Shown here: in pieces, positions 1 to 64,000 of the stretch
Layout: the number at the start of each line of letters is the position of its first letter
Numbering within the stretch: the stretch's first letter is position 1
Source of the DNA: an uncultured Candidatus Saccharibacteria bacterium
GTDB lineage: Bacteria; Patescibacteriota; Dojkabacteria; GCA-002793355
Assembly (NCBI GenBank): GCA_964525295.1
Contig: CAZGEO010000001.1
Span: forward strand, 248,662-312,661
Direction of reading: 5' to 3'
DNA length: 64,000 nt
Notes under the pieces: generated by a model
Told to the model about the DNA's origin: nothing
What the model saw: the letters and a program-made list of their open reading frames with translations, nothing else
Databases searched by the model: none
Program-made: the position numbers and the translations under genes

Positions 1-1953
1 TCTAAACAAGGTAATTTGCGATGCACTCTGCGGATCGACTGCAATTGATATAGCACGCGACTTCTTGTCATTTTCTGCGGTATTTATTTTCTCGCCAAGA
101 TATACATTAAAGTACGGTGGATCATTATTTTCTTTCACAATTTGTGAGGGAAATGCATAACTCAAGTGAGTAACTGTAATGATAACCTCTTCATTATGAT
201 TGCCTAATTGAAATGTGCCTCGCGCATCAGTAACCAAGGTTTCAAGTAATTTCGAATTATCTGAAGCAAGAAGTACCCTCACGATTGCTCGAGATATAGG
301 TTTTTTGGTAAGTGAATCATACACAATACCGACAATATTCTTTTCTGCAGTTCTTGCCATCGAGAATAATGGATATAGAAGTCTATAAGCAAAATCTGCA
401 CCAAATAATTGAGTCGCAACTGAAACCGCACCCGCTTGAAACTTTCCGCCTGGTTTTCCAGCCAATAGAGCAGAGAAGCCTCTAATTAGTCCATCTAAAC
501 CGACTAAAATTACAATACCAGCAGAAACAATTGTTTGTTCCTCAGTAAATGTTGTTGTGGTATTTGCAGGGGGAACTGGAGAAGTGATAATTGGTGTAGT
601 TGGAGGAACATACGGAACACCGCTCGTTGGTTCAATTTCATCTGAAATGTGTGGCGTCATATCAAACAACGTAACACTCGGTGTTACCGAAGTAGTAACT
701 GAAGGCGTTACACTTGTCGTAGCTACAATTGACGTTGAGACAGTTACCGAAGGCGTTATTGTTACTGTTGCGGTTGGTGTGCCCGTTGACGTGACGCTTG
801 GCGTATAAACTATCGTGGACGTTGGCGTGATTGTTGGTGAAGGTGTCGCAGTTGGCGTTATGGTTGGGGTATCAGTCGGAGTGTCAGTTGGGGTCGCAGT
901 AGGTGTATCGGTTGGGGTATCAGTCGGAGTGTCAGTTGGAGTCGCTGTCGGCGTATCGGTCGGAGTTGGAGTAACATCATCACCATAATTTGCAAAAACA
1001 TTTATTCGTGCCTGACCAGACTGCGAAATGAGCACATTTCCTGAGGGAAGAACAAGAACATCAGCGGGTTCATCAAATTGCTCAGGATCTGTACCCCAAA
1101 CTCCCCAATGGGTAATGTACGTTCCGTCACTGCTAAACTTAATAACGAAATCTGTTGAATATTCGGTCGTATAGATATTATCGTTCTCATCAATGCCCAT
1201 TCCAACTGCGGTATAAACCTCATCAGGATTATTCTCATAGCCTTGGATAGACCATTGTGTTTGATAAGTAAAATTCGAATCAAATTTTTGAACACGCGCA
1301 TTGTCGTCACTAACGTAAATATTTCCAAGAGAATCAATCACAATTCCATTCGGAAAATTGAATTGACCGGCGCCACTTCCAGTGGCTCCGTAGGTATTTA
1401 GTAAAGTTCCCGCACTTGAATATTTTTTTACTCGGTGATTATAAGAATCAGCAATCCAAATATTACCTGCAGAATCTGTTATTACATCCCAAGGACGATT
1501 TAATCCTGCCGTAATTGTGACTAAACGATTAAAATTTGAATCATAAACTAAAACCGAACCTGCATTCAGGCCAATACAGGTATTAGTAACGTAAATTCGA
1601 TCGAGTGAATCGACCCACATTCCTTTTGGACAGTTGATATCTGCATCTGAATAACTGGTAATAAAAGCTCCTGAATCAGAAAATACCCGAATCTCATGAT
1701 TATCTCCATCAGCAACAAAAATGTTTCCACTACTATCAACGGCCAATCCCCAGGGGGTAGACCATGAATCTCCGCCTTGAATGGTGCTCCAATTCGAAAC
1801 AAACTGCGCAGCAAGTACACTTCCTTGTCCTATCTTTTCTTCTATTGGATTTTGTGTGAATGTTTTAGATGTCACTAAAAGCGAAAATGCGAGCCCAACA
1901 GTCAAAATGAGGAGAGTTATAACGACACCTTTCTTTCTACCTTGATTTAACAC
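1..1953 (-). CDS. Secreted NHL-repeat beta-propeller protein (partial; C-terminus lies beyond the window start) with Thr/Pro/Asp-rich linker and a C-terminal carboxypeptidase-regulatory-like segment
   Basis: My own translation of the minus strand gives the N-terminal region ...RKKGVVITLLILTVGLAFSLLVTSKT (signal-peptide-like) followed by repeated NHL-type motifs (YNHRVKKYSSAGTLLNTYGATGSGAGQFNFPNGIVIDSLGNIYVSDDNARV). Positions about 560-1000 encode a PTDTPTDT... low-complexity linker. Positions about 190-260 encode LETLVTDARGTFQLGN, which resembles the CarboxypepD_reg fold. The probable start is GTG at about 1953 and there is no in-frame ATG. The gene is not in the ORF track because it runs off the window edge. 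Confidence 0.6.
   Translation of the reverse strand, partial: MLNQGRKKGVVITLLILTVGLAFSLLVTSKTFTQNPIEEKIGQGSVLAAQFVSNWSTIQGGDSWSTPWGLAVDSSGNIFVADGDNHEIRVFSDSGAFITSYSDADINCPKGMWVDSLDRIYVTNTCIGLNAGSVLVYDSNFNRLVTITAGLNRPWDVITDSAGNIWIADSYNHRVKKYSSAGTLLNTYGATGSGAGQFNFPNGIVIDSLGNIYVSDDNARVQKFDSNFTYQTQWSIQGYENNPDEVYTAVGMGIDENDNIYTTEYSTDFVIKFSSDGTYITHWGVWGTDPEQFDEPADVLVLPSGNVLISQSGQARINVFANYGDDVTPTPTDTPTATPTDTPTDTPTDTPTATPTDTPTDTPTITPTATPSPTITPTSTIVYTPSVTSTGTPTATVTITPSVTVSTSIVATTSVTPSVTTSVTPSVTLFDMTPHISDEIEPTSGVPYVPPTTPIITSPVPPANTTTTFTEEQTIVSAGIVILVGLDGLIRGFSALLAGKPGGKFQAGAVSVATQLFGADFAYRLLYPLFSMARTAEKNIVGIVYDSLTKKPISRAIVRVLLASDNSKLLETLVTDARGTFQLGNHNEEVIITVTHLSYAFPSQIVKENNDPPYFNVYLGEKINTAENDKKSRAISIAVDPQSASQITLFR
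557..1000 (-). repeat. Low-complexity coding repeat (Thr/Pro/Asp/Val-rich linker; core PTDT tandem about 841-975)
   Basis: Direct nucleotide repeats (ggtatcagtcggagtgtcagttgg recurring). The + strand frame gives the GVTxxV artefact ORF 557..808, and the minus strand encodes the PTDT repeats. Confidence 0.7.
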
Positions 1954-2062
1954 TTCTACTATTGAGCAACATTAACTAACTAATAATAGCATTCTCATTG
2001 ACACATGCAAAGTTCTCGTACATAATAGGTCAACTAGTTATTTTTACGTAAATATAAAAAAC

Positions 2063-2602
2063 ATGGCAAAAGCAGCGCCTACAATTCTAATTATCGAAGA
2101 CAATCAAGATTTAGTTGAGATGTATCGTCTGAAACTTTCACTCGAAGGTTTTCAAGTTGAAACAGCAACTGATGGAGAACAGGGTATTCTTAAAGCTGTA
2201 GAGTCAAAACCAGACATGATTCTTCTTGATATCTTAATGCCAAATATGAATGGATTCGAAGTACTTAAAGCTCTTCGTAATAACACACAACTCAGTACAC
2301 AGATTATAGTTCTTTCAAACCTCGGTCAATACGAAAACATTAAGGAAGCAAAAGACCTCGGTGCAACCGAATACATGGTCAAAGCAAATACAACACCAAC
2401 AATGGTTGTTGCAAAAATTAAAGAATTATTAGGTTTGCAGAATACTCCAAAAGAAGCATCTAACATCACGACCGCCGTCAAAGAAGAAGATAAAGATGCG
2501 ATTATTGCCGAAAAATTAGAACGTTATAAAAAGCTTCTTGATGAAGGTGTCATCACTCAACAGGAGTTTGATGAGATAAAGAAGAAGTTGTTGTTTAGCT
2601 AG
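2063..2602 (+). CDS. Stand-alone response-regulator receiver (REC) protein with C-terminal SHOCT-like motif
   Basis: ILIIEDNQDLVEMYR...ILLDILMPNMNGFEVLKAL...YMVKA carries the CheY-like Asp/Thr/Lys signature. The C-terminal ERYKKLLDEGVITQQEFDEIKKKLL matches the SHOCT pattern. Confidence 0.75.
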   Translation: MAKAAPTILIIEDNQDLVEMYRLKLSLEGFQVETATDGEQGILKAVESKPDMILLDILMPNMNGFEVLKALRNNTQLSTQIIVLSNLGQYENIKEAKDLGATEYMVKANTTPTMVVAKIKELLGLQNTPKEASNITTAVKEEDKDAIIAEKLERYKKLLDEGVITQQEFDEIKKKLLFS

Positions 2603-2671
2603 TAGATTTCACTAAGACCTTGTGAACAACAATAATTGCGATTTATAGGTTAAAAATGATATACTTCGACA

Positions 2672-3778
2672 ATGTCAATTATTAGCTTGCCGAAAACCGA
2701 GAATCAACCCAAAAACTTTTCTGCCGACTTGGTGACAGGTTACATAAGAATTGGCCCTCGAGAACCTATTTCACTCTTAGAATCATTGAATACAGAAAAA
2801 TCGCGAGAGCGTGACACCAACGAAAAAAGAATTTCATCCCAAAACCATTTTGATTTTATTGTTCAGTGGCGCTCGCGAATAGGCAACAATCATGGATACT
2901 CAAATACCTTACTTGAAAAAGTAAGAACTACAACTTTTTTACTTGCTGGCGTTGGAACAATTGGCGGACAGGCAGGTCTGAGGCTTGCAGAATGGGGTGC
3001 CGAAAGCATCATCGCCATTGATCCCGATTCTCCAGGTATTCATAATCTATCAAGACAAGCCGCAACATACTCAGATGTAGTCAAAAATACATCAAAACCC
3101 GATGCTTTCAAACAAATTGTAGAAAGCAAAAACCCCTACGCTAAGATTGATTCGCGTCATGAAGCTATAACTCCAGAAAATGCGGAAAAATATGTAACTG
3201 CTTCTGACATAATTATTGATGCTATAGATATAGCTGGAATAGATGGAATTATTGCGTTGCATGAAGAAGCCTGTAGACAAAAGAAAGTTGTAATTACTGG
3301 ATTCGATCTCGCGGGAATGTCATATATCAGGGTATTTGATTACAGAAAACTTACAAAACCATTCGAAAATTCATCTGTGACCCCTCAATATATTGAACAA
3401 GTTAAAAATGCTGTAGCAGCTCACAGAACAGGACAAATATCAGTAGAGAAATATGACGGAATTGTGAACGCTTTTACAACAAAGCTCCTAAATCCACTAC
3501 ATGTTCCGAATGAGGAATTAAAGCTTCTGTTGCACAAGAAAGTGGGCGAGCCACACATGCAATATCCACATACTGCAAACAATATTGGCAACATCATTTC
3601 AGAGGTAGTACTGAGAATTCTTAATGATCAACTCGTAAAAGATACCATCAAAATCGACTTAACCGATCAGGTAATAGTACGTTCAAAAATTCGCAATAGG
3701 CTCGAGCGAATGTTTTTACTTATTAAAGTCTTAACGCAGGTCGATGCAAAAGAGAAAGACGCAATGAAAAAAAGTTAA
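2672..3778 (+). CDS. ThiF/MoeB/E1-like adenylyltransferase-fold protein with N- and C-terminal extensions
   Basis: FLLAGVGTIGGQAGLRLAEWGAESIIAIDPDSPGIHNLSRQ is the Rossmann GxGxxG plus the D.D..NLsRQ ThiF signature. It has no CxxC zinc pairs and no rhodanese domain. Confidence 0.7.
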   Translation: MSIISLPKTENQPKNFSADLVTGYIRIGPREPISLLESLNTEKSRERDTNEKRISSQNHFDFIVQWRSRIGNNHGYSNTLLEKVRTTTFLLAGVGTIGGQAGLRLAEWGAESIIAIDPDSPGIHNLSRQAATYSDVVKNTSKPDAFKQIVESKNPYAKIDSRHEAITPENAEKYVTASDIIIDAIDIAGIDGIIALHEEACRQKKVVITGFDLAGMSYIRVFDYRKLTKPFENSSVTPQYIEQVKNAVAAHRTGQISVEKYDGIVNAFTTKLLNPLHVPNEELKLLLHKKVGEPHMQYPHTANNIGNIISEVVLRILNDQLVKDTIKIDLTDQVIVRSKIRNRLERMFLLIKVLTQVDAKEKDAMKKS

Positions 3779-3793
3779 GTTTAAATAAACATT

Positions 3794-4867
3794 ATGGTAT
3801 TACCAGATCAACCAAGCTCATTTGAAATACATAAAGCCCCCGCTGAAATTAGACAAACATACTTCTCTCCCGAGTCCAATGAATTGGTAGCACGTCAAAT
3901 TATTGAGCCTTCAATGCTCTTAGAAGCCAATCAGAAAGTGGCGATGACATACAAAAAACATGGGTACCTTACCGATCAAAAAATACTTACAGTTCCAAAA
4001 GATATTGATCCTGTTGATCTCATGGATAGGCGATACAGCGAATCACTTGCTATGACGCTAATTCAAGCACAACATGGCCCAGAAGGAGTTGCAGAGTACC
4101 TGCATGGACATGTCTTCATAGCTCAAAGACCAACCGAAAGTGAAGGACAATCTGGTGAATTACTCGGTTTAATTGATGTGTATATTCCAAAACAACGTAC
4201 ATATATAGTCACAGGGAACGGTGAAATTCTTTACTCTGTACGTACAATTCCCAAAACTGCGGAGCGAAAGCTACCAATTCAACAACTAACTCTAATCGGA
4301 GATGCACTGCAGCAAAAAGGTATAGATCGACGCACAGCAGACAATGAAGGAACACCTGCACTATTCATCCCAGAAATGCTTGATAAAGAACTTCTCAGCA
4401 GACTACTACCCGGAGCAAAATACGAAGAAGTAAATGCTTTACTCACAGAAGCTTCACCAAGAGCAACGATCAATGCATTACAAGTCGAACTCTCTCAACT
4501 CGCCGTATGTACAGATGATTTACGAATTCCTGATGCGTTTGAAAAGCTATTTGCAGCATTATTTGCAGATGAAGAAAAGCATGGGATACGTCAATTCGGC
4601 GCCGTGCTAGATTTTGGAGCATTAATACTCGAAAACGCATTAAGAAAAGTTGATAGCGAAGAACGCCCAAGATTCGGCATTATTCCATTGGCTGAAAAGA
4701 CCAGGTATATGGGTTCTCCTGTCGTCCCTGTATTAATTGATAGAGATTATTCAATTCAAACGGTTGCAAAAACACATCCACGATTAGCTGAAATATTAGA
4801 AGGACTATTGCCAGACAAAATTCGAGAATCTATCAAGAGATTAACAACTGTCGTAGAAACTGTATAA
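3794..4867 (+). CDS. Hypothetical protein (357 aa), fold not recognised
   Basis: Clean ORF lying 16 bp after the ThiF-like gene and 7 bp before the histidine kinase. I recognise no motif with confidence. Confidence 0.5.
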   Translation: MVLPDQPSSFEIHKAPAEIRQTYFSPESNELVARQIIEPSMLLEANQKVAMTYKKHGYLTDQKILTVPKDIDPVDLMDRRYSESLAMTLIQAQHGPEGVAEYLHGHVFIAQRPTESEGQSGELLGLIDVYIPKQRTYIVTGNGEILYSVRTIPKTAERKLPIQQLTLIGDALQQKGIDRRTADNEGTPALFIPEMLDKELLSRLLPGAKYEEVNALLTEASPRATINALQVELSQLAVCTDDLRIPDAFEKLFAALFADEEKHGIRQFGAVLDFGALILENALRKVDSEERPRFGIIPLAEKTRYMGSPVVPVLIDRDYSIQTVAKTHPRLAEILEGLLPDKIRESIKRLTTVVETV

Positions 4868-4873
4868 TACATT

Positions 4874-7207
4874 ATGATTACAGGAGACCTTATATTTGTT
4901 GGCATACTAATTGTCGCATTATTTTCCGTTGGAGGTGGAGTATATCTTCATGATAGAAAATCCTTTACTGCTAGGTTCTTTTTAGCCTTAGTAAGTTTCA
5001 TGGCCATATGGTTACTTTCCAACTTTCTCTCAAACTACGTAAAAAACGAATGGCTCGCAATTGCCACAAATAGACTCATCTTCACATCAACAACCTTTGC
5101 AATCTGGCAATTATTAATATTCACAAAAAACTACCCAGAAAGGGGAAATATTGTTACAAAGAGATTTTTCTGGATTTCCTTAGTTCCAACGATTTTAGTA
5201 GGAATAATTGGGCTAACTCCATTAATTGTGGCAGGAGTACAAATTAGGGTTAGCTATTCAGAAATAATCTTTGGAACTGGCATTTACGCGTATATCGCCC
5301 ATATTTTATTTTGTCTCGTCCTATATGTTTGGGTTCTTATTCAAAAAGCGCGAACACTTCAAGGAATTGACAAGGCTAGACTTCAATACTTGTTTACAGG
5401 GTTAACAATCTCAACCGGAGGTATTTTGTTAACCAATTTAGTAATTCCAATTTTCTTTAACAACTTTGTACTAACCAATATAGGTCCGGCATTTCTTTTG
5501 CTTTTCGTTGGGTTTACTGCATTTTCAATTATCGAAATTCGACTCACCGGTATCCGCAACCTATTATTTCAAATTACCAATCTGCTAATATTGGGTCTAC
5601 TACCAGTACTTGCATTTTACCTCACACGTTACTTGTCTAAAATTAATTTCATTCATGCCGACGCAACAATAGAGTTTGCTCTAATTTTTGTTATCATGAC
5701 AGGTTCTTTCTTACTAATCTCAAAGAGTATCTCCGTTGTTAGGAAATTTCTGCAAGGTGACTTAATGAGCACAAGTATAGAATTAGAAAAAATTAAGAAT
5801 TCATTTTCGAGTCGAATTAGCACTGAACTTGATCTAAAGAAACTCAGTAAGTTGACTTGCGATATCATAAGAGAGACAGTCGGAGTTACTGATATCTCAA
5901 TAACGTTATTGGATCTTGAAAATAAATCCGTGATTTCACACGTCAACGAAGGATTTAAAAAAGCAAATATTGTACCTGAAGAATTACTTACATTTACAAC
6001 CTACTGGAGGCGCCTACATGCAGGGTATGTGCTAGTGCGAGATGAACTTGAACACCTCGACGAAAGTGAACTAACAGACTTAATGCGTCATGCACTTGAA
6101 TTTTTGAAAAAACACAGTATAGCAATCATGATTGCTTTAAACGGAAGTACACAAACCCACGGATTCATACTAATTGGAGAAAAGATAAATTTTAATGCGT
6201 ATACCTCGGAAGAAATTTCTTTTTTGACTGCGATTATAGCGAACAATGCTTCTGTGGCAATTTCAAGAGCGTTACTATTTGAACGCCAAAAATATTTTAA
6301 TTCAGAATTAAACGAAAAGGTTAAGCTCAGGACAAAAGAGTTAGAAGCTGCGAAATTATCACTTGAAGATAAAAATATTCAGATTAGAAATGCATATCAC
6401 GAACTGAAAACACTAGATAACGCAAAATCCGAATTCATCTCAATTGCTTCACACCAATTGCGTACACCGATCTCTATTATTAAGGGCTACCTTTCAATGA
6501 TTCTAGAAGGTGATTTCGGTAGCATGCCTGAACCTCAACTTATCGCACTTCACAAAGCTTCTGATAACATCCAACAGTTGAACGATATTGTAGAGGATAT
6601 TTTGAACGCCTCGAGAATTGAAAGAGGGAAAATGGCAATTTCTCCAGATAGAACAGAGATTATCGAATTAGTCAGAAATGTAGTTGAACAACTACAACCC
6701 AAGGCTGATAAAAAAAATCTTACCCTAACATATAAAGGTTCTATTAAAGAATTCACAACTTTGGCAGACCGCAATAAGATCTACGAGGTTATTATCAATC
6801 TTGTTGATAACGCATTGAACTACACGAAAGAGGGAAGTGTTACAGTAATAACCGACAACACTCCAGAAGGTGACCTACTCATAATAGTTAAAGACACAGG
6901 TATTGGTATTCCAGAAACATTCAAAGATAAAATGTTCCAACGCTTCAGCCGATCTGATAATGCAAAATCCGTTAGGCCCGATGGAACTGGTATTGGGTTA
7001 TATGTTGCGAAATCCTTTATTGATGCTCATCAAGGCCAAATTTGGTTTGAAAGTACTGTAAATGTAGGAACGACATTCTTCGTGAAGTTACTTAAGAATC
7101 CAGTTTTTCCTGCTGCACCAAGTGAAGAGACAACCCCAGAAACGAAAATTATTGAAGCAAAAAAAATTGCAAAGGAGACAAAAAAGAGACACCGTCAACC
7201 TCAATAA
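4874..7207 (+). CDS. Sensor histidine kinase: multi-TM N-terminal sensor, GAF/PAS-like middle, HisKA plus HATPase_c
   Basis: About 8 hydrophobic helices in the first 300 aa. H-box SHQLRTPISIIKGY. ATPase motifs NLVDNALNYT and GTGIGL. Lys-rich C-terminal tail. Confidence 0.8.
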   Translation: MITGDLIFVGILIVALFSVGGGVYLHDRKSFTARFFLALVSFMAIWLLSNFLSNYVKNEWLAIATNRLIFTSTTFAIWQLLIFTKNYPERGNIVTKRFFWISLVPTILVGIIGLTPLIVAGVQIRVSYSEIIFGTGIYAYIAHILFCLVLYVWVLIQKARTLQGIDKARLQYLFTGLTISTGGILLTNLVIPIFFNNFVLTNIGPAFLLLFVGFTAFSIIEIRLTGIRNLLFQITNLLILGLLPVLAFYLTRYLSKINFIHADATIEFALIFVIMTGSFLLISKSISVVRKFLQGDLMSTSIELEKIKNSFSSRISTELDLKKLSKLTCDIIRETVGVTDISITLLDLENKSVISHVNEGFKKANIVPEELLTFTTYWRRLHAGYVLVRDELEHLDESELTDLMRHALEFLKKHSIAIMIALNGSTQTHGFILIGEKINFNAYTSEEISFLTAIIANNASVAISRALLFERQKYFNSELNEKVKLRTKELEAAKLSLEDKNIQIRNAYHELKTLDNAKSEFISIASHQLRTPISIIKGYLSMILEGDFGSMPEPQLIALHKASDNIQQLNDIVEDILNASRIERGKMAISPDRTEIIELVRNVVEQLQPKADKKNLTLTYKGSIKEFTTLADRNKIYEVIINLVDNALNYTKEGSVTVITDNTPEGDLLIIVKDTGIGIPETFKDKMFQRFSRSDNAKSVRPDGTGIGLYVAKSFIDAHQGQIWFESTVNVGTTFFVKLLKNPVFPAAPSEETTPETKIIEAKKIAKETKKRHRQPQ

Positions 7208-7313
7208 TTTTGCAAAGGATACAAGTAACGGAAATTTAGGAGCTATCAATATTGGGACTAGCGTCTTACAACAATCTAACCACTTACAGAAACACCTGGT
7301 AAGGCATTACTTC

Positions 7314-7850
7314 TTATTTCTGTCGAATAGCCATTTGTATGCCTGTCACAACCGCAATTCGCATATCCAGACGTTCTTCTGCGTTCCGTGGAGCAATCAA
7401 TACTGGTTCGGTAATTTGTTTTCCAGTCTCAATGTCAACTTGTGACTGCGATGCAGTATGAAGTGTCAACTCTCGTTTATCCTCAGATAAACTCAATCTA
7501 TAAACTGTACGAGTCCATGGTCCTTTTTTAGGAAAAAGTTTTAAACGTGTCGGGGTCTCATCTTCCGTTAATTGCATATCGTACCCACCTTCTGGTAAAT
7601 GCACTATATCCCATTTTCTTCTTACCAAGAACTGCCCGAAACGATTATATTCATCAAACGGTTCACCATGAAACCCACGTTTACGATTACGTCCATCTGC
7701 CAATACAGCTAGCTGAGCAACTTTTTCTGGATAATAGCCAGATAAATCAATTTTTAGGTCTTGAGGATCTAGTTTTGGATCATCATCGAATTCTCTTTGC
7801 AACCTGTAAGTCAATCTTCCAAAAGCTTGTATCATACGGTATTTTACCAC
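7314..7850 (-). CDS. Hypothetical protein (178 aa)
   Basis: Longest ORF in this region with ordinary protein composition. It overlaps two shorter + strand ORFs that I judge spurious. Confidence 0.4.
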   Translation of the reverse strand: MVKYRMIQAFGRLTYRLQREFDDDPKLDPQDLKIDLSGYYPEKVAQLAVLADGRNRKRGFHGEPFDEYNRFGQFLVRRKWDIVHLPEGGYDMQLTEDETPTRLKLFPKKGPWTRTVYRLSLSEDKRELTLHTASQSQVDIETGKQITEPVLIAPRNAEERLDMRIAVVTGIQMAIRQK

Positions 7851-8037
7851 AAATCAGGCTTATAAGCGTATAGTTTGCGAAAAATATTCCGTTTTTATTG
7901 GCCCCTATGCTATAATTCGCCTATATCGCCCGCTGGAAAGTGGGAATCCGTAGTGGCTAACATTGCAGAAAATCCCACTCAAGGAAGGGCATAGCCCAAC
8001 CAACAATAACAAAATAGTTAACTAAAAACTAAACAAT

Positions 8038-8601
8038 ATGGCACAAACCGATCAAATCAAGAAAAACATGTTTATCATGTATAACAACGAACCATATTTC
8101 ATAACTGATGCAGAGTTTTATTCGCCGGGCAAAGGATCAGCATTTACTCGCGTGAAAATGAAGAACTTAAACACCAGCCGTGTCATTCCTTTCACCTTCA
8201 AATCAGGGGAAAGAGTAGAAGAGCTAGAGGTTATGTTCAAAACAATGCAGTATCTTTATGCAGATGACAACAATGCAACCTTCATGGACCCAGAAAGTTA
8301 CGAACAATACACAATATCTCTCGACATTATCGACAACTTCATCAATTACATGAAAGCAGGAAGTGATTATATCTTAATCATTTATGACAACAAGCCAATT
8401 TCTATCAAATATCCGCCACAAGTGGTACTAGAAATCACCGAAACTTCAGCAGCCGTAAAAGGAAATACTGCAAACAGCGCAACAAAAGAAGCTGTTGTTG
8501 AAACAGGGGCAAAGGTTCAAGTTCCAATGTTCCTAGACATCGGGCAAAAAATCAAAGTAGATCCAGTAACTGGGTACTATATGGGGAAAGCAACTGAATA
8601 A
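8038..8601 (+). CDS. efp: Elongation factor P
   Basis: SPGKGSAFTRVKMKNL matches the EF-P KPGKGxAFxRxKLKNL loop, and the modifiable Lys is present. Confidence 0.9.
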   Translation: MAQTDQIKKNMFIMYNNEPYFITDAEFYSPGKGSAFTRVKMKNLNTSRVIPFTFKSGERVEELEVMFKTMQYLYADDNNATFMDPESYEQYTISLDIIDNFINYMKAGSDYILIIYDNKPISIKYPPQVVLEITETSAAVKGNTANSATKEAVVETGAKVQVPMFLDIGQKIKVDPVTGYYMGKATE

Positions 8602-8699
8602 TTATTATTTTGTTAGGTGTTATTGCTTGTCTGCGTTACCATCTTGACGAAGGTATTTTTCGGTGTACCAATTGAAGAATTCAACTTCGCTTAATTCCA

Positions 8700-11228
8700 T
8701 TATAATTGTTTAGCGATATCTCCCAACATTCTTTCAACTCTTAATTCATAAAACCGTACAACTCTTGGGAATTCTTGTGAATATTTACGCTTAAGTAGCT
8801 CAAATTTATTCGTTATCAGTGATTGTTCTTTAGCCGGATCGAATGTAAACAACCAATTTGTATCTACAAAAAATTCGCGCGCTCGAACAGGTAACTCCTC
8901 ACGATAGAATGAATTCAAAATTTCAGCATAACCGCTCCTGATTTCATCAGTTAATGGCGAATGACGTTCGCGTACTGCCCAAACATAAAGTGACAGAAAC
9001 AATTTCATCTCAGGTGAGGTTTCTAAATCACCATATTCTCTTAACCCATCTAAAAATGCTTCTGTATCGATTTTTTTATCTAGGTAAGTGTCACAATATA
9101 TGTAAAAAGCGTGCAAACGTTCGCTAACTCTTAAAAAATCTTCTTTTGAGAATTGCGAATACAACGAATCCCAAAGATAGCCCCAATAAGGAATTACCTG
9201 TTCATGCTCCCGATATCCTGCAAGCGATTTTTGTGGTAAATTTTCATGCATAAACCTAAACCCAACACCGAACCTCTCGCGTAAGTAAACTTCATTCTTA
9301 ATTGCATTGAGCTCTTCTTTTGTTTGTGCTGAAAAGAGTAACATAGAGTAGTAGTGAAAGGGTGATTCTAACCCTTCAGGAGGCATATCCAGACGAGGTG
9401 ATCTTTTTCCCGAGGACAATTTCAATAAAGTACCTGTAACTTCAAGAAAAAGCTCTGCTTCTTCGAATTTTCCTTCCCTAATTAACCCTGTGACTTTTGC
9501 AATATGTAGCTCGGACATTGAATACATAAGGTCGGGATTCTTTTCTACAGGCAAGCCTTCTTGCCATTGCCTTCCGATTATATATATGTCACTTACTTGA
9601 GCAAAAATATGTTCCTTTTTTGGGCCTTCTGGCATCTGCCATAGTGCAAGAGCAAAATTAATTTTTTTCAAAAAATCTTCATCAGCAATTTCGGCAAGAG
9701 CAGTTAAATCGCCAGTTTCCAAGTACTGTCTTACCGCCCTAATACTTGGTAATTTTTTCATTTCGAGATATTCTTCAGATAAAAACTGAACCTTAGGTTT
9801 AGGGTCATTAACAGTCATATACTCTGGTAATGATGGCTCGAATTTACTATATTTCTCAATTAACAAAGATCTCTTTAGTTGGCGTTCTTCAGTTTCGGGA
9901 GTATCTTTTGCGTAAAATTCCCATAAAAGATCTGATACTACAAAAGCGAATTCATAATTGAAAATTGGAAGCAATACAGCCATATTTTCTAATGCTTCTT
10001 TATTGAGAACATTTTTTTGCATCAAATCAGCAAAAAATTCTGAAAAAAAGATTTTTTGATTGGTGGCCATTTGGCGAGAATTGTAATCTCGTACATCTTG
10101 ACGTCGAAAATGAGTTACAAAAGCTAAAGGTGTCATGCCACGTTCGGCAGTTAATAAATCAAAAAGTATTGCTTTTCCTGCTTGAGATCTAGTTAAAGTA
10201 CCAATATTTCCCATTCTATCTACTGCTTGTTCGCAGTCTTTGAGCTGCTCAAACATTACAACATCAGCGAAATCTGCTACTCCAAATCGAGAATTTGTAA
10301 AACGATAAAGGTTCTGTCCATGAGTTGACCCCGCAGTATGAATCATTTGCTCCCGAAGCAACTCCCGCAATACAATTCCCATGTTGCGATAATCTACCTC
10401 TTTCAATGAAGCTAAAGACGTAAGGTTCTTCTCAGGGGAATAATACGTTTCAATAACAGGATATCGTTTAGAACTAGGTACGCATAATACTAACGTCGAA
10501 AGATTTGTTCCTTCATCATTATTCATCGCTTCCTTAACTTTTTCGCGCTTTTCTTTACTCATAAGAATCTCTTTTGTTTCTTGTAAACGAGAAGAAAGCT
10601 CAGGTAAACTAGTTACCGTTAAAGGAAAAGGAATCTCACTAGTAAGCACTTCTTGTAATGTATTAATCTCTGGATGCGCATGTAAATAGGAAGAAAATCC
10701 AAGTAATGTTTGAATATACTCATTCAAGGCAGCCTTTCTTGCTTGTGTACCGACAATTCGCATATTCAATCTTCCATCAGTCGGTTTCTCATGATAAAAC
10801 TTATCAGGGGTCGTTACCCCGACAGGAAACGCTGGTAGCAACGAATCGCGTGAATGACCATAGCTTAATGATCTAGCCACAGATCCGTTTCCCTTTAAGT
10901 AAAGCGTAATTTCTTGACCATTAACCATTATCTGTGATTGATAAATTCCTCTGCCTTCAACTTCATACGGCGCTTCAACAAATTCTCCGTTTTCATCTCG
11001 CTCATCACTAGTTTTACGTGCTGGTGTCAAATACGCCATTGGCTCAACTGCCTTTGCTAATTCGTAGATCTCTTTGATTAAATTTTTCTTTTCGGAAGGC
11101 AAGATTATCTCCAAATCCGCCTTTAATTCCTCAGGGGTAACTATCGCTAGCCGTTCCCCTGATTTCGCCTTTTCAATAAAAGTTAGCTGTGGCGAAGGTG
11201 GAATTGCTTGCTTTGATGCTTCGGACAT
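8700..11228 (-). CDS. Large (842 aa) protein with N-terminal atypical protein-kinase-like domain (possible pseudokinase) and a long alpha-helical C-terminal region
   Basis: EVEGRGIYQSQIMVNGQEITLYLKG resembles a glycine loop plus the beta3 Lys. GIVLRELLREQMIHTAGSTHGQNLYRFTN resembles the Kdo/RIO-type catalytic loop with the catalytic Asp replaced by Gln. VADFADV is a DFG-like motif. Confidence 0.5.
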   Translation of the reverse strand: MSEASKQAIPPSPQLTFIEKAKSGERLAIVTPEELKADLEIILPSEKKNLIKEIYELAKAVEPMAYLTPARKTSDERDENGEFVEAPYEVEGRGIYQSQIMVNGQEITLYLKGNGSVARSLSYGHSRDSLLPAFPVGVTTPDKFYHEKPTDGRLNMRIVGTQARKAALNEYIQTLLGFSSYLHAHPEINTLQEVLTSEIPFPLTVTSLPELSSRLQETKEILMSKEKREKVKEAMNNDEGTNLSTLVLCVPSSKRYPVIETYYSPEKNLTSLASLKEVDYRNMGIVLRELLREQMIHTAGSTHGQNLYRFTNSRFGVADFADVVMFEQLKDCEQAVDRMGNIGTLTRSQAGKAILFDLLTAERGMTPLAFVTHFRRQDVRDYNSRQMATNQKIFFSEFFADLMQKNVLNKEALENMAVLLPIFNYEFAFVVSDLLWEFYAKDTPETEERQLKRSLLIEKYSKFEPSLPEYMTVNDPKPKVQFLSEEYLEMKKLPSIRAVRQYLETGDLTALAEIADEDFLKKINFALALWQMPEGPKKEHIFAQVSDIYIIGRQWQEGLPVEKNPDLMYSMSELHIAKVTGLIREGKFEEAELFLEVTGTLLKLSSGKRSPRLDMPPEGLESPFHYYSMLLFSAQTKEELNAIKNEVYLRERFGVGFRFMHENLPQKSLAGYREHEQVIPYWGYLWDSLYSQFSKEDFLRVSERLHAFYIYCDTYLDKKIDTEAFLDGLREYGDLETSPEMKLFLSLYVWAVRERHSPLTDEIRSGYAEILNSFYREELPVRAREFFVDTNWLFTFDPAKEQSLITNKFELLKRKYSQEFPRVVRFYELRVERMLGDIAKQL

Positions 11229-11246
11229 ACGTTACTATAACAAACA

Positions 11247-12344
11247 ATGCTAGAATGCTCCAGTAAGATAAATCGAACAAAAATGAGTTTTTACAAACAA
11301 TTACTAAATAACACTAAAACAAAAGAGCAGTACCTTCTGAAATTGCAAGTCATTCGCGAAATTCGAAACTTTTTCGAAAAAAAGAAATTTTTAGAAGTTG
11401 AGCCACCAATTTTGAATAGCGCACTAATTCCCGAATCATATTTGGATATTTTTTCAACTGAAGAGAGAAGGGTAGGGCTAGAAGGAAAAATTGCCCGTCA
11501 GATGTATTTAATGACCTCACCTGAGGCATTCCAGAAGAAATTACTTTCCGCAGGTTTTGGAAGCAATTTTGCAATCACCAGAAGCTTCCGAAACGGCGAG
11601 CCATTATCAGGTAAGCACCTAAGTGAGTTCTCGATGCTTGAATGGTACGAAAAGGGTAGTAATTATCGCGATGTCATGGTAACTACCGAACAATTATTTT
11701 CTCATCTTGCCAAGGCGATTAACGGAAAAGGCATAAAAACAATCGAATATAAGGGAGTTACTGTCGACCTAACACCACCATGGGACCGCATATCAGTCAA
11801 TGAACTTTTCAAACGTTTTCTTTCGATAGATTTGGAAGAATCTTGGGACAACGAGCGACGTGCTTTTTCTGTGAAACTTTTAGCAAATATCGTCAAGACC
11901 ACCGGATTACCGATTGCAATAGAAGAGTCGAATACTTGGGAAGAAATTTATAATCAATTGTTTCTAACCTACATTGAACCAAATTTGCCAACAGAAAAGC
12001 CTGTTATCATTTACAATTACCCGCACGAGCTTTCTCCTCTTGCTAAACCAAAAAATGGTTCTCATGCCGAAGGGAATGTTTGGGCAGAACGATTCGAAGT
12101 AATGATTGCGGGGCTTGAAATTTGCGATACTTACACAGAAAATACCGATGCGCGACTACAAAGCACCTCATTTAAGCGTGAGATTGCAAAGATCGAGGCC
12201 GATGCAACAAAAACACAGTACCCCTATGACTGGGAATTTGTTGAAGCTTTAGAACACGGTTTGCCAGCCTGTAGCGGAAATGCCCTAGGAATCGATAGAG
12301 TTGTGATGCTTTTCGGCGGTTTTGAAGAAATCCTTGAGGCATAA
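11247..12344 (+). CDS. epmA: EF-P-(R)-beta-lysine ligase (PoxA/GenX), class II LysRS paralog
   Basis: MYLMTSPEAFQKKLLSAGFGSNFAITRSFRNGE...HLSEFSMLEWY and the C-terminal PACSGNALGIDRVVMLF align closely with E. coli EpmA. The biological start may be the internal Met at 11283 (MSFYKQ), because 11247 lies only 18 bp from the divergent neighbouring start. Confidence 0.8.
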   Translation: MLECSSKINRTKMSFYKQLLNNTKTKEQYLLKLQVIREIRNFFEKKKFLEVEPPILNSALIPESYLDIFSTEERRVGLEGKIARQMYLMTSPEAFQKKLLSAGFGSNFAITRSFRNGEPLSGKHLSEFSMLEWYEKGSNYRDVMVTTEQLFSHLAKAINGKGIKTIEYKGVTVDLTPPWDRISVNELFKRFLSIDLEESWDNERRAFSVKLLANIVKTTGLPIAIEESNTWEEIYNQLFLTYIEPNLPTEKPVIIYNYPHELSPLAKPKNGSHAEGNVWAERFEVMIAGLEICDTYTENTDARLQSTSFKREIAKIEADATKTQYPYDWEFVEALEHGLPACSGNALGIDRVVMLFGGFEEILEA

Positions 12345-12518
12345 AACTTCCTGGCATTACGGCCTTACAACAATATTTTCTTACTCTAACATTTTGCCTT
12401 TTACATCTTTCTTGCTTTACTGCTTTACTGCTTTATCGCTTTATCGCTTTAAAACTGTATCAAATCCCGTACACTGAACATTGAAAATTAATAATTAACA
12501 ATTATTGTATAATCAGTA

Positions 12519-13490
12519 ATGATCACACTCATCAGCAACTTCCTCTGGGGAATTCTCATGGCTTTTGGCGAATTAATTCCCGGCATTGGCATGCAAACAG
12601 TTGCCATTATTGTCGGAATTTATGATGAAATTATCACTTTCTTATTCAAGGGAACTGAATTTTTGCGAGTTTTGCTCGAATTCATAATTGGCAAAAAGAC
12701 TAAACAAGAATTATCACAATCATTTTTTGAAATCCCTTGGAAACTTGGAATACCCTTAGTAATCGGAGTTGGCGTAACCATCGCAGTATTATCGCGCACA
12801 GTTACGACAATTCTTGAACAATACCCGCACCAGTTTGCTGCAGTTGCATTCGGCATTGTTCTTGCCTGTGTTGCCATTCCGTTCAAAGAAATGACTTCTA
12901 GAACCTGGAAAGAGTATGGGCTACTTATTTTCACCTTTCTAGCTTTCTTTTACCTTTTTGGGCTAACACAGCAAAGCACAGGGGCAACCACAAGCGAGCC
13001 AGCGCTTTCAAGTTTCTTCATTGGCGGTGCAGTTAGTTCTTTTGCTGGTTTCTTTCCAGGAATCAGTATCTCTTTCGCACTTCTTGTTATGAATCTTTAC
13101 GGTCCCTTAATGAAACAAATTGATTTATTAACTCACGGAGCTGGTACATTATACGGATTTGGCGCAATAATCGTATTCCTTATCGGTCTTGGAATTGGCT
13201 CAATCATTTGCGTGCGAGCACTTCAATTTCTGATCGAACGTTACAAATCTTTTTTCTTAGCTTTCATAATTGGTTTAATTCTCGCTTCTTTGCGCACAGT
13301 TTGGCCATTCATGAATAATTCTGGTACTTACGTACTCCCTTGGGAATTAACACTTTCTGCCTTTACTCAGCAATTATTTTTAATAGTTGGAGCATTTATT
13401 GCAGTGTCATTTTTGCGTTTACTTGCTTCACAGAAAGAAACTTCAATTACCTCAAGTTTTGGGAAACCAGAAAAAATTGTGATAGAGTAA
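12519..13490 (+). CDS. Polytopic membrane protein, DUF368-like (duplicated PGI(G/S) motifs)
   Basis: About 8 TM helices. ELIPGIGMQT in the first half and FFPGISISFA in the second half resemble the duplicated DUF368 PGxSRSG motif. Confidence 0.45.
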   Translation: MITLISNFLWGILMAFGELIPGIGMQTVAIIVGIYDEIITFLFKGTEFLRVLLEFIIGKKTKQELSQSFFEIPWKLGIPLVIGVGVTIAVLSRTVTTILEQYPHQFAAVAFGIVLACVAIPFKEMTSRTWKEYGLLIFTFLAFFYLFGLTQQSTGATTSEPALSSFFIGGAVSSFAGFFPGISISFALLVMNLYGPLMKQIDLLTHGAGTLYGFGAIIVFLIGLGIGSIICVRALQFLIERYKSFFLAFIIGLILASLRTVWPFMNNSGTYVLPWELTLSAFTQQLFLIVGAFIAVSFLRLLASQKETSITSSFGKPEKIVIE

Positions 13491-13532
13491 CAAATTAATT
13501 ATCAATTCTTAATTGTCAATTACCTATTTACC

Positions 13533-14030
13533 ATGGCAGACGTAGTAAAAACTCCAATTTCTTACAGAATTAGTGAATTTGTTGTACCTACAATTATTGC
13601 GTTTGCAATAATTAGCTCATTCATAATTGTCTATTACGCGCTAACCAACAATGATTCACAAAACGTCACTACAAATTCTGAAGTCAATACTGACTCATTC
13701 GCAGTTCAAGTAATCTCCGAAGGAACAGGTAAAGCTGCGGAAGCAGGCGATAAAGTTGAAATATTCTACACGGGTTCATTGAAAAATGGGACAGTTTTTG
13801 ATGCATCAAAACTTCATGAACAAGAGGGAAAAATCCCAACCCTGCCATTCACAATTGGTGCTAGCGAAGTTATTCCAGGAATGGAACAGGGCGTTCTTGG
13901 CATGAAAGTTGGCGAAAAACGCATAATCACAATTCCTCCATCTCTCGGTTATGGTTCACAAGACCTTGGCGCCATTCCAGCAAACTCGACACTCATTTTC
14001 GAGGTTGAAATGGTAAAGATTGGGGAGTAA
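13533..14030 (+). CDS. FKBP-type peptidyl-prolyl cis-trans isomerase, membrane-anchored
   Basis: N-terminal TM helix. VEIFYTGSLKNGTVFDAS...FTIGASEVIPGMEQGVLGMKVGEKRIITIPPSLGYG is a canonical FKBP domain. Confidence 0.8.
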   Translation: MADVVKTPISYRISEFVVPTIIAFAIISSFIIVYYALTNNDSQNVTTNSEVNTDSFAVQVISEGTGKAAEAGDKVEIFYTGSLKNGTVFDASKLHEQEGKIPTLPFTIGASEVIPGMEQGVLGMKVGEKRIITIPPSLGYGSQDLGAIPANSTLIFEVEMVKIGE

Positions 14031-14031
14031 T

Positions 14032-14697
14032 TTAGTGCATTAAATCTTCTCTCGCGCTAATCAGCTTTGCAACATTTGAAGTAACATCTCTATACTTTGC
14101 GAAGTCTTGAACATATTGTTGCCAATCACCTTCACACGTAATTGGTTTTAAGAGTATTCCACCGGAAAATGGGTCCCAGAATGCGCCATACCACGTCTCA
14201 CCATATTTAACAGCTACTGGCGTCGGTGATTCGTAATGTCTTTTTAGCGCGGTAAGCGTTCCCCAATAGCCATCTTCACAAGATGAAAAATAACCATATA
14301 CTTGGTATTTGTCCCGATAAGGTTTCGAGTAATCTGCTTGAATTGAGGCATAATCATGTTGACCCACACTAACTATATTCATATCCATGATTCGCGTATT
14401 ATAGAGGTACGGATGCATTGAATCTTTTGCAGTAATAAAGTAATGATTTCTGGGTTTATAAGGATTATCTGCAATTTCAATCTTCTGATGTGTTGGTAAC
14501 CCCAATTGCCCAGCAAGATCTAAAACTGCTACTACTAATCTTGTCGTTACATTAACAGTATTATGTTCTGGAGCTACCGGATTACCTGGAAAAATTTCTG
14601 AAGCGTGTTCAAAACCTGTTTTAATTGGCATAGGGATATTAGATTTTTTTTCTCCCTGGTTCTTGTCTCCTAATGTTTCTGCTTGTGCTGTAGCCAT
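14032..14697 (-). CDS. Hypothetical protein (221 aa), possibly a cell-envelope enzyme
   Basis: Trp/Tyr-rich C-terminal half. No motif assigned. Confidence 0.4.
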   Translation of the reverse strand: MATAQAETLGDKNQGEKKSNIPMPIKTGFEHASEIFPGNPVAPEHNTVNVTTRLVVAVLDLAGQLGLPTHQKIEIADNPYKPRNHYFITAKDSMHPYLYNTRIMDMNIVSVGQHDYASIQADYSKPYRDKYQVYGYFSSCEDGYWGTLTALKRHYESPTPVAVKYGETWYGAFWDPFSGGILLKPITCEGDWQQYVQDFAKYRDVTSNVAKLISAREDLMH

Positions 14698-14810
14698 ACC
14701 GACCCCATGCTAACACACGCTAATATCGTAATTCAAGACGCTATAGTGAGAATTCCTGTAGTACTTCAAGATGGCTTGTTATTCGCCAATAACTGTCAAA
14801 ACGCACCGTC

Positions 14811-15596
14811 CTATAGGGTAACAGACCAGTTAGTGATACGTTTATCAATTAATCTCAAGAAAAAATACAATAGCTCAGGCGAAGCATTTCCAATTGAGGT
14901 AATATACTCCTTATAATATTGTGTCTCTGAGATGTTTTCATTTCTAATTTTCGTTATAAACTTTCGCATATATTCATCTCCGGGCAAAATAAGTCCATTC
15001 TGTATTATCAAGCGTCGGTTAACAAACGCACCTATACTTGCAGCAACGTGCGCCCCAGAATCAATCGAAAAATAAGTTTCAATTTGATCAACTTTACTTC
15101 CAGGAGTTACCTGAAAGTCATTGGCAAGCTCTGATAAATCAGGAAAGAGATTTTTGATTTGAGCGCTTTCAAGATTTGATCGAAGCAATTCATATTTTCT
15201 AATGATGTAATCACCTAAAAGCGATATTTTCGACTCATCAAAGCGTTCATTCGTCAATAACTGCAGAGCTTTTACAATACCTGCGTCAGCACCTTTATAT
15301 GATCTTATTGAGACACTTTCATCTTTAGCGACCTCTTCAGCAACATTAATTGCACGAGAAACAACGTTACATTTATTCGCCATATTAAGTACCATCTCAC
15401 TCCCGCGTTGCCACGTTTTCGTATTTTTACGATTTTCTGGTAGCAAAAATATTCGGTCTAATTCTTGTTCCAGAATAGTTACCTGTTCGCCACTAAGATC
15501 AATTTCACCTTTACGATCTAATGCGAACAATACATCAGTTACTGTAATCTTCTGCGATTTTATCGATTCCGTGTCAGCACTTTTTTCATAATTCAT
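14811..15596 (-). CDS. Hypothetical protein (261 aa)
   Basis: ORF only. No confident motif. Confidence 0.4.
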   Translation of the reverse strand: MNYEKSADTESIKSQKITVTDVLFALDRKGEIDLSGEQVTILEQELDRIFLLPENRKNTKTWQRGSEMVLNMANKCNVVSRAINVAEEVAKDESVSIRSYKGADAGIVKALQLLTNERFDESKISLLGDYIIRKYELLRSNLESAQIKNLFPDLSELANDFQVTPGSKVDQIETYFSIDSGAHVAASIGAFVNRRLIIQNGLILPGDEYMRKFITKIRNENISETQYYKEYITSIGNASPELLYFFLRLIDKRITNWSVTL

Positions 15597-15700
15597 AATG
15601 AATTATATCGTAATATGCGATACTTTTCTATTTATAACATTTTGACAATCGAAATCTTTGTTAGTGAACTCAAATATTTAACTGCCAAACCCCTGTAGAG

Positions 15701-18676
15701 TTGACCAATCGACCTTTTTCCCATAGAATAGGCCGTATGCCAAAAAACAAATTACCCGTCCCTGAAGACGTCAAAAAACTCATTGATGAACAAATTAAAG
15801 AATCCGAAGCTTCTTCTGATGAAACGGTTACCGAAAACGAATCTACCCAACCAATTGAGCAAGAAGAGAGTGACGAATACAAGTCAGCAACCTCAACAAC
15901 TGATGAAACTTTAGGCGAATCTACTGAAGAGGGGTTAAACGAAACACTTACAACAGGAGCTGGTTTTAAGGCAGGTGAAACTGTATCTATCAATATCACC
16001 GACGAACTCAAAAAAGACTTCATTGATTACGCCATGAGCGTTATTGTCGATCGCGCGCTTCCAGATATTAAAGATGGTATGAAGCCGTCACAACGTCGTG
16101 TGCTTGTCGCCATGAAAGATTTGGCATTATGGCCACAAGGAGCTACTAGAAAGTCAGCGAAAATCGTCGGTGAAACCATGGGTAACTACCACCCACACGG
16201 TGACCAAGCAATCTACCAAACATTGGTTAACATGGCTCAACCATTCTCAACTCGCTATCCCCTCGCACTTAGCCAAGGTAACTTTGGTTCAATCGATGGT
16301 GATGCTGCAGCAAGCATGCGTTATACCGAAGCCAAATTATCGAAAATCGCAGTTGAATTACTTCGCGATTTAGACAAAGGTACGGTACTTTTCAGGCCAA
16401 CATACGATGGTTCTCGTAATGAACCAGTAACACTTCCTGCAGCGTATCCAAATCTTTTGGCAAATGGTGCTACCGGTATTGCCGTCGGTATGGCAACCAA
16501 AATTCCACCTCACAACTTAGGTGAGCTTATCGAAGCACTTTTGGTGATGATCGATCAAGGCAATAAATGGGAAGGAAAATCCGTTTACAACGCCCTTCGC
16601 CAAATGAAAGAGCAAAGCTCTCGTGTACCACAATTACTCAATGCAGAACCATCAGAATTCTGGGAAAACTATGTCAAAGCAGAAGATCCACAATACAGAG
16701 AAAAAGTCGCCGTACTAAAAATTTACGTTAAAGAAGGTAAAATTGCCGAAGAAGCAGCGAATCTAGGATTTAATGCTGAGTTACTCAATAGAATTGCTCA
16801 AGAAGCAAATTCGCAAATTTCATTGTATCCTCGCTTCAATTCACAACTTACTGCACAAGATTTAATGCAGTACATTAAAGGGCCAGATTTCCCGACAGGA
16901 GCACAAATTTATAATGCAAAAGACATCCTAAACTTCTACGAAACGGGTAATGGTCGCGTAAGAATGCGCGCCGTAATGACCGTTGAAGAAGACTCAAAAG
17001 GTCATCAAGCGATAATTGTTTCTGAAATTCCATATCAAGTAAACAAGGCGATTCTTATAGAACAGATTGCCAACCTTGTTCATGATGGAAAGATCGAAGG
17101 AATCAAAGATCTTAGAGACGAATCAGCCAAAGATGAGATTCGTATTTTTATCGAAGTAAAGAGTGGTTTCTCACCACAAATTATCATGCAGAAGTTGTAT
17201 AAATATACACCGTTACAACTCAACTTCAACGCAAACATGATTGCCTTGGTCGATGATGAACCAAGAACCCTCAACCTTAAGCGAATGCTTGAACTTTACC
17301 TTGAACACCGATTAACAGTAACCGTAAGAAAATTAGAGTTCGAATTGGCGCAAAACAAATATCAAGCGCACATATTAGAAGGTTTGTTGAAAGCTCTCGA
17401 TTTTATTGATGAAGTTATCAAGGTCATTCGAGCTGCACAAACTCAAGAAGAAGCAAAAACCAATTTGATCACAAGATTTGATCTTACCGACGTGCAAGCA
17501 CAAGCAATTCTTGAAATGCAGTTACGAAAACTAGCAGGTCTTGAAAGACAAAAAATCATGGATGAGTACTCAAATCTTACTGAGAACATCAAGCATCACG
17601 AAGAATATTTAGCAAGTGAGCCGAAGATTTTGGAACTTATCAGAACAGACTTAGCAGAAGTTAAAGAAAAGTATGCAGATAAGCGCAGAACAAAGGTCTT
17701 CAAAGGAGATGTTGATGAACCACAAGAAGAAGACTTTGTCGCTAACGAAGCTACATTCGTAACAATCAGTAAAACTGGATATATCAAGCGTGTAGATCCT
17801 GAAGAATATCGACTACAACATCGTGGTGGCAAAGGGTCAATAGGTGCAAAACTCAAAGAAAACGATTATGTACAACATGCATTACTCTGCAATACCCATG
17901 ATTGGTTACTCGTCTTTATGTCAGATGGAAAAGTATTCAAACTTCGTGGGTACGAAATTCCAGAGGCAAAGAAGGTTGCAAAAGGATTACCAATTGTAAA
18001 CTTATTGCAAATCACACCAAACACAGAAGTTAGCTCATTGCTATCACTACAAAGTCGTGCAAACGGAAAATACATCGCAATGGCAACAGCAAAAGGTATC
18101 GTGAAAAAGACTGAGTTATCTGAATACGACAACATTCGTAAGAATGGCCTCGTCTCCATCGTTTTGAAAGATGGCGACCGACTTGTGCAGGCACAATTAA
18201 CGACCGGCGAAGATGAATTAATTCTTGTTTCCAAAAAGGGTAAATCAATCCGTTTCAAAGAAGACGAAGTAAAAGAAAGCGGACGAAACACCATGGGCGT
18301 CAAAGGAATCGGGATGAAAAAAGATGATGAAGTAATCTCCTTTGATATCGTAAACAAGAATTCAGACTTGTTACTCACCGTTTCGCAGCAAGGCTTTGGT
18401 AAATGTACAGCACTTAGCGAATTCAAACAGCAACATCGAGGAGGCTCAGGAATCTTCGCAGCTAAGATAGGGGCAAAAACTGGAAATATTCTTGTAGCAA
18501 GAATCTTCCCAGAAGAAGCCAGAACAGAAGATCGTGAAATCATCTTAATCTCGAAACAAGGTCAGGTGATCAAAACTAACTTCCAAAGTATTCCAGTTCT
18601 TGCTAACCGACAAACCTTTGGAGTAAAAGTCTTTAGAGTTGCAGAAGGAGATGAAGTTGTTGGAATTGCGAGCTAA
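15701..18676 (+). CDS. gyrA: DNA gyrase subunit A with acidic Ser/Thr/Glu-rich N-terminal extension and an internal insertion
   Basis: DYAMSVIVDRALPDIKDGMKPSQRRVL, GNYHPHGDQAIYQTLVNMAQ and AAASMRYTEAKL (catalytic Tyr) are all present. About 90 aa lie before the conserved start and about 80 aa are inserted before GPDFPTGAQIY. An internal start (MPKNK, 15737) is possible. Confidence 0.9.
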   Translation: MTNRPFSHRIGRMPKNKLPVPEDVKKLIDEQIKESEASSDETVTENESTQPIEQEESDEYKSATSTTDETLGESTEEGLNETLTTGAGFKAGETVSINITDELKKDFIDYAMSVIVDRALPDIKDGMKPSQRRVLVAMKDLALWPQGATRKSAKIVGETMGNYHPHGDQAIYQTLVNMAQPFSTRYPLALSQGNFGSIDGDAAASMRYTEAKLSKIAVELLRDLDKGTVLFRPTYDGSRNEPVTLPAAYPNLLANGATGIAVGMATKIPPHNLGELIEALLVMIDQGNKWEGKSVYNALRQMKEQSSRVPQLLNAEPSEFWENYVKAEDPQYREKVAVLKIYVKEGKIAEEAANLGFNAELLNRIAQEANSQISLYPRFNSQLTAQDLMQYIKGPDFPTGAQIYNAKDILNFYETGNGRVRMRAVMTVEEDSKGHQAIIVSEIPYQVNKAILIEQIANLVHDGKIEGIKDLRDESAKDEIRIFIEVKSGFSPQIIMQKLYKYTPLQLNFNANMIALVDDEPRTLNLKRMLELYLEHRLTVTVRKLEFELAQNKYQAHILEGLLKALDFIDEVIKVIRAAQTQEEAKTNLITRFDLTDVQAQAILEMQLRKLAGLERQKIMDEYSNLTENIKHHEEYLASEPKILELIRTDLAEVKEKYADKRRTKVFKGDVDEPQEEDFVANEATFVTISKTGYIKRVDPEEYRLQHRGGKGSIGAKLKENDYVQHALLCNTHDWLLVFMSDGKVFKLRGYEIPEAKKVAKGLPIVNLLQITPNTEVSSLLSLQSRANGKYIAMATAKGIVKKTELSEYDNIRKNGLVSIVLKDGDRLVQAQLTTGEDELILVSKKGKSIRFKEDEVKESGRNTMGVKGIGMKKDDEVISFDIVNKNSDLLLTVSQQGFGKCTALSEFKQQHRGGSGIFAAKIGAKTGNILVARIFPEEARTEDREIILISKQGQVIKTNFQSIPVLANRQTFGVKVFRVAEGDEVVGIAS

Positions 18677-18693
18677 AAGGGGTATACTACCCG

Positions 18694-19377
18694 ATGGAAC
18701 AAACTACAACACCAGAGACAGCTCCTGTCGCTCCAGTTGCGCAGCCTGTTAAAAAGAAGAGTAATACACTCGTTATTATTCTTGCAGTAATTTTCGGCAT
18801 CATCGCACTCTGCGGAATTGTCGTTGTAATTGGCTTTGCTAAGGTCAAAGACCTTATTAACAATGCTGATTTCGTCAATGAAGTAAAGCAGCAAGTCGAA
18901 CAACAGCAGAATTTCGAAAATAATAACTACGGAGAAGAAACTCCAACTCAATCAGGTAGTTCTAACAACACAACTAGCGATACTTGTGCTTATCTTTCAA
19001 AAGAAACTCTTTCTTCATTGATTGGTAAAAATATCACAACGCAAACAAACGATGGTGACAAAAAAACTTGTACCTATACCACAGATCCAAGCAACTACAC
19101 CGATGCAGTCATTATGATTGTCTCAGTTGAACAACCATCAGTTGGTCAAACAGCGGCTACTTATATTGAAATTGTAAAATCAACCGTTCTTGCGACAGAA
19201 ATTGAAAAAATCAATGTCAAATCAGCAGATGTAGCCTACTGGGGTGGCGCTGCAAAAATGCTTATTGCAAGCAAGGGTAATAAAATTTTACTTATTGCAA
19301 CTCAAACAATCTCACAAACTGACAATTCAAAAGAATATACTCAGAAAGCTGCAGATTATTTGATGCCAAAGCTATAA
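18694..19377 (+). CDS. Membrane-anchored extracytoplasmic hypothetical protein
   Basis: Single N-terminal TM (LVIILAVIFGIIALCGIVVVIGF) followed by a Thr/Ser/Asn-rich soluble domain. Confidence 0.5.
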   Translation: MEQTTTPETAPVAPVAQPVKKKSNTLVIILAVIFGIIALCGIVVVIGFAKVKDLINNADFVNEVKQQVEQQQNFENNNYGEETPTQSGSSNNTTSDTCAYLSKETLSSLIGKNITTQTNDGDKKTCTYTTDPSNYTDAVIMIVSVEQPSVGQTAATYIEIVKSTVLATEIEKINVKSADVAYWGGAAKMLIASKGNKILLIATQTISQTDNSKEYTQKAADYLMPKL

Positions 19378-19398
19378 TAAAAATAGTAGGGTATCAGT

Positions 19399-19426
19399 AA
19401 AAAAAGGGCCGCAAGGCCCTTTTTTA
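19399..19426. terminator. Bidirectional rho-independent terminator
   Basis: aaaaaaGGGCCgcaaGGCCCttttttt, a GC hairpin flanked by an A-run and a T-run, between convergent genes. Confidence 0.75.
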
Positions 19427-19465
19427 TTGCAAGGCAAAACATGCCGCACGTAGACGCGGAATACA

Positions 19466-20599
19466 TTATTCACTCACTGGATGAAAATCTCGATGGGTGT
19501 CTTCAGCAAACTTATCGCTTGTATGTACGTAACGTGTGGTAGTTTGAAGACTTTCATGACCTAAAAGCACTTGAATTGCCGCAGGATTCGCACCATTTTC
19601 AGCAAGATACGTTGCGTATGCATGGCGAATGCTGTGAGCGCTCATAGGAACAACAATTTCGAGCATTCTGCGATAAAATGCAATTTTCATTTGCACATAA
19701 TTCGTTGAAATTCTCGGATCTGAACCCTTTAATCGGCTACCGCTAGTTGGCAAAAATAAAGCAGGGTAGGGGTCTGCCCTCTTTTCTAGGTAACTTTTTA
19801 TATGTGCGACTGCCCTATGCGTTAAGTAAACAAAGCGCTGTTTTCGACCTTTTCCTGTGATAAATAACTTTCCATCGCTGTTAATTTGATCACGATTAAT
19901 ACTCACTACTTCGGATATACGCATGCCTGTTGCTAAAAGAAGTTCCAGAATTGCCCTATTTCGAAGAGCAACTATCTCTAGCGATTCATAATTGCTAGGA
20001 GCTTCTACAAGAGCAACAACTTCTTCAAGTGTTGGTACCTGTGGTTTCTTCTTTGGAACCCTCACCAGCTGAACTGCATCAGGCGCAAGTGGAGTTTCAT
20101 AATCGTACTCAACTAAAAATCTCAAATAATTTCTCAGCGAGACTAAAACTCTGTTGATTGACATGGCATCTAACACTTCAGGGTTATTATTCTTCACAAA
20201 GCCCCCATTTGGCGTTTTTACATGGAGTAAAGAGTCGTTTTTCTTCTTCTCGTTTGTTTTTGAGGCGTTTTTATCAATTACAACGATATTCTCGTCATTA
20301 CCTGCACCTTTCTGTAGCATTTCCCCTTCTGGTTCTTTATTTTTATTGTCTTGACGATGAACATGCTCACGTTGCTTCAACCAACCTTTAAAAAAAGTAA
20401 CTGAAAGCTTATTTATTGACTTGAACTGTGTTTTGGTATCTTCAAGGAATTCCGCAAAAAAGCTGAGATCTCGATTATAATTGTAAACTGTTTCATTACT
20501 GTAATTGTTATTGAACAAATGAAGCATAAACTCATTTTGACGCTCAAGTTTCGGCATCTTCTCGTCTTTTAAGAGCTCTTGTATGTTAATTTTCCTCAC
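19466..20599 (-). CDS. Tyrosine recombinase, XerC/XerD family, with Lys/Asn-rich insertion in the N-terminal domain
   Basis: The C-terminal catalytic region ATGMRISEV...AHSIRHAYATYLAENGANPAAIQVLLGHESLQTTTRYVHT carries the R..H..R..Y catalytic residues. Confidence 0.8.
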   Translation of the reverse strand: MRKINIQELLKDEKMPKLERQNEFMLHLFNNNYSNETVYNYNRDLSFFAEFLEDTKTQFKSINKLSVTFFKGWLKQREHVHRQDNKNKEPEGEMLQKGAGNDENIVVIDKNASKTNEKKKNDSLLHVKTPNGGFVKNNNPEVLDAMSINRVLVSLRNYLRFLVEYDYETPLAPDAVQLVRVPKKKPQVPTLEEVVALVEAPSNYESLEIVALRNRAILELLLATGMRISEVVSINRDQINSDGKLFITGKGRKQRFVYLTHRAVAHIKSYLEKRADPYPALFLPTSGSRLKGSDPRISTNYVQMKIAFYRRMLEIVVPMSAHSIRHAYATYLAENGANPAAIQVLLGHESLQTTTRYVHTSDKFAEDTHRDFHPVSE

Positions 20600-21162
20600 T
20601 CAACAGTATAGCGCAAATGCCAAAAAGTTACGATATTTAGGTAAATAGAGCAGAGAAAGCTCAAAAAATGGGCAATTATATAGATAGCGATAAACTCAGA
20701 AGTGGTTAAAACTTGAAAATGAATTAATTTTGAATAATTCGCAAATAATTCGAATTTAATTGGAATAATAAAAGAATTTATTGATAAATAAAAGAAAAAT
20801 CAGATCCTACGCAAAAACTCTCAGAAACATGGGGGAGAAGTGCCTTGCCAAAGCTTGACTGAGTATAAGGGAGATTATACTCAGTCCCTAATCGTTTACA
20901 ATTTTCCTAAAAAATACCCAAAACCTTAGGTTTTAGATTTTAGCTAGATATCTATAAAATTCGAGTAGTATTACTCAAATAAAAAGAATATTCCCTATTA
21001 ATATTTCATTAATTCCTGAAGCTTATTGAATCTGTCGCCAAATTAAAAGGAATAAGCACTCCTCCACAGTGACAATTAAAACTATAGGACATGATTACTA
21101 TAGGACTTGAGTTATCCACATTTTGTCCACTCCCCTGCTCTATGTGCTGAAAGTATCGAAAA

Positions 21163-22149
21163 TTACGATAAAACTACTAGAAGGAATAATGCAATAAATA
21201 TAGCAATAAATTCTAGAATAACCGAGAATTTCAATGTATTTTGCTCTTTATGAATCAAGTAACCAAAAAGAACATATGTTATTGCAGCCGTAAATAACGC
21301 TCCCTGCCAAATATAGGCAAAGAAAATACTACTTATGCAGCAAATTACCGTAATAAAGAACGATAAAATCAAGCTTAATAGAAAAGATCCACGTTGATAA
21401 GGTAAAAAATACATGAAAAGAACGTTTGAAAGAAGAGCTAAAACACACCACAAAATCAAACAAACTATGATCGCAGCAATATATTGGTCAGACGATATTA
21501 GCGGCATCAAAACGGCATTGGCGGAATATACAGCGAAAAAGGTCGTAACAATACTCCCCAGATATGCGACACTCTCCCCTAACCTACTTAACGGAATAGT
21601 ATAAAAAAGATTGACATTTAGGACATTTACCGCAAGTTCAAAAATGTATAGAAGAACCGTAAAAAAGACTAATGCTGTGAGAAATAATCCTAATAAATAC
21701 ACTCTGTTAATTTGTGTAGAAAATACCTCGGCCAAAAACAAGGAATATGAAAAGGTAAAAATTGATGGTAATGGTAAAGTCGCAAGATATGACTCACGTC
21801 TAATCTGATTTTTTAACCCCCAGATGGTCAAAAGATAGCAGATAACTGCAAGAATTAATGCAATTACTGCCCACATGCCAACAGATTGCATCGTAGGAAA
21901 GATAACAAGTTTCGTAATCCCAAGAAGTGCTGGAATAATTAATGAAACCATCATTAATCGGACTCTTTTTGGCAAATCTTTAAACTGCTTATCTCCTGGA
22001 GACAACAATACCAAAAAATTCGTACGGAGTTGCTCAAGTTGGTGTTTAATATGAACAACTGGCGAGTCGTCTTTCTCAAGTAATTTTGAAGTATCTGTGA
22101 CGACAACCGATTCTCCGCGCCTTGTATTGATTTCTGGATATTGTTGCAT
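21163..22149 (-). CDS. Polytopic membrane protein, hypothetical
   Basis: About 90-aa soluble N-terminus followed by about 7 hydrophobic helices. Confidence 0.5.
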   Translation of the reverse strand: MQQYPEINTRRGESVVVTDTSKLLEKDDSPVVHIKHQLEQLRTNFLVLLSPGDKQFKDLPKRVRLMMVSLIIPALLGITKLVIFPTMQSVGMWAVIALILAVICYLLTIWGLKNQIRRESYLATLPLPSIFTFSYSLFLAEVFSTQINRVYLLGLFLTALVFFTVLLYIFELAVNVLNVNLFYTIPLSRLGESVAYLGSIVTTFFAVYSANAVLMPLISSDQYIAAIIVCLILWCVLALLSNVLFMYFLPYQRGSFLLSLILSFFITVICCISSIFFAYIWQGALFTAAITYVLFGYLIHKEQNTLKFSVILEFIAIFIALFLLVVLS

Positions 22150-22169
22150 AACTCTCGCTAATAATAATA

Positions 22170-23213
22170 TTACTTCAACAGATGTTCACGCCCTTTATCG
22201 GTAACTACTCTTCCTCTCGGGGTTCGTTTTATCAATCCCTGACGTAAAAGGAAGGGTTCATATACTGATTCTATCGTATCTTCGTCTTCAGCAACAGCTG
22301 CTGCAATAGTTTTTATACCAATTGGACCACCAGAGAATTTTTCTACCATCGCTTCTAAGATAGCTCTGTCTAAAGAATCGAGGCCTAATTCATCAACGCC
22401 AAGAAGAAGAAGTGATTTTGCTACCGTTTCTCGATTGAGTACCATTTCTGGGGCATGAACTGAAGCATATTCTTTGACTCGCTTAAAAAGCCGTACCGCG
22501 ATTCGCGCAGTTCCTCTTGCTCTATGCGCAATTTCAGACAATGCCTCGTCTTGCACCTGATACCCATCTATGTCTGCCAAACGGCGAAGCATCTTAGCTA
22601 ATTCATCTGGTTCGTAAAAATCTAAGTGCAATAATACGCCAAAACGATCTCGCAAAGGAGACGATAGCAAACCAACACGAGTTGTTGCTCCAATTAAGGT
22701 AAATGGTGGTAGCGTGAATCTCACCGATTGTGCAGCAGCGCCCTGACCTACAATGATATCAACTTTAAAGTCTTCCATCGCTGGATATAGCAGCTCTTCT
22801 ATTGGTTTTCGTAATCTATGAATTTCGTCAATAAACAAAACATCGCCAGGAGCGAGATTAGTGAGCATAGCAATTAAATCGCCTTGCTTCTCAATTGCTG
22901 GACCAGACGTAACTTTTAACGCAACTCCCAACTCATTCGCAACGATATGTGCAATTGTTGTCTTCCCCAACCCCGGAGGGCCGTATACCAACACATGATC
23001 TGCTGCAGATTGTTCCCCTTTTTCCCAGCGTTTTTGGGTAGCTCCGATGAGCAAAGAAAGTATGTGTTTTTCTTTATTTCTTCCAATCAGTTCAGCAAGT
23101 TTTTGCGGGCGTTGTGCACCTTCTGTCGGTACTTGTTGATTACCGATATTTTCGGACTTCGCAAGTTTTTTCGCAAGGATTTTCCCGCTTTCTTCGTTAC
23201 TTGTAAGAATCAT
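22170..23213 (-). CDS. ruvB: Holliday junction branch-migration ATPase RuvB
   Basis: Walker A VLVYGPPGLGKTTIAHIVANELGV, DEIHRL, and C-terminal winged helix. Confidence 0.9.
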   Translation of the reverse strand: MILTSNEESGKILAKKLAKSENIGNQQVPTEGAQRPQKLAELIGRNKEKHILSLLIGATQKRWEKGEQSAADHVLVYGPPGLGKTTIAHIVANELGVALKVTSGPAIEKQGDLIAMLTNLAPGDVLFIDEIHRLRKPIEELLYPAMEDFKVDIIVGQGAAAQSVRFTLPPFTLIGATTRVGLLSSPLRDRFGVLLHLDFYEPDELAKMLRRLADIDGYQVQDEALSEIAHRARGTARIAVRLFKRVKEYASVHAPEMVLNRETVAKSLLLLGVDELGLDSLDRAILEAMVEKFSGGPIGIKTIAAAVAEDEDTIESVYEPFLLRQGLIKRTPRGRVVTDKGREHLLK

Positions 23214-23221
23214 AATACCGC

Positions 23222-23854
23222 CTACGTTACGTAGCCTAAGACAATTTTAACCATTTCGGCGACATTCTCTTCAGGAATTTTCTCTAATGATGAAGTAGCC
23301 CTTTCAACAGCCTCTTTTGCTTGTTGTGAAGAATATCCTAGTCTTTGTAAAGTAGCTAAAACAGGAGCATATCTTGCATTTACTTCTTTTGTAGTAGATT
23401 TCGTTGTTGCAATTGCTGCTGCGTAACCATCTTTTCCACCTAACTCAATCATAATCTTTGCTGCAGTTTTTGCTCCTAATCCAGGAACTTTTCCTAGGCC
23501 TTTCAAATCTTTCGCTAAAATCGCTTGGCGAACTCCCTCTACTCCCAAAGATCCCAATACCCCGAGTGCTGTTTTAGGACCAACTCCAGAAACTGTTAAT
23601 AGGTCAAGAAATGTCTTCATTGCTTCAATAGATTCCAATCCAATTACATACGACTCTTTATCTGTTTGAACTGTATATAACCACAATTCGACGACAGTAT
23701 CTCCTGCAAACGATTGTACTAATTGTTCTGAAACAACAACTGTATAACCAACACCTAGTTGAGTAAGTGATTCATAGGGCCAAAGCACAAGCGAAGCAGT
23801 TGATTTACCTGTTTTGAATGTTGCAATAACTTTTCCTCTTAAAAACCCTATCAT
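23222..23854 (-). CDS. ruvA: Holliday junction DNA-binding protein RuvA
   Basis: TFLDLLTVSGVGPKTALGVLGS and the LGKVPGLGAKTAAKI HhH motifs. Confidence 0.85.
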   Translation of the reverse strand: MIGFLRGKVIATFKTGKSTASLVLWPYESLTQLGVGYTVVVSEQLVQSFAGDTVVELWLYTVQTDKESYVIGLESIEAMKTFLDLLTVSGVGPKTALGVLGSLGVEGVRQAILAKDLKGLGKVPGLGAKTAAKIMIELGGKDGYAAAIATTKSTTKEVNARYAPVLATLQRLGYSSQQAKEAVERATSSLEKIPEENVAEMVKIVLGYVT

Positions 23855-24310
23855 TGGAGTATTATAGCACCTACCACAGACGCAAAATTAAATGTCCTTA
23901 TAGTGTAATAAATTTGTGGTGGAATTCTACTAATAATTTGTGTGAGTAGTTAGTGATACGTAAATGATTCGGATGATGTCTCAAAAGTACCATTAATTTA
24001 CCTTACAAACGGAAGTTAATCGAATTCCAAGGATATTACCGTATGAATTAATTGATTGATTTCTCACCACTACTGTTCCACAAAATAAGAATAAATTATA
24101 AATCTGCTTCTAATATTCATTTATACGATACTCTATGGCGAATACTAAAATTGTTCAAGAGGCATAAAATACGGTTGTAAAACAATAATATAATTTACAT
24201 TTCATAGTCAGGTCATCGTGCAATTATTTATACTCTTTTAATGCGAATAATATATAACTAGAGGACTTGTTGATCGCAACTTTTTCTCGAAAACTGTAGA
24301 AAGTTGACCA

Positions 24311-25384
24311 CTAAAACTTTGGAATTGTTACAAATTCTTGTTTTTTACCTTTCAATGTGAATCTTACACAGACCGAACAAAGCCCAAGGGTACCCCCTGG
24401 GGTATATTTTATGCCGTATAACTGGTCGTTTACAACAGTTGCGCCAAGATACTTTGCTTGTGCCCTAATCTGATGTGTTCTACCAGTATGCAATGAATAC
24501 AAAAATAGTAATTTATCTTCAGATTCAGCAATCGCATATACGTCACTAATACAATTCTTCACGCCTTGTAATCTACCAGTTTGTCGTTGATCTGGAGAAT
24601 ACACCATTGCAATGCCTCCCCTACTCTTTCCAATGAAACCATCGAGATCAATTACATTCTCACGAGTAATTCGTGATTCAATAATTTCAAGAATTTCAGC
24701 ATTTGTGAACTTTTTATCTATTGCAAACAACCTACCAGCTTTTCTTTCTTCTGCAAAAAGTCTTCTGACACTATTATTTAACTGCGGAGTTTTATTGCAA
24801 TAGGCAAAATAATATTTCTCAAGATTTCTCGTTTCAAACAGCTTTTTCACTTCATTGTATGTTTGCATATTTTTGGCAAACATTAATATTCCCTGGGTTT
24901 CTTTATCAAGTCGATGTAAAAGCCCAGCTCTGGGAACATAATGGTGAATAGACTGCATATATTTGATGTATTGATACACCATTGAGTCTGCACCTTTGTC
25001 TCCTCTTCCTGGATGAGAAGATACCCCCGGGGGTTTATGAACAACCAACATATCGTCATCTTCAAAGAGTATCGCCGGCTTGATATCTCCAGCTGAAGCA
25101 ATTCGTTCTGCATCGAGCTCAAGACCTTCTTCGCTTGCATCCCACGATTCTGCCTCTTGATCTTGTCTCTTACCTGTTTGATATAAAACAATCATCGCGC
25201 GAACTTTTTCTTCATCAATCTCGGGAATATGCTTCTCTGTGTCAAAGGTAAATCCTTTTTTCTTTATAACTTCACCTAAAAGCGAAACAGCGCCTGCTTC
25301 AAGTAATTTCTCAACATACGTACGTGATAACTTAACACCAAACCTTCGTTCGATTTCAGCCTGAATATAAGAGTCTAAACGCAT
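24311..25384 (-). CDS. RluA-family 23S rRNA pseudouridine synthase (RluD-like, N-terminal S4 domain)
   Basis: HRLDKETQGILMFAKN carries the catalytic Asp. VVHKPPGVSSHPG is present. About 40 aa are inserted before the catalytic core. Confidence 0.8.
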   Translation of the reverse strand: MRLDSYIQAEIERRFGVKLSRTYVEKLLEAGAVSLLGEVIKKKGFTFDTEKHIPEIDEEKVRAMIVLYQTGKRQDQEAESWDASEEGLELDAERIASAGDIKPAILFEDDDMLVVHKPPGVSSHPGRGDKGADSMVYQYIKYMQSIHHYVPRAGLLHRLDKETQGILMFAKNMQTYNEVKKLFETRNLEKYYFAYCNKTPQLNNSVRRLFAEERKAGRLFAIDKKFTNAEILEIIESRITRENVIDLDGFIGKSRGGIAMVYSPDQRQTGRLQGVKNCISDVYAIAESEDKLLFLYSLHTGRTHQIRAQAKYLGATVVNDQLYGIKYTPGGTLGLCSVCVRFTLKGKKQEFVTIPKF

Positions 25385-25391
25385 ACTGAAA

Positions 25392-25889
25392 CTAATTAAC
25401 TGAGAAATAAATTGCGAGTACCGTGACTAAGAGAACTGCGATAATACCCAGAAACACATTGCGTCTGAACATTCTCATGACATTTTTCTTATCAATGCGC
25501 AATTTGCCAATTAACACTAAGGTAGGCACATAAAGCATGATAATTGCACTTAACCCCCAAATTCCCCACAATACCGGATAAAAAATGCCTTCGCTAAAAA
25601 GTAGAAATCGCCAAGGAAACACCGAAAACCACGCAATACCACTCGCGCTTCGAACATAGGGAACAATTCCCCAAGGTACCGAAGTAAACAGTGACATATT
25701 GCTAAACATCCATACTATTCGTGCGAAAAACAACCCCAAAAGGCCACTCCCAAGTACTGCATCGAAAAACGATATAAAACTCTTCTTGTGCTCTACTCCG
25801 AGTTCAATTAATCGAGACCAGATTGAAATTACAACAAACCATGAAAGATATAAAACAATGACGGCAATAGCGAGTATTACCCAGGACAT
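25392..25889 (-). CDS. Small polytopic membrane protein, hypothetical
   Basis: Four to five TM helices. No motif. Confidence 0.4.
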   Translation of the reverse strand: MSWVILAIAVIVLYLSWFVVISIWSRLIELGVEHKKSFISFFDAVLGSGLLGLFFARIVWMFSNMSLFTSVPWGIVPYVRSASGIAWFSVFPWRFLLFSEGIFYPVLWGIWGLSAIIMLYVPTLVLIGKLRIDKKNVMRMFRRNVFLGIIAVLLVTVLAIYFSVN

Positions 25890-25891
25890 GA

Positions 25892-26620
25892 TTATGATTT
25901 CTTAGATTCAGTTGATTCTTTTTTTTCGTTAGATTCTTTTTTTTCGACTTTGCTATTCTTTTTCGCTGATAATGATTTTGAAACAGCTTGAGTTGTAGCA
26001 GTCAAAGAACTTTTGATTCGTCCCATTAATCCATTGATTCTTTCAACGACCGTAGATTTCTTCTTATCTGAAACAACCGGCTTCATTTCTACCGCTTCTT
26101 CAACCACTTTTTTCTCTTCTGGTGTCAATTTTTTACCGCATGATGAACAAAATCCATTGTAAATGCTCTGTAATGTGTCACATTGAGGACAATTCACATT
26201 CATTTGCGTACCACAAACTGCACAGTAATTATGACCGACAGGAACCAAGGTATGACATGAAGGGCAATCATTTACCGAGCTAAGCTCGTACATCAGATAT
26301 TTACTTTCGAGTTTGGTCCATTGCTTTTCTTCTAAGGTTACCACAGGACGCATGAATAAATAACCAATAAACCCGAGAACGTTAAAAGGAAGCACAAAAA
26401 TGAACCAAATTAATGCCATTGGCCACTCTTTATATCGATTAACCGCATCAACAGCGACCCACAGTGCAAAAACTAACCAAATAATAAAAAACCACACAAT
26501 CATAACGCGAAAAACAAGCATAACATCAACACCAACCAATGCTTTAAATAATGATTGAGTATACTCCCCTAAATCTAGTGAGTTTGTGGTATCTGCTGAC
26601 TGTGCAAGAAATGCGTACAT
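25892..26620 (-). CDS. Membrane protein with cytoplasmic double zinc-ribbon and Lys/Ser-rich tail
   Basis: CPSCHTLVPVGHNYCAVCGTQMNVNCPQCDT...CSSCGKKL carries four CxxC pairs, preceded by 2-3 TM helices. Confidence 0.5.
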   Translation of the reverse strand: MYAFLAQSADTTNSLDLGEYTQSLFKALVGVDVMLVFRVMIVWFFIIWLVFALWVAVDAVNRYKEWPMALIWFIFVLPFNVLGFIGYLFMRPVVTLEEKQWTKLESKYLMYELSSVNDCPSCHTLVPVGHNYCAVCGTQMNVNCPQCDTLQSIYNGFCSSCGKKLTPEEKKVVEEAVEMKPVVSDKKKSTVVERINGLMGRIKSSLTATTQAVSKSLSAKKNSKVEKKESNEKKESTESKKS

Positions 26621-26644
26621 GTTTCGATTATGAACTGATTTGAA

Positions 26645-26730
26645 CTGGGCGGAGAGGGAGTCGAACCCTCACGCGGGGGTTGCCCGCAAAAGATTTTGAG
26701 TCTTTCGTGTCTGCCATTCCACCACCCGCC
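26645..26730 (-). tRNA. tRNA-Leu (anticodon CAA), class II with long variable arm
   Basis: The reverse complement is GGGCGGGTGGTGGAATGGCAGACACGAAAGACTCAAAATCTTTTGCGGGCAACCCCCGCGTGAGGGTTCGACTCCCTCTCCGCCCA. It has a 7-bp acceptor stem, anticodon loop CTCAAAA, T-loop GGTTCGACTCC, and no encoded CCA. Confidence 0.85.
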
Positions 26731-26806
26731 CAGACTGAAGAATTATAACAAGTATTTGAACATTTCACAAACGAGATGAGTCACCTGTTACTGAAGAATT
26801 ACAAGA

Positions 26807-26835
26807 AATATTAGCGATTTTGCCGAAGCGGCAAA
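26807..26835 (-). terminator. Probable intrinsic terminator downstream of dnaB
   Basis: GATTTTGCCGaagcGGCAAAATC is a perfect 10-bp stem followed on the minus strand by a U-rich tract. Confidence 0.5.
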
Positions 26836-26912
26836 ATCGCCTTACAATGTCTTCAATCTGCTTAACATTTCGAGCGCACCAGTTGGTGCGGACAACAACC
26901 ACATGAGTCCGG

Positions 26913-28241
26913 CTAATTCTTCTGAACACTTTCCTTATCAAGATTTCTGAAACTTGCGAGTTCCTTTACAAAGGCAATTTCAACTGAACCGGTAGGGCCG
27001 TTACGATGTTTTGCAATCTTTAATTCAACAATACCCTTTTTCTCGGTATCTGGATCATAATAATCTTCACGATGAATGAACATAACAATGTCAGCATCCT
27101 GTTCGATTGAACCTGAATCACGCAAATCCGATAACTGTGGCATCTTGTCTGGACGATCTTCCGTTCTACGTGACAACTGTGAAAGTGCAATAACAGGCAC
27201 TTTCAATTCACGCGCCATATTTTTTAGTTCTTGTGAAATTTGAGAGACTTCTTGCGTTCTTCCCTCTTTCGAATTACCTTGAATCAACTGCAGGTAGTCA
27301 ATAAAAATAATGTCAATTCCCTGCTCCATGTACAATCGACGTGCTTTTGTACGAAGTTCGACAATATTGGCACCTGGTGTGTCATCAATATATATTGGTA
27401 AATCAGATAATTCACCAGTTGCTTCAGATAATTTCGCGAATTCATCATCAGAAAGCTTACCTGTACGCATTTCCCAAAGCCCTACCCCACTTTGTGACGC
27501 CAAAAGACGCGAAACCATTTGCTGCTGCGACATTTCTAGCGAGAAATACGCTGCTTTCTTACCATCCATAGATAGTTGACGCATCATTTCTAACGTTAAT
27601 GCTGTCTTACCCATTGCAGGTCTTGCTGCAACAATAACCAGGTCTGATTTCTGAAAACCACCCAAAAGTGCATTGAGATCGCGAAAACCTGTATTTATAC
27701 CGATTAAATTTCCATCACCAACGTTTACCTGTGCTGCTTCTTCATACACTTGCTCGAGCACATCGCGAATATGTGTGAACCCTTTTTCGACACCCTGTAC
27801 AGAAACATTGAACAATTCCTGTTGAGATTGGTTAACAACGTCATTTGTTGGTTTTTCTTCATCGAATGCTAAATCTGTTATAGATGCTGCTGCGGTAATT
27901 AAATTTCGCCTCAGAGCCTTTTCTTTAATATTTTTCGCATACTCCTCGGCATGAGCTGAGGTTGGAACAGCCTCTATAAGTTCGACTAGATACGCACGCC
28001 CACCGATCTCTTGCAATTGCCCTTTTTTTTGCAAGAAGTCTGTCAATGTCAATTGATCAATAGAAACTGACGCCATAAACAGATCTGACATAGCCTTATA
28101 AATCAGAGCATGGCGTTTTTCATAAAAATGTTCTGGGCGAAGAAACGACAATACACGCACCAAAGCATCACGATCAAGCATAATTGCACCCAAAATACTT
28201 TTTTCTGCATCGAGATTTTGTGGTGGAAGTTTTGCTGACAT
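26913..28241 (-). CDS. dnaB: Replicative DNA helicase DnaB
   Basis: Walker A AARPAMGKTALTLEMM, the DnaB N-terminal domain, and the DDTPG...IDYLQL motifs. Confidence 0.9.
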   Translation of the reverse strand: MSAKLPPQNLDAEKSILGAIMLDRDALVRVLSFLRPEHFYEKRHALIYKAMSDLFMASVSIDQLTLTDFLQKKGQLQEIGGRAYLVELIEAVPTSAHAEEYAKNIKEKALRRNLITAAASITDLAFDEEKPTNDVVNQSQQELFNVSVQGVEKGFTHIRDVLEQVYEEAAQVNVGDGNLIGINTGFRDLNALLGGFQKSDLVIVAARPAMGKTALTLEMMRQLSMDGKKAAYFSLEMSQQQMVSRLLASQSGVGLWEMRTGKLSDDEFAKLSEATGELSDLPIYIDDTPGANIVELRTKARRLYMEQGIDIIFIDYLQLIQGNSKEGRTQEVSQISQELKNMARELKVPVIALSQLSRRTEDRPDKMPQLSDLRDSGSIEQDADIVMFIHREDYYDPDTEKKGIVELKIAKHRNGPTGSVEIAFVKELASFRNLDKESVQKN

Positions 28242-28285
28242 TATTCTTGATTATACATTCAAATGAATCCTTTTTATAGCTTCCC

Positions 28286-29341
28286 TTATTCCTCTTGATA
28301 CAACATCCGATCCAATCGTTCAAATACACCTAAAGACGGGGAATTCTTTGCATTCGATACAGATGATAATAATGTCATAAAATCTTGCATTCTTGGCATT
28401 CTAGAAAGCAATTCACGCATAATTTTCTGCCCTTGTAAGATAAGCTCTCTTTCTTTATTATGCAATTCCGCTTTTTCGTTGAACTTTCGCTTCTGCTCTT
28501 CGATAAAAAATCGAGCTTTCTCAACATTTATCTGATTGCCAGCTGGCAATAGCATTACTGTCAATTGCCTATTTTTTGCTAATTTCACTGTTTTTTCACC
28601 CTTTGCAAGATACTCTTCTAGCTTTGGCACTTTCGTTATCCCTGCAGTTGAAATTACCTCTTCATTCAAACTTATCGCAGAAACATTCTTTGCTCCCAAA
28701 GATTCTAGTGCTAGTGTTAAAAACCTACTTGAAGCGGGGTATATCGCCAATACAGGAACGTCAATGATTTCGGGATTACTAATCAAACGTTCTATCGTAT
28801 TTACAATACTCGTTTTCCATTTTAAAATTTTTACTGATTGTTCATGCGCATATTTTTGTATGAGAAATTGTTCTAATTGCATTTTTCTTATAACTTCGCT
28901 TTCAGTCGGTTTCTCAGGAAAATTTCTAAATGAAACAAGTGCGTTAGCTCGCTTCTCAGGCGTTCTTGAAAACAATTCTGGTCGTGCAAGATGCATCTTT
29001 AGTAGATATAACGAAGATACAACACTACCATCTTCTAAATAAATTTCACCGTTGGCAAAAAGGTATTTCTTGAACCCTATTGCTGATTCACCTCCAGGAT
29101 AATACGTTCGAGTTGAATAGGCATACAGTAGAAGATCCAACGGGTTTTCAGGTTGTAATACTTCAGGAATAATATTTGGCGGGCAAATTATTGACTCACT
29201 ATTGCCTTTTTGTACCGCTGATTTTACAGCATGAACAAGTCCAGCAAATCGAAGTTCAAATTCACTAATGATACGTGGAGCAGGATTTCTCGAATAATCG
29301 TGTTTAGTATTTGGCTGCCCTACGTGCATTTTACAAAGCAT
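28286..29341 (-). CDS. Hypothetical protein (351 aa)
   Basis: ORF only. Confidence 0.4.
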   Translation of the reverse strand: MLCKMHVGQPNTKHDYSRNPAPRIISEFELRFAGLVHAVKSAVQKGNSESIICPPNIIPEVLQPENPLDLLLYAYSTRTYYPGGESAIGFKKYLFANGEIYLEDGSVVSSLYLLKMHLARPELFSRTPEKRANALVSFRNFPEKPTESEVIRKMQLEQFLIQKYAHEQSVKILKWKTSIVNTIERLISNPEIIDVPVLAIYPASSRFLTLALESLGAKNVSAISLNEEVISTAGITKVPKLEEYLAKGEKTVKLAKNRQLTVMLLPAGNQINVEKARFFIEEQKRKFNEKAELHNKERELILQGQKIMRELLSRMPRMQDFMTLLSSVSNAKNSPSLGVFERLDRMLYQEE

Positions 29342-29918
29342 AAACTTGCATTGAAACTGCGCCTTCTCTATCTGTAGCTTCTATTTTTTTAATTGTGACT
29401 TTTTCAACTTCCTTTACTTCAGAAATTCCACTCTTCTTCTTATATTCTTCTGTAACTTCTGGCAAAATCACGTAAAATGGCTCCATATCTAATTGTGATG
29501 ATGCCAACGAAGTATCTTTACCAACAATTACGTCAATTGGAGAATACTGCTTAACAAAATTATCTCCAGGTGCGCACGCAATGAAACCTACAGTACCTTC
29601 AGGAGTTTCTAAAACATAATGTGCCATTGCATCTAGGCTACTGCCTTTTAGGTGTACTTCGCCTACTCTATATTCTCCAGGAGTCAAAATGATTACAATC
29701 TCTCGTTCTTTTTTTAATTTCTGTGAAAGCACATCCCACGCAAGGAATTCCTCGGTTGAAAGAGCTTTTGCCGTATTTACCAACACGAGCTGTACCCCTT
29801 CAGGAATTTTCTCAGAAATATCGCTTGTATTTGCGATTGGTTCAATAAACCAGGCGACTTTCGTATCACGTACTTCAAGAATAATTGCATTAGATTTTTT
29901 ATTTTTTGTGATTTGCAC
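29331..29918 (-). CDS. Hypothetical protein (195 aa)
   Basis: ORF only. It overlaps the upstream gene by 11 bp, suggesting co-transcription. Confidence 0.4.
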   Translation of the reverse strand: MQITKNKKSNAIILEVRDTKVAWFIEPIANTSDISEKIPEGVQLVLVNTAKALSTEEFLAWDVLSQKLKKEREIVIILTPGEYRVGEVHLKGSSLDAMAHYVLETPEGTVGFIACAPGDNFVKQYSPIDVIVGKDTSLASSQLDMEPFYVILPEVTEEYKKKSGISEVKEVEKVTIKKIEATDREGAVSMQVYAL

Positions 29919-29998
29919 GATATTTCAGTTATTAAGTAAGCAGATGATTGTAGCGTGTAACAGCCACTTTTGCAATTAATAAAATGCGTTTGCTGGCC

Positions 29999-30229
29999 CT
30001 ATCGAAGTAATTCTGAGAGGTTCTCTAAAGAAGCCATAACCTGATCTTTAGTATATTCTTCAACCAGAGTAATTTTTGATGATTCTAGTGAAGAAATAAT
30101 TGCTGTTACTTGAATAAGTATCTGTTTCGGTGGAAGCTTCTCTTCTTCAAGCATTTTTTGAACTGCACGTAACTGCCCTTCAATTCGTTTCAGGCGAGTT
30201 ATCATCTGTTCTTTTGTTTCCTTCTTCAC
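29999..30229 (-). CDS. CsoR/RcnR/FrmR-family (DUF156) transcriptional repressor lacking the canonical Cys/His ligand residues
   Basis: TRLKRIEGQLRAVQKMLEEE matches the family RLxRIEGQxRG signature, and the size of 76 aa fits. The protein contains no Cys or His at all. Confidence 0.65.
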   Translation of the reverse strand: MKKETKEQMITRLKRIEGQLRAVQKMLEEEKLPPKQILIQVTAIISSLESSKITLVEEYTKDQVMASLENLSELLR

Positions 30230-30241
30230 TATTCATTATAC

Positions 30242-30257
30242 ATACCCCCGGGGGTAT
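30242..30257. promoter_or_regulatory. Perfect 16-bp palindrome ATACCCCCGGGGGTAT (candidate CsoR-family operator) in the divergent intergenic region
   Basis: Lies 13 bp upstream of the repressor start codon. CsoR/RcnR operators are G/C tracts flanked by AT-rich inverted arms (established knowledge). Confidence 0.55.
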
Positions 30258-30325
30258 ACGTCAACCGCCAGAATGCATCGATTTTTACAATTTGCGCCAC
30301 AAAATTGAAAAGCGTATAATTAACA

Positions 30326-30913
30326 ATGTCAGAATTAGTGCCCTTTCAACGCAAGCGAAAAAAATTACTACCAATCACAATTACCCCACTTCAAGCAGTT
30401 TCTGATGAATTATTGGTTTATTTATCTGAGAAATTTCCCCAGTATCTTACTTTTGTAGAGAATTCTGACAAAAATTTCATAAAATATTGCGATGAAGAAA
30501 AGAAGACACTTTATAGTGTGCAATTACAGGATGTTCCACGCCCCGTGGAGCTTGCTCGCATAATTGCCCCTGTAACCTCTCCTGAGTTAATTAATGACTC
30601 TACACTACCCTGGACACTTCATCGTCTTGATTCACCAGTTATTGTCCTTTGCTTTCTTGCACAAAAACTATCTGTTGCAAAACCTATATGCCTACTACCT
30701 AAGCCGTATCAAGCGATGATGAGAAAAGTCTATAGTGATGTAAGTATTCGAAATGCGCTTGCTATAAACATCGCCTCAGCCAGACGAGCAAGTAAGTATT
30801 TAAGAATACTGCAAAAGAGATTGGGGATTTATCCTAAGAAAAAAACACCGTTTAAGGTCGATCTTGTAAAAAACGCAATTGCTCCTCTGACAGAAGTGCG
30901 TGTAGAAAATTGA
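30326..30913 (+). CDS. Hypothetical protein (195 aa), divergent from the CsoR-like gene
   Basis: ORF only. The 3' end overlaps the convergent gene by about 60 bp. Confidence 0.4.
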   Translation: MSELVPFQRKRKKLLPITITPLQAVSDELLVYLSEKFPQYLTFVENSDKNFIKYCDEEKKTLYSVQLQDVPRPVELARIIAPVTSPELINDSTLPWTLHRLDSPVIVLCFLAQKLSVAKPICLLPKPYQAMMRKVYSDVSIRNALAINIASARRASKYLRILQKRLGIYPKKKTPFKVDLVKNAIAPLTEVRVEN

Positions 30914-31994
30914 TCAATTTGTTGCCTGAAGTTCTTCGTAAAATATCATATACCGCTGGATTGTTTCGTAATAATCTCGATATTGCTTTACGTGCAACCA
31001 TAGGCCTGACGCCAGAATGATAATTGAAATGTGGCGCCAACTGCTTCAAGCGTAATGCAATCTTGGTTTCAAGATCGTCAAGAATTTCTTTTCGATCACG
31101 ATTATTAATATCGGCGCCATCTAGCGATAAACGCGTCCATCTGGCGATCATTTTTTTCAAATTATTATCAATTTTCGACTTCATTTTGAAATGTTCAAGA
31201 AGCATTTCTGGGCCTACTAGCAACAGCTTCCCTTTCTTATGTGCTTCTATCAGAATCTCATCGTCATCAAATAGTGAATTCGTTAATGGCATTTGCTTAA
31301 CGTCGCTAAAATGCAATTTTTCAAGAGCTTCATGTACTAAATCAAGTCGAGGACGCCAGCCATTATCATTCTTTGTAATAATTTCAGGCAAATTGAGTAA
31401 TTTATACGTTTCGTAGGAATGTTTCTGCGGTAATTCTGACTCGTAATCATCAAGTGCTTTCCTTTTTGCAATTCCTGAATCAACAAAACCATTCTGTACT
31501 TTACAAAGTAATGAATTTACCTTAAAGAATGAAAACAGGCCCTGATCGACGTCATGAAATAGTTTAGGTGCAATTTGTGATTCTACATCTTCTTTTGTAA
31601 TTTTCTTGTTCGCCCAAATATATCCAGTTGTTACACACGATGAATAAGGCCCGCGGTCTGATAAAACAATAATTGAAGGATCTTCAGCCAATATGTTTTC
31701 TACCAGCAGAAGGGCGATACTACGATCAAGAGCATACATAGTACCGCGCACACGAGCTTCTTCTATACCGGTCATTTCATCAAATACATCTGCACAAACA
31801 CCACGAGTCATTAATCGAGTGTCGTGAGCAAAAAACCAAAACTGTGGAAAATTCATCAACAAAATCTTTCGATTTGGTTCCGTAATAACGAGATATTTTG
31901 CGATACTTCGGACCAGATCATTTTTACCTACAGAGTCTCCCCCTTCAATAAACATCGCCGGATACAATGGCTGAGGGATTAGCTTTCTACTCAT
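30852..31994 (-). CDS. P-loop nucleoside/nucleotide kinase-like domain (thymidylate-kinase/dNK-like) fused to about 180-aa C-terminal extension
   Basis: MFIEGGDSVGKNDL is a deviant Walker A (IEGxDxxGK). VLSDRGPYSSCVTTGY resembles the TMK DRY..S..AY motif. Confidence 0.5.
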   Translation of the reverse strand: MSRKLIPQPLYPAMFIEGGDSVGKNDLVRSIAKYLVITEPNRKILLMNFPQFWFFAHDTRLMTRGVCADVFDEMTGIEEARVRGTMYALDRSIALLLVENILAEDPSIIVLSDRGPYSSCVTTGYIWANKKITKEDVESQIAPKLFHDVDQGLFSFFKVNSLLCKVQNGFVDSGIAKRKALDDYESELPQKHSYETYKLLNLPEIITKNDNGWRPRLDLVHEALEKLHFSDVKQMPLTNSLFDDDEILIEAHKKGKLLLVGPEMLLEHFKMKSKIDNNLKKMIARWTRLSLDGADINNRDRKEILDDLETKIALRLKQLAPHFNYHSGVRPMVARKAISRLLRNNPAVYDILRRTSGNKLINFLHALLSEEQLRFLQDRP

Positions 31995-32034
31995 GAACGT
32001 ACTCTATATCAAAACACACGCGGTGACAATATTA

Positions 32035-33231
32035 TTAGGAGATAATTCCTCCACCCAATACTTGCACTCTTCTTGCTGTTCGTCTAATTTTTCCGTTAAT
32101 TATGTCAAGTAGTGTTGACACATCGCCCGTGTATTTTTCACTCACTTGGTCCCACAATTCTTGAGCATTAGTATATAACAATACACCTTGCCCTACTGCA
32201 GGGGCCCAAAAGTTTTTTTCTGTTGCCATATTCGATAATACATATCTATGTTCAGTAATTTTTTCAATGTTGACTGCAATTGGCTTTTCTCTGTAGCGAA
32301 CTGATGCCCAAACGTCGGTTATTTTACTTATATCGGCTCCGATTAATGAAGACACGTTGTCAATCGTGATTGACACTTTATTAAGCATTGGGTGATTTCG
32401 TCCTTTGCCAATAAGCAAATTATTGTTTTCTGAATCTTTTCCAACCACGAAATATGGGGCTGTTGCGCTACTTACGCGGATACCATGACGCTGACCTGGT
32501 GTATAAAACCATAAACCTTCATGTTTGCCAACGATTGAGTTCGTATCAACATCGATAATGTCGCCTGGTTTAGTTTGCAAAGTTTGTCTAATAAAATCGC
32601 GAACATCTATATCTCCAATGAAACAAATTCCCTGACTGTCTTTCTTTTCAGCATTTGGCAAATTAAAATGCTTAGCTAAGACGCGTACTTCTGACTTAAA
32701 CAGACTACCTAGCGGAAAAACTGCTCTTGCAAGCTGCTGTTGGGAAATTCTTTGTAAAAAATAAACCTGATCCTTAGTTGCATCAAGTGCAGTAAACAAG
32801 CCTAAATCGCCTGAATTCTCCCACGCGAAGTGCTCTTGTGATTGCCTTCGAGCGTAATGCCCTGTTGCAATATGTGTTGCGCCTTCGGCAAAAGCCCTCT
32901 CGGCGAATAAATCAAACTTGACTAAATTGTTACACATTATGTCAGGATTTGGAGTTCTACCAGCTTTGTATTCAGAAAAGAAATAATCCAATATTCGCGC
33001 TTTATACTCCTTTTCAAAATTGTAAACTTTCCATGGAATTCCTAAATGCTCTGATACATTTCTTACGTCTTCAACATCTTTTTCCCATGGACAAGTGTCG
33101 CCAAGGCCAAAATTTTCTGACCAATTTTTCATATACACCGCTGTCACTTCATAGCCCTGCTCAACAAGAAGTGCTGCTACAACGGCACTATCGACACCAC
33201 CTGACATTGCAACGTATATCTTCTGTTTCAT
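32035..33231 (-). CDS. mnmA: tRNA-specific 2-thiouridylase MnmA
   Basis: PP-loop VAMSGGVDSAV and conserved catalytic Cys region. Confidence 0.9.
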   Translation of the reverse strand: MKQKIYVAMSGGVDSAVVAALLVEQGYEVTAVYMKNWSENFGLGDTCPWEKDVEDVRNVSEHLGIPWKVYNFEKEYKARILDYFFSEYKAGRTPNPDIMCNNLVKFDLFAERAFAEGATHIATGHYARRQSQEHFAWENSGDLGLFTALDATKDQVYFLQRISQQQLARAVFPLGSLFKSEVRVLAKHFNLPNAEKKDSQGICFIGDIDVRDFIRQTLQTKPGDIIDVDTNSIVGKHEGLWFYTPGQRHGIRVSSATAPYFVVGKDSENNNLLIGKGRNHPMLNKVSITIDNVSSLIGADISKITDVWASVRYREKPIAVNIEKITEHRYVLSNMATEKNFWAPAVGQGVLLYTNAQELWDQVSEKYTGDVSTLLDIINGKIRRTARRVQVLGGGIIS

Positions 33232-33277
33232 AGTTTTGGAGACAATGTGAATTATAGCATTTTAGGATAGTAAAAAA

Positions 33278-34504
33278 CTATATGAAGATTGTCCATTCAG
33301 TCTGCTCTTCCTCTTCTCTGGCTCCAATGGTTAGAGCATTGGCTATAGTATGTCTACCCCATTTTCGGTTTATACTATCAATTACCGAACTTACCTGTTC
33401 TTCACATTTCTTTGCATTCTCGATTTTTGCAATATCTTCAAAAAGACCTAATTGTCGATGCTCTTTTGGCATGAGGTCAAATAAAAACACACCTGCACGC
33501 TTCACGCTTGCCCCTTCTGGATATATTTTCTCTAAATGGTCTGTAACAAATTTTGTAAATGCCGGAGTGTACGCAGTTGCCGGTGCAAGCGGTGCAATAA
33601 ATTGTTTCGCAAGATATCCTCGTTCTTTATGAAATCTGTTCCCACGCACGAATATTCCCATTTGCCCAGCTACTTCACCATTCTTTCTTATATGATAGGC
33701 TGCCTGTGAGGCAAACTTATGCAGAATTTTTTCTAATTCATCTTTGTTCGTAATTTCGGGGGTAAATGATCGTGTTACCATCGTTGATTTCTGAGCTGGA
33801 GGACGATCTTGTAAATTAAAACAGGAAACTCCATTTAATTCATTAATGGTATTTGACAAGGTAATCGAAAACTTTTTGCGAAATTGCAATGGATCTTGCG
33901 CAGCAAGCTGCGCAGCTGTTGTTATGCCATACAATGGCAATTTCGCAGCTAATGCCCAGCCAACTCCCCAAATATCTCTAATAGGAAAGGTTTCAAGATG
34001 AGGTTGCCAACTACTTTTACTTTCGAGTAGTTCAACCCCATTTTCTTTTTTCTTTGCTAATTTCACAGCAACTTTTGCGAGTGTTTTTGTTGGAGCTATT
34101 CCTACAGATACGGGAACTCCCGTCCATTTTAGAATTTTTTGGCGAATTACTTCGCAATGTGCTAACAAATCTGCTGAATTTTTTGGAAAAAAAACAAAGC
34201 TCTCATCAATAGAATATTCTTCAACAAATGGAAAGTTTTCATGCAAAATACTTGCTATTCGTCGAGAGAGATCTCCGTATAACTTAAAATTTGTTGATTT
34301 TACTTTCACTTGCCCAAGTTGCAGCTGCTCTTGAATCTTAAATAATGGTGCTGCCATTTGAATGCCTAGTGCTTTCGCCTCATTTGATCGAGCCAAAACG
34401 ATTCCGCCTGGATTTGCCACTACCACCGGAACATTCCGTAATTCTGGATGAAATACTCTTTCGCACGACACATAAAAGTTATTTGCATCAAAGACTGCGT
34501 ACAT
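33278..34504 (-). CDS. umuC: Y-family translesion DNA polymerase, UmuC-like (Pol V catalytic subunit)
   Basis: MYAVFDANNFYVSCERVFHPELRNVPVVVANPGGIVLARSNEAKALGI closely matches the UmuC N-terminus. Confidence 0.85.
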   Translation of the reverse strand: MYAVFDANNFYVSCERVFHPELRNVPVVVANPGGIVLARSNEAKALGIQMAAPLFKIQEQLQLGQVKVKSTNFKLYGDLSRRIASILHENFPFVEEYSIDESFVFFPKNSADLLAHCEVIRQKILKWTGVPVSVGIAPTKTLAKVAVKLAKKKENGVELLESKSSWQPHLETFPIRDIWGVGWALAAKLPLYGITTAAQLAAQDPLQFRKKFSITLSNTINELNGVSCFNLQDRPPAQKSTMVTRSFTPEITNKDELEKILHKFASQAAYHIRKNGEVAGQMGIFVRGNRFHKERGYLAKQFIAPLAPATAYTPAFTKFVTDHLEKIYPEGASVKRAGVFLFDLMPKEHRQLGLFEDIAKIENAKKCEEQVSSVIDSINRKWGRHTIANALTIGAREEEEQTEWTIFI

Positions 34505-34541
34505 TACTAATTATCAATTTTTAATTACTAATTTTCAATTA

Positions 34542-35438
34542 TCAAACCCACAACTTCGCGTTGTCATAGTATCGCCAAATTTTAAATCCTAATCGTTCAT
34601 AGAACTCTATCTCGTATGTCCACCCAATATACACATATTTTCGCTTACTATCTCGAATTTTTTCTGTTCCCCAGGCTTTCATTGCAGAACCTACTCCTTT
34701 TCCTTGCCAGGCTTTACTTACGCCTAAGGCAGCACCTCCTCCGACGCTATTTTCGAACAATTCACGCCAAGTACAATCATCACGCCAGAGCTGACTTACT
34801 GCAATAACCTCTTCACCATGATATGCCAAAAAAATTTTCTTGAAATTTTTAGCTTTTACTTCTTTCTCATAATACTCTAGCCAGTTTGGAAAATTCTCTG
34901 CAACAAATGAAAGTATTTTTTGTGCCCATTTACTATTTGCAAAGCTTATTTGAATAGATTGCTCAATCATTCTTTCAAATGTTCCTCCAGGTGTTACAAA
35001 ATTTGTAACATCTTGGCACATGTCAACAGGGCCATCCTCTGAAATTTTGAAACCACATTTCTCAAAGAAGTTTGTGCAATTCAAATTTTGCGGAATTCCT
35101 GGCCAAAAATAACCTCCAGCGCCGGCCCCAATAGTTATTTCGGTTGCTCCTTTCTTTTTTAACCACAATAACGCTTCAGCAAGTAACTTACTACCAATTC
35201 CTTGTCGCTGGCATTCCTTAGCCACTAGAATAAGCGAAATGACCCCTAAATGATTTTTAATTTTTGCAACAACGAAACCTTCTAGAATATCATCGGAAAG
35301 CATGGTTATCACAGTAGTTTCGACATTTGCCTCATCTGAACCTGAAATAATTTTATTAAATTTTTCCTGCGGTATGGGCCATAATTGATATGTCAAAGAA
35401 GTTTTATACAATTCGTACAATTTTTGATTTTGTGTCAT
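34542..35438 (-). CDS. GNAT-family N-acetyltransferase (two-lobed, about 298 aa)
   Basis: The acetyl-CoA-binding motif QRQGIGSKLL and a second motif QGKGVGSAM indicate a tandem GNAT. Confidence 0.7.
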   Translation of the reverse strand: MTQNQKLYELYKTSLTYQLWPIPQEKFNKIISGSDEANVETTVITMLSDDILEGFVVAKIKNHLGVISLILVAKECQRQGIGSKLLAEALLWLKKKGATEITIGAGAGGYFWPGIPQNLNCTNFFEKCGFKISEDGPVDMCQDVTNFVTPGGTFERMIEQSIQISFANSKWAQKILSFVAENFPNWLEYYEKEVKAKNFKKIFLAYHGEEVIAVSQLWRDDCTWRELFENSVGGGAALGVSKAWQGKGVGSAMKAWGTEKIRDSKRKYVYIGWTYEIEFYERLGFKIWRYYDNAKLWV

Positions 35439-35441
35439 ATG

Positions 35442-35882
35442 TTATTGTACCTGTAAATTGTGAATGACAAAGGTTACAACTCCCCATATTTCGACTTGCA
35501 TACCATCACGAATTTCGATCGGTTGGTATTTTTCATTTTCTGCAATTAACATAAGGTGATCATTTTTATATCCTACTCGTTTTACAGTAAATTCTCCATC
35601 TATAACCGCAACAACTATAGCACCATCTATTGGTTCTTTTGAGCGATCTACGACGAGCAGATCACCAGAAAAAATTCCTGCATTTATCATGGAGTGCCCT
35701 TGAACGCGAACATAATAGGTGGCTGCTGGGTGTTCTACGACCATATCATTCAAATCGAGCATTTCTTGTGAAAAATCACCTGCTGGAGAGGGAAAACCTG
35801 CTGGAACGCGCGAAATCACAACCCTTTCTAGACGTTTATTTACCTGCGCTTTTACCCTACTTTGTGTCTTTTTCTTTATCAT
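35442..35882 (-). CDS. umuD: UmuD-like S24 self-cleaving peptidase (Pol V accessory subunit)
   Basis: PAGFPSPAGDFSQEMLDLNDMVVEHPAATYYVRVQGHSM parallels the UmuD CGFPSPAADY...HPSATYFVKASGDSM, including the Ser nucleophile. The Lys lies in the EFTVKRV region. Confidence 0.8.
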   Translation of the reverse strand: MIKKKTQSRVKAQVNKRLERVVISRVPAGFPSPAGDFSQEMLDLNDMVVEHPAATYYVRVQGHSMINAGIFSGDLLVVDRSKEPIDGAIVVAVIDGEFTVKRVGYKNDHLMLIAENEKYQPIEIRDGMQVEIWGVVTFVIHNLQVQ

Positions 35883-35885
35883 ACG

Positions 35886-36821
35886 CTACCCAAGAGTAAT
35901 GACTGCAACGACATATGATACATAAACAAGGAACAATACCGCACCTTCAAATTTTGATATGGCTAATTTCTTACCTATCAACGAAATTACCACAAAAAGA
36001 ATCGATATCACCAACAAATATACGAGTTCTACCTGCAACACTACTAAGTTTACAGAAGAAATAAGCGTACTTACGCCAAAAACTCCCAATATATTGAATA
36101 CATTTGATCCTAGTACGCCACCTAAGGCTAGTTGTCCATCTTTTTTCAAAACTGCCGTTAGTACAGTTACTAATTCTGGTAATGACGTACCTAAAGCCAA
36201 GATTACGGCACCGACAATGATTTCAGAGACACCAAGTGAGGTAAACAACATCTCTGCATACCGTAGGGTTAATTCACCACCAGCAAGAAGAACAATTAAA
36301 CCAAATACAAGTAAAACTCCATCAAGTAATGTGAATTCAGTCTTTTCTAAATTCTGTTGTTTAGGATACTCTTTCGAACTGTAGAATGCGAAAACTAGGT
36401 AACCTGCTATCAACAACATACTAATCACGGGGGTAATCGGTATATTTAAAAGCCACAATAAGACCAAAACCAGTACTGGAAGAATGCTCAACGGAATATC
36501 GCGCATTACTGACTTCTTTTGCAACGTGATGTTCCCTAACATGGCTGAAAGCCCCACTATCAAACCAATATTTGTTATATTACTGCCAATAACATTTGAG
36601 GCAGCAATTAGTGGCTGCCCTTGCACTGCAGCAAGAACACTAACAACCAGTTCAGGTAACGAGGTTCCAACTGCGATGACCAGAATTCCAACAATTATTG
36701 GATGAATTCTTAATGCATTTCCTAGTCGAGCAGCTTTTGTAACAAAAAGATCCGCACCTTTAACCAAGAGTAAGATACCAATTATTAAAAAGAAAATTGC
36801 TATTGCCGTACTCATGATCAT
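35886..36821 (-). CDS. Ca2+/Na+ (CaCA family, YrbG-like) antiporter
   Basis: Two alpha-repeats GTSLPELVVSV and GTSLPELVTVL. About 10 TM helices. Confidence 0.8.
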   Translation of the reverse strand: MIMSTAIAIFFLIIGILLLVKGADLFVTKAARLGNALRIHPIIVGILVIAVGTSLPELVVSVLAAVQGQPLIAASNVIGSNITNIGLIVGLSAMLGNITLQKKSVMRDIPLSILPVLVLVLLWLLNIPITPVISMLLIAGYLVFAFYSSKEYPKQQNLEKTEFTLLDGVLLVFGLIVLLAGGELTLRYAEMLFTSLGVSEIIVGAVILALGTSLPELVTVLTAVLKKDGQLALGGVLGSNVFNILGVFGVSTLISSVNLVVLQVELVYLLVISILFVVISLIGKKLAISKFEGAVLFLVYVSYVVAVITLG

Positions 36822-37342
36822 TTAGCACTAAGTTTAGCTTCAAGAACTTGTATTCTTTTTTCAAGTGATGACACTTCTGCAAGACCAGAAGTTGCATATG
36901 CAAAATATACCGAAACACCCATGACTACTAACCCCACAATAATCGTTATTGTTCGATATAAACCGGCCAAAGCATTACGTAATTCTGGATATAATTTTTC
37001 TTCGAGAATGCCAGCTTTGGCTTGGTTTGGCGCAGGAGTTTGCGTTGGTGTTACTCCAAAGATACCCGTAATCTGCCCCCAAATCGATTGGGCTCCCTCT
37101 TTTACAATTTCTATCGACATCGAGCCATCGATTTTTCTGATTGATTCTAAAGTACCCGAATTTTCTAACGTTCGATTTGCCCAGGCTGTAAAAAGTCCAG
37201 GTATAAAAAGAGCCAATAATACAGCAATTGCCGACAAAACCATTACTGCAGAGATTACTTGAGACATAAACGCGACTAAATTATTGCGGAATAGGTACAA
37301 AGTGCCAAAAAGTAAAAGAAGAAACAGAATGAGGTAAGTCAT
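36818..37342 (-). CDS. Membrane protein with C-terminal coiled-coil, hypothetical
   Basis: Two to three TM helices. Confidence 0.4.
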   Translation of the reverse strand: MTYLILFLLLLFGTLYLFRNNLVAFMSQVISAVMVLSAIAVLLALFIPGLFTAWANRTLENSGTLESIRKIDGSMSIEIVKEGAQSIWGQITGIFGVTPTQTPAPNQAKAGILEEKLYPELRNALAGLYRTITIIVGLVVMGVSVYFAYATSGLAEVSSLEKRIQVLEAKLSAK

Positions 37343-37415
37343 AGGTTATAGTAGCAGAAATGCAAAGTAATTGTTAATTTTCAATGATCAATGTCAAAAC
37401 TTGCACATTCAGAAT

Positions 37416-37445
37416 AAAAAGGCGTATAATTCTCCATGCAACTAA
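37416..37445 (+). promoter_or_regulatory. Candidate sigma70-type promoter for thrS (TTGCAC-18-TATAAT)
   Basis: ttgcacattcagaataaaaaggcgtataat. It would give a leader of about 150 nt containing two short GC hairpins. Confidence 0.4.
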
Positions 37446-37600
37446 GAAGAACGAATTTTCAAACCGTCTTCACTACCCTTCGGGGTTAATCTTTTCATCG
37501 TTGCATAAAAATCTCACACAAACTAAATGCAAGGGGCAAAATCTCCCCAACGAGCAGGAAAAATGATGTACAATCTGATAATTTAGTTATTTATAAAAAC

Positions 37601-39367
37601 ATGGAACAAGAAAACTCATTGGTTATGAAGCAAAGGCACACGCTTTCGCACATTCTTGCGCAGGCAGTCTTAAAACTTCGACCAGACACGAAACTCGCAA
37701 TCGGTCCTGCTATCGATAACGGGTTTTATTACGATTTAGAATTTAGCAAACCATTTACTGAAGAGGAATTGCCTGAATTAGAGAAAGAAATGCGCAAAAT
37801 TGTAAAGGAAAACCTTCCTTTAGTTGCAGTCTCGAAATCAGCCAAGGAAGCAAAAGAATTCTACAAAGATCAACCTTTCAAATTGGAATTGCTAAACGAT
37901 ATTGGTGGCGATGAATTCAATTTCTACGTTACTGGCGATAACGCTTTTCAGGACCTTTGCAAAGGTCCACACGTGGAATCAACGGGAAAAGTTGGCGCAT
38001 TCAAATTAACGTCACTTGCGGGTGCATATTGGAGAGGAAGTGAAAAGAACCCACAATTAACAAGAATTTATGGTGTCGCTTTTGAAACGGAAGCCGAATT
38101 AGAAGATTACTTGAAACGTTTAGAAGAGGCAAAAATGCGAGATCACCGTAAACTTGGTAAAGAACTCGATCTTTTCGTATTCTCAGAAACGATTGGAAAA
38201 GGTTTGCCCTTATGGACGCCACGTGGTGCAACGATCCGTCGAGAATTAGAACGCTTTATCGTTGACGAAGAACTACGACGTGGTTACTTGCATGTATCGA
38301 CGCCAGATATTGCTCGTATTCAATTGTACGAAAAATCTGGGCATTACCCCTACTACAAAGAAAGTATGTACGCGCCAATCGAAGACGAAGATGAAAAGTT
38401 CATGCTTCGCCCCATGACGTGTCCACATCACTTTGAACTTTACCTCAGCAAGCAACGTAGTTACCGTGAATTACCAATGCGTATCGCTGAACTCGCACAG
38501 CTCTATCGTTACGAAAAGTCAGGAGAACTTTCAGGCTTGATGCGTGTGCGAACCTTCTGTTTGGCAGATGCTCACATCGTTTGTAAGCCAGATCAAGCAA
38601 AAGTTGAAATTTCAGCAGTACTAGACCTTATCGAAGATATCTCTAAGATGTTTGGTCTTAAACCTGGTGAAAATTATCGTTTCCGATTGTCGTTAGGTAA
38701 TCGCGAAGATGGCAAGAAATACTACAAAGACGATGCAGCTTGGGATTTTGCCGAAGACGTTCTACGAAATGTTCTTGTTGAACGCAACGCTGAATTCTAC
38801 GAAGCAGAAGACGAGGCAGCCTTCTATGGGCCCAAAATTGATGTACAAATGAAGAACGTGCTTGGCAAAGAAGATACTGCATTTACGGTGCAATATGATT
38901 TTGTTATGCCAAAGCGATTCAAGTTGAACTACATTGACGAAGATGGTCAAGAAAAAGAAGCCATTGTTGTTCATCGCTCTTCGATTGGGGCAATTGAACG
39001 AGTCATGGCTTTCTTAATCGAACACTATGCAGGGGCATTTCCAGTATGGCTACATCCAGAACAAACGGTTATTATTCCTATTGGAGAAGAACAAAAGGAG
39101 TATGCACACAAAGTAATGGCTGAACTCAAAGAGAAGATGCCTGAACTTCGTGTTTCTGTAGATGAAGACAATAACACACTTGGTAAGAGAATTTTGCTTG
39201 CACAACAACAGAAAGTCCCATATGTGTTAGTTGTCGGTAAGAACGAAGTAGCAAACGGAACCGTTGCAATGCGCCTTCGTGGGGGTGCAAATGTTGGTGA
39301 AATCTCAATTGCCGAAGCTGCAACAAGAATTGCAGAAAAAATTAAATCTAAGGCATTGGATTTATAG
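37601..39367 (+). CDS. thrS: Threonyl-tRNA synthetase lacking the N-terminal TGS (N1) domain
   Basis: N2/editing region HTLSHILAQAV, class II core RVRTFCLADAHIV and FYGPKID, and C-terminal anticodon-binding domain. 588 aa, versus about 640 for full-length ThrRS. Confidence 0.9.
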   Translation: MEQENSLVMKQRHTLSHILAQAVLKLRPDTKLAIGPAIDNGFYYDLEFSKPFTEEELPELEKEMRKIVKENLPLVAVSKSAKEAKEFYKDQPFKLELLNDIGGDEFNFYVTGDNAFQDLCKGPHVESTGKVGAFKLTSLAGAYWRGSEKNPQLTRIYGVAFETEAELEDYLKRLEEAKMRDHRKLGKELDLFVFSETIGKGLPLWTPRGATIRRELERFIVDEELRRGYLHVSTPDIARIQLYEKSGHYPYYKESMYAPIEDEDEKFMLRPMTCPHHFELYLSKQRSYRELPMRIAELAQLYRYEKSGELSGLMRVRTFCLADAHIVCKPDQAKVEISAVLDLIEDISKMFGLKPGENYRFRLSLGNREDGKKYYKDDAAWDFAEDVLRNVLVERNAEFYEAEDEAAFYGPKIDVQMKNVLGKEDTAFTVQYDFVMPKRFKLNYIDEDGQEKEAIVVHRSSIGAIERVMAFLIEHYAGAFPVWLHPEQTVIIPIGEEQKEYAHKVMAELKEKMPELRVSVDEDNNTLGKRILLAQQQKVPYVLVVGKNEVANGTVAMRLRGGANVGEISIAEAATRIAEKIKSKALDL

Positions 39368-39378
39368 TTTAGTTAGTG

Positions 39379-39401
39379 GTGCGGCGGCGAAGCCGCCGCA
39401 C
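39379..39401 (+). terminator. GC-rich hairpin downstream of thrS
   Basis: GTGCGGCGGCgaaGCCGCCGCAC is a 10-bp perfect stem. It is followed by no T-run, so its assignment as an intrinsic terminator is uncertain. Confidence 0.4.
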
Positions 39402-39414
39402 TAACCAACCATAA

Positions 39415-39870
39415 ATGAATATCTCCATTCGCAAAGCCACAAGTGAAGATATCCCAATTCTCGCTGGATTATATCTAGCCTTTTCAATTAAATCTTATGA
39501 GCAGGAAAACCTAAAGCCCGAGAAAACTAGCGTAGTAGATTTCCTTCCTCAGGTGCATGACATATTGGCTAATACAGGGATTACAACCTTACTTTGTTTT
39601 AACGAAGAAAAAGCAATCGGTTTCATTGATTGGTATGAAATTCCAGCTAAAAAGGTTCTGTTTCTTGACGATCTGTTCATTCTCGACGAATATTCCGGCA
39701 AAGGTGTCGGCAGTTTATTAATCGAGGCTTTTGAGACTACAGCGCAACAAAAAGGCTTTTCCGTTAAACTTGAAGTATATCCGTGGAATCAAGTCGCTAT
39801 AGAATTCTACAAAAAGCACCACTACAAAGATGACGGAATCGTCATGGTCAAATCATTAACTAGGGTATAA
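39415..39870 (+). CDS. GNAT-family N-acetyltransferase
   Basis: SGKGVGSLLIEAFE acetyl-CoA motif. 151 aa. Confidence 0.7.
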   Translation: MNISIRKATSEDIPILAGLYLAFSIKSYEQENLKPEKTSVVDFLPQVHDILANTGITTLLCFNEEKAIGFIDWYEIPAKKVLFLDDLFILDEYSGKGVGSLLIEAFETTAQQKGFSVKLEVYPWNQVAIEFYKKHHYKDDGIVMVKSLTRV

Positions 39871-39878
39871 AATCAATA

Positions 39879-40493
39879 ATGTTCTTAAAATTCCTCTGGA
39901 ATGCAATAAAACAATTACGTTGGATTTTACCAATTGCAATTACCTTATTCGTTGGTTACAACGTCTATTTACGTTATCAAACACTCCAACAATCACCACT
40001 AGGAAATTTTCTTCCAAAAGATCCCGTTACCATTGATCTCACAAAAATCTTCAATACAACACAACAAGCTGAAATCTCCCCTACCCCAACAACAATTCCT
40101 GAATCCGTAAAAGTTACCATCAAGACCGATTCTGGGCCAATTATAATTACCGCAGAAACTGCTGCAACTCCAGAAAAACGCGATCTTGGTCTTATGTACC
40201 GACCAAGTCTACCCGCATATCGAGGCATGCTCTTCATATTTGAATATCCGGTTCAATATGGCTTTTGGATGAAAAATTGCGAAATTCCCCTCGACATGAT
40301 TTTTATAGATGAAAAGGACACTATCGTTGATATTAAAGAAAATGTTCCTCCGTGCAAAACAATCGACCCGACACAAAATGATTGTCCGAGTTATGTACCA
40401 AAAGCAAAATATGTAAAAGTTTTAGAAGTTGCTGGTGGAACGGTAAAAGCAAATAAAATAAAAAATGGAGATAAGTCTTCTGAATCTCCATAG
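39879..40493 (+). CDS. DUF192 (COG1430) domain protein with N-terminal TM
   Basis: LGLMYRPSLPAYRGMLFIFEYPVQYGFWMKNCEIPLDMIFIDEKDTIV matches the DUF192 signature. Confidence 0.65.
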   Translation: MFLKFLWNAIKQLRWILPIAITLFVGYNVYLRYQTLQQSPLGNFLPKDPVTIDLTKIFNTTQQAEISPTPTTIPESVKVTIKTDSGPIIITAETAATPEKRDLGLMYRPSLPAYRGMLFIFEYPVQYGFWMKNCEIPLDMIFIDEKDTIVDIKENVPPCKTIDPTQNDCPSYVPKAKYVKVLEVAGGTVKANKIKNGDKSSESP

Positions 40494-41652
40494 CTATTCA
40501 CAAATGTCACTCAAGTCGAAATTCATTCTAATAGCAGTTCTAACGTCTTTCGCTTTTTGGATTCCAATTTTCTCACTTTTTTCCATAACTAAAGGAATAA
40601 GCAATGAGAATACGCTTTTCATTATTTCTATCTATTCTTTTGCTGTAGTCTTTCTTGAATATCCAACAGGAATATTTGGCGACTATTTTTCGCACAAGAC
40701 TTCAGTATGTATTGGGTATGCTTTAACTGCACTTGTAATGTTTTCCATCTTTTTTATTTTTGATTATACCTCACTACTATCGTTTGCAATTGCCGCATCT
40801 CTAGGAGTAACTTTTATTTCAGGTTCAGACGAAGCATTTAGGTTCAGTTTATTGAAAGAAAATTACAAGACCACCTATCCTACGATAAAAACTGCTTCGA
40901 CCATTGCTACGCTTTTCGGTATTTCCACAGGAACAATACTATACCAAATTGCTCCGGAAATGCCGTTTATTGCAAATGGTGTCGCAATATTATGTGCATT
41001 TTTTCTAACGTTAAGCATCCCCGATAAAACAAACAAAACTGATGTTAATAGAAATAGTAATCCGTTTAAGCTTGCTTTCCATGGCATAAGCACTGTAATA
41101 AGAAATCAATCTCTACTTATTGCGATATTAAGCGTCTCCATTCTTGGCCTAATAATCATTAATATCAAATGGATTGCACCAGAACTTTTTATTCGCGCAA
41201 ACATTGATACAATCAATTGGGGGATCCTCATAACGCTTTTCTATGCTAGTAGACTTCTTGGGACACTTTTATATAAAAAGTTTTCTTATATAAAAGCTTT
41301 AGGGCTTCTAGCTATACTACTCTTAGCGTTATCCGTTATTTCCTGGGGAACATCTTTACAGGCATATATTCTTATACCCATAATTACGTTAGGGTTCATA
41401 GCATTAGGATACATCGAAACACATTATGAAATAGAACTGCAAAATCATGCAAATAACAATGTTAGAGCTTCCACTTCTTCTCTTGCAAATTTACTTAAGA
41501 GATTATTCTCCGGGGCACACCTCTCAATTTTGGGATATCTAATTGGAATTCATAAGTTTGAATACTTTGGATACATTACAGCAATATTTGTTATTGCATT
41601 AATTTTCCCTATAGTTTTTCAAAAATTTCATATCACTAGAAAAACAGCCTAA
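40465..41652 (+). CDS. Polytopic membrane transporter-like protein (MFS-like), hypothetical
   Basis: About 10-12 TM helices. The likely start is the internal Met (MSLKSKF, about 40504). Confidence 0.45.
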   Translation: MEISLLNLHSYSQMSLKSKFILIAVLTSFAFWIPIFSLFSITKGISNENTLFIISIYSFAVVFLEYPTGIFGDYFSHKTSVCIGYALTALVMFSIFFIFDYTSLLSFAIAASLGVTFISGSDEAFRFSLLKENYKTTYPTIKTASTIATLFGISTGTILYQIAPEMPFIANGVAILCAFFLTLSIPDKTNKTDVNRNSNPFKLAFHGISTVIRNQSLLIAILSVSILGLIIINIKWIAPELFIRANIDTINWGILITLFYASRLLGTLLYKKFSYIKALGLLAILLLALSVISWGTSLQAYILIPIITLGFIALGYIETHYEIELQNHANNNVRASTSSLANLLKRLFSGAHLSILGYLIGIHKFEYFGYITAIFVIALIFPIVFQKFHITRKTA

Positions 41653-41666
41653 TTCGATATCTCTTC

Positions 41667-42116
41667 TCAAATTTCCATCCATAACTTACCCAACAAATTT
41701 TTTCCTTGATGATTTGCACCCCAACCCCATTCATTATCTCGCCATGAATCCTCGATTATTTCGCGTGTACCACTTTGCAACAACTTCATTCTGACATACT
41801 CGTGTTGCATAACTTTGCAAAGTAAAAGTTCTTTCATTATCTGCAATTTTTTACGTTTAAAACCTGGATCTTCTAAGCCGGCGTTTTTCTCAGAAATTTT
41901 CAAAGCCTCATGCGCCGACTTAGCTCCTCGTATTTTTTCAGCAAGTGCTACATTGCCATTTGCAAATTTCAACGAATGATAGGCATGTTCAACTGTTGGA
42001 TAACTTTTTCCGCTATACTCAATCTGAAATGCTGAAAAATTATCGAACACGTAAAATTCAGGTGGGTAGAAAAATATTCTCCCACGTTTTGATGGTTTTT
42101 GTGCTGGCATAATCAA
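41667..42116 (-). CDS. NADAR (YbiA/DUF1768) domain protein, N-glycosidase / ADP-ribose-processing superfamily
   Basis: FYPPEFYVFDNFSAFQIEYSGKSYPTVEHAYHSLKF...RDNEWGWGANHQGKNLLGKLWM matches the YbiA/NADAR signature. Confidence 0.75.
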   Translation of the reverse strand: MIMPAQKPSKRGRIFFYPPEFYVFDNFSAFQIEYSGKSYPTVEHAYHSLKFANGNVALAEKIRGAKSAHEALKISEKNAGLEDPGFKRKKLQIMKELLLCKVMQHEYVRMKLLQSGTREIIEDSWRDNEWGWGANHQGKNLLGKLWMEI

Positions 42117-42169
42117 TAGTAGTACAACAAAAAACGTTACGTAAGTGAGCCTGCACTAACCAATTTCAA

Positions 42170-43024
42170 TTATTCGTGAATTACGACGAAATCTTCTGCT
42201 TGAGTATTCTTCTGCAAGAATTCTGCGTCTTCTTTACTCAAGAACTTTGATAGGTCAACAGCATTTCTTCGTGCAATCTTTTCACCCGGAATGTTACCCA
42301 ACTTTGTTGCAGTTAATGTCTGGAAAATTCCCTTATTCCAAAAATAAACTCGACCTAACGAACGATCAATTTCGATAAATCTCTCAGCAAAATTTTCACT
42401 AATTGCAGGTGTTCTATCTTCAACAGAAAGTTGAATCGCTCCCAAATTAGCACGTACTTGAGCACCTTCAACAAAATCACAGGGAGCAATTCCTTTTTGC
42501 AAAATATCTTGTAATTGTTCGGCAAGTGTTTGTAAATTAACCGTCCAATCTTCACGGCGAACCTGAACTACTTGCCCTTCTCCGGTCATAATCTTCGTTG
42601 TATTTGCTACGTTCGGATTCTTTTTCAAATAATCGGCAATACATTCAGCATTAACGCTGACTTTACTTTCTTTGCATTGCAATGGGTCACGTCCGCAAGG
42701 AGCAACCGTAATACATGAAAATACTTCGCTAATCGGGAACATAAACGTCTTATTCGGAGCATAAAGTGATACCGTTCTTTTTTGTTCCATTAACACTAGT
42801 TTTTGAATATCTGGTGAGCTACAGGCCTGTGTAGAACTTGCGCCAAGTACACCTTGTGCTATTTTTGACAAATTTTGTTGATATGAGGAATATAATGAAT
42901 AAGTCATATATCCGACACCCAATACCATAATCAATGCAGCAAAAAGTGCCAAAAAAGGCATTTTACTTTGCTTTTTAGCGGCTTGCATTTCTGGTAACAA
43001 AACTGGTGTTTGCACTTCTTCCAT
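42170..43024 (-). CDS. Membrane-anchored hypothetical protein
   Basis: One N-terminal TM followed by a 240-aa domain. Confidence 0.4.
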   Translation of the reverse strand: MEEVQTPVLLPEMQAAKKQSKMPFLALFAALIMVLGVGYMTYSLYSSYQQNLSKIAQGVLGASSTQACSSPDIQKLVLMEQKRTVSLYAPNKTFMFPISEVFSCITVAPCGRDPLQCKESKVSVNAECIADYLKKNPNVANTTKIMTGEGQVVQVRREDWTVNLQTLAEQLQDILQKGIAPCDFVEGAQVRANLGAIQLSVEDRTPAISENFAERFIEIDRSLGRVYFWNKGIFQTLTATKLGNIPGEKIARRNAVDLSKFLSKEDAEFLQKNTQAEDFVVIHE

Positions 43025-43072
43025 TGCTCATTATAGCGCAGCTGAAAGATTGGTCAACTAGGAGGAAAATTT

Positions 43073-43693
43073 TTAAAGCTTTGGCATTTCTGACATGAAG
43101 CGGGTTGCTTTGTTTCCCCACGATTCTGGCGTCACTGGATTGTAACGATACGCAATTTTCTTAGGATCACGAAGGCCACTTGCGTAGTAGTTTGCCATAC
43201 CTCTTGAAACGTCATAAATTGCTGCTGTAAATGATGGATATCCACTTCTTCCCCAACCGAATGGATTATACGATTTGAACAAATGTTTACCACCACTTGA
43301 TTCAATCATCGAAATTGCAGGAAGCAAACGATAATCTAAGCCATACATATCAGCAGCACGAACAAAATCTTCTGCATGTGACTGTAATGGTGCATTATAT
43401 TTTTGAAAGAAAACTCTTACTGCAGCGACTTTTTTCAAAAAAAGATCACTTTTTCTTAAATCTTCGTAATATATTTGTGTATATTTATCTGGAATAACAA
43501 TTTCAGATTCGGCATTAACAACACGAGTATACATTGCCATTGTTTCGAGAATCTTTGTATGCTCAACACCTGAAGAGGTAACCCATGATAGTGTGGCTAA
43601 GCCAAGAACAGTAAGGAATGCTACACCGACAATTACTGTTGAGACTGCCATACGTAGTATGCGTTGTCGCAACATTTTTTGATGTATTAACAT
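43073..43693 (-). CDS. Membrane-anchored GH73-like N-acetylglucosaminidase (peptidoglycan hydrolase) candidate
   Basis: LLPAISMIESSGGKHLFKSYNPFGWG resembles the GH73 AQAxLESGWG...NNxFGI motif. Confidence 0.5.
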   Translation of the reverse strand: MLIHQKMLRQRILRMAVSTVIVGVAFLTVLGLATLSWVTSSGVEHTKILETMAMYTRVVNAESEIVIPDKYTQIYYEDLRKSDLFLKKVAAVRVFFQKYNAPLQSHAEDFVRAADMYGLDYRLLPAISMIESSGGKHLFKSYNPFGWGRSGYPSFTAAIYDVSRGMANYYASGLRDPKKIAYRYNPVTPESWGNKATRFMSEMPKL

Positions 43694-43777
43694 AAGACAG
43701 TATTATAGCATTTTACCCTATAATATTCAACCTGCGGGAAAGAGTTTTGCTGTAGGAAACATCCAAAATTTCGAACA

Positions 43778-45328
43778 TTATCTCTCAATGAGAACTCGTC
43801 CAGTCATATCAGTAGGAACCTCTAAACCAAGAAAATCTAATACCGTTGGGGCAATATCTTGCAAACTACCGAGCGGGAATTGATAATTATTTTTAGGATT
43901 TTTATATACCCCTACAAAAGGCACCGGATAAATCGAATGTTCAGTATCAATTTCACCTGTATTCATATTTGTCATTTCATCAACATTTCCGTGATCTGCT
44001 GTTATAAATACCGCGCCATTTCGAGCTAAAACTTGCTTCACTACTTGTGCAACGCAAATATCAACATGCTCGACTGCTTTAATTCCAGCCTCAATAATGC
44101 CACTATGCCCTACCATATCACCGTTTGCGAAGTTCATTACGAAAAGGTCATATAAGTTGTAATCCAAATTTTTGGTGAATGTTTGCGTAATTTCGTAAAT
44201 ACTCATTTCAGGCTTTTGATCAAACGTAGGGACATCGGGTGACGGAATACAAATACGCATTTCACCAGGGTAAACCGTATTAGTTCCACCATTTACAAAA
44301 TACGTAACATGAGGAAATTTTTGCGATTCTGTCAATCTTAATTGACGCATACCAGCCATAGAAACGACCCTACCAAGGGGCATTTTTACATCAACTGGTT
44401 TAAAGACTACTAAGGTATTTAGTTCTTTACCATACTTTGTCATTGTTGCCATGACAATATCTCTCGCAACTTTTTGCCGTTGAAAAAAATTGAAATTCTC
44501 TTGAATTAATGCCTGAGTTAATTGAATCGCACGATCAGGACGATAGTTCAGAAAGAAAATTGAGTCACCATCCTTAACAAAACCTTCTTTTTGTACACTT
44601 TCAGTTGCAGCTACATATGGTTCAAGAAATTCATCAGTTACTTCAGCTGCGTACGAAATCGAAAGTGCTTCTGCCCAATTTTTGACCTTTATTCCGACAT
44701 GCCCCGTAATCAAATCATATGCTACTTTTGTGCGTTCCCATGTTTTATTACGATCCATGCCATATTGACGACCTGCTATCGTAGCAATTTCGCCAATTTT
44801 GTATTCATTCATCCATTTTTCAAGCTGCTCAAAATACATAGCCGCAGATTTCGGTTCACTATCACGTCCATCAGTATAAATATGAAAGAAAACTTTTCGA
44901 AGGCCCTGTTTTGCACACAATTCTAAAGTCGCTCGAAAATGATCAAGTGCTGTGTGAACATTACCATCGCTTAAACATCCCAGAATGTGAAGTGTTGAGG
45001 ATCGTTGTTTAGTTTTTTCGATCAGTTCTTTTAGAGATTCATTTGCGAAGAAAGTTCCATTAGCGATTGCGGTATTGATACGAGGTAAATATTGATAAAC
45101 GACCTGTCCTGCGCCGATATTCGTATGCCCCACTTCACTGTTTCCTTTCACATTCACCGGAAGTCCAACATGCTCTGCAGATGCATGTAACAAACCATGA
45201 GGATATGTTTCCCAAATACTTTCTAGAAACGGTGTTTTTGCTGCAGTTACTGCATTCCCTGGATATGGCTCATTACTGCCAATTCCATCGAGAATGAGTA
45301 AAACCACGGGGCCTGGTACTCTTCGCAT
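43778..45328 (-). CDS. gpmI: 2,3-bisphosphoglycerate-independent phosphoglycerate mutase
   Basis: VVLLILDGIGSNEPYPGNAV at the N-terminus. The length (516 aa) and metal-binding motifs fit iPGM. Confidence 0.9.
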   Translation of the reverse strand: MRRVPGPVVLLILDGIGSNEPYPGNAVTAAKTPFLESIWETYPHGLLHASAEHVGLPVNVKGNSEVGHTNIGAGQVVYQYLPRINTAIANGTFFANESLKELIEKTKQRSSTLHILGCLSDGNVHTALDHFRATLELCAKQGLRKVFFHIYTDGRDSEPKSAAMYFEQLEKWMNEYKIGEIATIAGRQYGMDRNKTWERTKVAYDLITGHVGIKVKNWAEALSISYAAEVTDEFLEPYVAATESVQKEGFVKDGDSIFFLNYRPDRAIQLTQALIQENFNFFQRQKVARDIVMATMTKYGKELNTLVVFKPVDVKMPLGRVVSMAGMRQLRLTESQKFPHVTYFVNGGTNTVYPGEMRICIPSPDVPTFDQKPEMSIYEITQTFTKNLDYNLYDLFVMNFANGDMVGHSGIIEAGIKAVEHVDICVAQVVKQVLARNGAVFITADHGNVDEMTNMNTGEIDTEHSIYPVPFVGVYKNPKNNYQFPLGSLQDIAPTVLDFLGLEVPTDMTGRVLIER

Positions 45329-45430
45329 AAATCATTATACAATACTTACATTGATTCTTATAACTCAATAATTATCAGTATACGCGAGGTGAAGTTTGCA
45401 TTTACTGAGAAATAGCGATAGTATCAGAGA

Positions 45431-45838
45431 ATGAAATTCAAACAACATCCCGAAAGAACACTACGACACTTAGTTTCTGCACCGTTTATTTATTCAATGT
45501 TTTTTCCTCTGTTGGTGCTCGATATTTGGGCTGAAGTATACCATCGCGTCTGCTTTCCTCTTTATGGCATTCCTTATGTTACTAGGTCAAAATATATCAG
45601 AATCGATAGACACAGATTATCATATCTAAGTTGGCCAGAACGCGTTAACTGTATGTATTGTGGCTATGCCAATGGGTTACTCGCATATGTTGGCAAAATT
45701 GCAGCAGAAACAGAAAAATATTGGTGTGGTATAAAACATGATCGTTCTATTGGTGAACTGATAGAACCAGAGCATCATAAAGATTTCATCGAATACAACG
45801 ACGAAGAGGCTTACAAAGAAATTACACCAAAAAAGTAA
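45431..45838 (+). CDS. Small Cys-containing hypothetical protein
   Basis: CMYCGY...WCGIKH. Hydrophobic N-terminal segment. Confidence 0.4.
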   Translation: MKFKQHPERTLRHLVSAPFIYSMFFPLLVLDIWAEVYHRVCFPLYGIPYVTRSKYIRIDRHRLSYLSWPERVNCMYCGYANGLLAYVGKIAAETEKYWCGIKHDRSIGELIEPEHHKDFIEYNDEEAYKEITPKK

Positions 45839-45911
45839 TTCTCAATTAGAAACAATTACTCGAGAATAGCTAAACCTTTTGTATTAAGAATTGAAAATTG
45901 ACAATTAATAA

Positions 45912-47150
45912 TTACTTCTTCTCTGCCTTAATATTGGTCTTGATATACTCATAAAATTCTGGCTTATCTTTGCCAACATACTGCACGACATAGGTTAGCG
46001 AATTGTACTTATTTACTAGGTAAAGAAAATAGGCATTGTTTTTGGAATCCGATAATTCCAGCGCTTTCATCTCTTCTCCAACCATAAGTTGAGTTTTAGT
46101 AAATCCAGCCAAAGTTACCGATATTTGCTGTGTTGAAAGCCAGGTAATAACATGTTCGTTGGCGACTTCTTCAAGATATTTGTAATCTACATCTGCGAAA
46201 GGTTTTTGAAACCTTTTAATTATTGAAATTGAAACTCTTTCTTTCGTTTTATCATGCTGGAAAAATAGATTCTTCTCACCATAAGTTGGATGATTTGCTG
46301 TCTCTAACGACCAATCTTTCGAATATTTCAACTGCCACCAGGTTTCTTTGGGTAAATCGCGCCCTGTTGCTGCTTCTACCAATTCTTGCTTTGCTTTATA
46401 TGCGACAACTTTATCACGCAAGCCCTGTTCTGCCTGTGTTTTTGTAACTGTCTCATACCATATGTCGTAGGCTATTTGATAAATATGAAGCCCTTTTTCT
46501 TCACGAATGTAATACTCTCCGGGTAATTTTTCAGTTTCGGCAACTGATACACTTTGTACAAAAGTCCACCCATTTTTCGGTAATTCTGTCTTGTAATACT
46601 CCTGAACCTGCGCCCATGTTGCCTTAATTGGCAAGCGATACACACTCTGCCCACTTGCTAGAAAAGTGTATAGACCTTGCAGTTCTTCTTGAGCATAACT
46701 TTCACTTTTTATTGAGAATTTACCATCTTCCAAACGTGTTACTACGTTTTCAAAGACGAATTCGCTGTTTGGATAGCTTGGAACATGGGGAACGCCAATG
46801 ACTTCTGCGATCTCAGGTGGTTTTTCTTCTCGTTGTAAATACTTACCTAACGGCTCAATTACTTTACCAATTTGTGAAAGAACTTGTCCACCTTTACCCG
46901 ATTGAATTATATAATAAACGCCCCATATAACGCCACTTACAATAGCAGCCAAAAACAAAACTCTCACTACTAAACCTGCGCTTTTAAGTACTTGCTTGCG
47001 TTTCTCGGCGTTGATCTTTTTTGTTCTTTCGTCAAGGAATGCGGGCACCTTTTTCTTCGAAAAAGGTGCCCGCACAACAGATTTAACAGGTCGCTTACCT
47101 GGAATGTTTTTTCTAAGATTTACTTGCGTAGGCACGCGACGTATTACCAT
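45912..47150 (-). CDS. Membrane-anchored extracytoplasmic hypothetical protein (412 aa)
   Basis: Basic N-terminus, then one TM (LVVRVLFLAAIVSGVIWGVYYII), then a large soluble domain. Confidence 0.45.
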   Translation of the reverse strand: MVIRRVPTQVNLRKNIPGKRPVKSVVRAPFSKKKVPAFLDERTKKINAEKRKQVLKSAGLVVRVLFLAAIVSGVIWGVYYIIQSGKGGQVLSQIGKVIEPLGKYLQREEKPPEIAEVIGVPHVPSYPNSEFVFENVVTRLEDGKFSIKSESYAQEELQGLYTFLASGQSVYRLPIKATWAQVQEYYKTELPKNGWTFVQSVSVAETEKLPGEYYIREEKGLHIYQIAYDIWYETVTKTQAEQGLRDKVVAYKAKQELVEAATGRDLPKETWWQLKYSKDWSLETANHPTYGEKNLFFQHDKTKERVSISIIKRFQKPFADVDYKYLEEVANEHVITWLSTQQISVTLAGFTKTQLMVGEEMKALELSDSKNNAYFLYLVNKYNSLTYVVQYVGKDKPEFYEYIKTNIKAEKK

Positions 47151-47218
47151 CTGTTAGTATAGCGCACTACGTAACTCAAACGCTAGACAATTACAGAAAA
47201 AATCATTACCATAGTCAT

Positions 47219-47575
47219 ATGGTAGATATAAAAACAATAACCGCTGAAAATATCGATACTTATATTAACGAAAATCCTGATACTCCACTAATTCTTATTT
47301 TTCAAGCAATTTGGAGTACCGCCTGCTTAATTCTTCTGAGCAACATTGAAGAAGCAATTGAAAAAACTCAAGGATACGCAATCTGGGGAAAAATTGATTT
47401 AGACGTTGAACATGCGCTCGCAGAACGATTTAGTATCATCACCATGCCCACTATTCTCGTTATTCATAAGGGTGAGATCGTTAAACAGTACTTCGGCGTT
47501 CAAGAATCTGACCTCTTCATCGACATGGTAAAGGAATTAACAGGTCGAGAAATAGTCGTAGAACCCGGAAAGTAG
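47219..47575 (+). CDS. Thioredoxin-fold protein with degenerate active site (WSTAC instead of WCGPC)
   Basis: LILIFQAIWSTACLIL...ITMPTILVIHKGEIV has Trx topology with a single Cys. Confidence 0.55.
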   Translation: MVDIKTITAENIDTYINENPDTPLILIFQAIWSTACLILLSNIEEAIEKTQGYAIWGKIDLDVEHALAERFSIITMPTILVIHKGEIVKQYFGVQESDLFIDMVKELTGREIVVEPGK

Positions 47576-47605
47576 AAATCAGGGATGTTTACGTTCCTAA
47601 ACACC

Positions 47606-48529
47606 TTATTTTTTGATTCTCTTTGCGACTATCGTATAGCCCCAGTATGCTGCGCCAACAATTGCAATCACAGGTACAAAGACAACTACGTAGATCAAAG
47701 CCTTAACAACGCCATCTGTGAATGAAACCAAACTACGTACAGCTGACTTGAATGTTTTTGCAACTTCAAAAGTTCCCTCTGGAACATATGGCAAACTATA
47801 CTCATTTGTACTGAGGTAAATGGTGAATTGAGTATTCTGTGATAATTCATCGAGTGCTCGTTTGTTCCCCTTTAATGCATCAATTCGTGCTTGTGTTGAA
47901 TCTAATTGTGTCTGAATTCTCAACAAATCTTCAACACTCTTTGCCTGTTTATAATAATCTTTAATTTTTGCATAAGTCTCTTCATACTGCGCGAGCTCCC
48001 TTTCGATATCGCTATATTGTTGTGATACTTGGTATGAATTAACATTTCTATCAACAATCTTTATTGCCTTTTCACTCGCAAATTTCAAAAAATCATCTGC
48101 CGACTTATTAGGAATCAAAACCTGTAAACTGCCATTTTCTGCATTGTTGTCGGCACTTTTATTGATTGATTCATTCATTACCTTTCCTGATAATGCCGTT
48201 ACATAAACTTTTACTTCTTCTACATAACCACTAACACTCTTAACATGAGCACTAAGATAGTTCGTTGTAATTTGGCGATCTTTTGTTGCATTACCTACAA
48301 CCATTGAAGAATCGGCAGTTTTGACGAAACTTGTTGCTGGAGCATATGATGCGCCTGACGATTCAGTTTGCATGTAAGAGTAATCATAAGAACGACTAGA
48401 TGAGTAATTCGAGTTAATCTGAGAAGCACCAAAAATTACGATACCTAAAACGACCATTCCACCGAGGAAACCATAAATGAACTGCTTTTTCGATACAAAT
48501 CCTGCCTGAACTGCTTCTTTTACTTCCAT
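47606..48529 (-). CDS. Hypothetical membrane protein (N-terminal TM, coiled-coil, C-terminal TM pair)
   Basis: Architecture only. Confidence 0.4.
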   Translation of the reverse strand: MEVKEAVQAGFVSKKQFIYGFLGGMVVLGIVIFGASQINSNYSSSRSYDYSYMQTESSGASYAPATSFVKTADSSMVVGNATKDRQITTNYLSAHVKSVSGYVEEVKVYVTALSGKVMNESINKSADNNAENGSLQVLIPNKSADDFLKFASEKAIKIVDRNVNSYQVSQQYSDIERELAQYEETYAKIKDYYKQAKSVEDLLRIQTQLDSTQARIDALKGNKRALDELSQNTQFTIYLSTNEYSLPYVPEGTFEVAKTFKSAVRSLVSFTDGVVKALIYVVVFVPVIAIVGAAYWGYTIVAKRIKK

Positions 48530-48558
48530 TATTCTCTGAATTATCTTATTTACTTATG

Positions 48559-49368
48559 CTACACCCAGAATCTTGCTCGTGCAAGAAATTCTTGCTCATG
48601 TATATTTCCTAATTGCCACTTTTGAGGAGTGATTTCGTCCAATTCTTGCCACTCAAATGGTACAGAGATGGTAGGTTTGGTATATGCACGAAGCGAAAAG
48701 GGAGCTACATTAGTTGCACCACGGCTATTACGTAAATAATCGATAAATATTTTTTCTTTCCGTTCTTCTTTTTTTATTTCTACGGTAAATAACCGAGGAT
48801 ATTTAGTTGACAATGAAAGTGCGATATCTTTTGCATCGGAACGCACTTCATCCCAACCCGCCCGCCCATTCCTCGGTACTTTTATATGATATCCTTTTAT
48901 TCCTGATGTCTTTACAAAATTTGGAAAACCTTCCCACGTTAACCTTTCGTGCAACAACCATGTTGCTTCTTGTAACCTTTCTATCGTTACTTCTGGCCCC
49001 GGATCTAAATCAAAAATCATCGCGTTTGCCATATTCGGTGACTCTGGTTTTGCATGCCATTGATGAAACTCAATTGTTCCGATATTCACTAAATATTCAA
49101 TATCTTCGTATGAATCGAGTAAAATATACACGCCACTCCCCTCTTTTTCGGCGACTCGAACACGCTCAATATATGCAGGAAAATACTCCTGAGGATGACG
49201 TTGATAAAATTTTGGAGAAGCCACCCCTTCAGGAGCGCGAACCAACGAGACGGGGAAATTTTTCAAAAAAGGTAACATAGCAGGTGCAACATATTTATAG
49301 TATGCAGCAATCTGTTCTTTAGTATGACCAGTTTTTGGAAAAAGAATTCGTGTTGGGGAAGTTAGCAT
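48559..49368 (-). CDS. LigD-type primase-polymerase domain protein (NHEJ PolDom / AEP superfamily), stand-alone
   Basis: RILFPKTGHTKEQIAAYYKYVAPAMLPFLKNFPVSLVRAPEG...MIFDLDPGPE...FVKTSGIKGYHIKVP matches LigD polymerase-domain motifs, including the DxD and the SGxKGxH region. Confidence 0.65.
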   Translation of the reverse strand: MLTSPTRILFPKTGHTKEQIAAYYKYVAPAMLPFLKNFPVSLVRAPEGVASPKFYQRHPQEYFPAYIERVRVAEKEGSGVYILLDSYEDIEYLVNIGTIEFHQWHAKPESPNMANAMIFDLDPGPEVTIERLQEATWLLHERLTWEGFPNFVKTSGIKGYHIKVPRNGRAGWDEVRSDAKDIALSLSTKYPRLFTVEIKKEERKEKIFIDYLRNSRGATNVAPFSLRAYTKPTISVPFEWQELDEITPQKWQLGNIHEQEFLARARFWV

Positions 49369-49416
49369 ACGATCATTGTAATTGACCGCAGTTATTTGTC
49401 AATCACTAAATCGGTA

Positions 49417-50640
49417 TTAATTACTACGTAAAGCCTCAATTGGCGACAATCTACCTGCTTGAATTGCTGGATACAATCCAAATACGATACCGACGACCGA
49501 AGAAACCCCGAGTGAAGTGATTATTGCTGAAACTGAAACATATAAGGGCAAACCACCGACCTGTTCAATAATGATAGCACCTGTACTTCCAATAATAATT
49601 CCTAAGATACCTCCGATGAGCGAGAACAACACTGATTCAATCAAAATCTGTGTTTGAATCGCTTGATTCGTAGCTCCAATCGCTTTACGCAAACCAATTT
49701 CTTTAACTCTTTCTTTAACAGAAACAAGCATAATATTCATAACGCCAATTCCACCGACAACCAATGAAATTGCTGAAATGACCGAGATGAATAGTGTTAC
49801 CGTTCCTAAAATTGTATTTGATGTTTCGATAATTTCTGCCTGTGTCGTAATAGTAAAGTCAGACTTTTCTGAAGGTAAAATTTTACGCTCTGCACGAAGC
49901 ACTTTGTCGATTCGTGTCTTCAATTCAGGAATTGCATTTTCATTTGCTGCAGTAAAAAGAATTGACTGTACTCTATCTGCTTTTCGATAGACATCACGAT
50001 ACGTCTTAGTATCCAAATAGGTCTCAAAAGTATCACCTCCACCGAAAGTACCCGCAGCATCTTCGACTACACCAACGATGGTGAATTCATATCCTTGCAA
50101 GGTAATCTTCTTACCTACAGGATCTTGCAATTTGAAGAAACGATTTTTCGTTGATTCACTAATTATAGTTTCTCTACTACCTTCGCTGCTTGCTCTAAAA
50201 TATCGACCGCTTTGCAAAGGAAGATCAATGATTTTGAAGTATCCAGGATCAATCACAAATACAAGAGAATCTTCTTCCTGATTACCGTAGCTCAGCTTGA
50301 AACTTGCAATTTGTCGTCTTGAAATGTTTGCAATATTGCCCTCTTTAACTTTCATAATTGCATCATAATCTGCATCGGTCAGCGAATTTAACACTGAACT
50401 AAAACTGAAACTTATGCCACCGCTTGAACTTTGCTGTCCAGGTTGAACAACGAGAAGATTTTTTCCTAATCGATTTGAAATACTTTGATTAATCAACTCT
50501 TGCGCGCTTCCACCGATACTTACCATCATGGTTACGCTAGCAATGCCAATAAGAATCCCTAAAATCGTTAAAAATGAACGAACCTTATTCGCTAGAATAT
50601 CTTTGAGTGCGATTTTTACAAATTTGAAAAGGTTATTCAA
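49417..50640 (-). CDS. ABC transporter permease, MacB/FtsX family
   Basis: N-terminal TM, large periplasmic domain, and C-terminal FtsX-like 3-TM bundle. Confidence 0.85.
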   Translation of the reverse strand: MNNLFKFVKIALKDILANKVRSFLTILGILIGIASVTMMVSIGGSAQELINQSISNRLGKNLLVVQPGQQSSSGGISFSFSSVLNSLTDADYDAIMKVKEGNIANISRRQIASFKLSYGNQEEDSLVFVIDPGYFKIIDLPLQSGRYFRASSEGSRETIISESTKNRFFKLQDPVGKKITLQGYEFTIVGVVEDAAGTFGGGDTFETYLDTKTYRDVYRKADRVQSILFTAANENAIPELKTRIDKVLRAERKILPSEKSDFTITTQAEIIETSNTILGTVTLFISVISAISLVVGGIGVMNIMLVSVKERVKEIGLRKAIGATNQAIQTQILIESVLFSLIGGILGIIIGSTGAIIIEQVGGLPLYVSVSAIITSLGVSSVVGIVFGLYPAIQAGRLSPIEALRSN

Positions 50641-51313
50641 TTTTACCGTCTAAAATCTTAATTTGTCTTTGTGCATGTGATGCAATTTCGTTATCATGTG
50701 TAATAAGAACAATAGTTTTACCCATACTTTGCAACTTTTCAAAGATTCCTAATACAACCTGTCCTGTTTTTGAATCCAGGTTTCCAGTTGGTTCGTCTGC
50801 TAACAGTAATTCTGGATCAGCCATAAGAGCTCGAGCAATCGCTACTCTTTGTTTCTGTCCACCCGAGATTTGCGAAGGCAGATTGCGAGCTTTATCTTCA
50901 ATGTCGAGAAGTTTCAATAATTCCATTGCTCGTTCCGTTGCATTTTCAACAGGTACATACAAAGTTGGAAGCAACACATTCTCAAGTACTGAATATCTTT
51001 CAAGTAAATTGAAGGACTGAAAAATGAAGCCAATCACTTTTCCTCTATAGAGAGCAAGTTCCTTATCACTTAATGCTTTAACGTCCTGACCTGCGAGTTT
51101 ATACATTCCAGAGTCGTATGTATCTAAACATCCAATGATATTCATTGCTGTTGATTTACCACTACCAGAAGGGCCAACAATCGCAACGAATTCACCTTTT
51201 TTTACTTGCAGCGAAATGTTATCAAGAGCATGAAAATCAAGCCCTTCATTTCGGTACCACTTATCTAGATTTTTAATGTCAATAACTATTTCTTGAGCAA
51301 TTTTTTCAGCCAT
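50633..51313 (-). CDS. ABC transporter ATP-binding protein (MacB/LolD-type)
   Basis: Walker A GPSGSGKST, signature LSGGQKQRVAIARAL, and Walker B LLLADEPTGNLD. Confidence 0.9.
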   Translation of the reverse strand: MAEKIAQEIVIDIKNLDKWYRNEGLDFHALDNISLQVKKGEFVAIVGPSGSGKSTAMNIIGCLDTYDSGMYKLAGQDVKALSDKELALYRGKVIGFIFQSFNLLERYSVLENVLLPTLYVPVENATERAMELLKLLDIEDKARNLPSQISGGQKQRVAIARALMADPELLLADEPTGNLDSKTGQVVLGIFEKLQSMGKTIVLITHDNEIASHAQRQIKILDGKIE

Positions 51314-52449
51314 GGTCGTAATGCAATAATTTGTTTTGGTTCTTCTTTATCAATAATTACTTCTGCTGGAGTTTCTAGACCTTCAGTAATTTCTACTACA
51401 TCCTCTCCAATAATACCAAGAGTAATAGTCTTTCGGACAGCAGTTCCATTTTCAAGTACCAATAGTGAGCCTTTCGAGAATGATTCAATAGTTACAGCAT
51501 CGAATGGTACTGTGGCAACATTTTCTTTGCTTGCGATAACAATTGCGCCTTCGAGTTTCCCACCATAGGGAACTTCTGCAGGAAATTCTTTCAATGCAAT
51601 CGTAACTTCGTAACTTGGCGCATCAACTGCACTTGACGCAGAAGGTGTCATGGAAACATGTGATACGACTCCAGAAAATTCTTTGTCGGTCACTCTACTA
51701 CGAATTGTAACTGGCATATCTTTTTTGACTTGTGCAATTTCTTGTTCTGACAGGCTAATAACAATGCGAGCATCAGAATCACTTACAATAATCAAATAAT
51801 TACCACCAGAAGAAGAAGAACTAGAGCTAGCTCCCATCGACAATGAGCTGATTCCTAGCGAAGCTGGAAGTGATGAGGAACCTGAAGCTGACATATTCTT
51901 ATCATTTTGATACACCGTAAGAACTTTCCCATCAAATGGTGCGAAAACTTTACGCTTATTTAGATTTAATTCCGCATTTTTCATTTGATAATATGCAGCA
52001 TTGACCTGCGCTTGAATTTGAGAAGCTGAAGTTGTTGAAGGTATCGTTACAGTTGTTGGAACTCCTGGAATTCCTAAGTCTGGAATCGAAATTGATGTTC
52101 CAGCTGAAGCTGCGTTTTTTGCTGCTGCTGCTGCACTATATGATGCTTGCGCAGCTTTATACTGGTTATATTCAGATTCATCTTTCATTTCTACAATCAT
52201 TTCACCTTTTTTAACCGAGTAACCTTCACGAACGTTAATACTTTTGATATCACTGAATGCTCCGAGTGAAATTTTCGTATAGCTAACTGGATACCAATAA
52301 GTGGTGAAGTCAATTTCCTTTGCGACATTCCCTGAAGATGGTTGTTGAGTCTTATATGTCTCAACTGTTTCAAATCGGAAAAGTGTTGCTAAGATTAAAG
52401 CAACAACCACAAGAGCAGTAATAATTACTTTTACAACTTTTTTGTTCAT
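51286..52449 (-). CDS. HlyD/MacA-like periplasmic adaptor (membrane fusion protein) with internal poly-Ser tract
   Basis: N-terminal TM, lipoyl-like and beta-barrel regions, and a SSSSSSS run. Confidence 0.7.
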   Translation of the reverse strand: MNKKVVKVIITALVVVALILATLFRFETVETYKTQQPSSGNVAKEIDFTTYWYPVSYTKISLGAFSDIKSINVREGYSVKKGEMIVEMKDESEYNQYKAAQASYSAAAAAKNAASAGTSISIPDLGIPGVPTTVTIPSTTSASQIQAQVNAAYYQMKNAELNLNKRKVFAPFDGKVLTVYQNDKNMSASGSSSLPASLGISSLSMGASSSSSSSGGNYLIIVSDSDARIVISLSEQEIAQVKKDMPVTIRSRVTDKEFSGVVSHVSMTPSASSAVDAPSYEVTIALKEFPAEVPYGGKLEGAIVIASKENVATVPFDAVTIESFSKGSLLVLENGTAVRKTITLGIIGEDVVEITEGLETPAEVIIDKEEPKQIIALRPWLKKLLKK

Positions 52450-52587
52450 GGTCCTGGATTATATCACTATAGGAATATCTGCTTCAATACTCTACACACA
52501 AAACCAGATAAACACTATCGACTTCATTACTTCACGCAGAATAAATACCACTTGCCATATAGTTGCAAGAGCACAAGCAAGGTGCAG

Positions 52588-53313
52588 TTATTTTGTGAGC
52601 AAACCTCGCATAACTTCCGCCAAGGAAGGCTGTTCTATGCTCAATACCCGCAAACGAGAACGCTCATATGCTGAAATAAGCACCACTTTATGACCAAAAA
52701 CGAGAACATTGCAAACGGCACCACGAATATGGACCGGCGAATGTCTGAATGAATACCAAGAAAAGCGTGTCATCTCTTCAGCTGGCCCTTCAGGACCGTA
52801 CTCTTTAAAAGAAAATCCTTTAAATAACTTCCTGTTAAAAACTAATGGACGAATTTCTGAAATCTTTTTACTTGCATTCAAAATGATAAACGAAACAACT
52901 TCTTGTGCACTGGCTGCTTGATGATACACTTCGAGTACAGCATCTACTCCTTCTTCGATAGTTACATGGATTGTACCTGCTTTGTTAATATCTCCCAACG
53001 CTTCAGCTTCATCAAGTAATCCAGCAAGCATTTCTCCCGTTGATTCAGCTTCTTGTAAACGCGACTGCACAATTTGTTTCAATTTTTCGTATTGACAAGC
53101 CATAATTAGTCTTTTACCTGCGCGCTGTTCTTCTTCAAGCAGTTTTTCTTCTAGCAATTGTTCTACATGAAAATGAACTGTTGGCCTTTTCATGCCAATT
53201 CTTGTAGCTAGTTCCATTATCGTTGCTGGACCATGTTTTGATAAATCAGCGAAAAGTAAAACTTGCTGTTCTTCTAAACCAATATTCTTTAAAATTTTTT
53301 CAAGACGATCCAT
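52588..53313 (-). CDS. Winged-helix transcriptional regulator (TrmB/ArsR-like N-terminal HTH)
   Basis: LLFADLSKHGPATIMELATRIGMKRPTVHFHVEQLLEEKLLEE. Confidence 0.6.
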   Translation of the reverse strand: MDRLEKILKNIGLEEQQVLLFADLSKHGPATIMELATRIGMKRPTVHFHVEQLLEEKLLEEEQRAGKRLIMACQYEKLKQIVQSRLQEAESTGEMLAGLLDEAEALGDINKAGTIHVTIEEGVDAVLEVYHQAASAQEVVSFIILNASKKISEIRPLVFNRKLFKGFSFKEYGPEGPAEEMTRFSWYSFRHSPVHIRGAVCNVLVFGHKVVLISAYERSRLRVLSIEQPSLAEVMRGLLTK

Positions 53314-53335
53314 AAGAAAGTATATGATGACAGGG

Positions 53336-53365
53336 CGTACATGTCAACATGCGTTGACATGTACG
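53336..53365. promoter_or_regulatory. Perfect 13-4-13 inverted repeat CGTACATGTCAAC-atgc-GTTGACATGTACG plus a third half-site downstream
   Basis: Lies between the divergent regulator (start 53313) and the 448-aa ORF. TACATGTCAA recurs at about 53388. Confidence 0.55.
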
Positions 53366-53393
53366 CAAGAAAGCCCTCCGGCAAGCACATTAC

Positions 53394-54740
53394 ATGTCAA
53401 GCATACGCAACACAAAAGTCATTCCACACAGCTTACACATCTATGCTAAAATCACATTCTGCCCAAACAAGTGTAATTCATACATACAATCTACAATTAT
53501 GGAAGCAAAACTACTACAAAAACCCGCGCAAGAGCGCCTAATGCAAACGACTAACACCTTTTACTCCATCATAGAAGGATCCTTAAAAGACGGAATTACC
53601 CTTGATTCCCTCAAACAAGAAGTAATAAAAAAAGCCGAAGAAGATATTGCCAAACATGGGCAACAAAACAACAAAACACAAAAAGGAGTGAACGCTCAAG
53701 TTATAAATCTCTTGATTCTTCAAACACTTGCACTCAAATCAACAAATACAGCTGAATCTATTAATGCAACCCAAAGTGCTCGAGAATCACAATCAGTAAA
53801 CATAGCCGATTTCGAAGAACAGATACTCCCATATGACCGCCTCCTATTGCAGAAGCTCAACGACGCCATTGATACACAGAAACTCGAAGCATATCTTACT
53901 ACTGTACGCCAAGAGCTTTCTGAATACAAAGGAAAACGTCGAAAACACGCTATTGCGTTAATAAACGGCTTTACACTTGCAGGAAAAGGCACCGCCATGA
54001 AGGCAAACAACATATCGGCCGTTGAAACAGGCACAGAAGGAATCGTTGGAGCAAATGATGACTATGCTCATTGGGCCGAGGTCATGAATTATTATGATAT
54101 CCCAAGACACAATTCAGATTATTATCCTGACAATCTCATGATTTTAGCAATTGCAATGGAACTTTCTGCACAACGTCAGAAACTTGACAAAGACCCCACA
54201 AAAATCGATTCTCCAGTATTTATTAGTGGATTTCCACGCACTGCAGGGCAAGTAGCGTTTCTCGCAGGTATACCGACAAACCAAGTGGTTCCTCCTTTCT
54301 TTTTTAGATTGAATGCAAAAACCGCCTTAACGAGAACAATTTATCGAATGTTCCAAGATTACACTAACATTGCACTTGAGTTTGATTGGCGAACCGACGA
54401 CCTAAAATCCATAGAATCAGAAGAGCTTTCACTTAATGAACTCAAAAATGCGCTACTCATTGAATTTAATTATCTAAACGACAAATATCCAGACAAAAAT
54501 CTCGAGAACGAACAGAAAATTAATCAAGCCCTACATGAATTCATAGACGTTTTTAAACTGAACTTGGGCAATAAGGCCCGTTGGCATCGCGACGAAGGCC
54601 GTATGCGTGGAGTTATCGAACAATTCAGCCAACGATTTCCAGAGCACACAAAAGCGATTGCCATCGTTGATGTAGACGAGTTATCGAAAGAGCAACAAGC
54701 AGCAACACTACGAGATTTTCTGAATCGCTATGTTTCTTAG
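53394..54740 (+). CDS. Hypothetical protein (448 aa)
   Basis: ORF only. The real start may be the internal Met MEAKLLQK (about 53496), since the annotated ATG sits inside the third operator half-site. Confidence 0.45.
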   Translation: MSSIRNTKVIPHSLHIYAKITFCPNKCNSYIQSTIMEAKLLQKPAQERLMQTTNTFYSIIEGSLKDGITLDSLKQEVIKKAEEDIAKHGQQNNKTQKGVNAQVINLLILQTLALKSTNTAESINATQSARESQSVNIADFEEQILPYDRLLLQKLNDAIDTQKLEAYLTTVRQELSEYKGKRRKHAIALINGFTLAGKGTAMKANNISAVETGTEGIVGANDDYAHWAEVMNYYDIPRHNSDYYPDNLMILAIAMELSAQRQKLDKDPTKIDSPVFISGFPRTAGQVAFLAGIPTNQVVPPFFFRLNAKTALTRTIYRMFQDYTNIALEFDWRTDDLKSIESEELSLNELKNALLIEFNYLNDKYPDKNLENEQKINQALHEFIDVFKLNLGNKARWHRDEGRMRGVIEQFSQRFPEHTKAIAIVDVDELSKEQQAATLRDFLNRYVS

Positions 54741-54817
54741 TTACGAATTCTAGAATTGTTACCTGCAATTGCAGAAAATACTCTTCTCAATCATCTAAAA
54801 TATGATATAATCCCTTC

Positions 54818-55045
54818 ATGAAACAGAATACGCACCCAACCTATCAGGTAATCACCGTTACTTGCACTAACTGTGGTACCGATTTCACCATTGGGTCAAC
54901 AGCAACAAAAGGTTTTAGCGTAGCGCTCTGTTCACACTGTCACCCAGCTTATACTGGAGCACAAACCATCGTAGACACGGCAAACCGAGTCTCAAAATTC
55001 ATGGAGCGCCAGAAAAGAGCCGAAGAGATGCGCACAAAGAAATAG
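54818..55045 (+). CDS. rpmE: 50S ribosomal protein L31 (zinc-ribbon type)
   Basis: HPTYQVITVTCTNCGT...CSHCHPAYTG shows the CxxC...CxxC L31 pattern. Confidence 0.85.
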   Translation: MKQNTHPTYQVITVTCTNCGTDFTIGSTATKGFSVALCSHCHPAYTGAQTIVDTANRVSKFMERQKRAEEMRTKK

Positions 55046-55048
55046 CAG

Positions 55049-55103
55049 CGAAATATCAAGAGATGGTCTCAGACACCTGTTGTTTGGGTCCATCTCTTTT
55101 TTT
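55049..55103 (+). terminator. Rho-independent terminator after rpmE
   Basis: AGAGATGG...CCATCTCT stem followed by T7. Confidence 0.6.
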
Positions 55104-55129
55104 GCATTTAAATTACCTTTTGTAAAAAT

Positions 55130-56230
55130 ATGCTAACCGAGACAGATATCTTGGCACTTGGCTCACAAATTGATTCCAAACTCAAATCAGTAACAAACGA
55201 TCTTGCAGACATTGCAGGAAATTTAGAGAATTCAACCGATTACGCATCTGAAGAATATATTAGTGCATATAAACGACAGCGCGCACTAGAAATTAGAAAA
55301 GAAGGATTAACTCGCCTCGCAAAAATATTCGCACAATACCTTGATGCTCACGAAATTCTTTCAGGTGGCACAAGCGATGCCGAATTAATCACAATTGCAA
55401 CAGAAGAAATTGCGACACTTACCCCAGAAATTCAGAAACTTTATGATAGTACCCTGAGCGAAGCAGCAAAGTTTCAAAACGTTGTCATGGAGATTCGCGC
55501 AGGAGCAGGTGGAGAAGAAGCTGCCCTATTCGCGCAAGAAATTTATAATATGTTCGCACAATTCGGCACAGAACGTGGCTGGAAAGTCGAGATAACCGAC
55601 AGTGAAGTATCAGAAAAAGGTGGTTTTCGCCATGCAGACATTTATATTGAAGGAGCAGATGCTTATTTTTGGCTACAACATGAAAGTGGCGTACATCGTG
55701 TACAAAGAGTACCAGCAACTGAAAGTTCTGGCAGAATTCATACTTCAACAATAAGCGTTGCGATATTACCTGAAGTTGACGACGTAGATGTCAAAATCGA
55801 CCCCAAAGATATTGTCATGGAGGCGTTTCGCTCAAGTGGTCCCGGAGGACAATACGTTAACAAAACTTCATCAGCAGTTCGCTTACGACATATTCCTACT
55901 GGCGTAGTAGTAGCGTCACAAGAGCAACGATCACAATTGAAAAACCGTGAAGCAGCGATGCGCATGTTGAAATCAAAAATTTATCAAGCACAACAAGAAG
56001 CACAATCAAAAGAATTGGGAGATTTACGACGAAGTCAGATTGGAACAGGTGATAGATCGGAAAAAATCAGAACCTATAACTTTCCTCAAAGCCGTGTTAC
56101 CGACCACCGGGTGAAGAAATCTTGGTTCAATATTGTTGAAATTATGAACGGCAAAATTGAAACAATGCTCACAGATGTTAGAACGTTAATCGCGGAAAAT
56201 GGAATTGCAGAAGGCGACGATGAGGAATAA
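55130..56230 (+). CDS. prfA: Peptide chain release factor 1
   Basis: PAT tripeptide (RF1-type) and the SGPGGQYVNKTSSAVRLRHIPTG GGQ motif. Confidence 0.9.
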   Translation: MLTETDILALGSQIDSKLKSVTNDLADIAGNLENSTDYASEEYISAYKRQRALEIRKEGLTRLAKIFAQYLDAHEILSGGTSDAELITIATEEIATLTPEIQKLYDSTLSEAAKFQNVVMEIRAGAGGEEAALFAQEIYNMFAQFGTERGWKVEITDSEVSEKGGFRHADIYIEGADAYFWLQHESGVHRVQRVPATESSGRIHTSTISVAILPEVDDVDVKIDPKDIVMEAFRSSGPGGQYVNKTSSAVRLRHIPTGVVVASQEQRSQLKNREAAMRMLKSKIYQAQQEAQSKELGDLRRSQIGTGDRSEKIRTYNFPQSRVTDHRVKKSWFNIVEIMNGKIETMLTDVRTLIAENGIAEGDDEE

Positions 56231-56296
56231 TTAACAATCTACAATTATTAATTTTCAATTCGAAAATTTTGCATTCGCAAAAAAATTTTACAAACT

Positions 56297-57106
56297 ATGA
56301 CTGAAAAAGAAGCCTCACAAAAAATTTTGGCTACCCTACGTTCAGAAAATTATCCAGATAATTATTTACCAGAGCTAGTAAAATTTCTGGAAATTTCACA
56401 ATTTTCTAACACATCATTATCAAACGAAAAGATACAAAGCCTTGAGAAGATTCTCGACGAACTGAAGCAGCAATGCCCAGTTGAATATATCGTTGGTCAT
56501 GCTCATTTTTATGGGAATCAATTCATTGTCAATCAACACGTATTGATTCCACGCGTCGATACAGAGGAACTTGTATCGGGAACCCTCAACATCATCAAAG
56601 AATTGCCTCAAAAACTAACACTTATCGACATTGGCACAGGAAGTGGGGCGATCATACTTTCACTCGCAAAAAAGCTACTAGAGACTTCAAGAAAGGATAC
56701 AACAACCTATATTGCAACAGACATTTCTCAGGAAGCAGTAAAAGTTGCAGAAATAAATGCAAAAACGCTCGTCATCAATAATGTAATTTTTCAGTTAGCT
56801 GACGTTTACCCACGCGATAATCAAGGCAACTTCTTGTTGCCTGAAGATGAAAACGTCGTCATTGTCACCAATCCACCATATATTGAGAAAAAGAATATGG
56901 CTACTCTCCCCTCTTCAGTTGTGGAATACGAACCTCATCTCGCGCTTTTTGAACAAGAAGGTTTTCTTGAGAAACTGACAGCGTACCTACACTTCCTTCG
57001 GAGTAACGGCAAACGCGTGCATCTAGCTATTGAATACTCAAAAGACGAAAAGATGATTCAAAGATTCGCTAAAGATTTACGAACTTCTCCAGTTGAGATT
57101 CTCTAA
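56297..57106 (+). CDS. prmC: Release factor glutamine N5-methyltransferase PrmC/HemK
   Basis: SAM motif LIDIGTGSGAI and NPPY (IVTNPPYI). Confidence 0.85.
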   Translation: MTEKEASQKILATLRSENYPDNYLPELVKFLEISQFSNTSLSNEKIQSLEKILDELKQQCPVEYIVGHAHFYGNQFIVNQHVLIPRVDTEELVSGTLNIIKELPQKLTLIDIGTGSGAIILSLAKKLLETSRKDTTTYIATDISQEAVKVAEINAKTLVINNVIFQLADVYPRDNQGNFLLPEDENVVIVTNPPYIEKKNMATLPSSVVEYEPHLALFEQEGFLEKLTAYLHFLRSNGKRVHLAIEYSKDEKMIQRFAKDLRTSPVEIL

Positions 57107-57204
57107 CGCACACGAAGTGGATGCAAAGCATTGAAATATAGAGCCCTAAATCACGAAGTGATTTTCTCTCCATAATTGTGAGGCCGTAAGACCAGAGATA
57201 TCAA

Positions 57205-58449
57205 TTATGGTCGTTCGACAAGAATTGTCTTCAATGTCAAAGTCTGCGAAGTTCCTGATTGTTCGGTGCGAGTTACCGTAATCATAACCTCATCGCCAAC
57301 TTTCAATTTTGCTAAGGCTTCAGCTAAAGTTGTTGAAAGCTCAACATTATTGATTTTCGTAACAATGTCATTAACTCGTAGGCCTGCTTTCTCTGCTGGA
57401 GAATCTTTTGCAACTCCACGAACTAATGCACCTGCATTGACACCAAAATATGTAGCCTCTTGTTTTGTAATCGTACGGTAATTCACCCCCAAATACGGTG
57501 TTATAAACTTACCAAATTGCTTGTATTCGGCTACGCGCTTCTTAACCAAATTTATAGGCAATGCAAACGAAATATTGTCAGCACTTCCGGTTGTTGCGAA
57601 ATTAACACCAATTACCTCAGCAGAAAGATTAAGTAAAGGTCCCCCAGAATTACCAGGATTTACCGCAGCATCGGTTTGAATAACATTATCATAACTTTTT
57701 TTGCTCTCCCAAAATCCACCACCTGCAGCGACAGAACGCTTTAGCCCACTAATAACACCTACCGTCACGCTCCCTGGGAATTCCCCAAGTGGTGTACCTA
57801 TCGCAATTACTGTTTCACCAACTTTAATTTTTTCAGAATCTCCCATCGCAATTGTTGTTAAGCCTGAACCATCAACGACCAAAAGTGCGATATCGTTGAC
57901 ATCATCGCGGACTATAGATTTTACTGAGTACTTTTTGTTTTCTTGCGTAACAATCTGATAGGTTGCATCAAGATCGCTTACGACATGTTGATTTGTGATA
58001 ACAATGCCATTAGATTCAACGACAAACCCAGTTCCGATAGTGTCAAAAACTCCGTTATTTTCGAGGCTCGAATTTGATTTGGTTGTTTTTGCGATACTTA
58101 CGACACCTTTTGAAACCTTTTCAACTACCTGCGGAATTGTAAACCCAACTGAGCCTTTAGCTCCTTCATTTATTTGTGTAGTTGGTTGTGGAATAAAGGG
58201 CGAATTACTCTCTCTATTTTGTACCTCAGCTTCTTTGAAATTATGGTCAATAAGCCATTGATTTACTGCTGGAATGACTTTTGTACCTATGAGTACTCCT
58301 AAAACGGTGAATGTACATGCAAAAACCACGAACACCAAGAAAAAGAATAGTGCTTTAAGATTTACTGGCTTTTTTACCGGTGTTTTTTTAGGTTCACTCG
58401 ATTCCACTTCAACATTGTCATTCGGTTGTTTTACTTCTTTTTTCTCCAT
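57205..58449 (-). CDS. HtrA/DegP-family serine protease with C-terminal PDZ
   Basis: Catalytic His TNQHVV, Asp DIALLVVDG and Ser GNSGGPLLN, plus a PDZ domain with GLRVNDIV. N-terminal TM. Confidence 0.85.
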   Translation of the reverse strand: MEKKEVKQPNDNVEVESSEPKKTPVKKPVNLKALFFFLVFVVFACTFTVLGVLIGTKVIPAVNQWLIDHNFKEAEVQNRESNSPFIPQPTTQINEGAKGSVGFTIPQVVEKVSKGVVSIAKTTKSNSSLENNGVFDTIGTGFVVESNGIVITNQHVVSDLDATYQIVTQENKKYSVKSIVRDDVNDIALLVVDGSGLTTIAMGDSEKIKVGETVIAIGTPLGEFPGSVTVGVISGLKRSVAAGGGFWESKKSYDNVIQTDAAVNPGNSGGPLLNLSAEVIGVNFATTGSADNISFALPINLVKKRVAEYKQFGKFITPYLGVNYRTITKQEATYFGVNAGALVRGVAKDSPAEKAGLRVNDIVTKINNVELSTTLAEALAKLKVGDEVMITVTRTEQSGTSQTLTLKTILVERP

Positions 58450-58514
58450 TTTTGACTAAATTATTTTATATAATTAGTTTAAACTTCCTACAATGAAATC
58501 TTTGTGAAGTTCCC

Positions 58515-59045
58515 CTATTTTCGTGATTGTTTTGAAGGTACGCGACTTTCGTTAGTTGAAACTATGTCAACATACAATGGCACAATAGTCAGATCTTTGC
58601 GTTCGTCACCATCAAGATTAACTATCATTTCGAAAATATACTTACCTACATACTCAATTCTCTGAGGAATCTTAATTTGGAATTCTTTACCGTCAAGTGC
58701 CTTTAATGCTGGCATTGCCTGAACTAAACCTTCAAAAACTTGAGCTGTATCAACACTACCGAATACACGACCACCAACAGCTGTTTTAACTTCGATTTTA
58801 ATAGGCTTTTTTACCAATTGAGTTGAAGCGAATGCAATGAATTTCATGATCAATTTCTGCTTGTTTCGAGCAGCAGATTCAGCCTGTTTATGTAATTCAA
58901 CCGCTTTATTTTGATCAAGAGAAGTAGCTAAACGAGCCAATCTTTTTGGATACAAAAAGTTGGCTGCATAACCTTCTTTAACATCAATTATCATTCCTTT
59001 CTTCCCTACTGAAGGAACATCTTGGAGTAAAACAACTTTTGCCAT
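58515..59045 (-). CDS. rplI: 50S ribosomal protein L9
   Basis: MAKVVLLQDVPSVGKKGMIIDVKEGYAANFLYPKRLA. Confidence 0.85.
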   Translation of the reverse strand: MAKVVLLQDVPSVGKKGMIIDVKEGYAANFLYPKRLARLATSLDQNKAVELHKQAESAARNKQKLIMKFIAFASTQLVKKPIKIEVKTAVGGRVFGSVDTAQVFEGLVQAMPALKALDGKEFQIKIPQRIEYVGKYIFEMIVNLDGDERKDLTIVPLYVDIVSTNESRVPSKQSRK

Positions 59046-59151
59046 TCTGCAAATAATTAAGCTTATCTAATACGATTCTTTCTTTATTGTATTATAACAC
59101 TCTACGAAATGCACCTAGACAAGCGCAATATACGAAAAGTGCACTTTCTTT

Positions 59152-60414
59152 TTAGTTCAATTCCTTGACAGCTTTGATTGCTTCTTCGAGTTGATTATCT
59201 ATTCCCTTCGCTTTTAGATCATAATCAAAAGTAACTTCTTTGTTAGGCTTGATAGTATTTTCTGGATTAATCCAACTCTTGTCTGGTAATAGCCATTTAC
59301 TTACCGTTACGTGAAGTGAAGAACCGCCCGTTAAATCGAGAATCACTTGAGCTGTTCCTTTGCCATAAGTAGATTCACCGACAATAGTTGCACGATTATG
59401 ATGTTTCATTGCACCAGCAAATATCTCAGAGGCGGAAGCGCTACTACCATTGACTAAAACGACTACTGGAATTTTTGAAAGTCGTGGCTCTGTTTTTGTT
59501 GCATAAGTTTCATCAACGCCATTTCTTTCTCGTTGATACGCAATAACTGTACCTTTTGGCAAAAAGTCACTTGCTAAGATAACTGCTGCATCAAAATAGC
59601 CACCAGGATTACTTCTTAGGTCAATAACTAATCGTTCGACATCATTACGATTATTTAGTGTTGTCACAATTGCTGACCACTTTGAACTCCATTCACCAAT
59701 GCTAGCCTCCGTAAATCGGTTAATCTTCACGACAGCCACACCATCTTTGATTTCTTTTAATTCCATACTAGTAGCATTTACATTGCCACGTGTTATCGAA
59801 TACGTGTATTCACGGTTGTTTTCTCGAGGTCGCAAAATTGTTACTGAAACGCTTGTTCCTGCGGTACCTCTGATTAACGAAACTACTTGAGAAAGAGTTT
59901 TTCCGTAAATTGCACTACCATCGACTTTTATTATGATATCTTGCGCTTCAATTCCTGCTTTCATTGCAGGGGAACCTTCAAATGGCGCAACAACTACAAC
60001 GGATTGATTAACATAGTCCAATTCTGCACCAATTCCAGAATACGAACCTGATTGACTTTTCTTATAATCGGTCGTCTCAGTTGGATCAAAAAATGCTGTT
60101 GGTGCATCGCCAATTGCTTCAACCATACCCTTGATACTGCCATAGAACATTTTTTGAGCATCAAGCTTCGCAGGATCAACGTACACCGAACTCAATCGCT
60201 GATATACCTGCCAATACAATGAGAAATCTTTATTAGCTAGATCACCTGCTGGAGATACAGTAAATTTGTCTGAAATAAATGTTTTCAAGGGCTCATTTCC
60301 TGCACCGAAACCGACACCAAGTAAGAGTGTCATACCAATAAGCATTGTTGCCGTACCAACCGATATTTGTTTATCGAAAAATGATTGTTTTGTTCCTTGT
60401 ATTCGTTCGTTCAT
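59152..60414 (-). CDS. C-terminal processing peptidase (S41, CtpA/Tsp-like) with PDZ
   Basis: PDZ GIGAEL...GSPAMKAGIEAQDIIIKVDG and the S41 core VVLVNGSSASASEIFAGAM (Ser) with the downstream Lys. N-terminal TM. Confidence 0.85.
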   Translation of the reverse strand: MNERIQGTKQSFFDKQISVGTATMLIGMTLLLGVGFGAGNEPLKTFISDKFTVSPAGDLANKDFSLYWQVYQRLSSVYVDPAKLDAQKMFYGSIKGMVEAIGDAPTAFFDPTETTDYKKSQSGSYSGIGAELDYVNQSVVVVAPFEGSPAMKAGIEAQDIIIKVDGSAIYGKTLSQVVSLIRGTAGTSVSVTILRPRENNREYTYSITRGNVNATSMELKEIKDGVAVVKINRFTEASIGEWSSKWSAIVTTLNNRNDVERLVIDLRSNPGGYFDAAVILASDFLPKGTVIAYQRERNGVDETYATKTEPRLSKIPVVVLVNGSSASASEIFAGAMKHHNRATIVGESTYGKGTAQVILDLTGGSSLHVTVSKWLLPDKSWINPENTIKPNKEVTFDYDLKAKGIDNQLEEAIKAVKELN

Positions 60415-60425
60415 AGAAATAATTA

Positions 60426-61343
60426 TTACCTTATATTGAACAATTCTTCATTGGTAACCGGAGTATGTTCTTGCGTTTCAAGATGTGCAATTAGCCCAGT
60501 TGATTCATGTTGCAGGTCTTTCACCTGCTTTCCCCACCAAAACTCCTTAAAGAGCAATAAATCATGTTCTAAGTTACTGAGAAGTATATCATGAACTGGG
60601 AGATACATTCGTGAAGTTGCCAAATCAATTTCAGCATGAATACCATTTAACTTGCCGAGCAAATGAAAATACCAACGCCACATTGGGAACATGCCAAAGC
60701 CGTGAAAGATCCCAATATTAGGTTCGTTTTCTTGAAATATTTGCAAATAATCTTTCCAATCTATTGACGCAGCTAAAACCGCTTGCGCACCTTTATTCAT
60801 AATTTGAACATATAATTCATGATTAACTGGCCCAGGCAGAACAACAATTTTATTTGCTACCGCATCTGTAATTTGCTGTGGCGTTACTAATGGACCTTTT
60901 TCAAATAAACACAATAACTCACCTGAATGCTTCTTTCCACCTGAGACAAAAATCGGTAACACGAATTGCTTATATTCTACCGTATACGATGATTCATCAA
61001 TTGCTGTGATTCTCCCCCAGATGTTGGCCTTAACTACTTCTTCTTTGTCATCTGCTATAACACGCAGATATTGCCTAGTTAACCGTATAATTCCCTCGGT
61101 AGTTGCACCGATAACTTCTCGCTTGTAAAGACCTTTTCGCATCTCAAATAGTGGTGTTTGCGGTGTGACGAAAACACCATCATCAACCAATGGCGTTGCA
61201 CCATCGAGTCGATGCTCTTCTAAAATAATTGGCACTCGCACTGTACCAATTGGCATCTCTGGTTTGACGATTGTGTTCACTTCGACCGATGCCAGGTACT
61301 CACCTGGCAACTCAATTTTAAGTTTCTTGGTAAGTCTTTCCAT
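60426..61343 (-). CDS. Hypothetical protein (305 aa)
   Basis: ORF only. Tightly packed with neighbours. Confidence 0.4.
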   Translation of the reverse strand: MERLTKKLKIELPGEYLASVEVNTIVKPEMPIGTVRVPIILEEHRLDGATPLVDDGVFVTPQTPLFEMRKGLYKREVIGATTEGIIRLTRQYLRVIADDKEEVVKANIWGRITAIDESSYTVEYKQFVLPIFVSGGKKHSGELLCLFEKGPLVTPQQITDAVANKIVVLPGPVNHELYVQIMNKGAQAVLAASIDWKDYLQIFQENEPNIGIFHGFGMFPMWRWYFHLLGKLNGIHAEIDLATSRMYLPVHDILLSNLEHDLLLFKEFWWGKQVKDLQHESTGLIAHLETQEHTPVTNEELFNIR

Positions 61344-61345
61344 AG

Positions 61346-62620
61346 TTATTGTTTAGTACCGCTTATATTTTTTCGTAATCTTTCAATCCAAATATCGACT
61401 TTTCCTGAATTTGAGATTGGATTAGGGCCGTAGACTACTGGCCAAGAGCGCATATCTACAACACATTCTTTCACAGTCATATCATAAGGCGGACTGAATG
61501 ATGTTTTTTCTGAACCAATGGCATATTCAATATCATTATTTTTTACATTTATACCAAAGTTATACAGGTTTCCAGAAAATGCTGTATATTTAGTATCAGA
61601 AACCTGAATATCCAGAACATCCCTACCCTTCTTCACCTGAGGAATTATCCACAATCTTGAAGTAGTCCCATAAAACTCTCGCAAAGTACCCTTTTCACGC
61701 TCCGCTATGAGATATGGTATGAATAACGCAAACTCATCAATAGTCACCGTCCACGCGCCAGAAACGCCCAATCCATCGATTAATGCCAATTGAACGCGAG
61801 CATCATCACCTAGATACGAAGGTATTTCACCCGTAACAAAGATATGACCTTTCTTATTTTTCTGTAATGAAGTATATGGAGCAATTTCACTAAGCAAAGC
61901 TGTAAGTATCGCTCGCCAGACGTCTTTTGACACTTTTGAACTGGTAGTTGCCTGCTTCCAGTAGACATGATTCATCAATAAATTAAAGATTTGCGTCTCA
62001 GGAATGTGATCACTCATAAACGGAAGAAACCGTTTAGACAATAAATGTTCAATGAATTGCTGTTGACTTTCAAAAACTACTTTTGAAATACGATACTCCC
62101 AACGCTTAAAGTTACCTACAAATCGAGGCTCACATTCAATGATCTCAATACCTCCGAAATCTAATGACACAAAAATAACCGGATCGACAAAATCCTCTAA
62201 CCTCTGCAACAACAAATCGTGAAGTTTAATATCTTGACGATTCTTTCTAATCGCAAAATTCGTGTCCCACCCCCACGTTGATATGTCGCTACCGCCAGTC
62301 GAATAACAAACGACTCGAGAAATTCCATCACCAAAACTTTTTTCTGGAATTTTAAACTGTTTCCCAGGAGTTCGTAATTTCCAACCAAATAATTTTTCTG
62401 CATGATCTACGGCGTATGAGAAAAAATCAATTGGTGTATTTGCAGGAACTTTAGGAACCCAATGTGGATAGACTAAATCTAACAGCGGATACGATGTTTT
62501 CCAAACATGCGTTTCACGTTCACCTTGTCCGACGTCACGCAACGAAAGCGTAAACGACAAACCGTTGGACATTTGAGAAATGAAAAGCGTTGTTCCATCT
62601 GGAATCTGGGCAGATTGCAT
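61346..62620 (-). CDS. Hypothetical protein (424 aa)
   Basis: ORF only. The stop lies 2 bp from the next start. Confidence 0.4.
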   Translation of the reverse strand: MQSAQIPDGTTLFISQMSNGLSFTLSLRDVGQGERETHVWKTSYPLLDLVYPHWVPKVPANTPIDFFSYAVDHAEKLFGWKLRTPGKQFKIPEKSFGDGISRVVCYSTGGSDISTWGWDTNFAIRKNRQDIKLHDLLLQRLEDFVDPVIFVSLDFGGIEIIECEPRFVGNFKRWEYRISKVVFESQQQFIEHLLSKRFLPFMSDHIPETQIFNLLMNHVYWKQATTSSKVSKDVWRAILTALLSEIAPYTSLQKNKKGHIFVTGEIPSYLGDDARVQLALIDGLGVSGAWTVTIDEFALFIPYLIAEREKGTLREFYGTTSRLWIIPQVKKGRDVLDIQVSDTKYTAFSGNLYNFGINVKNNDIEYAIGSEKTSFSPPYDMTVKECVVDMRSWPVVYGPNPISNSGKVDIWIERLRKNISGTKQ

Positions 62621-62684
62621 TCGTCATTGTACACTATTTTCCGAAGAGTGGTAAATGCTTACTCTGATATCTATTTGATCTCAA

Positions 62685-63467
62685 TTAGTTTTTAAACGAC
62701 AGCTCTTTTCCGAGCACATTTGTTCGGAAGAAATTATCTGCTACCAACAAATCTGCACTTGAACCAGTAAAGGTCATATTTACTCCAAATGGTGTGGAAA
62801 CATGCCCGAATTTCCCATCGCACATAATCGGATCACACACAAAAATAGTTTCATATTTATACTGCGAACCCTCTTGATAGCGGGCGAAACCGACACCTGA
62901 AGGTTTATCTGAAGTTGGATTTTGAACAATAGTCCAATTTTCCGGTACTGAATCTGGCACGAAACCTACAGCGCCTAGAACGTAAAGTGCCCCTTGGGTC
63001 AAATTAATTGTAGAAGCACCATTACTAATTTCAACACCTGCACCCTTAAATATTGGAATAGATGCATCAAGCATATGGCTCTCCTTAACAATGTTCTGCA
63101 ATTCTGACTGAGTCAAATTTTCATACGTTCCAAAAACTTTTGTTACGCGCCACCCCTGTGGAAGCGTAAGTGAACTATTTTTTCCAATTTTCAATGTATA
63201 TTGTGGGTTCGATACAACAGGAGTCCCTAAAGGTGTTGATGAAATGGATATATTTGTCGAATCAGTAGGTTGCAATGATGGTGTTGCTGTAACCATCGGT
63301 GTTGGGGTCACAATTGTTCCAACATTTATTCCACGCAAAAAATAACCCAAGGTAAAAGCACCGCCAATTGCGACAACTACTACTAAAAACATGGGGAGAA
63401 TTGGAAAATTCTTAGCTGGTCCAACTGATACAGTATTAGGTGTTGATTGTTCCATGAAGAAGAGCAA
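62685..63467 (-). CDS. Membrane-anchored or secreted hypothetical protein (260 aa)
   Basis: N-terminal TM LPMFLVVVVAIGGAFTLGYF followed by a Thr/Pro/Ser-rich linker. Confidence 0.4.
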   Translation of the reverse strand: MLFFMEQSTPNTVSVGPAKNFPILPMFLVVVVAIGGAFTLGYFLRGINVGTIVTPTPMVTATPSLQPTDSTNISISSTPLGTPVVSNPQYTLKIGKNSSLTLPQGWRVTKVFGTYENLTQSELQNIVKESHMLDASIPIFKGAGVEISNGASTINLTQGALYVLGAVGFVPDSVPENWTIVQNPTSDKPSGVGFARYQEGSQYKYETIFVCDPIMCDGKFGHVSTPFGVNMTFTGSSADLLVADNFFRTNVLGKELSFKN

Positions 63468-63560
63468 TTAAGTAATTCTTTATTTATAGTATATCCTACT
63501 CCAGGCATATACAAGTAGGAAAAAATTTACAGTAGAGAGAAACTATACCAGTAATTACCT

Positions 63561-64000
63561 TCAGCGTTTTTTAGGTTTATGACGCTTTCTTTTATTTTCA
63601 GACAGCTTGGATTCTAATTTGTATCCATAATAATTAAACAATCCCCCCCACAAATTGTTTAATTTCTGCAATTCATTTTCGTAGGAAGACGATGTCGGTA
63701 CAGTTTTATTGGCTTGATGCAATTTCTTTAGCAAATATTTCAGCATAAATTGATCAGGCCCTTTCTCACTTGATGAGGTATGCAGATCGTCAATTTTAGG
63801 TCTAGGTTCAATATCTGAAGGAACTGTATCTAAATTGTGAATCATATATGCACCTTGCATTCCAGCAATGCCCATAGGTGAATAAAATAATGTTTCAGCA
63901 AGATTCTCAGGCTCAAGGGAATACTTCAAAACCGAATGGTCAACATGCAGATTATTCCCCGACAAGATATAGTCGGCAAGCCAAACAGGAACATCGAGCA
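63561..64000 (-). CDS. Hypothetical protein, probably partial (N-terminus beyond window end)
   Basis: The reading frame stays open upstream of the annotated TTG start at 63965 all the way to the window edge. Basic C-terminal tail KRKRHKPKKR. Confidence 0.35.
   Translation of the reverse strand, partial: LDVPVWLADYILSGNNLHVDHSVLKYSLEPENLAETLFYSPMGIAGMQGAYMIHNLDTVPSDIEPRPKIDDLHTSSSEKGPDQFMLKYLLKKLHQANKTVPTSSSYENELQKLNNLWGGLFNYYGYKLESKLSENKRKRHKPKKR

Follow-up and report, generated by a model that had tools for sequence, protein, structure and literature searches.

The 64,000-nucleotide stretch of uncultured Candidatus Saccharibacteria DNA analyzed here (hereinafter the window) carries, at positions 2063-7207 of its plus strand, four co-directional and tightly packed ORFs that encode a REC-SHOCT response regulator (RR; 2063-2602, 179 aa), a ThiF/E1-superfamily adenylyltransferase, apparently of an adenylation-only type (2672-3778, 368 aa), a cytosolic protein that we denote X (3794-4867, 357 aa) and a polytopic, 7TM-type sensor histidine kinase (HK; 4874-7207, 777 aa). 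The ORF positions confirm the arrangement described in the initial annotation, and the tight spacing reported there stands as well; the figures of 70, 16 and 7 do not, being coordinate differences, and the untranslated nucleotides number 69, 15 and 6. No terminator-like site was found on the plus strand within 2063-7207. The best promoter candidate of the region, a sigma-70-like TTGACA-17-CATAAT on the same strand (1998-2026, 11 of 12 consensus positions), precedes the REC start by 36 nt; because promoter-like sites are in total no more numerous than expected from shuffled sequence, this site is weak evidence.

The outer two genes constitute a two-component system. In the regulator, a linker connects a receiver with the Asp pocket (Pfam Response_reg, 4.8e-23, 81.9 bits) to a SHOCT domain at the C-terminus (1.6e-07), as had been proposed, and no DNA-binding domain is detected by Pfam; SHOCT may serve partner binding (PMC3581485). 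The phospho-acceptor is D56 (codon 2228-2230) which, along with D13, S85 and K107, is invariant in the alignment of homologs. The kinase, recognized from the outset as a multi-TM protein, combines HisKA (1.3e-14, 54.4 bits) and HATPase_c (7.7e-26, 91.1 bits) in a DHp+CA core (6374-7108), with an H-box histidine, H527 (codon 6452-6454), that is invariant across homologs. Its plus-strand membrane domain (4874-5743) is of the polytopic 7TM type, residues 1-275 holding at least 8 hydrophobic segments, and the protein also matches HisKA_7TM (6.2e-06, 26.7 bits) just below the gathering threshold. Between the membrane domain and the core lies a variable middle domain (5774-6373), possibly GAF-like, although unconfirmed as such (GAF_3, E 0.11 only).

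The ThiF-like protein matches PF00899 at residues 78-233 (3.8e-21, 75.8 bits vs. a gathering threshold of 28.1), and its homologs in two related loci, L005 and L002, are flagged by the same Pfam family. The stretch GVGTIGG...DPDSPGIHNLSRQ, by which its Rossmann domain was first noticed, is present at residues 93-129 and includes the nucleotide-binding GxGxxG (GVGTIGG, 2948-2968) and the NxxRQ arginine finger (NLSRQ, 3044-3058), both, like the Mg-binding Asp183 (3218-3220), encoded on the plus strand. Across the three homologs, which are 36-40% identical, G93/G95/G98, D117, N125/R128/Q129, K142 and D183 are invariant, and the active-site set (GxGxxG, acidic end of beta-2, NxxRQ, phosphate Lys and Mg Asp) aligns with the TcdA equivalents. 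The nearest solved relatives, all over the adenylation core only, are TcdA, an unnamed ThiF-type protein (9egb), MoeB and UBA6; the top PDB match in the single-sequence search is TcdA (E 2e-8), and a further PDB search has PaaA and MccB among its matches (E 7e-9 to 4e-8). The adenylation core and its active-site residues are shared with MoeB, ThiF and TcdA; unlike these enzymes, the protein lacks Zn-binding CxxC pairs and a ThiS/MoaD partner, and it carries a conserved insertion (~60-70 aa) and ends differently at the C-terminus. We infer that its C-terminal third consists of this insertion and the diverged rest of the E1 fold, with no added domain. As for the two extensions originally ascribed to the protein, the C-terminal one is borne out by conservation in the three homologs, and the N-terminal one is not, only ~25 residues preceding the core in L002.

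The sole cysteine of this protein, C201, occupies a helix position and is aligned with a TcdA Cys; the protein contains neither a CxxC nor a crossover-loop Cys. Stop-to-stop frames of at least 30 aa ending in GG, scanned in the 64-kb window and the homologous loci, yielded no Ubl candidate, and no rhodanese was found, in agreement with the earlier remark that CxxC, a small GG-ending ORF and rhodanese are missing. Two assignments were considered and rejected, namely a MoeB/ThiF sulfur-carrier enzyme (no GG-ending ThiS/MoaD, no CxxC pairs, one Cys) and TcdA, the tRNA ct6A dehydratase (NF011696, 35.8 bits vs. a cut-off of 304). The best NCBIfam matches are to ThiF families, and the scores of 36-68 bits vs. 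cut-offs of 152-377 (TIGR02354, 67.9/152; TIGR02356, 52.7/275; TIGR02355, 44.9/377) show that this is not the plain MoeB/TcdA ortholog which the initial annotation had named as evidence against its case. Given the single Cys, the lack of CxxC and the lack of a Ubl partner, the sequence is best read as that of an adenylation-only enzyme rather than a conjugating E1.

Protein X indeed has no recognizable fold: the Pfam search gives nothing, there is no sequence match in NCBIfam, PHROG, PADLOC or PDB, and both of two AlphaFold2 runs ended at pLDDT 34. None of these results identifies X as an ordinary metabolic enzyme, the other outcome by which the initial annotation would have been refuted. An exhaustive HMMER search of 1.84 billion representative proteins retrieved only two homologs, P0003 (E 1.6e-49) and P0004 (E 2.8e-10), and the X gene is the constant 3' neighbor of the ThiF-like gene. 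Not one of the 57 invariant positions in the alignment is a Cys; the window protein carries an insertion of its own (~45 aa, about residues 165-210). The motif that had been likened to a JAMM site, EYLHGHVFIAQRPTESEGQSG, is present at residues 101-121; its HxH (H104/H106, EYLHGHV) is not conserved, being replaced by R/Y and Y/Y-type residues in the two homologs (P0003 reads QRGYV), and Pfam JAB gives no match even at E up to 10. X is therefore neither a JAB protein nor, having no invariant Cys, an E2, and a JAMM/MPN+ metalloprotease was rejected because the conserved E...HxH...S..D metal site is missing. Comparison of X with a LuxI/NAS-like profile (ELSQLA vs. ELSRFA) gave an hhalign probability of 1.1% (P 0.046), with an equal score for the reversed control and the same score reached by 1-4 of 150 shuffles; a LuxI/N-acyl-synthase-like reading of X is not statistically supported.

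The order REC-SHOCT, ThiF, X, HK is identical in all three lineages that possess X (the window, L005 and L002-L004), and the embedding of the E1-like gene among signaling genes thus recurs in related genomes. Identity to the window is 40% for ThiF and 36% for X in L005, and 37% and 28%, respectively, in L002-L004; the gaps after REC in the related X-bearing lineages are 0-28 nt (0, 1 and 28 nt in L002, where ThiF starts directly after the stop codon of REC). The genes around the cassette are housekeeping ones (EF-P, EpmA-like, tRNA-related), and the locus is syntenic chromosomal DNA of normal composition, with no relatives found in viral contigs. The block from the upstream oxidase through HK to EF-P is syntenic in all lineages, so that part of the cassette's conservation reflects simple common descent. 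Within this block, evolution is fastest in ThiF, X and the sensor (36-40% identity between the window and L005 for ThiF and X vs. 75-76% for the neighboring housekeeping genes).

A sister lineage, represented by two independent JGI samples (L086 and L087), has a different enzyme in this position. Here, the REC-SHOCT gene (80% identical to that of the window) is followed, after 5 nt, by the gene for a 512-aa ANL enzyme of the PaaK/F390-synthetase-like kind which overlaps the start of the 7TM HK gene by 4 nt; EF-P then follows. The L086 protein matches PDB 4r1l (E 8.1e-8), with both the P-loop-like SxGSTGK and the GRxD..G.N.FP hinge (GRSD..G.NIFP) aligned, and because it scores 48.9 bits against TIGR02155 (3.5e-13) vs. 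a cut-off of 646, it is a member of the ANL family, not a PaaK ortholog. Thus, two non-homologous adenylate-forming systems share one slot, with the proviso that the L086 contig is short and ThiF and X could sit elsewhere in that genome. With this lineage included, an enzyme gene and the sensor kinase gene are adjacent in all four lineages.

The membrane domain of the kinase follows the enzyme. By EF-P (identity to the window 77% in L086, 76% in L005, about 70% in L002/L003) and by REC-SHOCT, which is better conserved than any other gene in the cassette (82% in L005, 80% in L086, 67% in L002/L003), L086 is as near to the window as L005 is, and L002/L003 form the outgroup. The 7TM domains are 46-53% identical among the three ThiF+X loci, the outgroup included, vs. 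23-24% to L086; in DHp and CA, the window shares 58% and 52% identity with L086, and 51% and 44% with L002. The 7TM domain accordingly tracks the type of the embedded enzyme, whereas REC, DHp and CA track organism relatedness. As only four lineages are available, this co-variation comes from one replacement event. Both the conserved cassette and a co-variation with the enzyme type that is specific to the sensor region of the kinase disfavor the non-functional juxtaposition that had been entertained for the locus; with no classical partner and an unrelated adenylating ligase in the slot of the sister lineage, the other initial suggestion, a signaling-coupled adenylation module, is the best description.

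We tentatively propose, with somewhat less than even confidence, that the four genes form one signaling module whose enzymes belong to the input side, where they produce the ligand that the 7TM kinase reads. That the enzymes probably make the sensor's cue is suggested by the sister lineage, which swaps in an unrelated activating enzyme together with a different sensor membrane domain. The ThiF-like enzyme, in which the active-site residues are present, would adenylate a carboxylate with ATP, and, as its substrate, a small molecule is more likely than either a protein or a peptide with a leader. X might perform or scaffold the partner step, either by supplying the acid, e.g., as an N-acyl-amino-acid synthase in the manner of TyzA/OxzA for TyzB/OxzB, or by capturing the adenylate. 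The product, probably lipophilic, would be read by the 7TM domain of the adjoining HK, as the co-variation suggests, and HK would phosphorylate D56 of REC-SHOCT which, given the lack of a DNA-binding domain, is expected to act on some conserved partner encoded beyond the cassette. In the sister lineage, the PaaK-like ANL ligase alone could replace ThiF and X by combining adenylation and transfer in one protein, and the change from ThiF+X to ANL along with a different 7TM sensor would amount to a swap of matched synthase and sensor. Counting against such a synthase-sensor arrangement, the cassette encodes no exporter, and the ThiF-like and X enzymes are cytosolic.

Paired genes for an autoinducer synthase and a polytopic sensor kinase occur in Vibrio (LuxM/LuxN, CqsA/CqsS) and Legionella (lqsA-lqsR-hdeD-lqsS), the synthase being an AHL synthase or a PLP-dependent acyltransferase; the Lqs response regulator has no classical DNA-binding output. 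The cassette resembles these systems in that the gene for a cytosolic, here putative, small-molecule synthase adjoins that of a multi-TM HK and, as in Lqs, its regulator lacks classical DNA-binding output; it differs in the ThiF-type adenylation plus orphan protein, in the location of the enzymes between the RR and HK genes, and in the SHOCT output. The peptide quorum-sensing operons agrBDCA, fsrABDC and comQXPA are polymorphic in pherotype: the signal maker diverges in step with the sensor domain of the HK, and conservation is retained in the RR and the kinase core; the gene order in fsr is RR, maker, HK. Likewise, putative signal-making genes lie here inside a two-component operon, in the order of fsr, and, as in agr/comQXP pherotype variation, the sensor domain diverges with the enzyme, with REC and the kinase core conserved; putative synthase and sensor domain thus co-vary as in a quorum-sensing cassette, in the single replacement event. 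Unlike agr, fsr and com, the cassette has no gene for a precursor peptide, membrane protease or prenyltransferase, its enzymes are soluble and adenylating, and its RR is of neither the LytTR nor the NarL type.

A chemical precedent is the production of acyl-oxazolone lipids by the stand-alone ThiF protein TyzB together with TyzA, a sequence-orphan acyltransferase with the AHL-synthase fold, and a flavin desaturase (PMC10404671); OxzAB is a further acyl-oxazolone pathway (PMC12596934, section 4.1.1). Like TyzB (~320-370 aa), which acts on a small molecule, our protein is a stand-alone ThiF homolog without a Ubl partner, and like TyzA (~320 aa), which only its structure reveals to be an AHL-synthase/FeeM-like acyltransferase, X is a sequence orphan; a TyzA or FeeM fold could not be demonstrated for X. 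Unlike the cassette, the Tyz and Oxz clusters lie outside two-component systems.

Alternatively, the enzymes could belong to the output side, with phosphorylated REC-SHOCT binding and switching on ThiF and X as effectors, e.g., for modification of an envelope or cytosolic target. In favor of this scheme, a domain for transcriptional output is missing from the RR, its gene directly precedes those of the enzymes, abutting ThiF in L002, and its SHOCT domain may bind partners. Nevertheless, we consider it rather unlikely: REC-SHOCT is ~80% identical whether ThiF+X or the unrelated PaaK-like ligase comes next, which makes docking to both enzyme types unlikely, and it is the HK sensor, not the RR, that co-varies with the enzyme type, which argues against the enzymes as the target of REC-SHOCT.

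In another scenario, a ThiF protein of the MccB/PaaA/EnfB kind would act on a tiny precursor, with X as a tailoring or recognition partner, and HK would sense the resulting RiPP pheromone. PaaA and MccB are among the PDB matches, yet these span the adenylation core only, and the N-terminal region, which in MccB and PaaA holds a peptide-binding clamp, shows no conservation and is nearly missing from L002; no N-terminal peptide-clamp or RRE-like domain and no adjacent precursor gene (>10 aa) was found. A precursor may measure only 7 aa (PMC6495379), below the size of the ORF scans used, and some ThiF-like RiPP clusters adjoin agr-like pairs of an AgrC-like HK and a LytT RR, proposed to be quorum-sensing systems (PMC11256085). 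The cassette shares with MccB, PaaA, EnfB, GrcB and IndF an E1-like adenylation without a thioester-forming Cys (PMC12250964, PMC11256085, PMC12150305); unlike their clusters, it has no conserved N-terminal peptide-binding domain, detectable precursor, transporter or peptidase gene, X has no counterpart in those systems, and the gaps in L002 are too short to accommodate a precursor gene within the cassette. A RiPP pheromone therefore seems quite improbable.

The ThiF-like protein could also be a divergent TcdA/MoeB/ThiF enzyme of tRNA modification or sulfur transfer which, with X as an accessory, shares a transcript with an unrelated two-component system. TcdA as the top PDB match, ThiF families as the best NCBIfam matches and the housekeeping surroundings are consistent with such a role. 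However, every NCBIfam equivalog score is far below the cut-off, no ThiS/MoaD-type ORF, CxxC or rhodanese accompanies the gene, ThiF and X evolve much faster than their neighbors, a PaaK-like ligase takes the same position in the sister lineage, and the co-variation of the sensor would be left unexplained, so that we hold a housekeeping hitch-hiker to be a poor prospect. The conjugation reading of the initial annotation, taken here as a Ub-like conjugation system or an anti-phage one (Bil, CBASS Cap2/Cap3 or 6A-MBL-like) in which X would serve as a cryptic E2, as a JAB or as the target, is extremely unlikely, given that the PADLOC E1-E2 models and NF058523 (6A-MBL cap2_3) match the ThiF protein (E 6e-11 to 3e-8) but span the shared adenylation core only, that there is no Ubl ORF and no crossover-loop Cys in the ThiF-like protein, that X has no PADLOC match, invariant Cys or HxH, and that the locus is ordinary syntenic chromosomal DNA with no relative in viral contigs.

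For the proposed synthase-sensor module, a further point of comparison with Tyz and Oxz is the flavin-dependent oxidase encoded nearby. A PRK07233-type FAD oxidoreductase is conserved upstream of the cassette and directly adjoins REC in L002-L004; unlike the Tyz/Oxz enzymes, it is of the amine-oxidase/CrtI type, not a nitroreductase-superfamily FDO. In two lineages, this flavoprotein lies in a glycosyltransferase cluster, and it may belong instead to the pathway encoded by that cluster.

The four co-directional genes proposed in the initial annotation are all confirmed on the forward strand, with untranslated gaps of 69, 15 and 6 nt. The first (2063–2602) encodes a receiver (Pfam Response_reg, E = 4.8e-23) with a C-terminal SHOCT domain (1.6e-07), here denoted REC-SHOCT, and the second (2672–3778) a ThiF family protein (PF00899, 3.8e-21, residues 78–233). 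The third (3794–4867) encodes the 357-aa protein X, which has no Pfam match, and the fourth (4874–7207) a 777-aa sensor histidine kinase (HK) that matches HisKA, HATPase_c and, near threshold, HisKA_7TM, with at least 8 hydrophobic segments in residues 1–275. Under translation table 11 the coding density is 86% and TGA seldom serves as a stop, which makes the ORF calls sound; among the 54 long ORFs of the whole window, the stops are TAA in 37, TAG in 14 and TGA in 3. Base composition is uniform over the region. The top-scoring sigma-70-like site is 36 nt 5' of the receiver gene, and no terminator-like site was found on the forward strand within the cassette block, both scans returning sites at chance density overall and being weak evidence. 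The 64-kb window holds no additional copy of any cassette gene. Its GC content is 38%, and the sole RNA gene found is a tRNA (26646–26731, reverse strand), with no rRNA detected.

The adenylation residues of the ThiF-like protein (GxGxxG, D117, N125/R128/Q129, K142 and D183) are invariant among homologues that are 36–40% identical. Its closest solved structures are TcdA, an unnamed ThiF-type protein (9egb/9egc, for which no describing paper was found), MoeB, UBA6, PaaA and MccB, and the PDB matches are confined to the adenylation core. All NCBIfam equivalogs score far under their cut-offs (ThiF 68 vs 152, MoeB 45 vs 377, TcdA 36 vs 304), indicating that the protein is no orthologue of any characterised branch; specifically, it is not a plain MoeB or TcdA orthologue, one part of the case that the initial annotation had named as fatal to its proposal of a signalling-coupled adenylation or conjugation module. 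The single Cys, C201, corresponds in the alignment to one in TcdA, which does not form thioesters. The reported absence of a CxxC motif and of a ubiquitin-like carrier (Ubl) also stands, the latter because no plausible stop-to-stop frame of at least 30 aa ending in GG is present in the 64-kb window or the related loci. Given the single Cys and the lack of both CxxC and a Ubl frame, we conclude that the sequence is that of a putative adenylation-only enzyme of the MoeB/MccB/TcdA/TyzB type and not of a conjugating E1. With respect to the two extensions previously noted around the core, the C-terminal third is conserved, whereas the N-terminal extension is lineage-specific: in L002, a related locus, only ~25 residues precede the core, which disfavours a peptide clamp of the MccB/PaaA type. 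The C-terminal third is probably a diverged remainder of the E1 fold with a ~60–70-aa insertion at the crossover-loop position.

Protein X indeed lacks a recognisable family. Searches with whole proteins, half-proteins and a profile, at E-values up to 10, yielded no real match in Pfam, NCBIfam, PHROGs, PADLOC or PDB sequences; chance matches to RecX_HTH2, ICP27 and Toprim_C were dismissed. AlphaFold2 reached a pLDDT of 34 from the single sequence and from a three-sequence alignment alike, and a Foldseek search of the PDB with the second of these models returned only noise (best E 0.09) and was disregarded. No transmembrane segment was found in X. The alignment of X with its two homologues has 57 invariant positions, none of them Cys. 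The suspected JAMM-like HxH motif does not survive this comparison, H104 and H106 being substituted in both homologues; the unconserved HxH and the zero invariant Cys rule out a JAMM peptidase or an E2. By eye, the order of motifs in X (VAxxYKxHGY, YxVRxI, ELSQLA and a Gly-rich C-terminal strand) resembles that of AHL and N-acyl-amino-acid synthases. The LuxI family set used for comparison consisted of five sequences, each validated at 71–287 bits on PF00765; EsaI and LasI agree with their own PDB entries. The hhalign alignment of X with this family falls in the expected register but is not significant, with a probability of 1.1% and P of 0.046, the reversed control scoring 19.6 against 20.3 for the real one and 1–4 of 150 shuffles equalling the real score; hmmsearch --max gave no significance. 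A LuxI/NAS-like fold for X is, on these comparisons, only a lead.

X has almost no relatives. Among 1.84 billion representative proteins, an exhaustive HMMER search identified two homologues, P0003 (E = 1.6e-49) and P0004 (2.8e-10), a third match being a repeat protein that was disregarded. Word-index searches recovered only X itself and P0004, and no relatives were found in GTDB representative genomes, JGI metagenome contigs or viral contigs. A REC-based scan of GTDB yielded only generic receivers (≤42% identity) with no ThiF or X nearby. Both homologues are encoded within a REC-SHOCT/ThiF/X/HK cassette. The four-gene order is conserved in L005, located on a 668-kb ENA contig, and in L002–L004, from three Logan contigs. 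Contrary to the first refuting outcome named in the initial annotation, that ThiF and X are never co-located in relatives, the two occur together in every lineage with X. The L002 genes lie 0, 1 and 28 nt apart. Synteny extends beyond the cassette in all lineages, with a PRK07233-type FAD oxidoreductase upstream and EF-P directly downstream, so that part of the cassette conservation reflects common descent. Of the genes in this block, ThiF and X evolve fastest, with 40% and 36% identity between the window and L005, compared to 76% for EF-P, 75% for an EpmA-like protein and 82% for REC.

A scan of JGI contigs with the highly conserved C-terminal half of REC-SHOCT recovered two sister-lineage loci, L086 and L087, and a fragment, L088. 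In L086, a gene for a 512-aa protein (906–2444) begins 5 nt after REC-SHOCT (80% identical to that of the window) and overlaps the start of a 7TM HK gene by 4 nt, EF-P coming next; in L087, from a different sample, REC is followed by the same gene (1783–2243). The 512-aa protein has no Pfam match at all. Its matches are PDB 4r1l (E = 8e-8), in which the SxGSTGK and GRSD..G.NIFP motifs both align, and TIGR02155 (3.5e-13, well under the orthologue cut-off). It is a divergent ANL adenylate-forming enzyme of the PaaK/F390-synthetase type, and in its own right an unclassified adenylate-forming branch inside a two-component operon. No similarity was detected between this enzyme and either ThiF or X. 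Two non-homologous, predicted ATP-dependent carboxylate-activating systems thus share one operon slot, which indicates that this position requires adenylation and then transfer. ThiF and X together would be the two-protein counterpart of the one-protein ligase.

The exchange of enzymes is accompanied by a change in the sensor. For the pairs window–L005, window–L086, window–L002/L003 and L005–L002, respectively, identity is 76, 77, 70 and 72% in EF-P; 82, 80, 67 and 66% in REC-SHOCT; 74, 58, 51 and 56% in the DHp domain of HK; 63, 52, 44 and 46% in its CA domain; and 47, 23, 46 and 53% in its 7TM domain. In EF-P and REC, the window, L005 and L086 are equally close to one another and L002/L003 forms the outgroup, and the DHp and CA domains rank the relatives in the same way. 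In the 7TM domain the order is reversed, with 46–53% identity among the three ThiF+X loci, outgroup included, against 23–24% between L086 and each of them. Hence the sensor co-varies with the type of embedded enzyme whereas REC-SHOCT does not. In the agr and comQXP pherotype loci, the signal maker and the sensor are variable whereas the kinase core and the regulator are conserved; the present locus is similar in that the sensor varies with enzyme type and the kinase core and regulator are kept. This pattern places the enzymes on the input side, as makers or shapers of the cue read by the 7TM domain. The most parsimonious scenario, which rests on a single replacement event, has ThiF+X as ancestral and swapped out jointly with the sensor in the L086 lineage. 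The co-variation does not suggest a link between the cassette and EF-P modification.

At the sequence level, the HisKA-type kinase with its polytopic sensor, the receiver, which has no DNA-binding output, and the adenylation-only E1-like enzyme, to which X is obligatorily linked, are all intact; in addition, ThiF+X is replaced by an ANL ligase and the sensor co-varies with the enzyme type. In the mechanism we propose, ThiF would adenylate the carboxylate of a small, probably lipophilic molecule, and X would either furnish this substrate or capture the adenylate. The 7TM domain of HK would detect the product within the membrane, HK would phosphorylate D56 of REC-SHOCT, and the latter would act via a conserved partner outside the cassette. 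A bolder and less probable reading is that of a self-contained autoinducer circuit in an uncultured lineage with a small genome, with an undescribed chemistry (ATP-dependent activation or cyclisation of the ThiF type, plus the new X family) and with swappable pherotype cassettes, either ThiF+X or an ANL ligase, that have matched 7TM sensors and one conserved REC-SHOCT. Contigs of 659 and 668 kb, the GC content of 38% and the gene content hint at such a small genome, and the scans did not recover this lineage among the GTDB representatives. Under the autoinducer reading, the product is possibly an acyl-amino-acid or an oxazolone-like lipid.

The nearest published precedent in enzymology is TyzABC/OxzAB, according to a 2025 review (PMC12596934) the only pathway in which a ThiF-like enzyme is known to have a small-molecule substrate. 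There, TyzB, a stand-alone ThiF, cyclises the N-acyl amino acid produced by TyzA, a sequence-orphan acyltransferase of 322 aa with an AHL-synthase fold and 41 homologues, and a flavin oxidase carries out the desaturation (PMC10404671). The flavin oxidoreductase encoded near the present cassette belongs to a different superfamily, but it is conserved nearby and adjoins REC in L002–L004. This PRK07233-type FAD amine-oxidase/CrtI-like protein (NF005560, 399–423 bits; 1797–3134 in L001, a locus of the window lineage, 4019–5350 in L005 and 3241–4596 in L002) has its gene within a GT2-GT4-GT4 cluster in two lineages, while in the third the gene neighbours REC; the protein could act as a third enzyme alongside ThiF and X or belong to a glycan or lipid pathway.

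Among the alternatives, a model in which the enzymes are the output, acting downstream of a receiver that has no DNA-binding domain of its own, is rather unlikely, given that a single regulator would need to dock on unrelated enzymes. Production of a RiPP pheromone has a parallel in ThiF-like RiPP clusters that lie beside an AgrC-like HK and a LytT response regulator and have been proposed as quorum-sensing systems (PMC11256085), but both the N-terminal clamp and a precursor are missing here, and we consider this option improbable. A 9-codon mini-ORF over the ThiF start in the window was dropped as a precursor candidate, having no counterpart in L002, where there is no intergenic space. It is similarly doubtful that the enzymes are housekeeping hitch-hikers, since the co-variation of the sensor with enzyme type would then be unexplained. 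Ubl conjugation or defence is very improbable for an E1-like protein with no Ubl frame in its vicinity. The remaining share falls to something else.

Both a module of signal maker, polytopic kinase and regulator and ThiF chemistry that operates without a Ubl are already known; their combination is new, as are the X family, the REC-SHOCT regulator and the apparent swap between two adenylating systems, each with a matched sensor. If the enzymes make the kinase ligand, the cassette would represent a novel way of producing a bacterial signal and would assign a function to the X family, with three known members among ~15 billion predicted proteins. ThiF+X versus the ANL ligase, with matched sensors, would then be a natural experiment on the co-evolution of synthase and receptor specificity. 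The cassette would also give a first insight into what a REC-SHOCT response regulator does, SHOCT itself still having no known function (PMC3581485). Should this reading fail, the locus would remain a clear-cut case of an E1-like enzyme with no Ubl, E2 or JAB partner.

Several neighbouring genes differ between lineages. A 787-aa NHL-repeat/CarboxypepD_reg-like protein (1–1905, reverse strand, extending past the window start; 5749–8112 in L001) is encoded between the glycosyltransferase cluster and the cassette in the window lineage only, and the Gly/Val-repeat ORFs at 557–808 and 815–988 (forward) are shadow frames of its gene. EF-P (8038–8601, forward), which carries a lysine in its PGKG loop, is encoded after the kinase in 4 of 4 lineages; the EpmA/GenX-like lysyl-tRNA-synthetase paralogue lies nearby in the window (11247–12344, forward) and comes directly after EF-P in L005. 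In the window lineage alone, EF-P is flanked by two ORFs on the opposite strand (7314–7850, 178 aa, and 8700–11228, 842 aa), with no family match and no homologue in L005 or L086. L005 (~7928–8156, forward) and L087 (703–909, forward) each have a single-TM ORF of ~68–75 aa after the last glycosyltransferase gene and before REC; the two are not detectably homologous, and the window has none. The top GTDB match of the receiver, on a Candidatus Altimarinota chromosome (L006, 4327–8756), has a different arrangement, with a 479-aa methyltransferase-like gene, a 7TM-type HK and a double-receiver protein in this order, possibly a further example of a 7TM kinase gene immediately preceded by one for an enzyme.

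Follow-up and report, generated by a model that had tools for sequence, protein, structure and literature searches.

Members of the CsoR/RcnR family are a textbook example of a scaffold that is tuned to different inducers through its W-X-Y-Z positions. All members characterized to date are inducible (PMC8643695; PMC5016687), and PMC5016687 describes the thiolate of the Cys at position X, which lies at the N-terminal end of alpha2, as conserved throughout the DUF156 proteins. Nevertheless, the locus described here encodes a member of this family that has neither Cys nor His. The question that it raises is what such a protein could respond to, if anything, and which genes would be under its control.

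The features of the locus are collected in Table 1. Throughout the text, "the window" is the whole stretch of DNA that was analyzed, which is 64,000 nucleotides long. An earlier note on this DNA was silent on the strand of the regulator, on its overlap with a promoter, and on the presence of a second 195-aa gene.

Table 1. Features of the regulator locus and of the genes that follow and oppose it
Feature	Position in the window	Strand	Remarks
76-aa Cys/His-free CsoR-family (PF02583) regulator	29999..30229	minus	GTG start; predicted two-helix hairpin
-10 hexamer TATAAT, regulator promoter	30235..30240	minus	ends 5 nt before GTG
Operator, perfect 16-bp dyad ATACCCCCGGGGGTAT (TAC-N8-GTA around C5G5 tract)	30242..30257		putative; 12 nt upstream of GTG
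-35 hexamer TTGACG, regulator promoter	30259..30264	minus	promoter scan
Divergent 195-aa gene	30326..30913	plus	likely -10 TATAAT at 30313-30318, 5 nt before ATG
Candidate internal promoter TTGCAA-17-TACAAT	29947..29975	minus	promoter scan, 9/12, weak
Co-directional 195-aa gene, probable degenerate metallo-beta-lactamase (MBL)-fold protein without HxHxDH	29331..29918	minus	synteny, hhalign, predicted fold
orf351, 351-aa ORF	28286..29341	minus	11-nt overlap that includes the stop of the MBL-like gene
dnaB, replicative helicase	26913..28241	minus	putative transcription unit ends with this gene
Intrinsic terminator after dnaB	26813..26841	minus	13-bp stem, 7 G-C pairs, T-rich tail

A CsoR-family protein with two predicted helices

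The regulator (MKKETKEQMITRLKRIEGQLRAVQKMLEEEKLPPKQILIQVTAIISSLESSKITLVEEYTKDQVMASLENLSELLR, 76 aa) matches the Pfam profile PF02583, Trns_repr_metal (DUF156), with E = 3.2e-16 and a score of 59.9 bits (gathering cut-off, 22.8), and the match spans positions 2-72 of the 78 of the profile. The counts of Cys and His are 0 and 0. The earlier note, which had described a 76-aa DUF156-family protein without any Cys or His, is borne out by this match and by these counts. In the PDB, the sequence matches are to CsoR, InrS, CstR, and FrmR, while in NCBIfam no specific family scores above its cut-off; for instance, FrmR reaches 27 bits (cut-off 133), RcnR 20 (138), and RicR 41 (175).

In CsoR/RcnR proteins, the protomer is formed by three helices, that is, an antiparallel alpha1-alpha2 hairpin followed by a short alpha3. 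The AF2 model of the regulator, a single-chain prediction with a pLDDT of 92.7, contains only two, at residues 6-29 and 34-75, and in this monomer model the last 13 residues prolong alpha2 with no fold-back. The predicted hairpin can be overlaid on InrS and SlCsoR, at 1.1-1.5 A over 59-65 residues, and the best 15 Foldseek matches of the model in the PDB all belong to the CsoR family. As the alpha2-alpha3 loop is missing from the model, assembly into the dimer-of-dimers tetramer is uncertain.

Loss of the canonical sensing site

The regulator is part of a clade that is distinct within the family and consists of about 25 clusters of proteins, all of them intact and about 75 aa long. In a family alignment, 29 members of this clade were set against 225 other members of PF02583. 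Among the latter, column X is Cys in 90% of the sequences, column Y is His in 62%, and column Z is Cys in 84%, so that 10% lack the Cys at X. By contrast, Cys or His occurs at X, Y, or Z in none of the 29 clade members, and the canonical ligand residues are conserved nowhere in the clade. In the regulator of the window, these positions are occupied by P, Y, and Q, with Pro34 aligned with the X Cys. The loss of the ligand positions, for which the earlier note had proposed an alignment with other DUF156 members as a check, is confirmed by these columns. Members without Cys are also found outside the clade, as 17 more distant representative matches lack this residue. In full-text literature searches on this family, its operator, and the regulators of Dojkabacteria, which returned PMC8643695 and PMC11672702 among others, no report of a characterized Cys-free member of the CsoR family was found.

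The positions associated with DNA binding (R12, R15, G18, Q19, Q40, and A43) are conserved both in the clade and in the non-clade set. In the 29-member clade alignment, no change is seen at R15, G18, Q19, Q40, or A43, and 27 of the 29 sequences have R12. The RLxR motif of the family corresponds to R12-L13-K14-R15 in the regulator, and the alpha2 Gln corresponds to Q40. Conservation is also high around the former Y/Z site, where L-V-E-E-Y-T-K constitutes the best-conserved part of subclade A, which counts against that site being functionless.

A putative operator within the promoter of the regulator gene

The promoter of the regulator gene, TTGACG-18-TATAAT, scores 11/12 as a sigma-70 promoter, and its spacer is filled by the palindrome. 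Given the proximity of the -10 hexamer to the GTG, the transcript is probably leaderless. The intergenic region between the regulator and the divergent 195-aa ORF is 96 bp, and no Rfam family was found in 28000-31500. The earlier note had described a perfect palindrome of the CsoR operator type located 13 bp upstream of the gene: the 16-bp dyad is indeed perfect, its TAC/GTA repeat around a C/G tract does resemble the CsoR sites of S. lividans, and only the distance had to be corrected.

In the window, 5 perfect 16-bp palindromes are observed, as compared with about 1.6 expected from Markov simulations, and 0.04 occurrences of ATACCCCCGGGGGTAT with up to 3 mismatches are expected. A perfect palindrome of this length is not rare by itself, and it is comparative conservation that provides the decisive evidence. 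The motif ATACCC-N4/5-GGGTAT is found between the -35 and -10 boxes in 14 lineages whose regulators are 35-88% identical. Absence of the palindrome upstream of homologous regulators, which the earlier note had named as evidence against a regulatory pair, is thus not what is observed. The 12 16-mers that were tabulated all contain ATAC and GGGTAT without change, and the two bases at the center vary freely (CG, AC, CT, CA, GT, TA, TC, and GG). The geometry of the promoter is kept as well: 13 of the lineages, L008 with TTGC being the exception, have a -35 box of the TTGAC type at 0-3 nt from the operator, the -10 boxes are of the TATAAT/TATACT type, and, in subclade A, 10-16 nt separate the end of the operator from the start codon. 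Between the window and locus L004, the 35-nt promoter/operator block is 100% identical despite the saturation of synonymous sites in the adjacent gene (pS 0.75).

Other candidate sites were considered and rejected. The sole other matches to the palindrome in the window, at 24390 and 25021, lie inside an rluD-like coding sequence. Look-alikes in mnmA of L005 and L014 are explained by I-P-x-x-V coding and are absent from the mnmA of the window. An inverted repeat, I2 (30284-30293 / 30302-30311), extends over the divergent gene's promoter and has no conserved counterpart in L004. As a separate observation, the two sites internal to rluD are built from rare codons.

Genes downstream of the regulator

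In related lineages, the regulator is followed by a cluster with a recurrent order: regulator, sometimes a sortase, a degenerate MBL-fold protein of about 200 aa, and dnaB. The order regulator, MBL-like gene, and dnaB is found in L003, L005 (Ca. Dojkabacteria cMAG.19), L006, L008, L011, L013, L015/16, L018, and L019. Likewise, dnaB comes after the MBL-like gene in L005, L006, L008, L011, L013, L014, L015/16, L018, and L019, and both genes are kept in nearly all lineages for which sequence is available. The locus search with alignment A2 returned 1 genome locus and 5 metagenome loci. Gaps are short in subclade C, with 4 nt between regulator and sortase, 17-53 nt up to the MBL gene, and 2-13 nt up to dnaB; in the window, the regulator is separated from the MBL-like gene by 80 nt, within which the candidate internal promoter lies. 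The regulator of L014 is transcribed divergently from the MBL-like gene and dnaB, which counts against co-transcription. In addition, gene order is weak functional evidence here, as all the lineages belong to one CPR group in which synteny is generally conserved (mnmA...dnaB...DZR). With this qualification, the comparison of loci indicates that the conserved partner of the regulator is the co-directional cluster rather than the divergent 195-aa gene.

In the window, the identity of dnaB comes from the Pfam families DnaB/DnaB_C, found in the identical gene of L001. The preceding orf351 has no Pfam or NCBIfam match and is a lineage-specific insertion, as neither the close relative L002 nor the other lineages have it. 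From the promoter at 30264 down to the strong terminator at 26841-26813, the minus strand shows no terminator-like site, and transcription from the regulator promoter may extend to dnaB. The hexamers of the candidate internal promoter, TTGCAA and TACAAT, are also present in L004, and this promoter could free the MBL-like gene and dnaB from the regulated one.

The MBL-like protein of the window has no Pfam or NCBIfam match. Its positional equivalents in L011, L013, L018, and L019 match PF13483, Lactamase_B_3, and hhalign gives a probability of 78% with E = 1.8e-5. The predicted model has a pLDDT of 69.6, and its top PDB fold matches all have the MBL fold (1vjn, E = 6e-6, with a TM of only about 0.38). 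The HxHxDH motif is missing, the sole invariant His being H89 and H100.

Proposed mode of action and alternatives

The regulator is probably a CsoR-fold autorepressor without a canonical inducer site that exerts negative feedback on a dnaB-containing operon. In this mechanism, the protein would bind ATACCCCCGGGGGTAT as an oligomer, within the spacer of its own probably leaderless promoter, where occupancy of the operator should exclude RNA polymerase. Because this exclusion would occur at its own promoter, the regulator gene would repress itself. The same promoter would read through the MBL-like pseudo-enzyme, orf351, and dnaB to the terminator and, as it would be shared with these co-directional genes, repression would amount to negative feedback on the whole transcription unit. 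The simplest mechanism would be a ligand-independent, homeostatic autorepression in which the concentration of the repressor sets expression and no inducer takes part.

The earlier note had considered the divergent gene as a target, and it can be argued that the main target of the repressor is this gene, controlled from the shared intergenic region. In effect, the divergent gene adjoins the regulator in L001, L002, L004, L005, L006, L007, L009, L010, and partly in L003, all subclade A loci with sequence available keep the two next to each other, and some 26 bp separate their back-to-back promoters. Nevertheless, the -35 and -10 boxes that flank the operator are those of the regulator gene itself, and the operator falls outside the likely promoter of the divergent gene, with some 32 bp between it and the most likely -35 there. 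Moreover, about 800 bp lie between the two genes in L008, and in L014 the homologue of the divergent gene is convergent and downstream. Analysis of co-occurrence, as proposed in the earlier note, also speaks against the pairing: the divergent gene, whose product has no significant Pfam or NCBIfam family, stays beside the regulator only within subclade A. In L011, L013, L018, and L019 it is replaced by other genes, the replacements in distant subclades being a Y1 transposase-like gene, a 319-aa gene of unknown function, or rpmE. In subclades B and C, the divergent neighbor is unrelated and the operator is unchanged. Control of the divergent gene as the main function is therefore improbable. Far less credible still is a decaying remnant of a metal sensor, with the palindrome as a chance or coding-independent relic, even though the genome is reduced (a 659-kb contig), the sensing residues are lost, and perfect 16-bp palindromes exceed expectation in the window. 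Between the regulators of the window and L004, pN is 0.09 and pS 0.75, with synonymous sites saturated, and this comparison indicates that the regulator is under strong purifying selection. Besides, the proteins of the roughly 25 clusters are intact, and 14 lineages retain both operator and promoter. Judging from these sequences, such conservation and such selection effectively refute the remnant. An origin from a mobile element is not supported either, as phage records yield only weak generic family matches.

Two further alternatives would provide autorepression with a signal. The regulator might still be inducible through a new site and a new chemistry at K35 and E57-E58-Y59-T60, with carboxylate, phenolate, or amine groups there as possible ligands for a hard cation or small metabolite, whose binding would cause release of the operator. 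These residues map to the canonical inducer site, which in CsoR is where two protomers bring their X and Y/Z ligands together; subclade A shows little or no variation in LVEEYTK and P-K35; and inducibility is general among the characterized members of the family (PMC8643695; PMC5016687). Of 11 subclade A members, 9 combine a basic residue 35 with E57-E58, and the other two have E35 with Q57. By contrast, in subclades B and C residue 57 is K and positions 35, 58, and 59 vary, yet the operator and the gene context are shared, and no ligand is suggested by the neighboring genes. The charge pattern of K35 and E57-E58 could equally be a structural salt bridge between subunits, and the coupling of charges at 35 and 57, suggestive in subclade A, was set aside as evidence because it is inconsistent across the whole clade. 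A new sensor is thus rather unlikely, although more deserving of consideration than the other alternatives. The signal could also be a protein, if either the MBL-fold pseudo-enzyme encoded in the same cluster or the product of the divergent gene acted as an anti-repressor. The sensing site of the regulator itself has been lost, and a degenerate MBL-fold protein, without HxHxDH and with two invariant His, is persistently found beside it. However, there is no precedent for this in the CsoR family, and the MBL-like gene, 2-13 nt away from dnaB, is linked to the regulator no more closely than to dnaB, which makes a protein partner very improbable. Ligand-independent autorepression of the dnaB-containing operon is hence the preferred reading.

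Implications for CPR bacteria

On a wider scale, it can be proposed, tentatively and at somewhat less than even confidence, that this CPR/Dojkabacteria clade has repurposed the metal/electrophile sensor CsoR, either as a sensor-less, two-helix housekeeping autorepressor of the dnaB operon or as a sensor of an altogether new class of signals through the E-E-Y-T/K35 interface. If true, this would be the first CsoR-family regulator that works without thiol or imidazole chemistry and the first transcription factor assigned to the control of a replication gene in these ultra-small bacteria. A clade without X, Y, and Z and without the alpha2-alpha3 loop that keeps the operator/promoter geometry of CsoR makes the function of the bare scaffold testable, the alternatives being constitutive feedback or a new mode of sensing. 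The clade can also show which residues are sufficient for operator recognition. Transcription factors are few in CPR bacteria, which cannot be cultured by themselves. The putative pair described here is among the very few concrete, testable pairs of regulator and operator in CPR, and it is linked to dnaB. As the operator is short, exact, and conserved, binding assays and heterologous reporter tests are straightforward.

Comparison with known members of the family

Ligand sets differ among the known sensors, with H-C-H-H in RcnR and either H-C-H-H or H-C-H-C, including an N-terminal His, in the RcnR/InrS class. Neither set is found in the regulator, which lacks His and Cys. In FrmR, which has frmA as a neighbor, Pro2 and Cys35 form a methylene bridge. 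The participation of these two residues in FrmR chemistry is documented (PMC5016687); unlike FrmR, the regulator has M-K-K as its N-terminus and no Cys. RcnR and FrmR, sensors of Ni/Co and formaldehyde, make up SSN cluster 2 (PMC8643695) and share with the regulator the Pfam family and the alpha1-alpha2 scaffold (PDB matches 5lcy and 5lbm). RcnR has RASK in place of RLxR and binds type-1 sites with a single G-tract (PMC3902906).

The persulfide sensor CstR (x-C-x-C; SSN clusters 3, 4, and 10) requires two Cys for its di-, tri-, or tetrasulfide cross-links (PMC8643695), whereas the regulator has none. In other aspects the two are similar, as CstR is also short (about 85 aa) and matches the regulator with E = 6e-6 (7mq1) and 42-44% identity in the fold alignment. 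SSN clusters 6-9, which are uncharacterized, comprise 9.5% of PF02583 sequences and have no known inducer (PMC8643695), a situation that resembles that of the regulator, itself a PF02583 member with no known inducer.

The closest relationship is with the Cu(I)-sensing CsoR of M. tuberculosis, B. subtilis, S. lividans, and G. thermodenitrificans, which form SSN cluster 1/23 (PMC8643695). CsoR is the best match of the regulator in both sequence (4m1p, E = 1e-7, about 37% identity) and fold (4adz, 1.2 A over 62 residues). The differences concern the x-C-H-C or x-C-H-H ligands of CsoR, as the regulator has no Cys or His at X-Y-Z; the size, 76 aa as compared with about 90-135, with the alpha2-alpha3 loop missing in the model; and the neighbors, which are the MBL-like gene, dnaB, and genes of unknown function instead of the copZ/copA of CsoR. 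On the side of DNA recognition, the likeness is greater. The RLxR arginines and the equivalent Gln are needed for operator binding by S. lividans CsoR (PMC3902906), and both the RLxR motif and the conserved alpha2 Gln are present in the regulator. In S. lividans, CsoR binds ATACCCCCTAGGGGTA, with the consensus ATATACCCCTNAGGGGTATAT, and the TAC/GTA inverted repeat is essential for binding (PMC3902906). The putative site ATACCCCCGGGGGTAT has the same TAC/GTA repeat around C/G tracts, although the spacing of the dyad is TAC-N8-GTA, L019 excepted, rather than the N9 of the S. lividans sites. Finally, an operator at the regulator's own promoter is also found in the case of S. lividans csoR (PMC3902906).

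A branch of the CsoR family without the known ligand residues

The regulator encoded on the minus strand of the window belongs to a genuine CsoR branch that is shortened, has lost the known sensing site and is under selection; its operator is fully conserved, and its genomic role is unusual for CPR bacteria. As the earlier note had proposed, it is a 76-aa DUF156-family protein with 0 Cys and 0 His: its match to PF02583 (Trns_repr_metal, the former DUF156) has an E-value of 3.2e-16 and a score of 59.9 bits (cut-off 22.8). The NCBIfam RicR, FrmR and RcnR models, in turn, score it far below their cut-offs (41 vs 175, 27 vs 133 and 20 vs 138 bits). Its GTG start is supported by homologues that begin with ATG at the equivalent position. 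Compared with the 88%-identical homologue at the relative locus L004, pN is 0.09 and pS is 0.75 (saturated), and the gene is under purifying selection. An AlphaFold2 model with the clade alignment as input (pLDDT 92.7) consists of two helices only, 6-29 and 34-75; canonical members have an alpha2-alpha3 loop that is missing in this model, which leaves alpha3 as a continuation of alpha2. Its 15 top PDB fold matches are, without exception, CsoR, InrS or CstR chains.

The ligand positions X, Y and Z of the family are lost. HMMER alignments to solved structures (G. thermodenitrificans and S. lividans CsoR, InrS, and S. pneumoniae CstR) place the X cysteine at Pro33/34, inside an LPPK insertion, the Y histidine at Tyr59 and the Z cysteine at Gln63. 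In a MAFFT alignment, these columns hold Cys, His and Cys in 90%, 62% and 84% of 225 other family members, and Cys or His in 0/29 clade members, which confirms the predicted loss. In addition, the N-terminus is M-K-K, and lacks both the N-terminal His of RcnR/InrS and the Pro2 of FrmR. Given these losses and the sub-cut-off NCBIfam scores, the earlier view that this protein cannot use the known chemistries for Cu/Ni/Co, formaldehyde or persulfide is supported. By contrast, the residues for DNA binding are retained: R12-L-K-R15 (RLxR), G18, Q19, Q40 and A43. In S. lividans CsoR, operator binding depends on the arginines of RLxR and on the corresponding Gln (PMC3902906).

According to PMC5016687, the X cysteine is "conserved in all DUF156 proteins" and contributes to each known sensory site, and it is present in every characterised cluster of a 32,476-sequence network, several large clusters of which are uncharacterised (PMC8643695). 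Sporadic Cys-free sequences also occur outside the clade. Thus, ligand loss is not unique to the clade in databases, merely unstudied; no characterised Cys-free member was found in the literature searched.

An exhaustive search of 1.84 billion representative proteins returned 190 matches. The roughly twelve closest (P0002-P0013, P0015) contain no Cys, except that P0005 has one in its N-terminal extension; full-length members of this set measure 73-99 aa, mostly about 75. In a profile search, about 25 clusters score 82-121 bits, and a gap separates them from ordinary family members with two or three Cys, which reach 72 bits at most. Three subclades carry the signatures LVEEYTK...LSELLK (A, which includes the window regulator), IQVQAITSALDSVRT (B) and MPKKGxSxIxDRLHRIEGQVRGIE (C). 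One subclade C member is labelled Candidatus Dojkabacteria at NCBI, and the only GTDB species representative matched is Ca. Dojkabacteria cMAG.19 (complete genome, CP129477.1). These matches place the window in a CPR/Patescibacteria organism belonging to, or close to, this group.

Predicted operator and promoter

The perfect 16-bp palindrome reported upstream of the regulator is exact, although it lies 12 rather than 13 nt from the start codon, and the strand of the regulator is amended to minus. Perfect 16-bp palindromes as such are not rare (5 in the window vs about 1.6 expected from Markov-1 simulations), and the case for an operator rests on position and conservation. The chance expectation for ATACCCCCGGGGGTAT with up to 3 mismatches is 0.04 occurrences. 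The palindrome fills the 18-nt spacer of a sigma-70-like promoter with 11/12 matches, the best in the region. As the start codon is 5 nt past the -10, the regulator mRNA is probably leaderless.

Features of the window and operator sites of the relative loci (L001-L019) recovered by search
Feature	Position or locus	Strand	Remark
Regulator ORF	29999..30229	-	GTG start, 76 aa, MKKETKEQMITRLKRIEGQLRAVQKMLEEEKLPPKQILIQVTAIISSLESSKITLVEEYTKDQVMASLENLSELLR
Regulator -10, TATAAT	30240-30235	-	
Putative operator	30242-30257		ATACCCCCGGGGGTAT
Regulator -35, TTGACG	30264-30259	-	
Divergent gene	starts 30326	+	195 aa
Divergent gene, likely -10 TATAAT	30313-30318		5 nt before ATG; kept in subclade A
Divergent gene, weak -35 TTGCGC	30290-30295		
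MBL-like ORF	29331..29918	-	195 aa; 80 nt downstream of regulator, same strand
Weak promoter-like site, TTGCAA-17-TACAAT	29975-29947		conserved in L004
orf351	28286..29341	-	351 aa, no assigned function; between MBL-like gene and dnaB
Strong terminator	26841-26813	-	13-bp stem; immediately after dnaB
Operator site	window, L001, L002, L004, L005, L015/16		ATACCCCCGGGGGTAT
Operator site	L003		ATACCCCACGGGGTAT
Operator site	L006/7/9		ATACCCCCTGGGGTAT
Operator site	L010		ATACCCCCAGGGGTAT
Operator site	L014		ATACCCCTCAGGGTAT
Operator site	L011/12		ATACCCGGTGGGGTAT
Operator site	L013		ATACCCGTAAGGGTAT
Operator site	L017		ATACCCTGGGGGGTAT
Operator site	L018		ATACTGGGGAGGGTAT
Operator site	L008		ATACCTCTATGGGTAT
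Operator site	L019		ATACCCCTAATGGGTAT, one extra base

The earlier note had named absence of the palindrome upstream of homologous regulators in relatives as one result that would refute the regulatory pairing; the relatives retain it. Every recovered locus has an ATAC...GTAT dyad directly ahead of the -10 and, except in L008 (TTGC), directly behind a TTGAC-type -35. Positions 1-4 (ATAC) and 11-16 (GGGTAT) are invariant in 12 tabulated 16-mers, the two central bases are free, and the L013 site agrees with this pattern. Such a pattern is what would be expected for a dyad-symmetric protein site; it is not that of a restriction site or a hairpin. The window and L004 share an identical 35-nt stretch that runs from TTGACG up to the start codon, although 3/4 of synonymous sites differ.

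Regulator and divergent gene (starts at 30229 and 30326) both begin 5-8 nt after a TATAAT/TATACT-type -10 and lack a Shine-Dalgarno sequence, as do the regulators of L003, L005, L006, L010 and L015. These distances, together with the missing Shine-Dalgarno, suggest that this CPR lineage uses leaderless mRNAs. In subclades B and C, operator and start codon are instead 24-41 nt apart.

Further palindromic or operator-like sequences were noted. In L013 (~3947-3975), an AT-rich 17-bp palindrome, ATACAATCTAATTGTAT, directly follows the operator, shares a GTAT/ATAC junction with it and covers the -10; this could be either a further binding site or coincidental. Two look-alikes, GTACCCCCTGGGGTAT (24390-24405) and ATACCCCCGGGGGTTT (25021-25036), lie within the rluD-like ORF 24311..25384 (-), each one mismatch off ATACCC-N4-GGGTAT (chance expectation 0.03). 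They encode YTPGGT and KPPGV with rare codons (CCC 9.6%, CCG 12.6% and GGG 13.6% of their codon families), and TAC-N8-GTA is intact in the first. Operator-like ATACCCTGGAGGGTAT (L005, 2515) and TACCTCTAGGGGTA (L014, 3858) are located inside mnmA; the L005 site encodes IPWRVY, is absent from the window mnmA (IPWKVY) and is most likely coding-driven.

Gene neighbourhood

A co-directional series persists in L003, L005, L006, L008, L011/12, L013, L015/16, L018 and L019: regulator, sometimes a sortase, a ~200-aa protein, dnaB and, often, a DZR zinc-ribbon gene. Intergenic gaps in subclade C are down to 4, 17 and 2 nt. The ~200-aa protein matches PF13483 (Lactamase_B_3) in subclades B and C. Its window counterpart, the MBL-like ORF missed by the earlier note, is too diverged for a Pfam match. 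Nevertheless, profile-profile comparison with Lactamase_B_3 proteins gives 78% probability (E = 1.8e-5), and the top PDB matches of its AF2 model (pLDDT 69.6) are all MBL-fold (1vjn, E = 6e-6, TM ~0.38). Without an HxHxDH motif, it is unlikely to be a metallo-hydrolase.

No terminator-like site occurs in the window between the regulator promoter and the strong terminator after dnaB, which makes regulator, MBL-like gene, orf351 and dnaB a putative transcription unit. The weak promoter-like site within it could drive the downstream genes independently. Overlapping the MBL-like stop by 11 nt, orf351 has no counterpart in strain L002 (95-99% identical) or in any other lineage, and is thus a recent, strain-level insertion into the cluster. 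In L014, the regulator has flipped its orientation with respect to the MBL-like gene and dnaB; it is still adjacent, but co-transcription is lost. Since these genomes are related and mnmA-to-DZR synteny is generally conserved among them, gene order is suggestive and not proof. Beyond the dnaB terminator, an extended -10 promoter-like site (TTGTGA-17-TATAAT, preceded by TG, 26742-26770, -) lies upstream of the DZR zinc-ribbon membrane protein gene (25892..26620, -), which also follows dnaB in L005, L013 and L019.

On the other side, the 3′ end of the divergent gene (30326..30913, +) is overlapped by 62 nt on the opposite strand by a 380-aa ORF (30852..31994, -). This ORF has a P-loop-like N-terminal segment that weakly resembles dTMP-kinase (NCBIfam E = 7e-4, far short of the cut-off), and its homologue adjoins mnmA in L006/L007. 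In the rearranged L014, a homologue of the divergent gene's C-terminal half (1790..2872, -) is joined to a DUF1858 domain at the N-terminus (32.2 bits, right at the Pfam cut-off), the sole functional hint for this family.

Proposed mechanism and alternatives

Because the operator and the regulator promoter overlap, autoregulation is the direct prediction. The two-helix protein, as an oligomer, would read the TAC/GTA arms and G/C tract in a CsoR-like manner, occupy the -35/-10 spacer and thereby shut off its own leaderless promoter. This would impose negative feedback on the transcription unit, including dnaB if transcripts read through. The feedback is proposed to depend on regulator concentration, with no inducer, because the clade as a whole conserves no candidate ligand residue. 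In the literature searched, no CsoR-like regulator tied to dnaB was found; the pair of regulator and operator lends itself to direct testing.

In the main rival reading, the regulator is still inducible, through a new site. The most conserved residues in subclade A, the L-V-E-E-Y-T-K stretch and P-K35, map to the meeting point of X and Y/Z ligands from two protomers. However, they are altered in subclades B and C, where operator and gene context are unchanged, and this reading is therefore ranked second to inducer-free feedback. Ranked lower still is the divergent gene as the regulator's target. Its likely -10 and weak -35 are ~32 bp from the dyad. The partnership suggested earlier falls away outside subclade A, to which adjacency of its homologues is limited: the divergent neighbour in B and C is a Y1-transposase-like gene, an unrelated 319-/231-aa gene or rpmE. 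Moreover, ~800 bp separate regulator and homologue in L008, and the homologue is convergent and downstream in L014. An anti-repressor partner and a dead relic are likewise placed below the new-site reading.

Comparison with characterised CsoR operators

The clade dyad is of the same operator type as that defined experimentally for S. lividans CsoR, whose sites ATACCCCCTAGGGGTA and ATACCCCTGGTGGGTAT (consensus ATATACCCCTNAGGGGTATAT) contain an indispensable TAC/GTA inverted repeat (PMC3902906). The two differ in spacing, which is N9 in the S. lividans operators, whereas the clade dyads, L019 excepted, are TAC-N8-GTA.

Follow-up and report, generated by a model that had tools for sequence, protein, structure and literature searches.

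A solitary LigD-type polymerase unlinked from Ku and ligase genes in a probable Patescibacteria genome

In canonical bacterial NHEJ, the polymerase module of LigD (POL) is fused or adjacent to an ATP-dependent ligase (LIG) and Ku. In the 64-kb stretch of DNA that we analysed (hereafter, the window), the ORF at 48559-49368 (minus strand, ATG start) encodes a stand-alone LigD-type polymerase (PolDom or Prim-PolD-like AEP) of 269 aa, which we call Pol. A sequence-only reading of the window had presented this gene as a genuine and solitary LigD-type PolDom, and this was borne out by the profile searches. Pol residues 16-258 matched profile positions 1-245 of the 254 of Pfam PF21686 (LigD_Prim-Pol; E 7.4e-73, 245.7 bits versus a cutoff of 27.4), and the NCBIfam model TIGR02778 (ligD_pol) yielded 258.6 bits versus a curated cutoff of 214.7. 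NCBIfam models for full-length LigD matched over the POL segment only and scored below their cutoffs, because the POL part alone is present. Among solved structures, the best match was the NHEJ polymerase of Methanocella (5dmu, E 3e-50), ahead of the Pseudomonas LigD-POL (2fao, 1e-41), the M. tuberculosis PolDom (2iru, 4e-37) and, the weakest of these, the M. smegmatis Prim-PolC (5op0/6sa0, 3e-29); relatives in species-representative genomes (Nitrospira, Clostridia and others) were only 34-42% identical. As far as sequence goes, Pol is confirmed as a full-length LigD polymerase domain. It is also the shortest form of this domain, with no N-terminal strand ahead of the LTxP motif. The short N-terminus, which is common to the two closest homologues, is real, since a TGA lies 11 codons 5' of the ATG with no alternative in-frame start in between. 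PF21686 was the sole Pfam match: no zinc-finger, helicase or other accessory domain was found in Pol, and 269 aa leave no space for an additional one.

We then mapped the functional residues on an alignment of Pol, 119 homologues and four solved PolDoms, using the roles known from the Mt and Pa PolDoms (PMC7072297, PMC7442782). The putative catalytic triad is formed by D120, D122 and D210 (Mt D137, D139 and D227), of which the first two were invariant in the 124 aligned sequences and the third was kept in 123 of them. By the same alignment, H102 and T219 (Mt H111/T236) correspond to the contacts with the rNTP 2'-OH, F54/Y55 and R57 to the template wedge and its basic residue, S155, K158 and H161 to the NTP site, R203 to the loop 2 arginine, and S4, R7 and K17 (Mt N13/K16/K26) to the 5'-phosphate pocket. 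All the mapped residues were identical or conservatively substituted with respect to the Mt and Pa enzymes, and Pol is predicted to be catalytically competent. The AlphaFold2 model, built from a 61-sequence alignment, had a pLDDT of 94.1 and a pTM of 0.90, and Foldseek superposed it on 5dmu and 2fao with TM scores of 0.89-0.91 and rmsd values of 1.6-1.7 A, which predicts for Pol an AEP/PolDom fold like that of the solved NHEJ polymerases. The gene is also under purifying selection. In a strain variant obtained in a separate sequencing run (L001) and 98.5% identical to the window over the region, the Pol gene differed at nine sites, and 9/9 were third-position, synonymous changes (P about 1e-6 under neutrality). 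A pseudo-enzyme, the outcome that a loss of catalytic acidic residues would have signified in the sequence-only reading, is excluded by the intact D120/D122/D210 and H102 and by the exclusively synonymous strain differences.

The absence of Ku and ligase beside Pol holds for the 64-kb window and for the neighbourhoods of 11 members of its clade. Among 40 window ORFs analysed with Pfam (30 at 2-36 kb and 10 at 45-55 kb), none matched Ku, LIG or the phosphoesterase (PE). Independently of ORF calls, we searched the six-frame translation of the whole window, initially with Ku and ligase seeds and then with Ku, LIG and PE HMMs built from loci where those genes flank the Pol gene. The best E-values of these HMMs in the window were 0.5-6, which is noise, whereas the positive-control loci scored 1e-63 to 1e-144; for Ku, the figures were 0.5 in the window and 1e-113 to 1e-133 in the controls. 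Pol is the only PolDom seen in the window and consists of POL only, with no LIG in the window, and its orphan status holds within these 64 kb.

In a tree rooted on Prim-PolC and built by the NJ method only, Pol grouped with homologues P0002-P0007 and P0010 in a monophyletic clade inside the LigD-POL radiation, with Prim-PolC outside the clade. A profile of eight clade sequences brought in about 45 more proteins, 262-312 aa long and all of them PolDom-only, which ranked ahead of the first fused LigD architectures. The clade is, judged by its sequences, deep and widespread. Its members are just 38-66% identical, and yet 58 alignment columns are invariant across them; the catalytic, NTP-, template- and 5'-phosphate-binding residues are conserved throughout, and the invariant segment HPxE.FP.YIERV is clade-specific. 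We compared the genomic contexts of 11 independent members (the window, L015, L016, L019, L025, L027, L028, L029, L030, L031 and L047), most of which cover 7-10 kb on either side of the gene, and found Ku, LIG or PE in none of them (0/11). In contrast, LIG, PE or Ku was fused or adjacent to POL in 20 of the 25 informative loci outside the clade (Fisher p = 7e-6 for 11/11 solitary versus 20/25 linked). These non-clade architectures include PE-LIG next to POL (L017 and L018), PE, LIG and POL as successive genes (L023), and Ku, PE-LIG and POL side by side (L022), the latter in a compact context rich in ribosomal genes. Solitary PolDoms are not exclusive to the clade, as shown by a Paceibacterota MAG (L020) and a soil group (L042-L044).

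The nearest named relatives of the window ThrRS were Candidatus Dojkabacteria / WS6 (62-67% identity), followed by other Patescibacteria, and this points to a Patescibacteria/CPR bacterium with Ca. Dojkabacteria as nearest named relatives. Patescibacteria are generally regarded as having a reduced set of genes. The exact Pol protein was found on an NCBI contig of 659,080 bp, of which the window represents about 10%, and a homologue with 54% identity (L015) on an ENA contig (ERZ21878301 contig_2) of 668,260 bp. The CPR affiliation is demonstrated for the genome of the window alone; for the other clade members, it is suggested by compact contexts rich in hypothetical genes and by contigs of about 1.1 Mb. 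The window is packed with housekeeping genes and genes without Pfam matches, and its GC content is about 38%. A phage or mobile-element origin of Pol was considered and discarded: no relatives were found in viral contigs, the chromosomal synteny is conserved, and the GC content is flat (range 0.34-0.41), without compositional islands.

The flanking genes had been described as encoding a membrane protein and an ABC transporter, and this is correct as stated. A gene for a DUF4349 membrane protein (47606..48529, minus strand, by Pfam) lies 29 nt downstream of Pol. Upstream, on the same strand, Pfam identified a MacB-type ABC permease, an ABC ATPase and a YknX/HlyD adaptor (49417-52449); the whole upstream context, which we do not consider part of the system, extends over 49417..53313 and includes a TrmB-like HTH regulator. 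No terminator-like site was detected between Pol and the DUF4349 gene, the two genes overlap by 10 nt in the 54% relative, and they are probably co-transcribed in this lineage. The order TrmB-YknX-ABC-MacB-Pol-DUF4349 is kept in the 54% relative, as is gene order throughout the region, but this neighbourhood is absent from the other nine clade contexts and DUF4349 is not a conserved partner of Pol beyond these two genomes. A conserved TrmB-like regulator shared with L025 was also considered and rejected, as only the HTH region was similar (E 0.002, 20% identity).

As to repair genes, the mention of UmuDC in the sequence-only reading corresponds to a gene for an S24 (UmuD-like) protein (35442-35882) and another for a Y-family polymerase (33278-34504), both present 13-15 kb from Pol; no repair gene lies nearer than 13 kb, and the window contains no RarA. 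Elsewhere in the clade, such genes were closer. In L025, an AlkD-type "DNA_alkylation" gene lies 18 nt upstream of Pol and DUF2461 downstream, and in L019 a Y-family polymerase adjoins Pol. In L027, L030 and L047, Pol is followed by an unrelated gene and then by RarA/MgsA two genes downstream, even though identity between their Pol proteins is just 46-64% and a different gene has taken the middle position; L027 carries in addition an S24 peptidase 2 kb from Pol. These recurring neighbours are suggestive, and they concern few loci that are partly non-independent owing to shared synteny.

The 48-nt gap after the MacB gene holds a sigma-70-like promoter (TTGACA-16-TACAAT, 49375..49402, minus strand) that matches the consensus at 11 of 12 positions, a consensus match being its only basis. 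The -10 box ends 6 nt ahead of the ATG, which lacks a Shine-Dalgarno motif, so that Pol probably has its own, leaderless transcript. This layout is not peculiar to Pol: it occurred at 19 of 62 true gene starts of the window versus 9 of 879 internal ATGs (p = 9e-18), SD-like motifs preceded only 3 of the 62, and the distance from -10 box to ATG seen in Pol recurs in several clade members. An imperfect inverted repeat, GTAATTGAC-N11-GTCAATCAC (49378..49406), overlaps the -35 box and the spacer and could, speculatively, be an operator. The motif had two matches, a number reached in 9 of 100 shuffles and not above chance. The idea of an operator shared with other genes, such as an SOS box, was dismissed, as the palindrome is absent from the promoters of the umuD-like, Y-family polymerase, TrmB and transporter genes.

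Selection maintains this LigD-type polymerase, and the members of its deep clade, in small genomes, consistently lie apart from Ku and ligase genes, which suggests a job independent of Ku. We believe, with a probability of roughly 55%, that Pol acts without Ku to fill short gaps or lengthen DNA ends with ribonucleotides, the product being sealed by another ligase. We infer this role, including the substrate, the preference for rNTPs, the ligase partner and the independence from Ku, from the conserved residues and the solved complexes of the Mt and Pa PolDoms. The N-terminal pocket (S4/R7/K17) would dock onto a recessed or gap 5'-phosphate, F54/Y55 and R57 would splay and hold the template, and the D120/D122/D210 triad with Mn2+ would add a few nucleotides to the 3'-OH at a short gap or break end; R203 of loop 2 would assist in accepting the primer, and H102 and T219 would bias the choice towards ribonucleotides. 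Closure of the leftover nick would fall to a ligase from another locus, for which the housekeeping, NAD+-dependent LigA is the most plausible candidate. Such Ku-independent "ribo-patch" filling of gaps or ends would suit cells with scarce dNTPs, in a lineage of small, Patescibacteria-like genomes that would have lost the physical linkage to Ku, ATP-dependent ligase and PE. Gap filling with rNTPs by LigD-like POLs outside NHEJ has precedents (PMC5663958, PMC7442782, PMC4176160). One aspect goes against this proposal: since it has no Loop 3 and retains the loops of break synapsis, Pol looks more like an NHEJ polymerase than like a dedicated gap filler.

The retained loops favour the main competing explanation, in which other parts of the chromosome carry the genes for Ku and an ATP-dependent ligase (PE being optional) and Ku recruits Pol, the product of an unlinked gene, to double-strand breaks in the same way as LigD-POL. 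Pol is indeed closest to bona fide NHEJ polymerases (3e-50 for 5dmu and 1e-41 for 2fao, versus 3e-29 for Prim-PolC), keeps the 5'-phosphate pocket and loops 1 and 2 of break synapsis (PMC7442782), and has a relative (L022) that, in its compact context, carries Ku, PE-LIG and POL in a row. Moreover, separately encoded LigD domains are documented (PMC5663958, PMC7072297), and the search for Ku and LIG covered about 10% of the contig. Against a split system, Ku, LIG and PE were missing from all 11 clade contexts when the loci outside the clade are nearly always fused or adjacent, 75% of the genomes with conventional NHEJ hold Ku and LigD within 10 kb (PMC7719229), and NHEJ tracks large genomes (PMC7719229), the contig of Pol being of 0.66 Mb. 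On balance, we consider split-gene NHEJ a serious but rather unlikely explanation. The sequence-only reading had proposed a damage-tolerance role in the form of either gap filling or PrimPol-like repriming. The former is the better grounded of the two, since Pol keeps the 5'-phosphate pocket and the gap- and recessed-end loops of the LigD type. Repriming or translesion synthesis at stalled forks, in conjunction with the UmuD-like/Y-family pair and RarA, would agree with the modelled AEP fold and complete active site, with the Y-family polymerase adjacent to Pol in L019 and RarA/MgsA near it in three clade loci, and with the S24 peptidase at 2 kb in L027 and the UmuD-like and Y-family genes at 13-15 kb in the window. 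However, PF21686 stands alone in Pol, without the accessory zinc-finger or helicase module typical of repriming PrimPols, and the conserved 5'-phosphate pocket argues for gapped or recessed substrates and not for bare ssDNA; in addition, the window is devoid of RarA and the neighbour associations are few and in part reflect shared synteny. We regard this role as improbable.

The two other explanations would take Pol out of DNA repair or out of function, and we give very little credit to either. According to one, Pol would serve the MacB-type ABC exporter and the DUF4349 protein, with which it shares the strand, separated by gaps of 48 and 29 nt, and a gene order that in the 54% relative goes as far as the 10-nt overlap. 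Nevertheless, this arrangement is limited to two related, syntenic genomes and does not exist in nine other clade contexts, for which reason we do not read it as functional coupling; Pol has a near-consensus promoter of its own, and all its DNA- and NTP-binding residues are conserved. According to the other, Pol would be a decaying, functionless remnant of a lost NHEJ operon, as its solitude, the reduced genome and its being the shortest form of the domain might suggest. The intact frame, the preserved catalytic residues and the 9/9 synonymous strain differences contradict this, as do the 58 columns that remain invariant in a deep and widespread clade of such low identity.

If the favoured role, Ku-independent filling of gaps or ends, is the correct one, Pol would join PolD1/PolD2 and Prim-PolC as evidence that the repair work of LigD-like polymerases with ribonucleotides is general and not confined to NHEJ. 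A wider proposal, to which we give clearly less than even odds and which is accordingly tentative, is that minimal LigD-type polymerases associated with Patescibacteria are permanently split from Ku, PE and LIG and pass their ribo-patch nicks on to the NAD+-dependent replicative ligase. If true, this would represent a repair strategy for ultra-small, nucleotide-scavenging cells with scarce dNTPs, and an exception to the rule that ties NHEJ-type enzymes to large genomes. Should Ku and ligase be encoded elsewhere, what remains would be a case of ordinary split-gene NHEJ, notable for the small size of the genome and a modest extension of the known distribution, and the finding is modest unless whole genomes confirm a true absence of Ku and ATP-dependent ligases. 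In any case, Pol offers biochemistry a compact, natural "minimal PolDom" of 269 aa.

We came across no relevant paper on NHEJ-type enzymes in CPR bacteria, be they Patescibacteria at large or Dojkabacteria. The sequence-only reading overstated its case in calling the repair toolkit unusual. Stand-alone LigD-POL homologues are established (PMC4176160, PMC5663958, PMC7072297), separately encoded LigD domains have been documented "in several bacteria" (PMC7072297), and genomes with POL or PE and without Ku or LIG had already been seen in a survey that covered about 6,000 complete genomes and classed them as NHEJ-negative and counted 10.3% as "LigD only" (PMC7719229). The same work reports that bacterial NHEJ goes with large genomes and that Ku and LigD lie within 10 kb in 75% of the conventional cases.

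With the LigD POL or Prim-PolD enzymes (Mt Rv0938 PolDom and P. aeruginosa LigD-POL; 2iru, 2fao and 3pky), Pol shares the Pfam/NCBIfam family and, in its model, the fold (TM 0.88-0.91). The Asp triad, the rNTP-contacting His and Thr/Ser, the aromatic template wedge with its basic residue, the 5'-phosphate pocket and the loop-2 Arg are also common to both. In contrast to them, Pol is neither fused to nor beside LIG, PE or Ku. With 269 aa, it is a minimal form whose sequence opens with the first conserved motif; the insertion located between H111 and D137 of the Mt PolDom is missing, and the HPxE.FP.YIERV segment of its clade is present. The NHEJ polymerase of the archaeon Methanocella paludicola (5dmu), the best match to Pol in sequence and structure (TM 0.89, rmsd 1.7 A), is likewise a separately encoded, stand-alone polypeptide. 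In Methanocella, Ku, ligase and PE are products of separate genes and act together with this polymerase, whereas no such partner is visible near Pol or its clade in the window and the 11 contexts.

Mycobacterial PolD1 and PolD2 are stand-alone LigD-POL homologues with templated and non-templated addition and a preference for rNTPs, whose role in NHEJ is not demonstrated (PMC4176160). As described there, they differ from Pol in that they sit beside a complete Ku/LigD system in large actinobacterial genomes, while Pol belongs to a genome of about 0.66 Mb or more. Another stand-alone LigD-POL homologue (PMC5663958, PMC7442782) is Prim-PolC (MSMEG_6301; 5op0 and 6sa0), the short-gap BER polymerase associated with LigC, which has the same core fold and 5'-phosphate pocket as those predicted for Pol. 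The defining feature of Prim-PolC is a C-terminal Loop 3 (residues 313-333), which suits the enzyme to gaps of 1-3 nt (PMC7442782). Pol does not have this loop and ends at residue 269, about 13 residues past the core; it covers Prim-PolC at a TMt of 0.72-0.76 only, no LigC-type ATP-dependent ligase lies near it in the window or in the clade contexts, and Prim-PolC is the weaker sequence match (3e-29) and falls outside the Pol clade in the NJ tree. Considering the missing Loop 3, the lack of an adjacent LigC and the greater distance from Prim-PolC than from the NHEJ polymerases, we class Pol as LigD/Prim-PolD-type, and neither as Prim-PolC nor as PrimPol-like. A functional analogy with Prim-PolC is nonetheless plausible, namely rNTP gap filling tied to excision repair, and one clade member comes directly after an AlkD-type gene of a glycosylase family. 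Stand-alone PolDoms were already known from PolD1/PolD2, Prim-PolC and the archaeal polymerase, and what is added here is a CPR-associated clade in which they are consistently unlinked.

Repair-related genes lie close to the solitary LigD-type polymerase (PolDom) gene in a few other members of its clade. In one of them (L025, 2256-4447), the polymerase gene lies inside a tight same-strand cluster, in which an AlkD-type gene (DNA_alkylation, E 6e-60) is followed after 18 nt by the polymerase and, after 1 nt more, by a DUF2461 gene (E 5e-67). This cluster may represent an excision-repair operon, and it offers a lead on the function of DUF2461. In three further clade genomes, the polymerase, a variable gene and RarA/MgsA follow one another on the same strand (L027, 10001-12836; L030, 60-3275; L047, 9965-13152), an order that has been kept despite identities of 46-64% between the polymerases; the gene in between is homologous in L030 and L047 only. 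The contig of another clade polymerase, P0004 (L019; features at 484-1420 and 8206-8952), bears a truncated Y-family polymerase (IMS_C plus DUF4113) that is convergent with the PolDom gene and 42 nt away from it, an AbiEii gene and, some 6 kb from the PolDom gene, the diversity-generating-retroelement parts bAvd and reverse transcriptase.

The window itself encodes, at 33278-35882 (-), a UmuD-like S24 peptidase of 146 aa that lacks an HTH and a Y-family polymerase of 408 aa, with a tandem-GNAT acetyltransferase gene (34542-35438) standing between them. In the syntenic 54% relative (L015), the S24 gene directly adjoins that of the Y-family polymerase.

We found that 19 of the 62 ORFs in the window carried a sigma-70-like promoter (at least 9 of 12 consensus positions matched) whose -10 box ended 4-10 nt, mostly 5-6 nt, 5' of the start codon, while among 879 internal ATGs the same layout occurred 9 times (p = 9e-18). 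Examples are the polymerase's own promoter at 49375-49402 (-), the one at 53319-53347 (-) and those 5' of 4874 (+) and of 43024 (-). An SD-like motif was present at only 3/62 ORFs. Judged from these ORFs, gene starts look leaderless genome-wide. The TrmB-like regulator gene and ORF 53394-54740 are divergent, and the intergenic region between them contains, at 53335-53366, an inverted repeat with perfect 14-nt arms (GCGTACATGTCAAC / GTTGACATGTACGC) and a spacer of 4 nt. The repeat overlaps the regulator promoter's -35 box and is a candidate operator for autoregulation.

In GyrA (15701-18676 (+), 991 aa), the topoisomerase domain is preceded by about 117 additional N-terminal residues. Its DNA_topoisoIV match falls into two stretches, suggesting an insertion, and Pfam detected no intein domain in this protein. 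Several long ORFs of the window (8700-11228 (-), 28286-31994, 21163-22149 and others; one of 842 aa, others of 351, 380 and 328 aa) gave no Pfam match at E <= 0.001, which is usual for CPR genomes. In L001, the assembly with 98.5% identity, a gene of the aminoglycoside phosphotransferase family (APH, 335 aa) lies at 10734-11741, a site occupied in the window (45431-45838) and in L002 by an ORF of 135 aa or a called gene of 61 aa; this difference between the window and L001 is strain-level variation.
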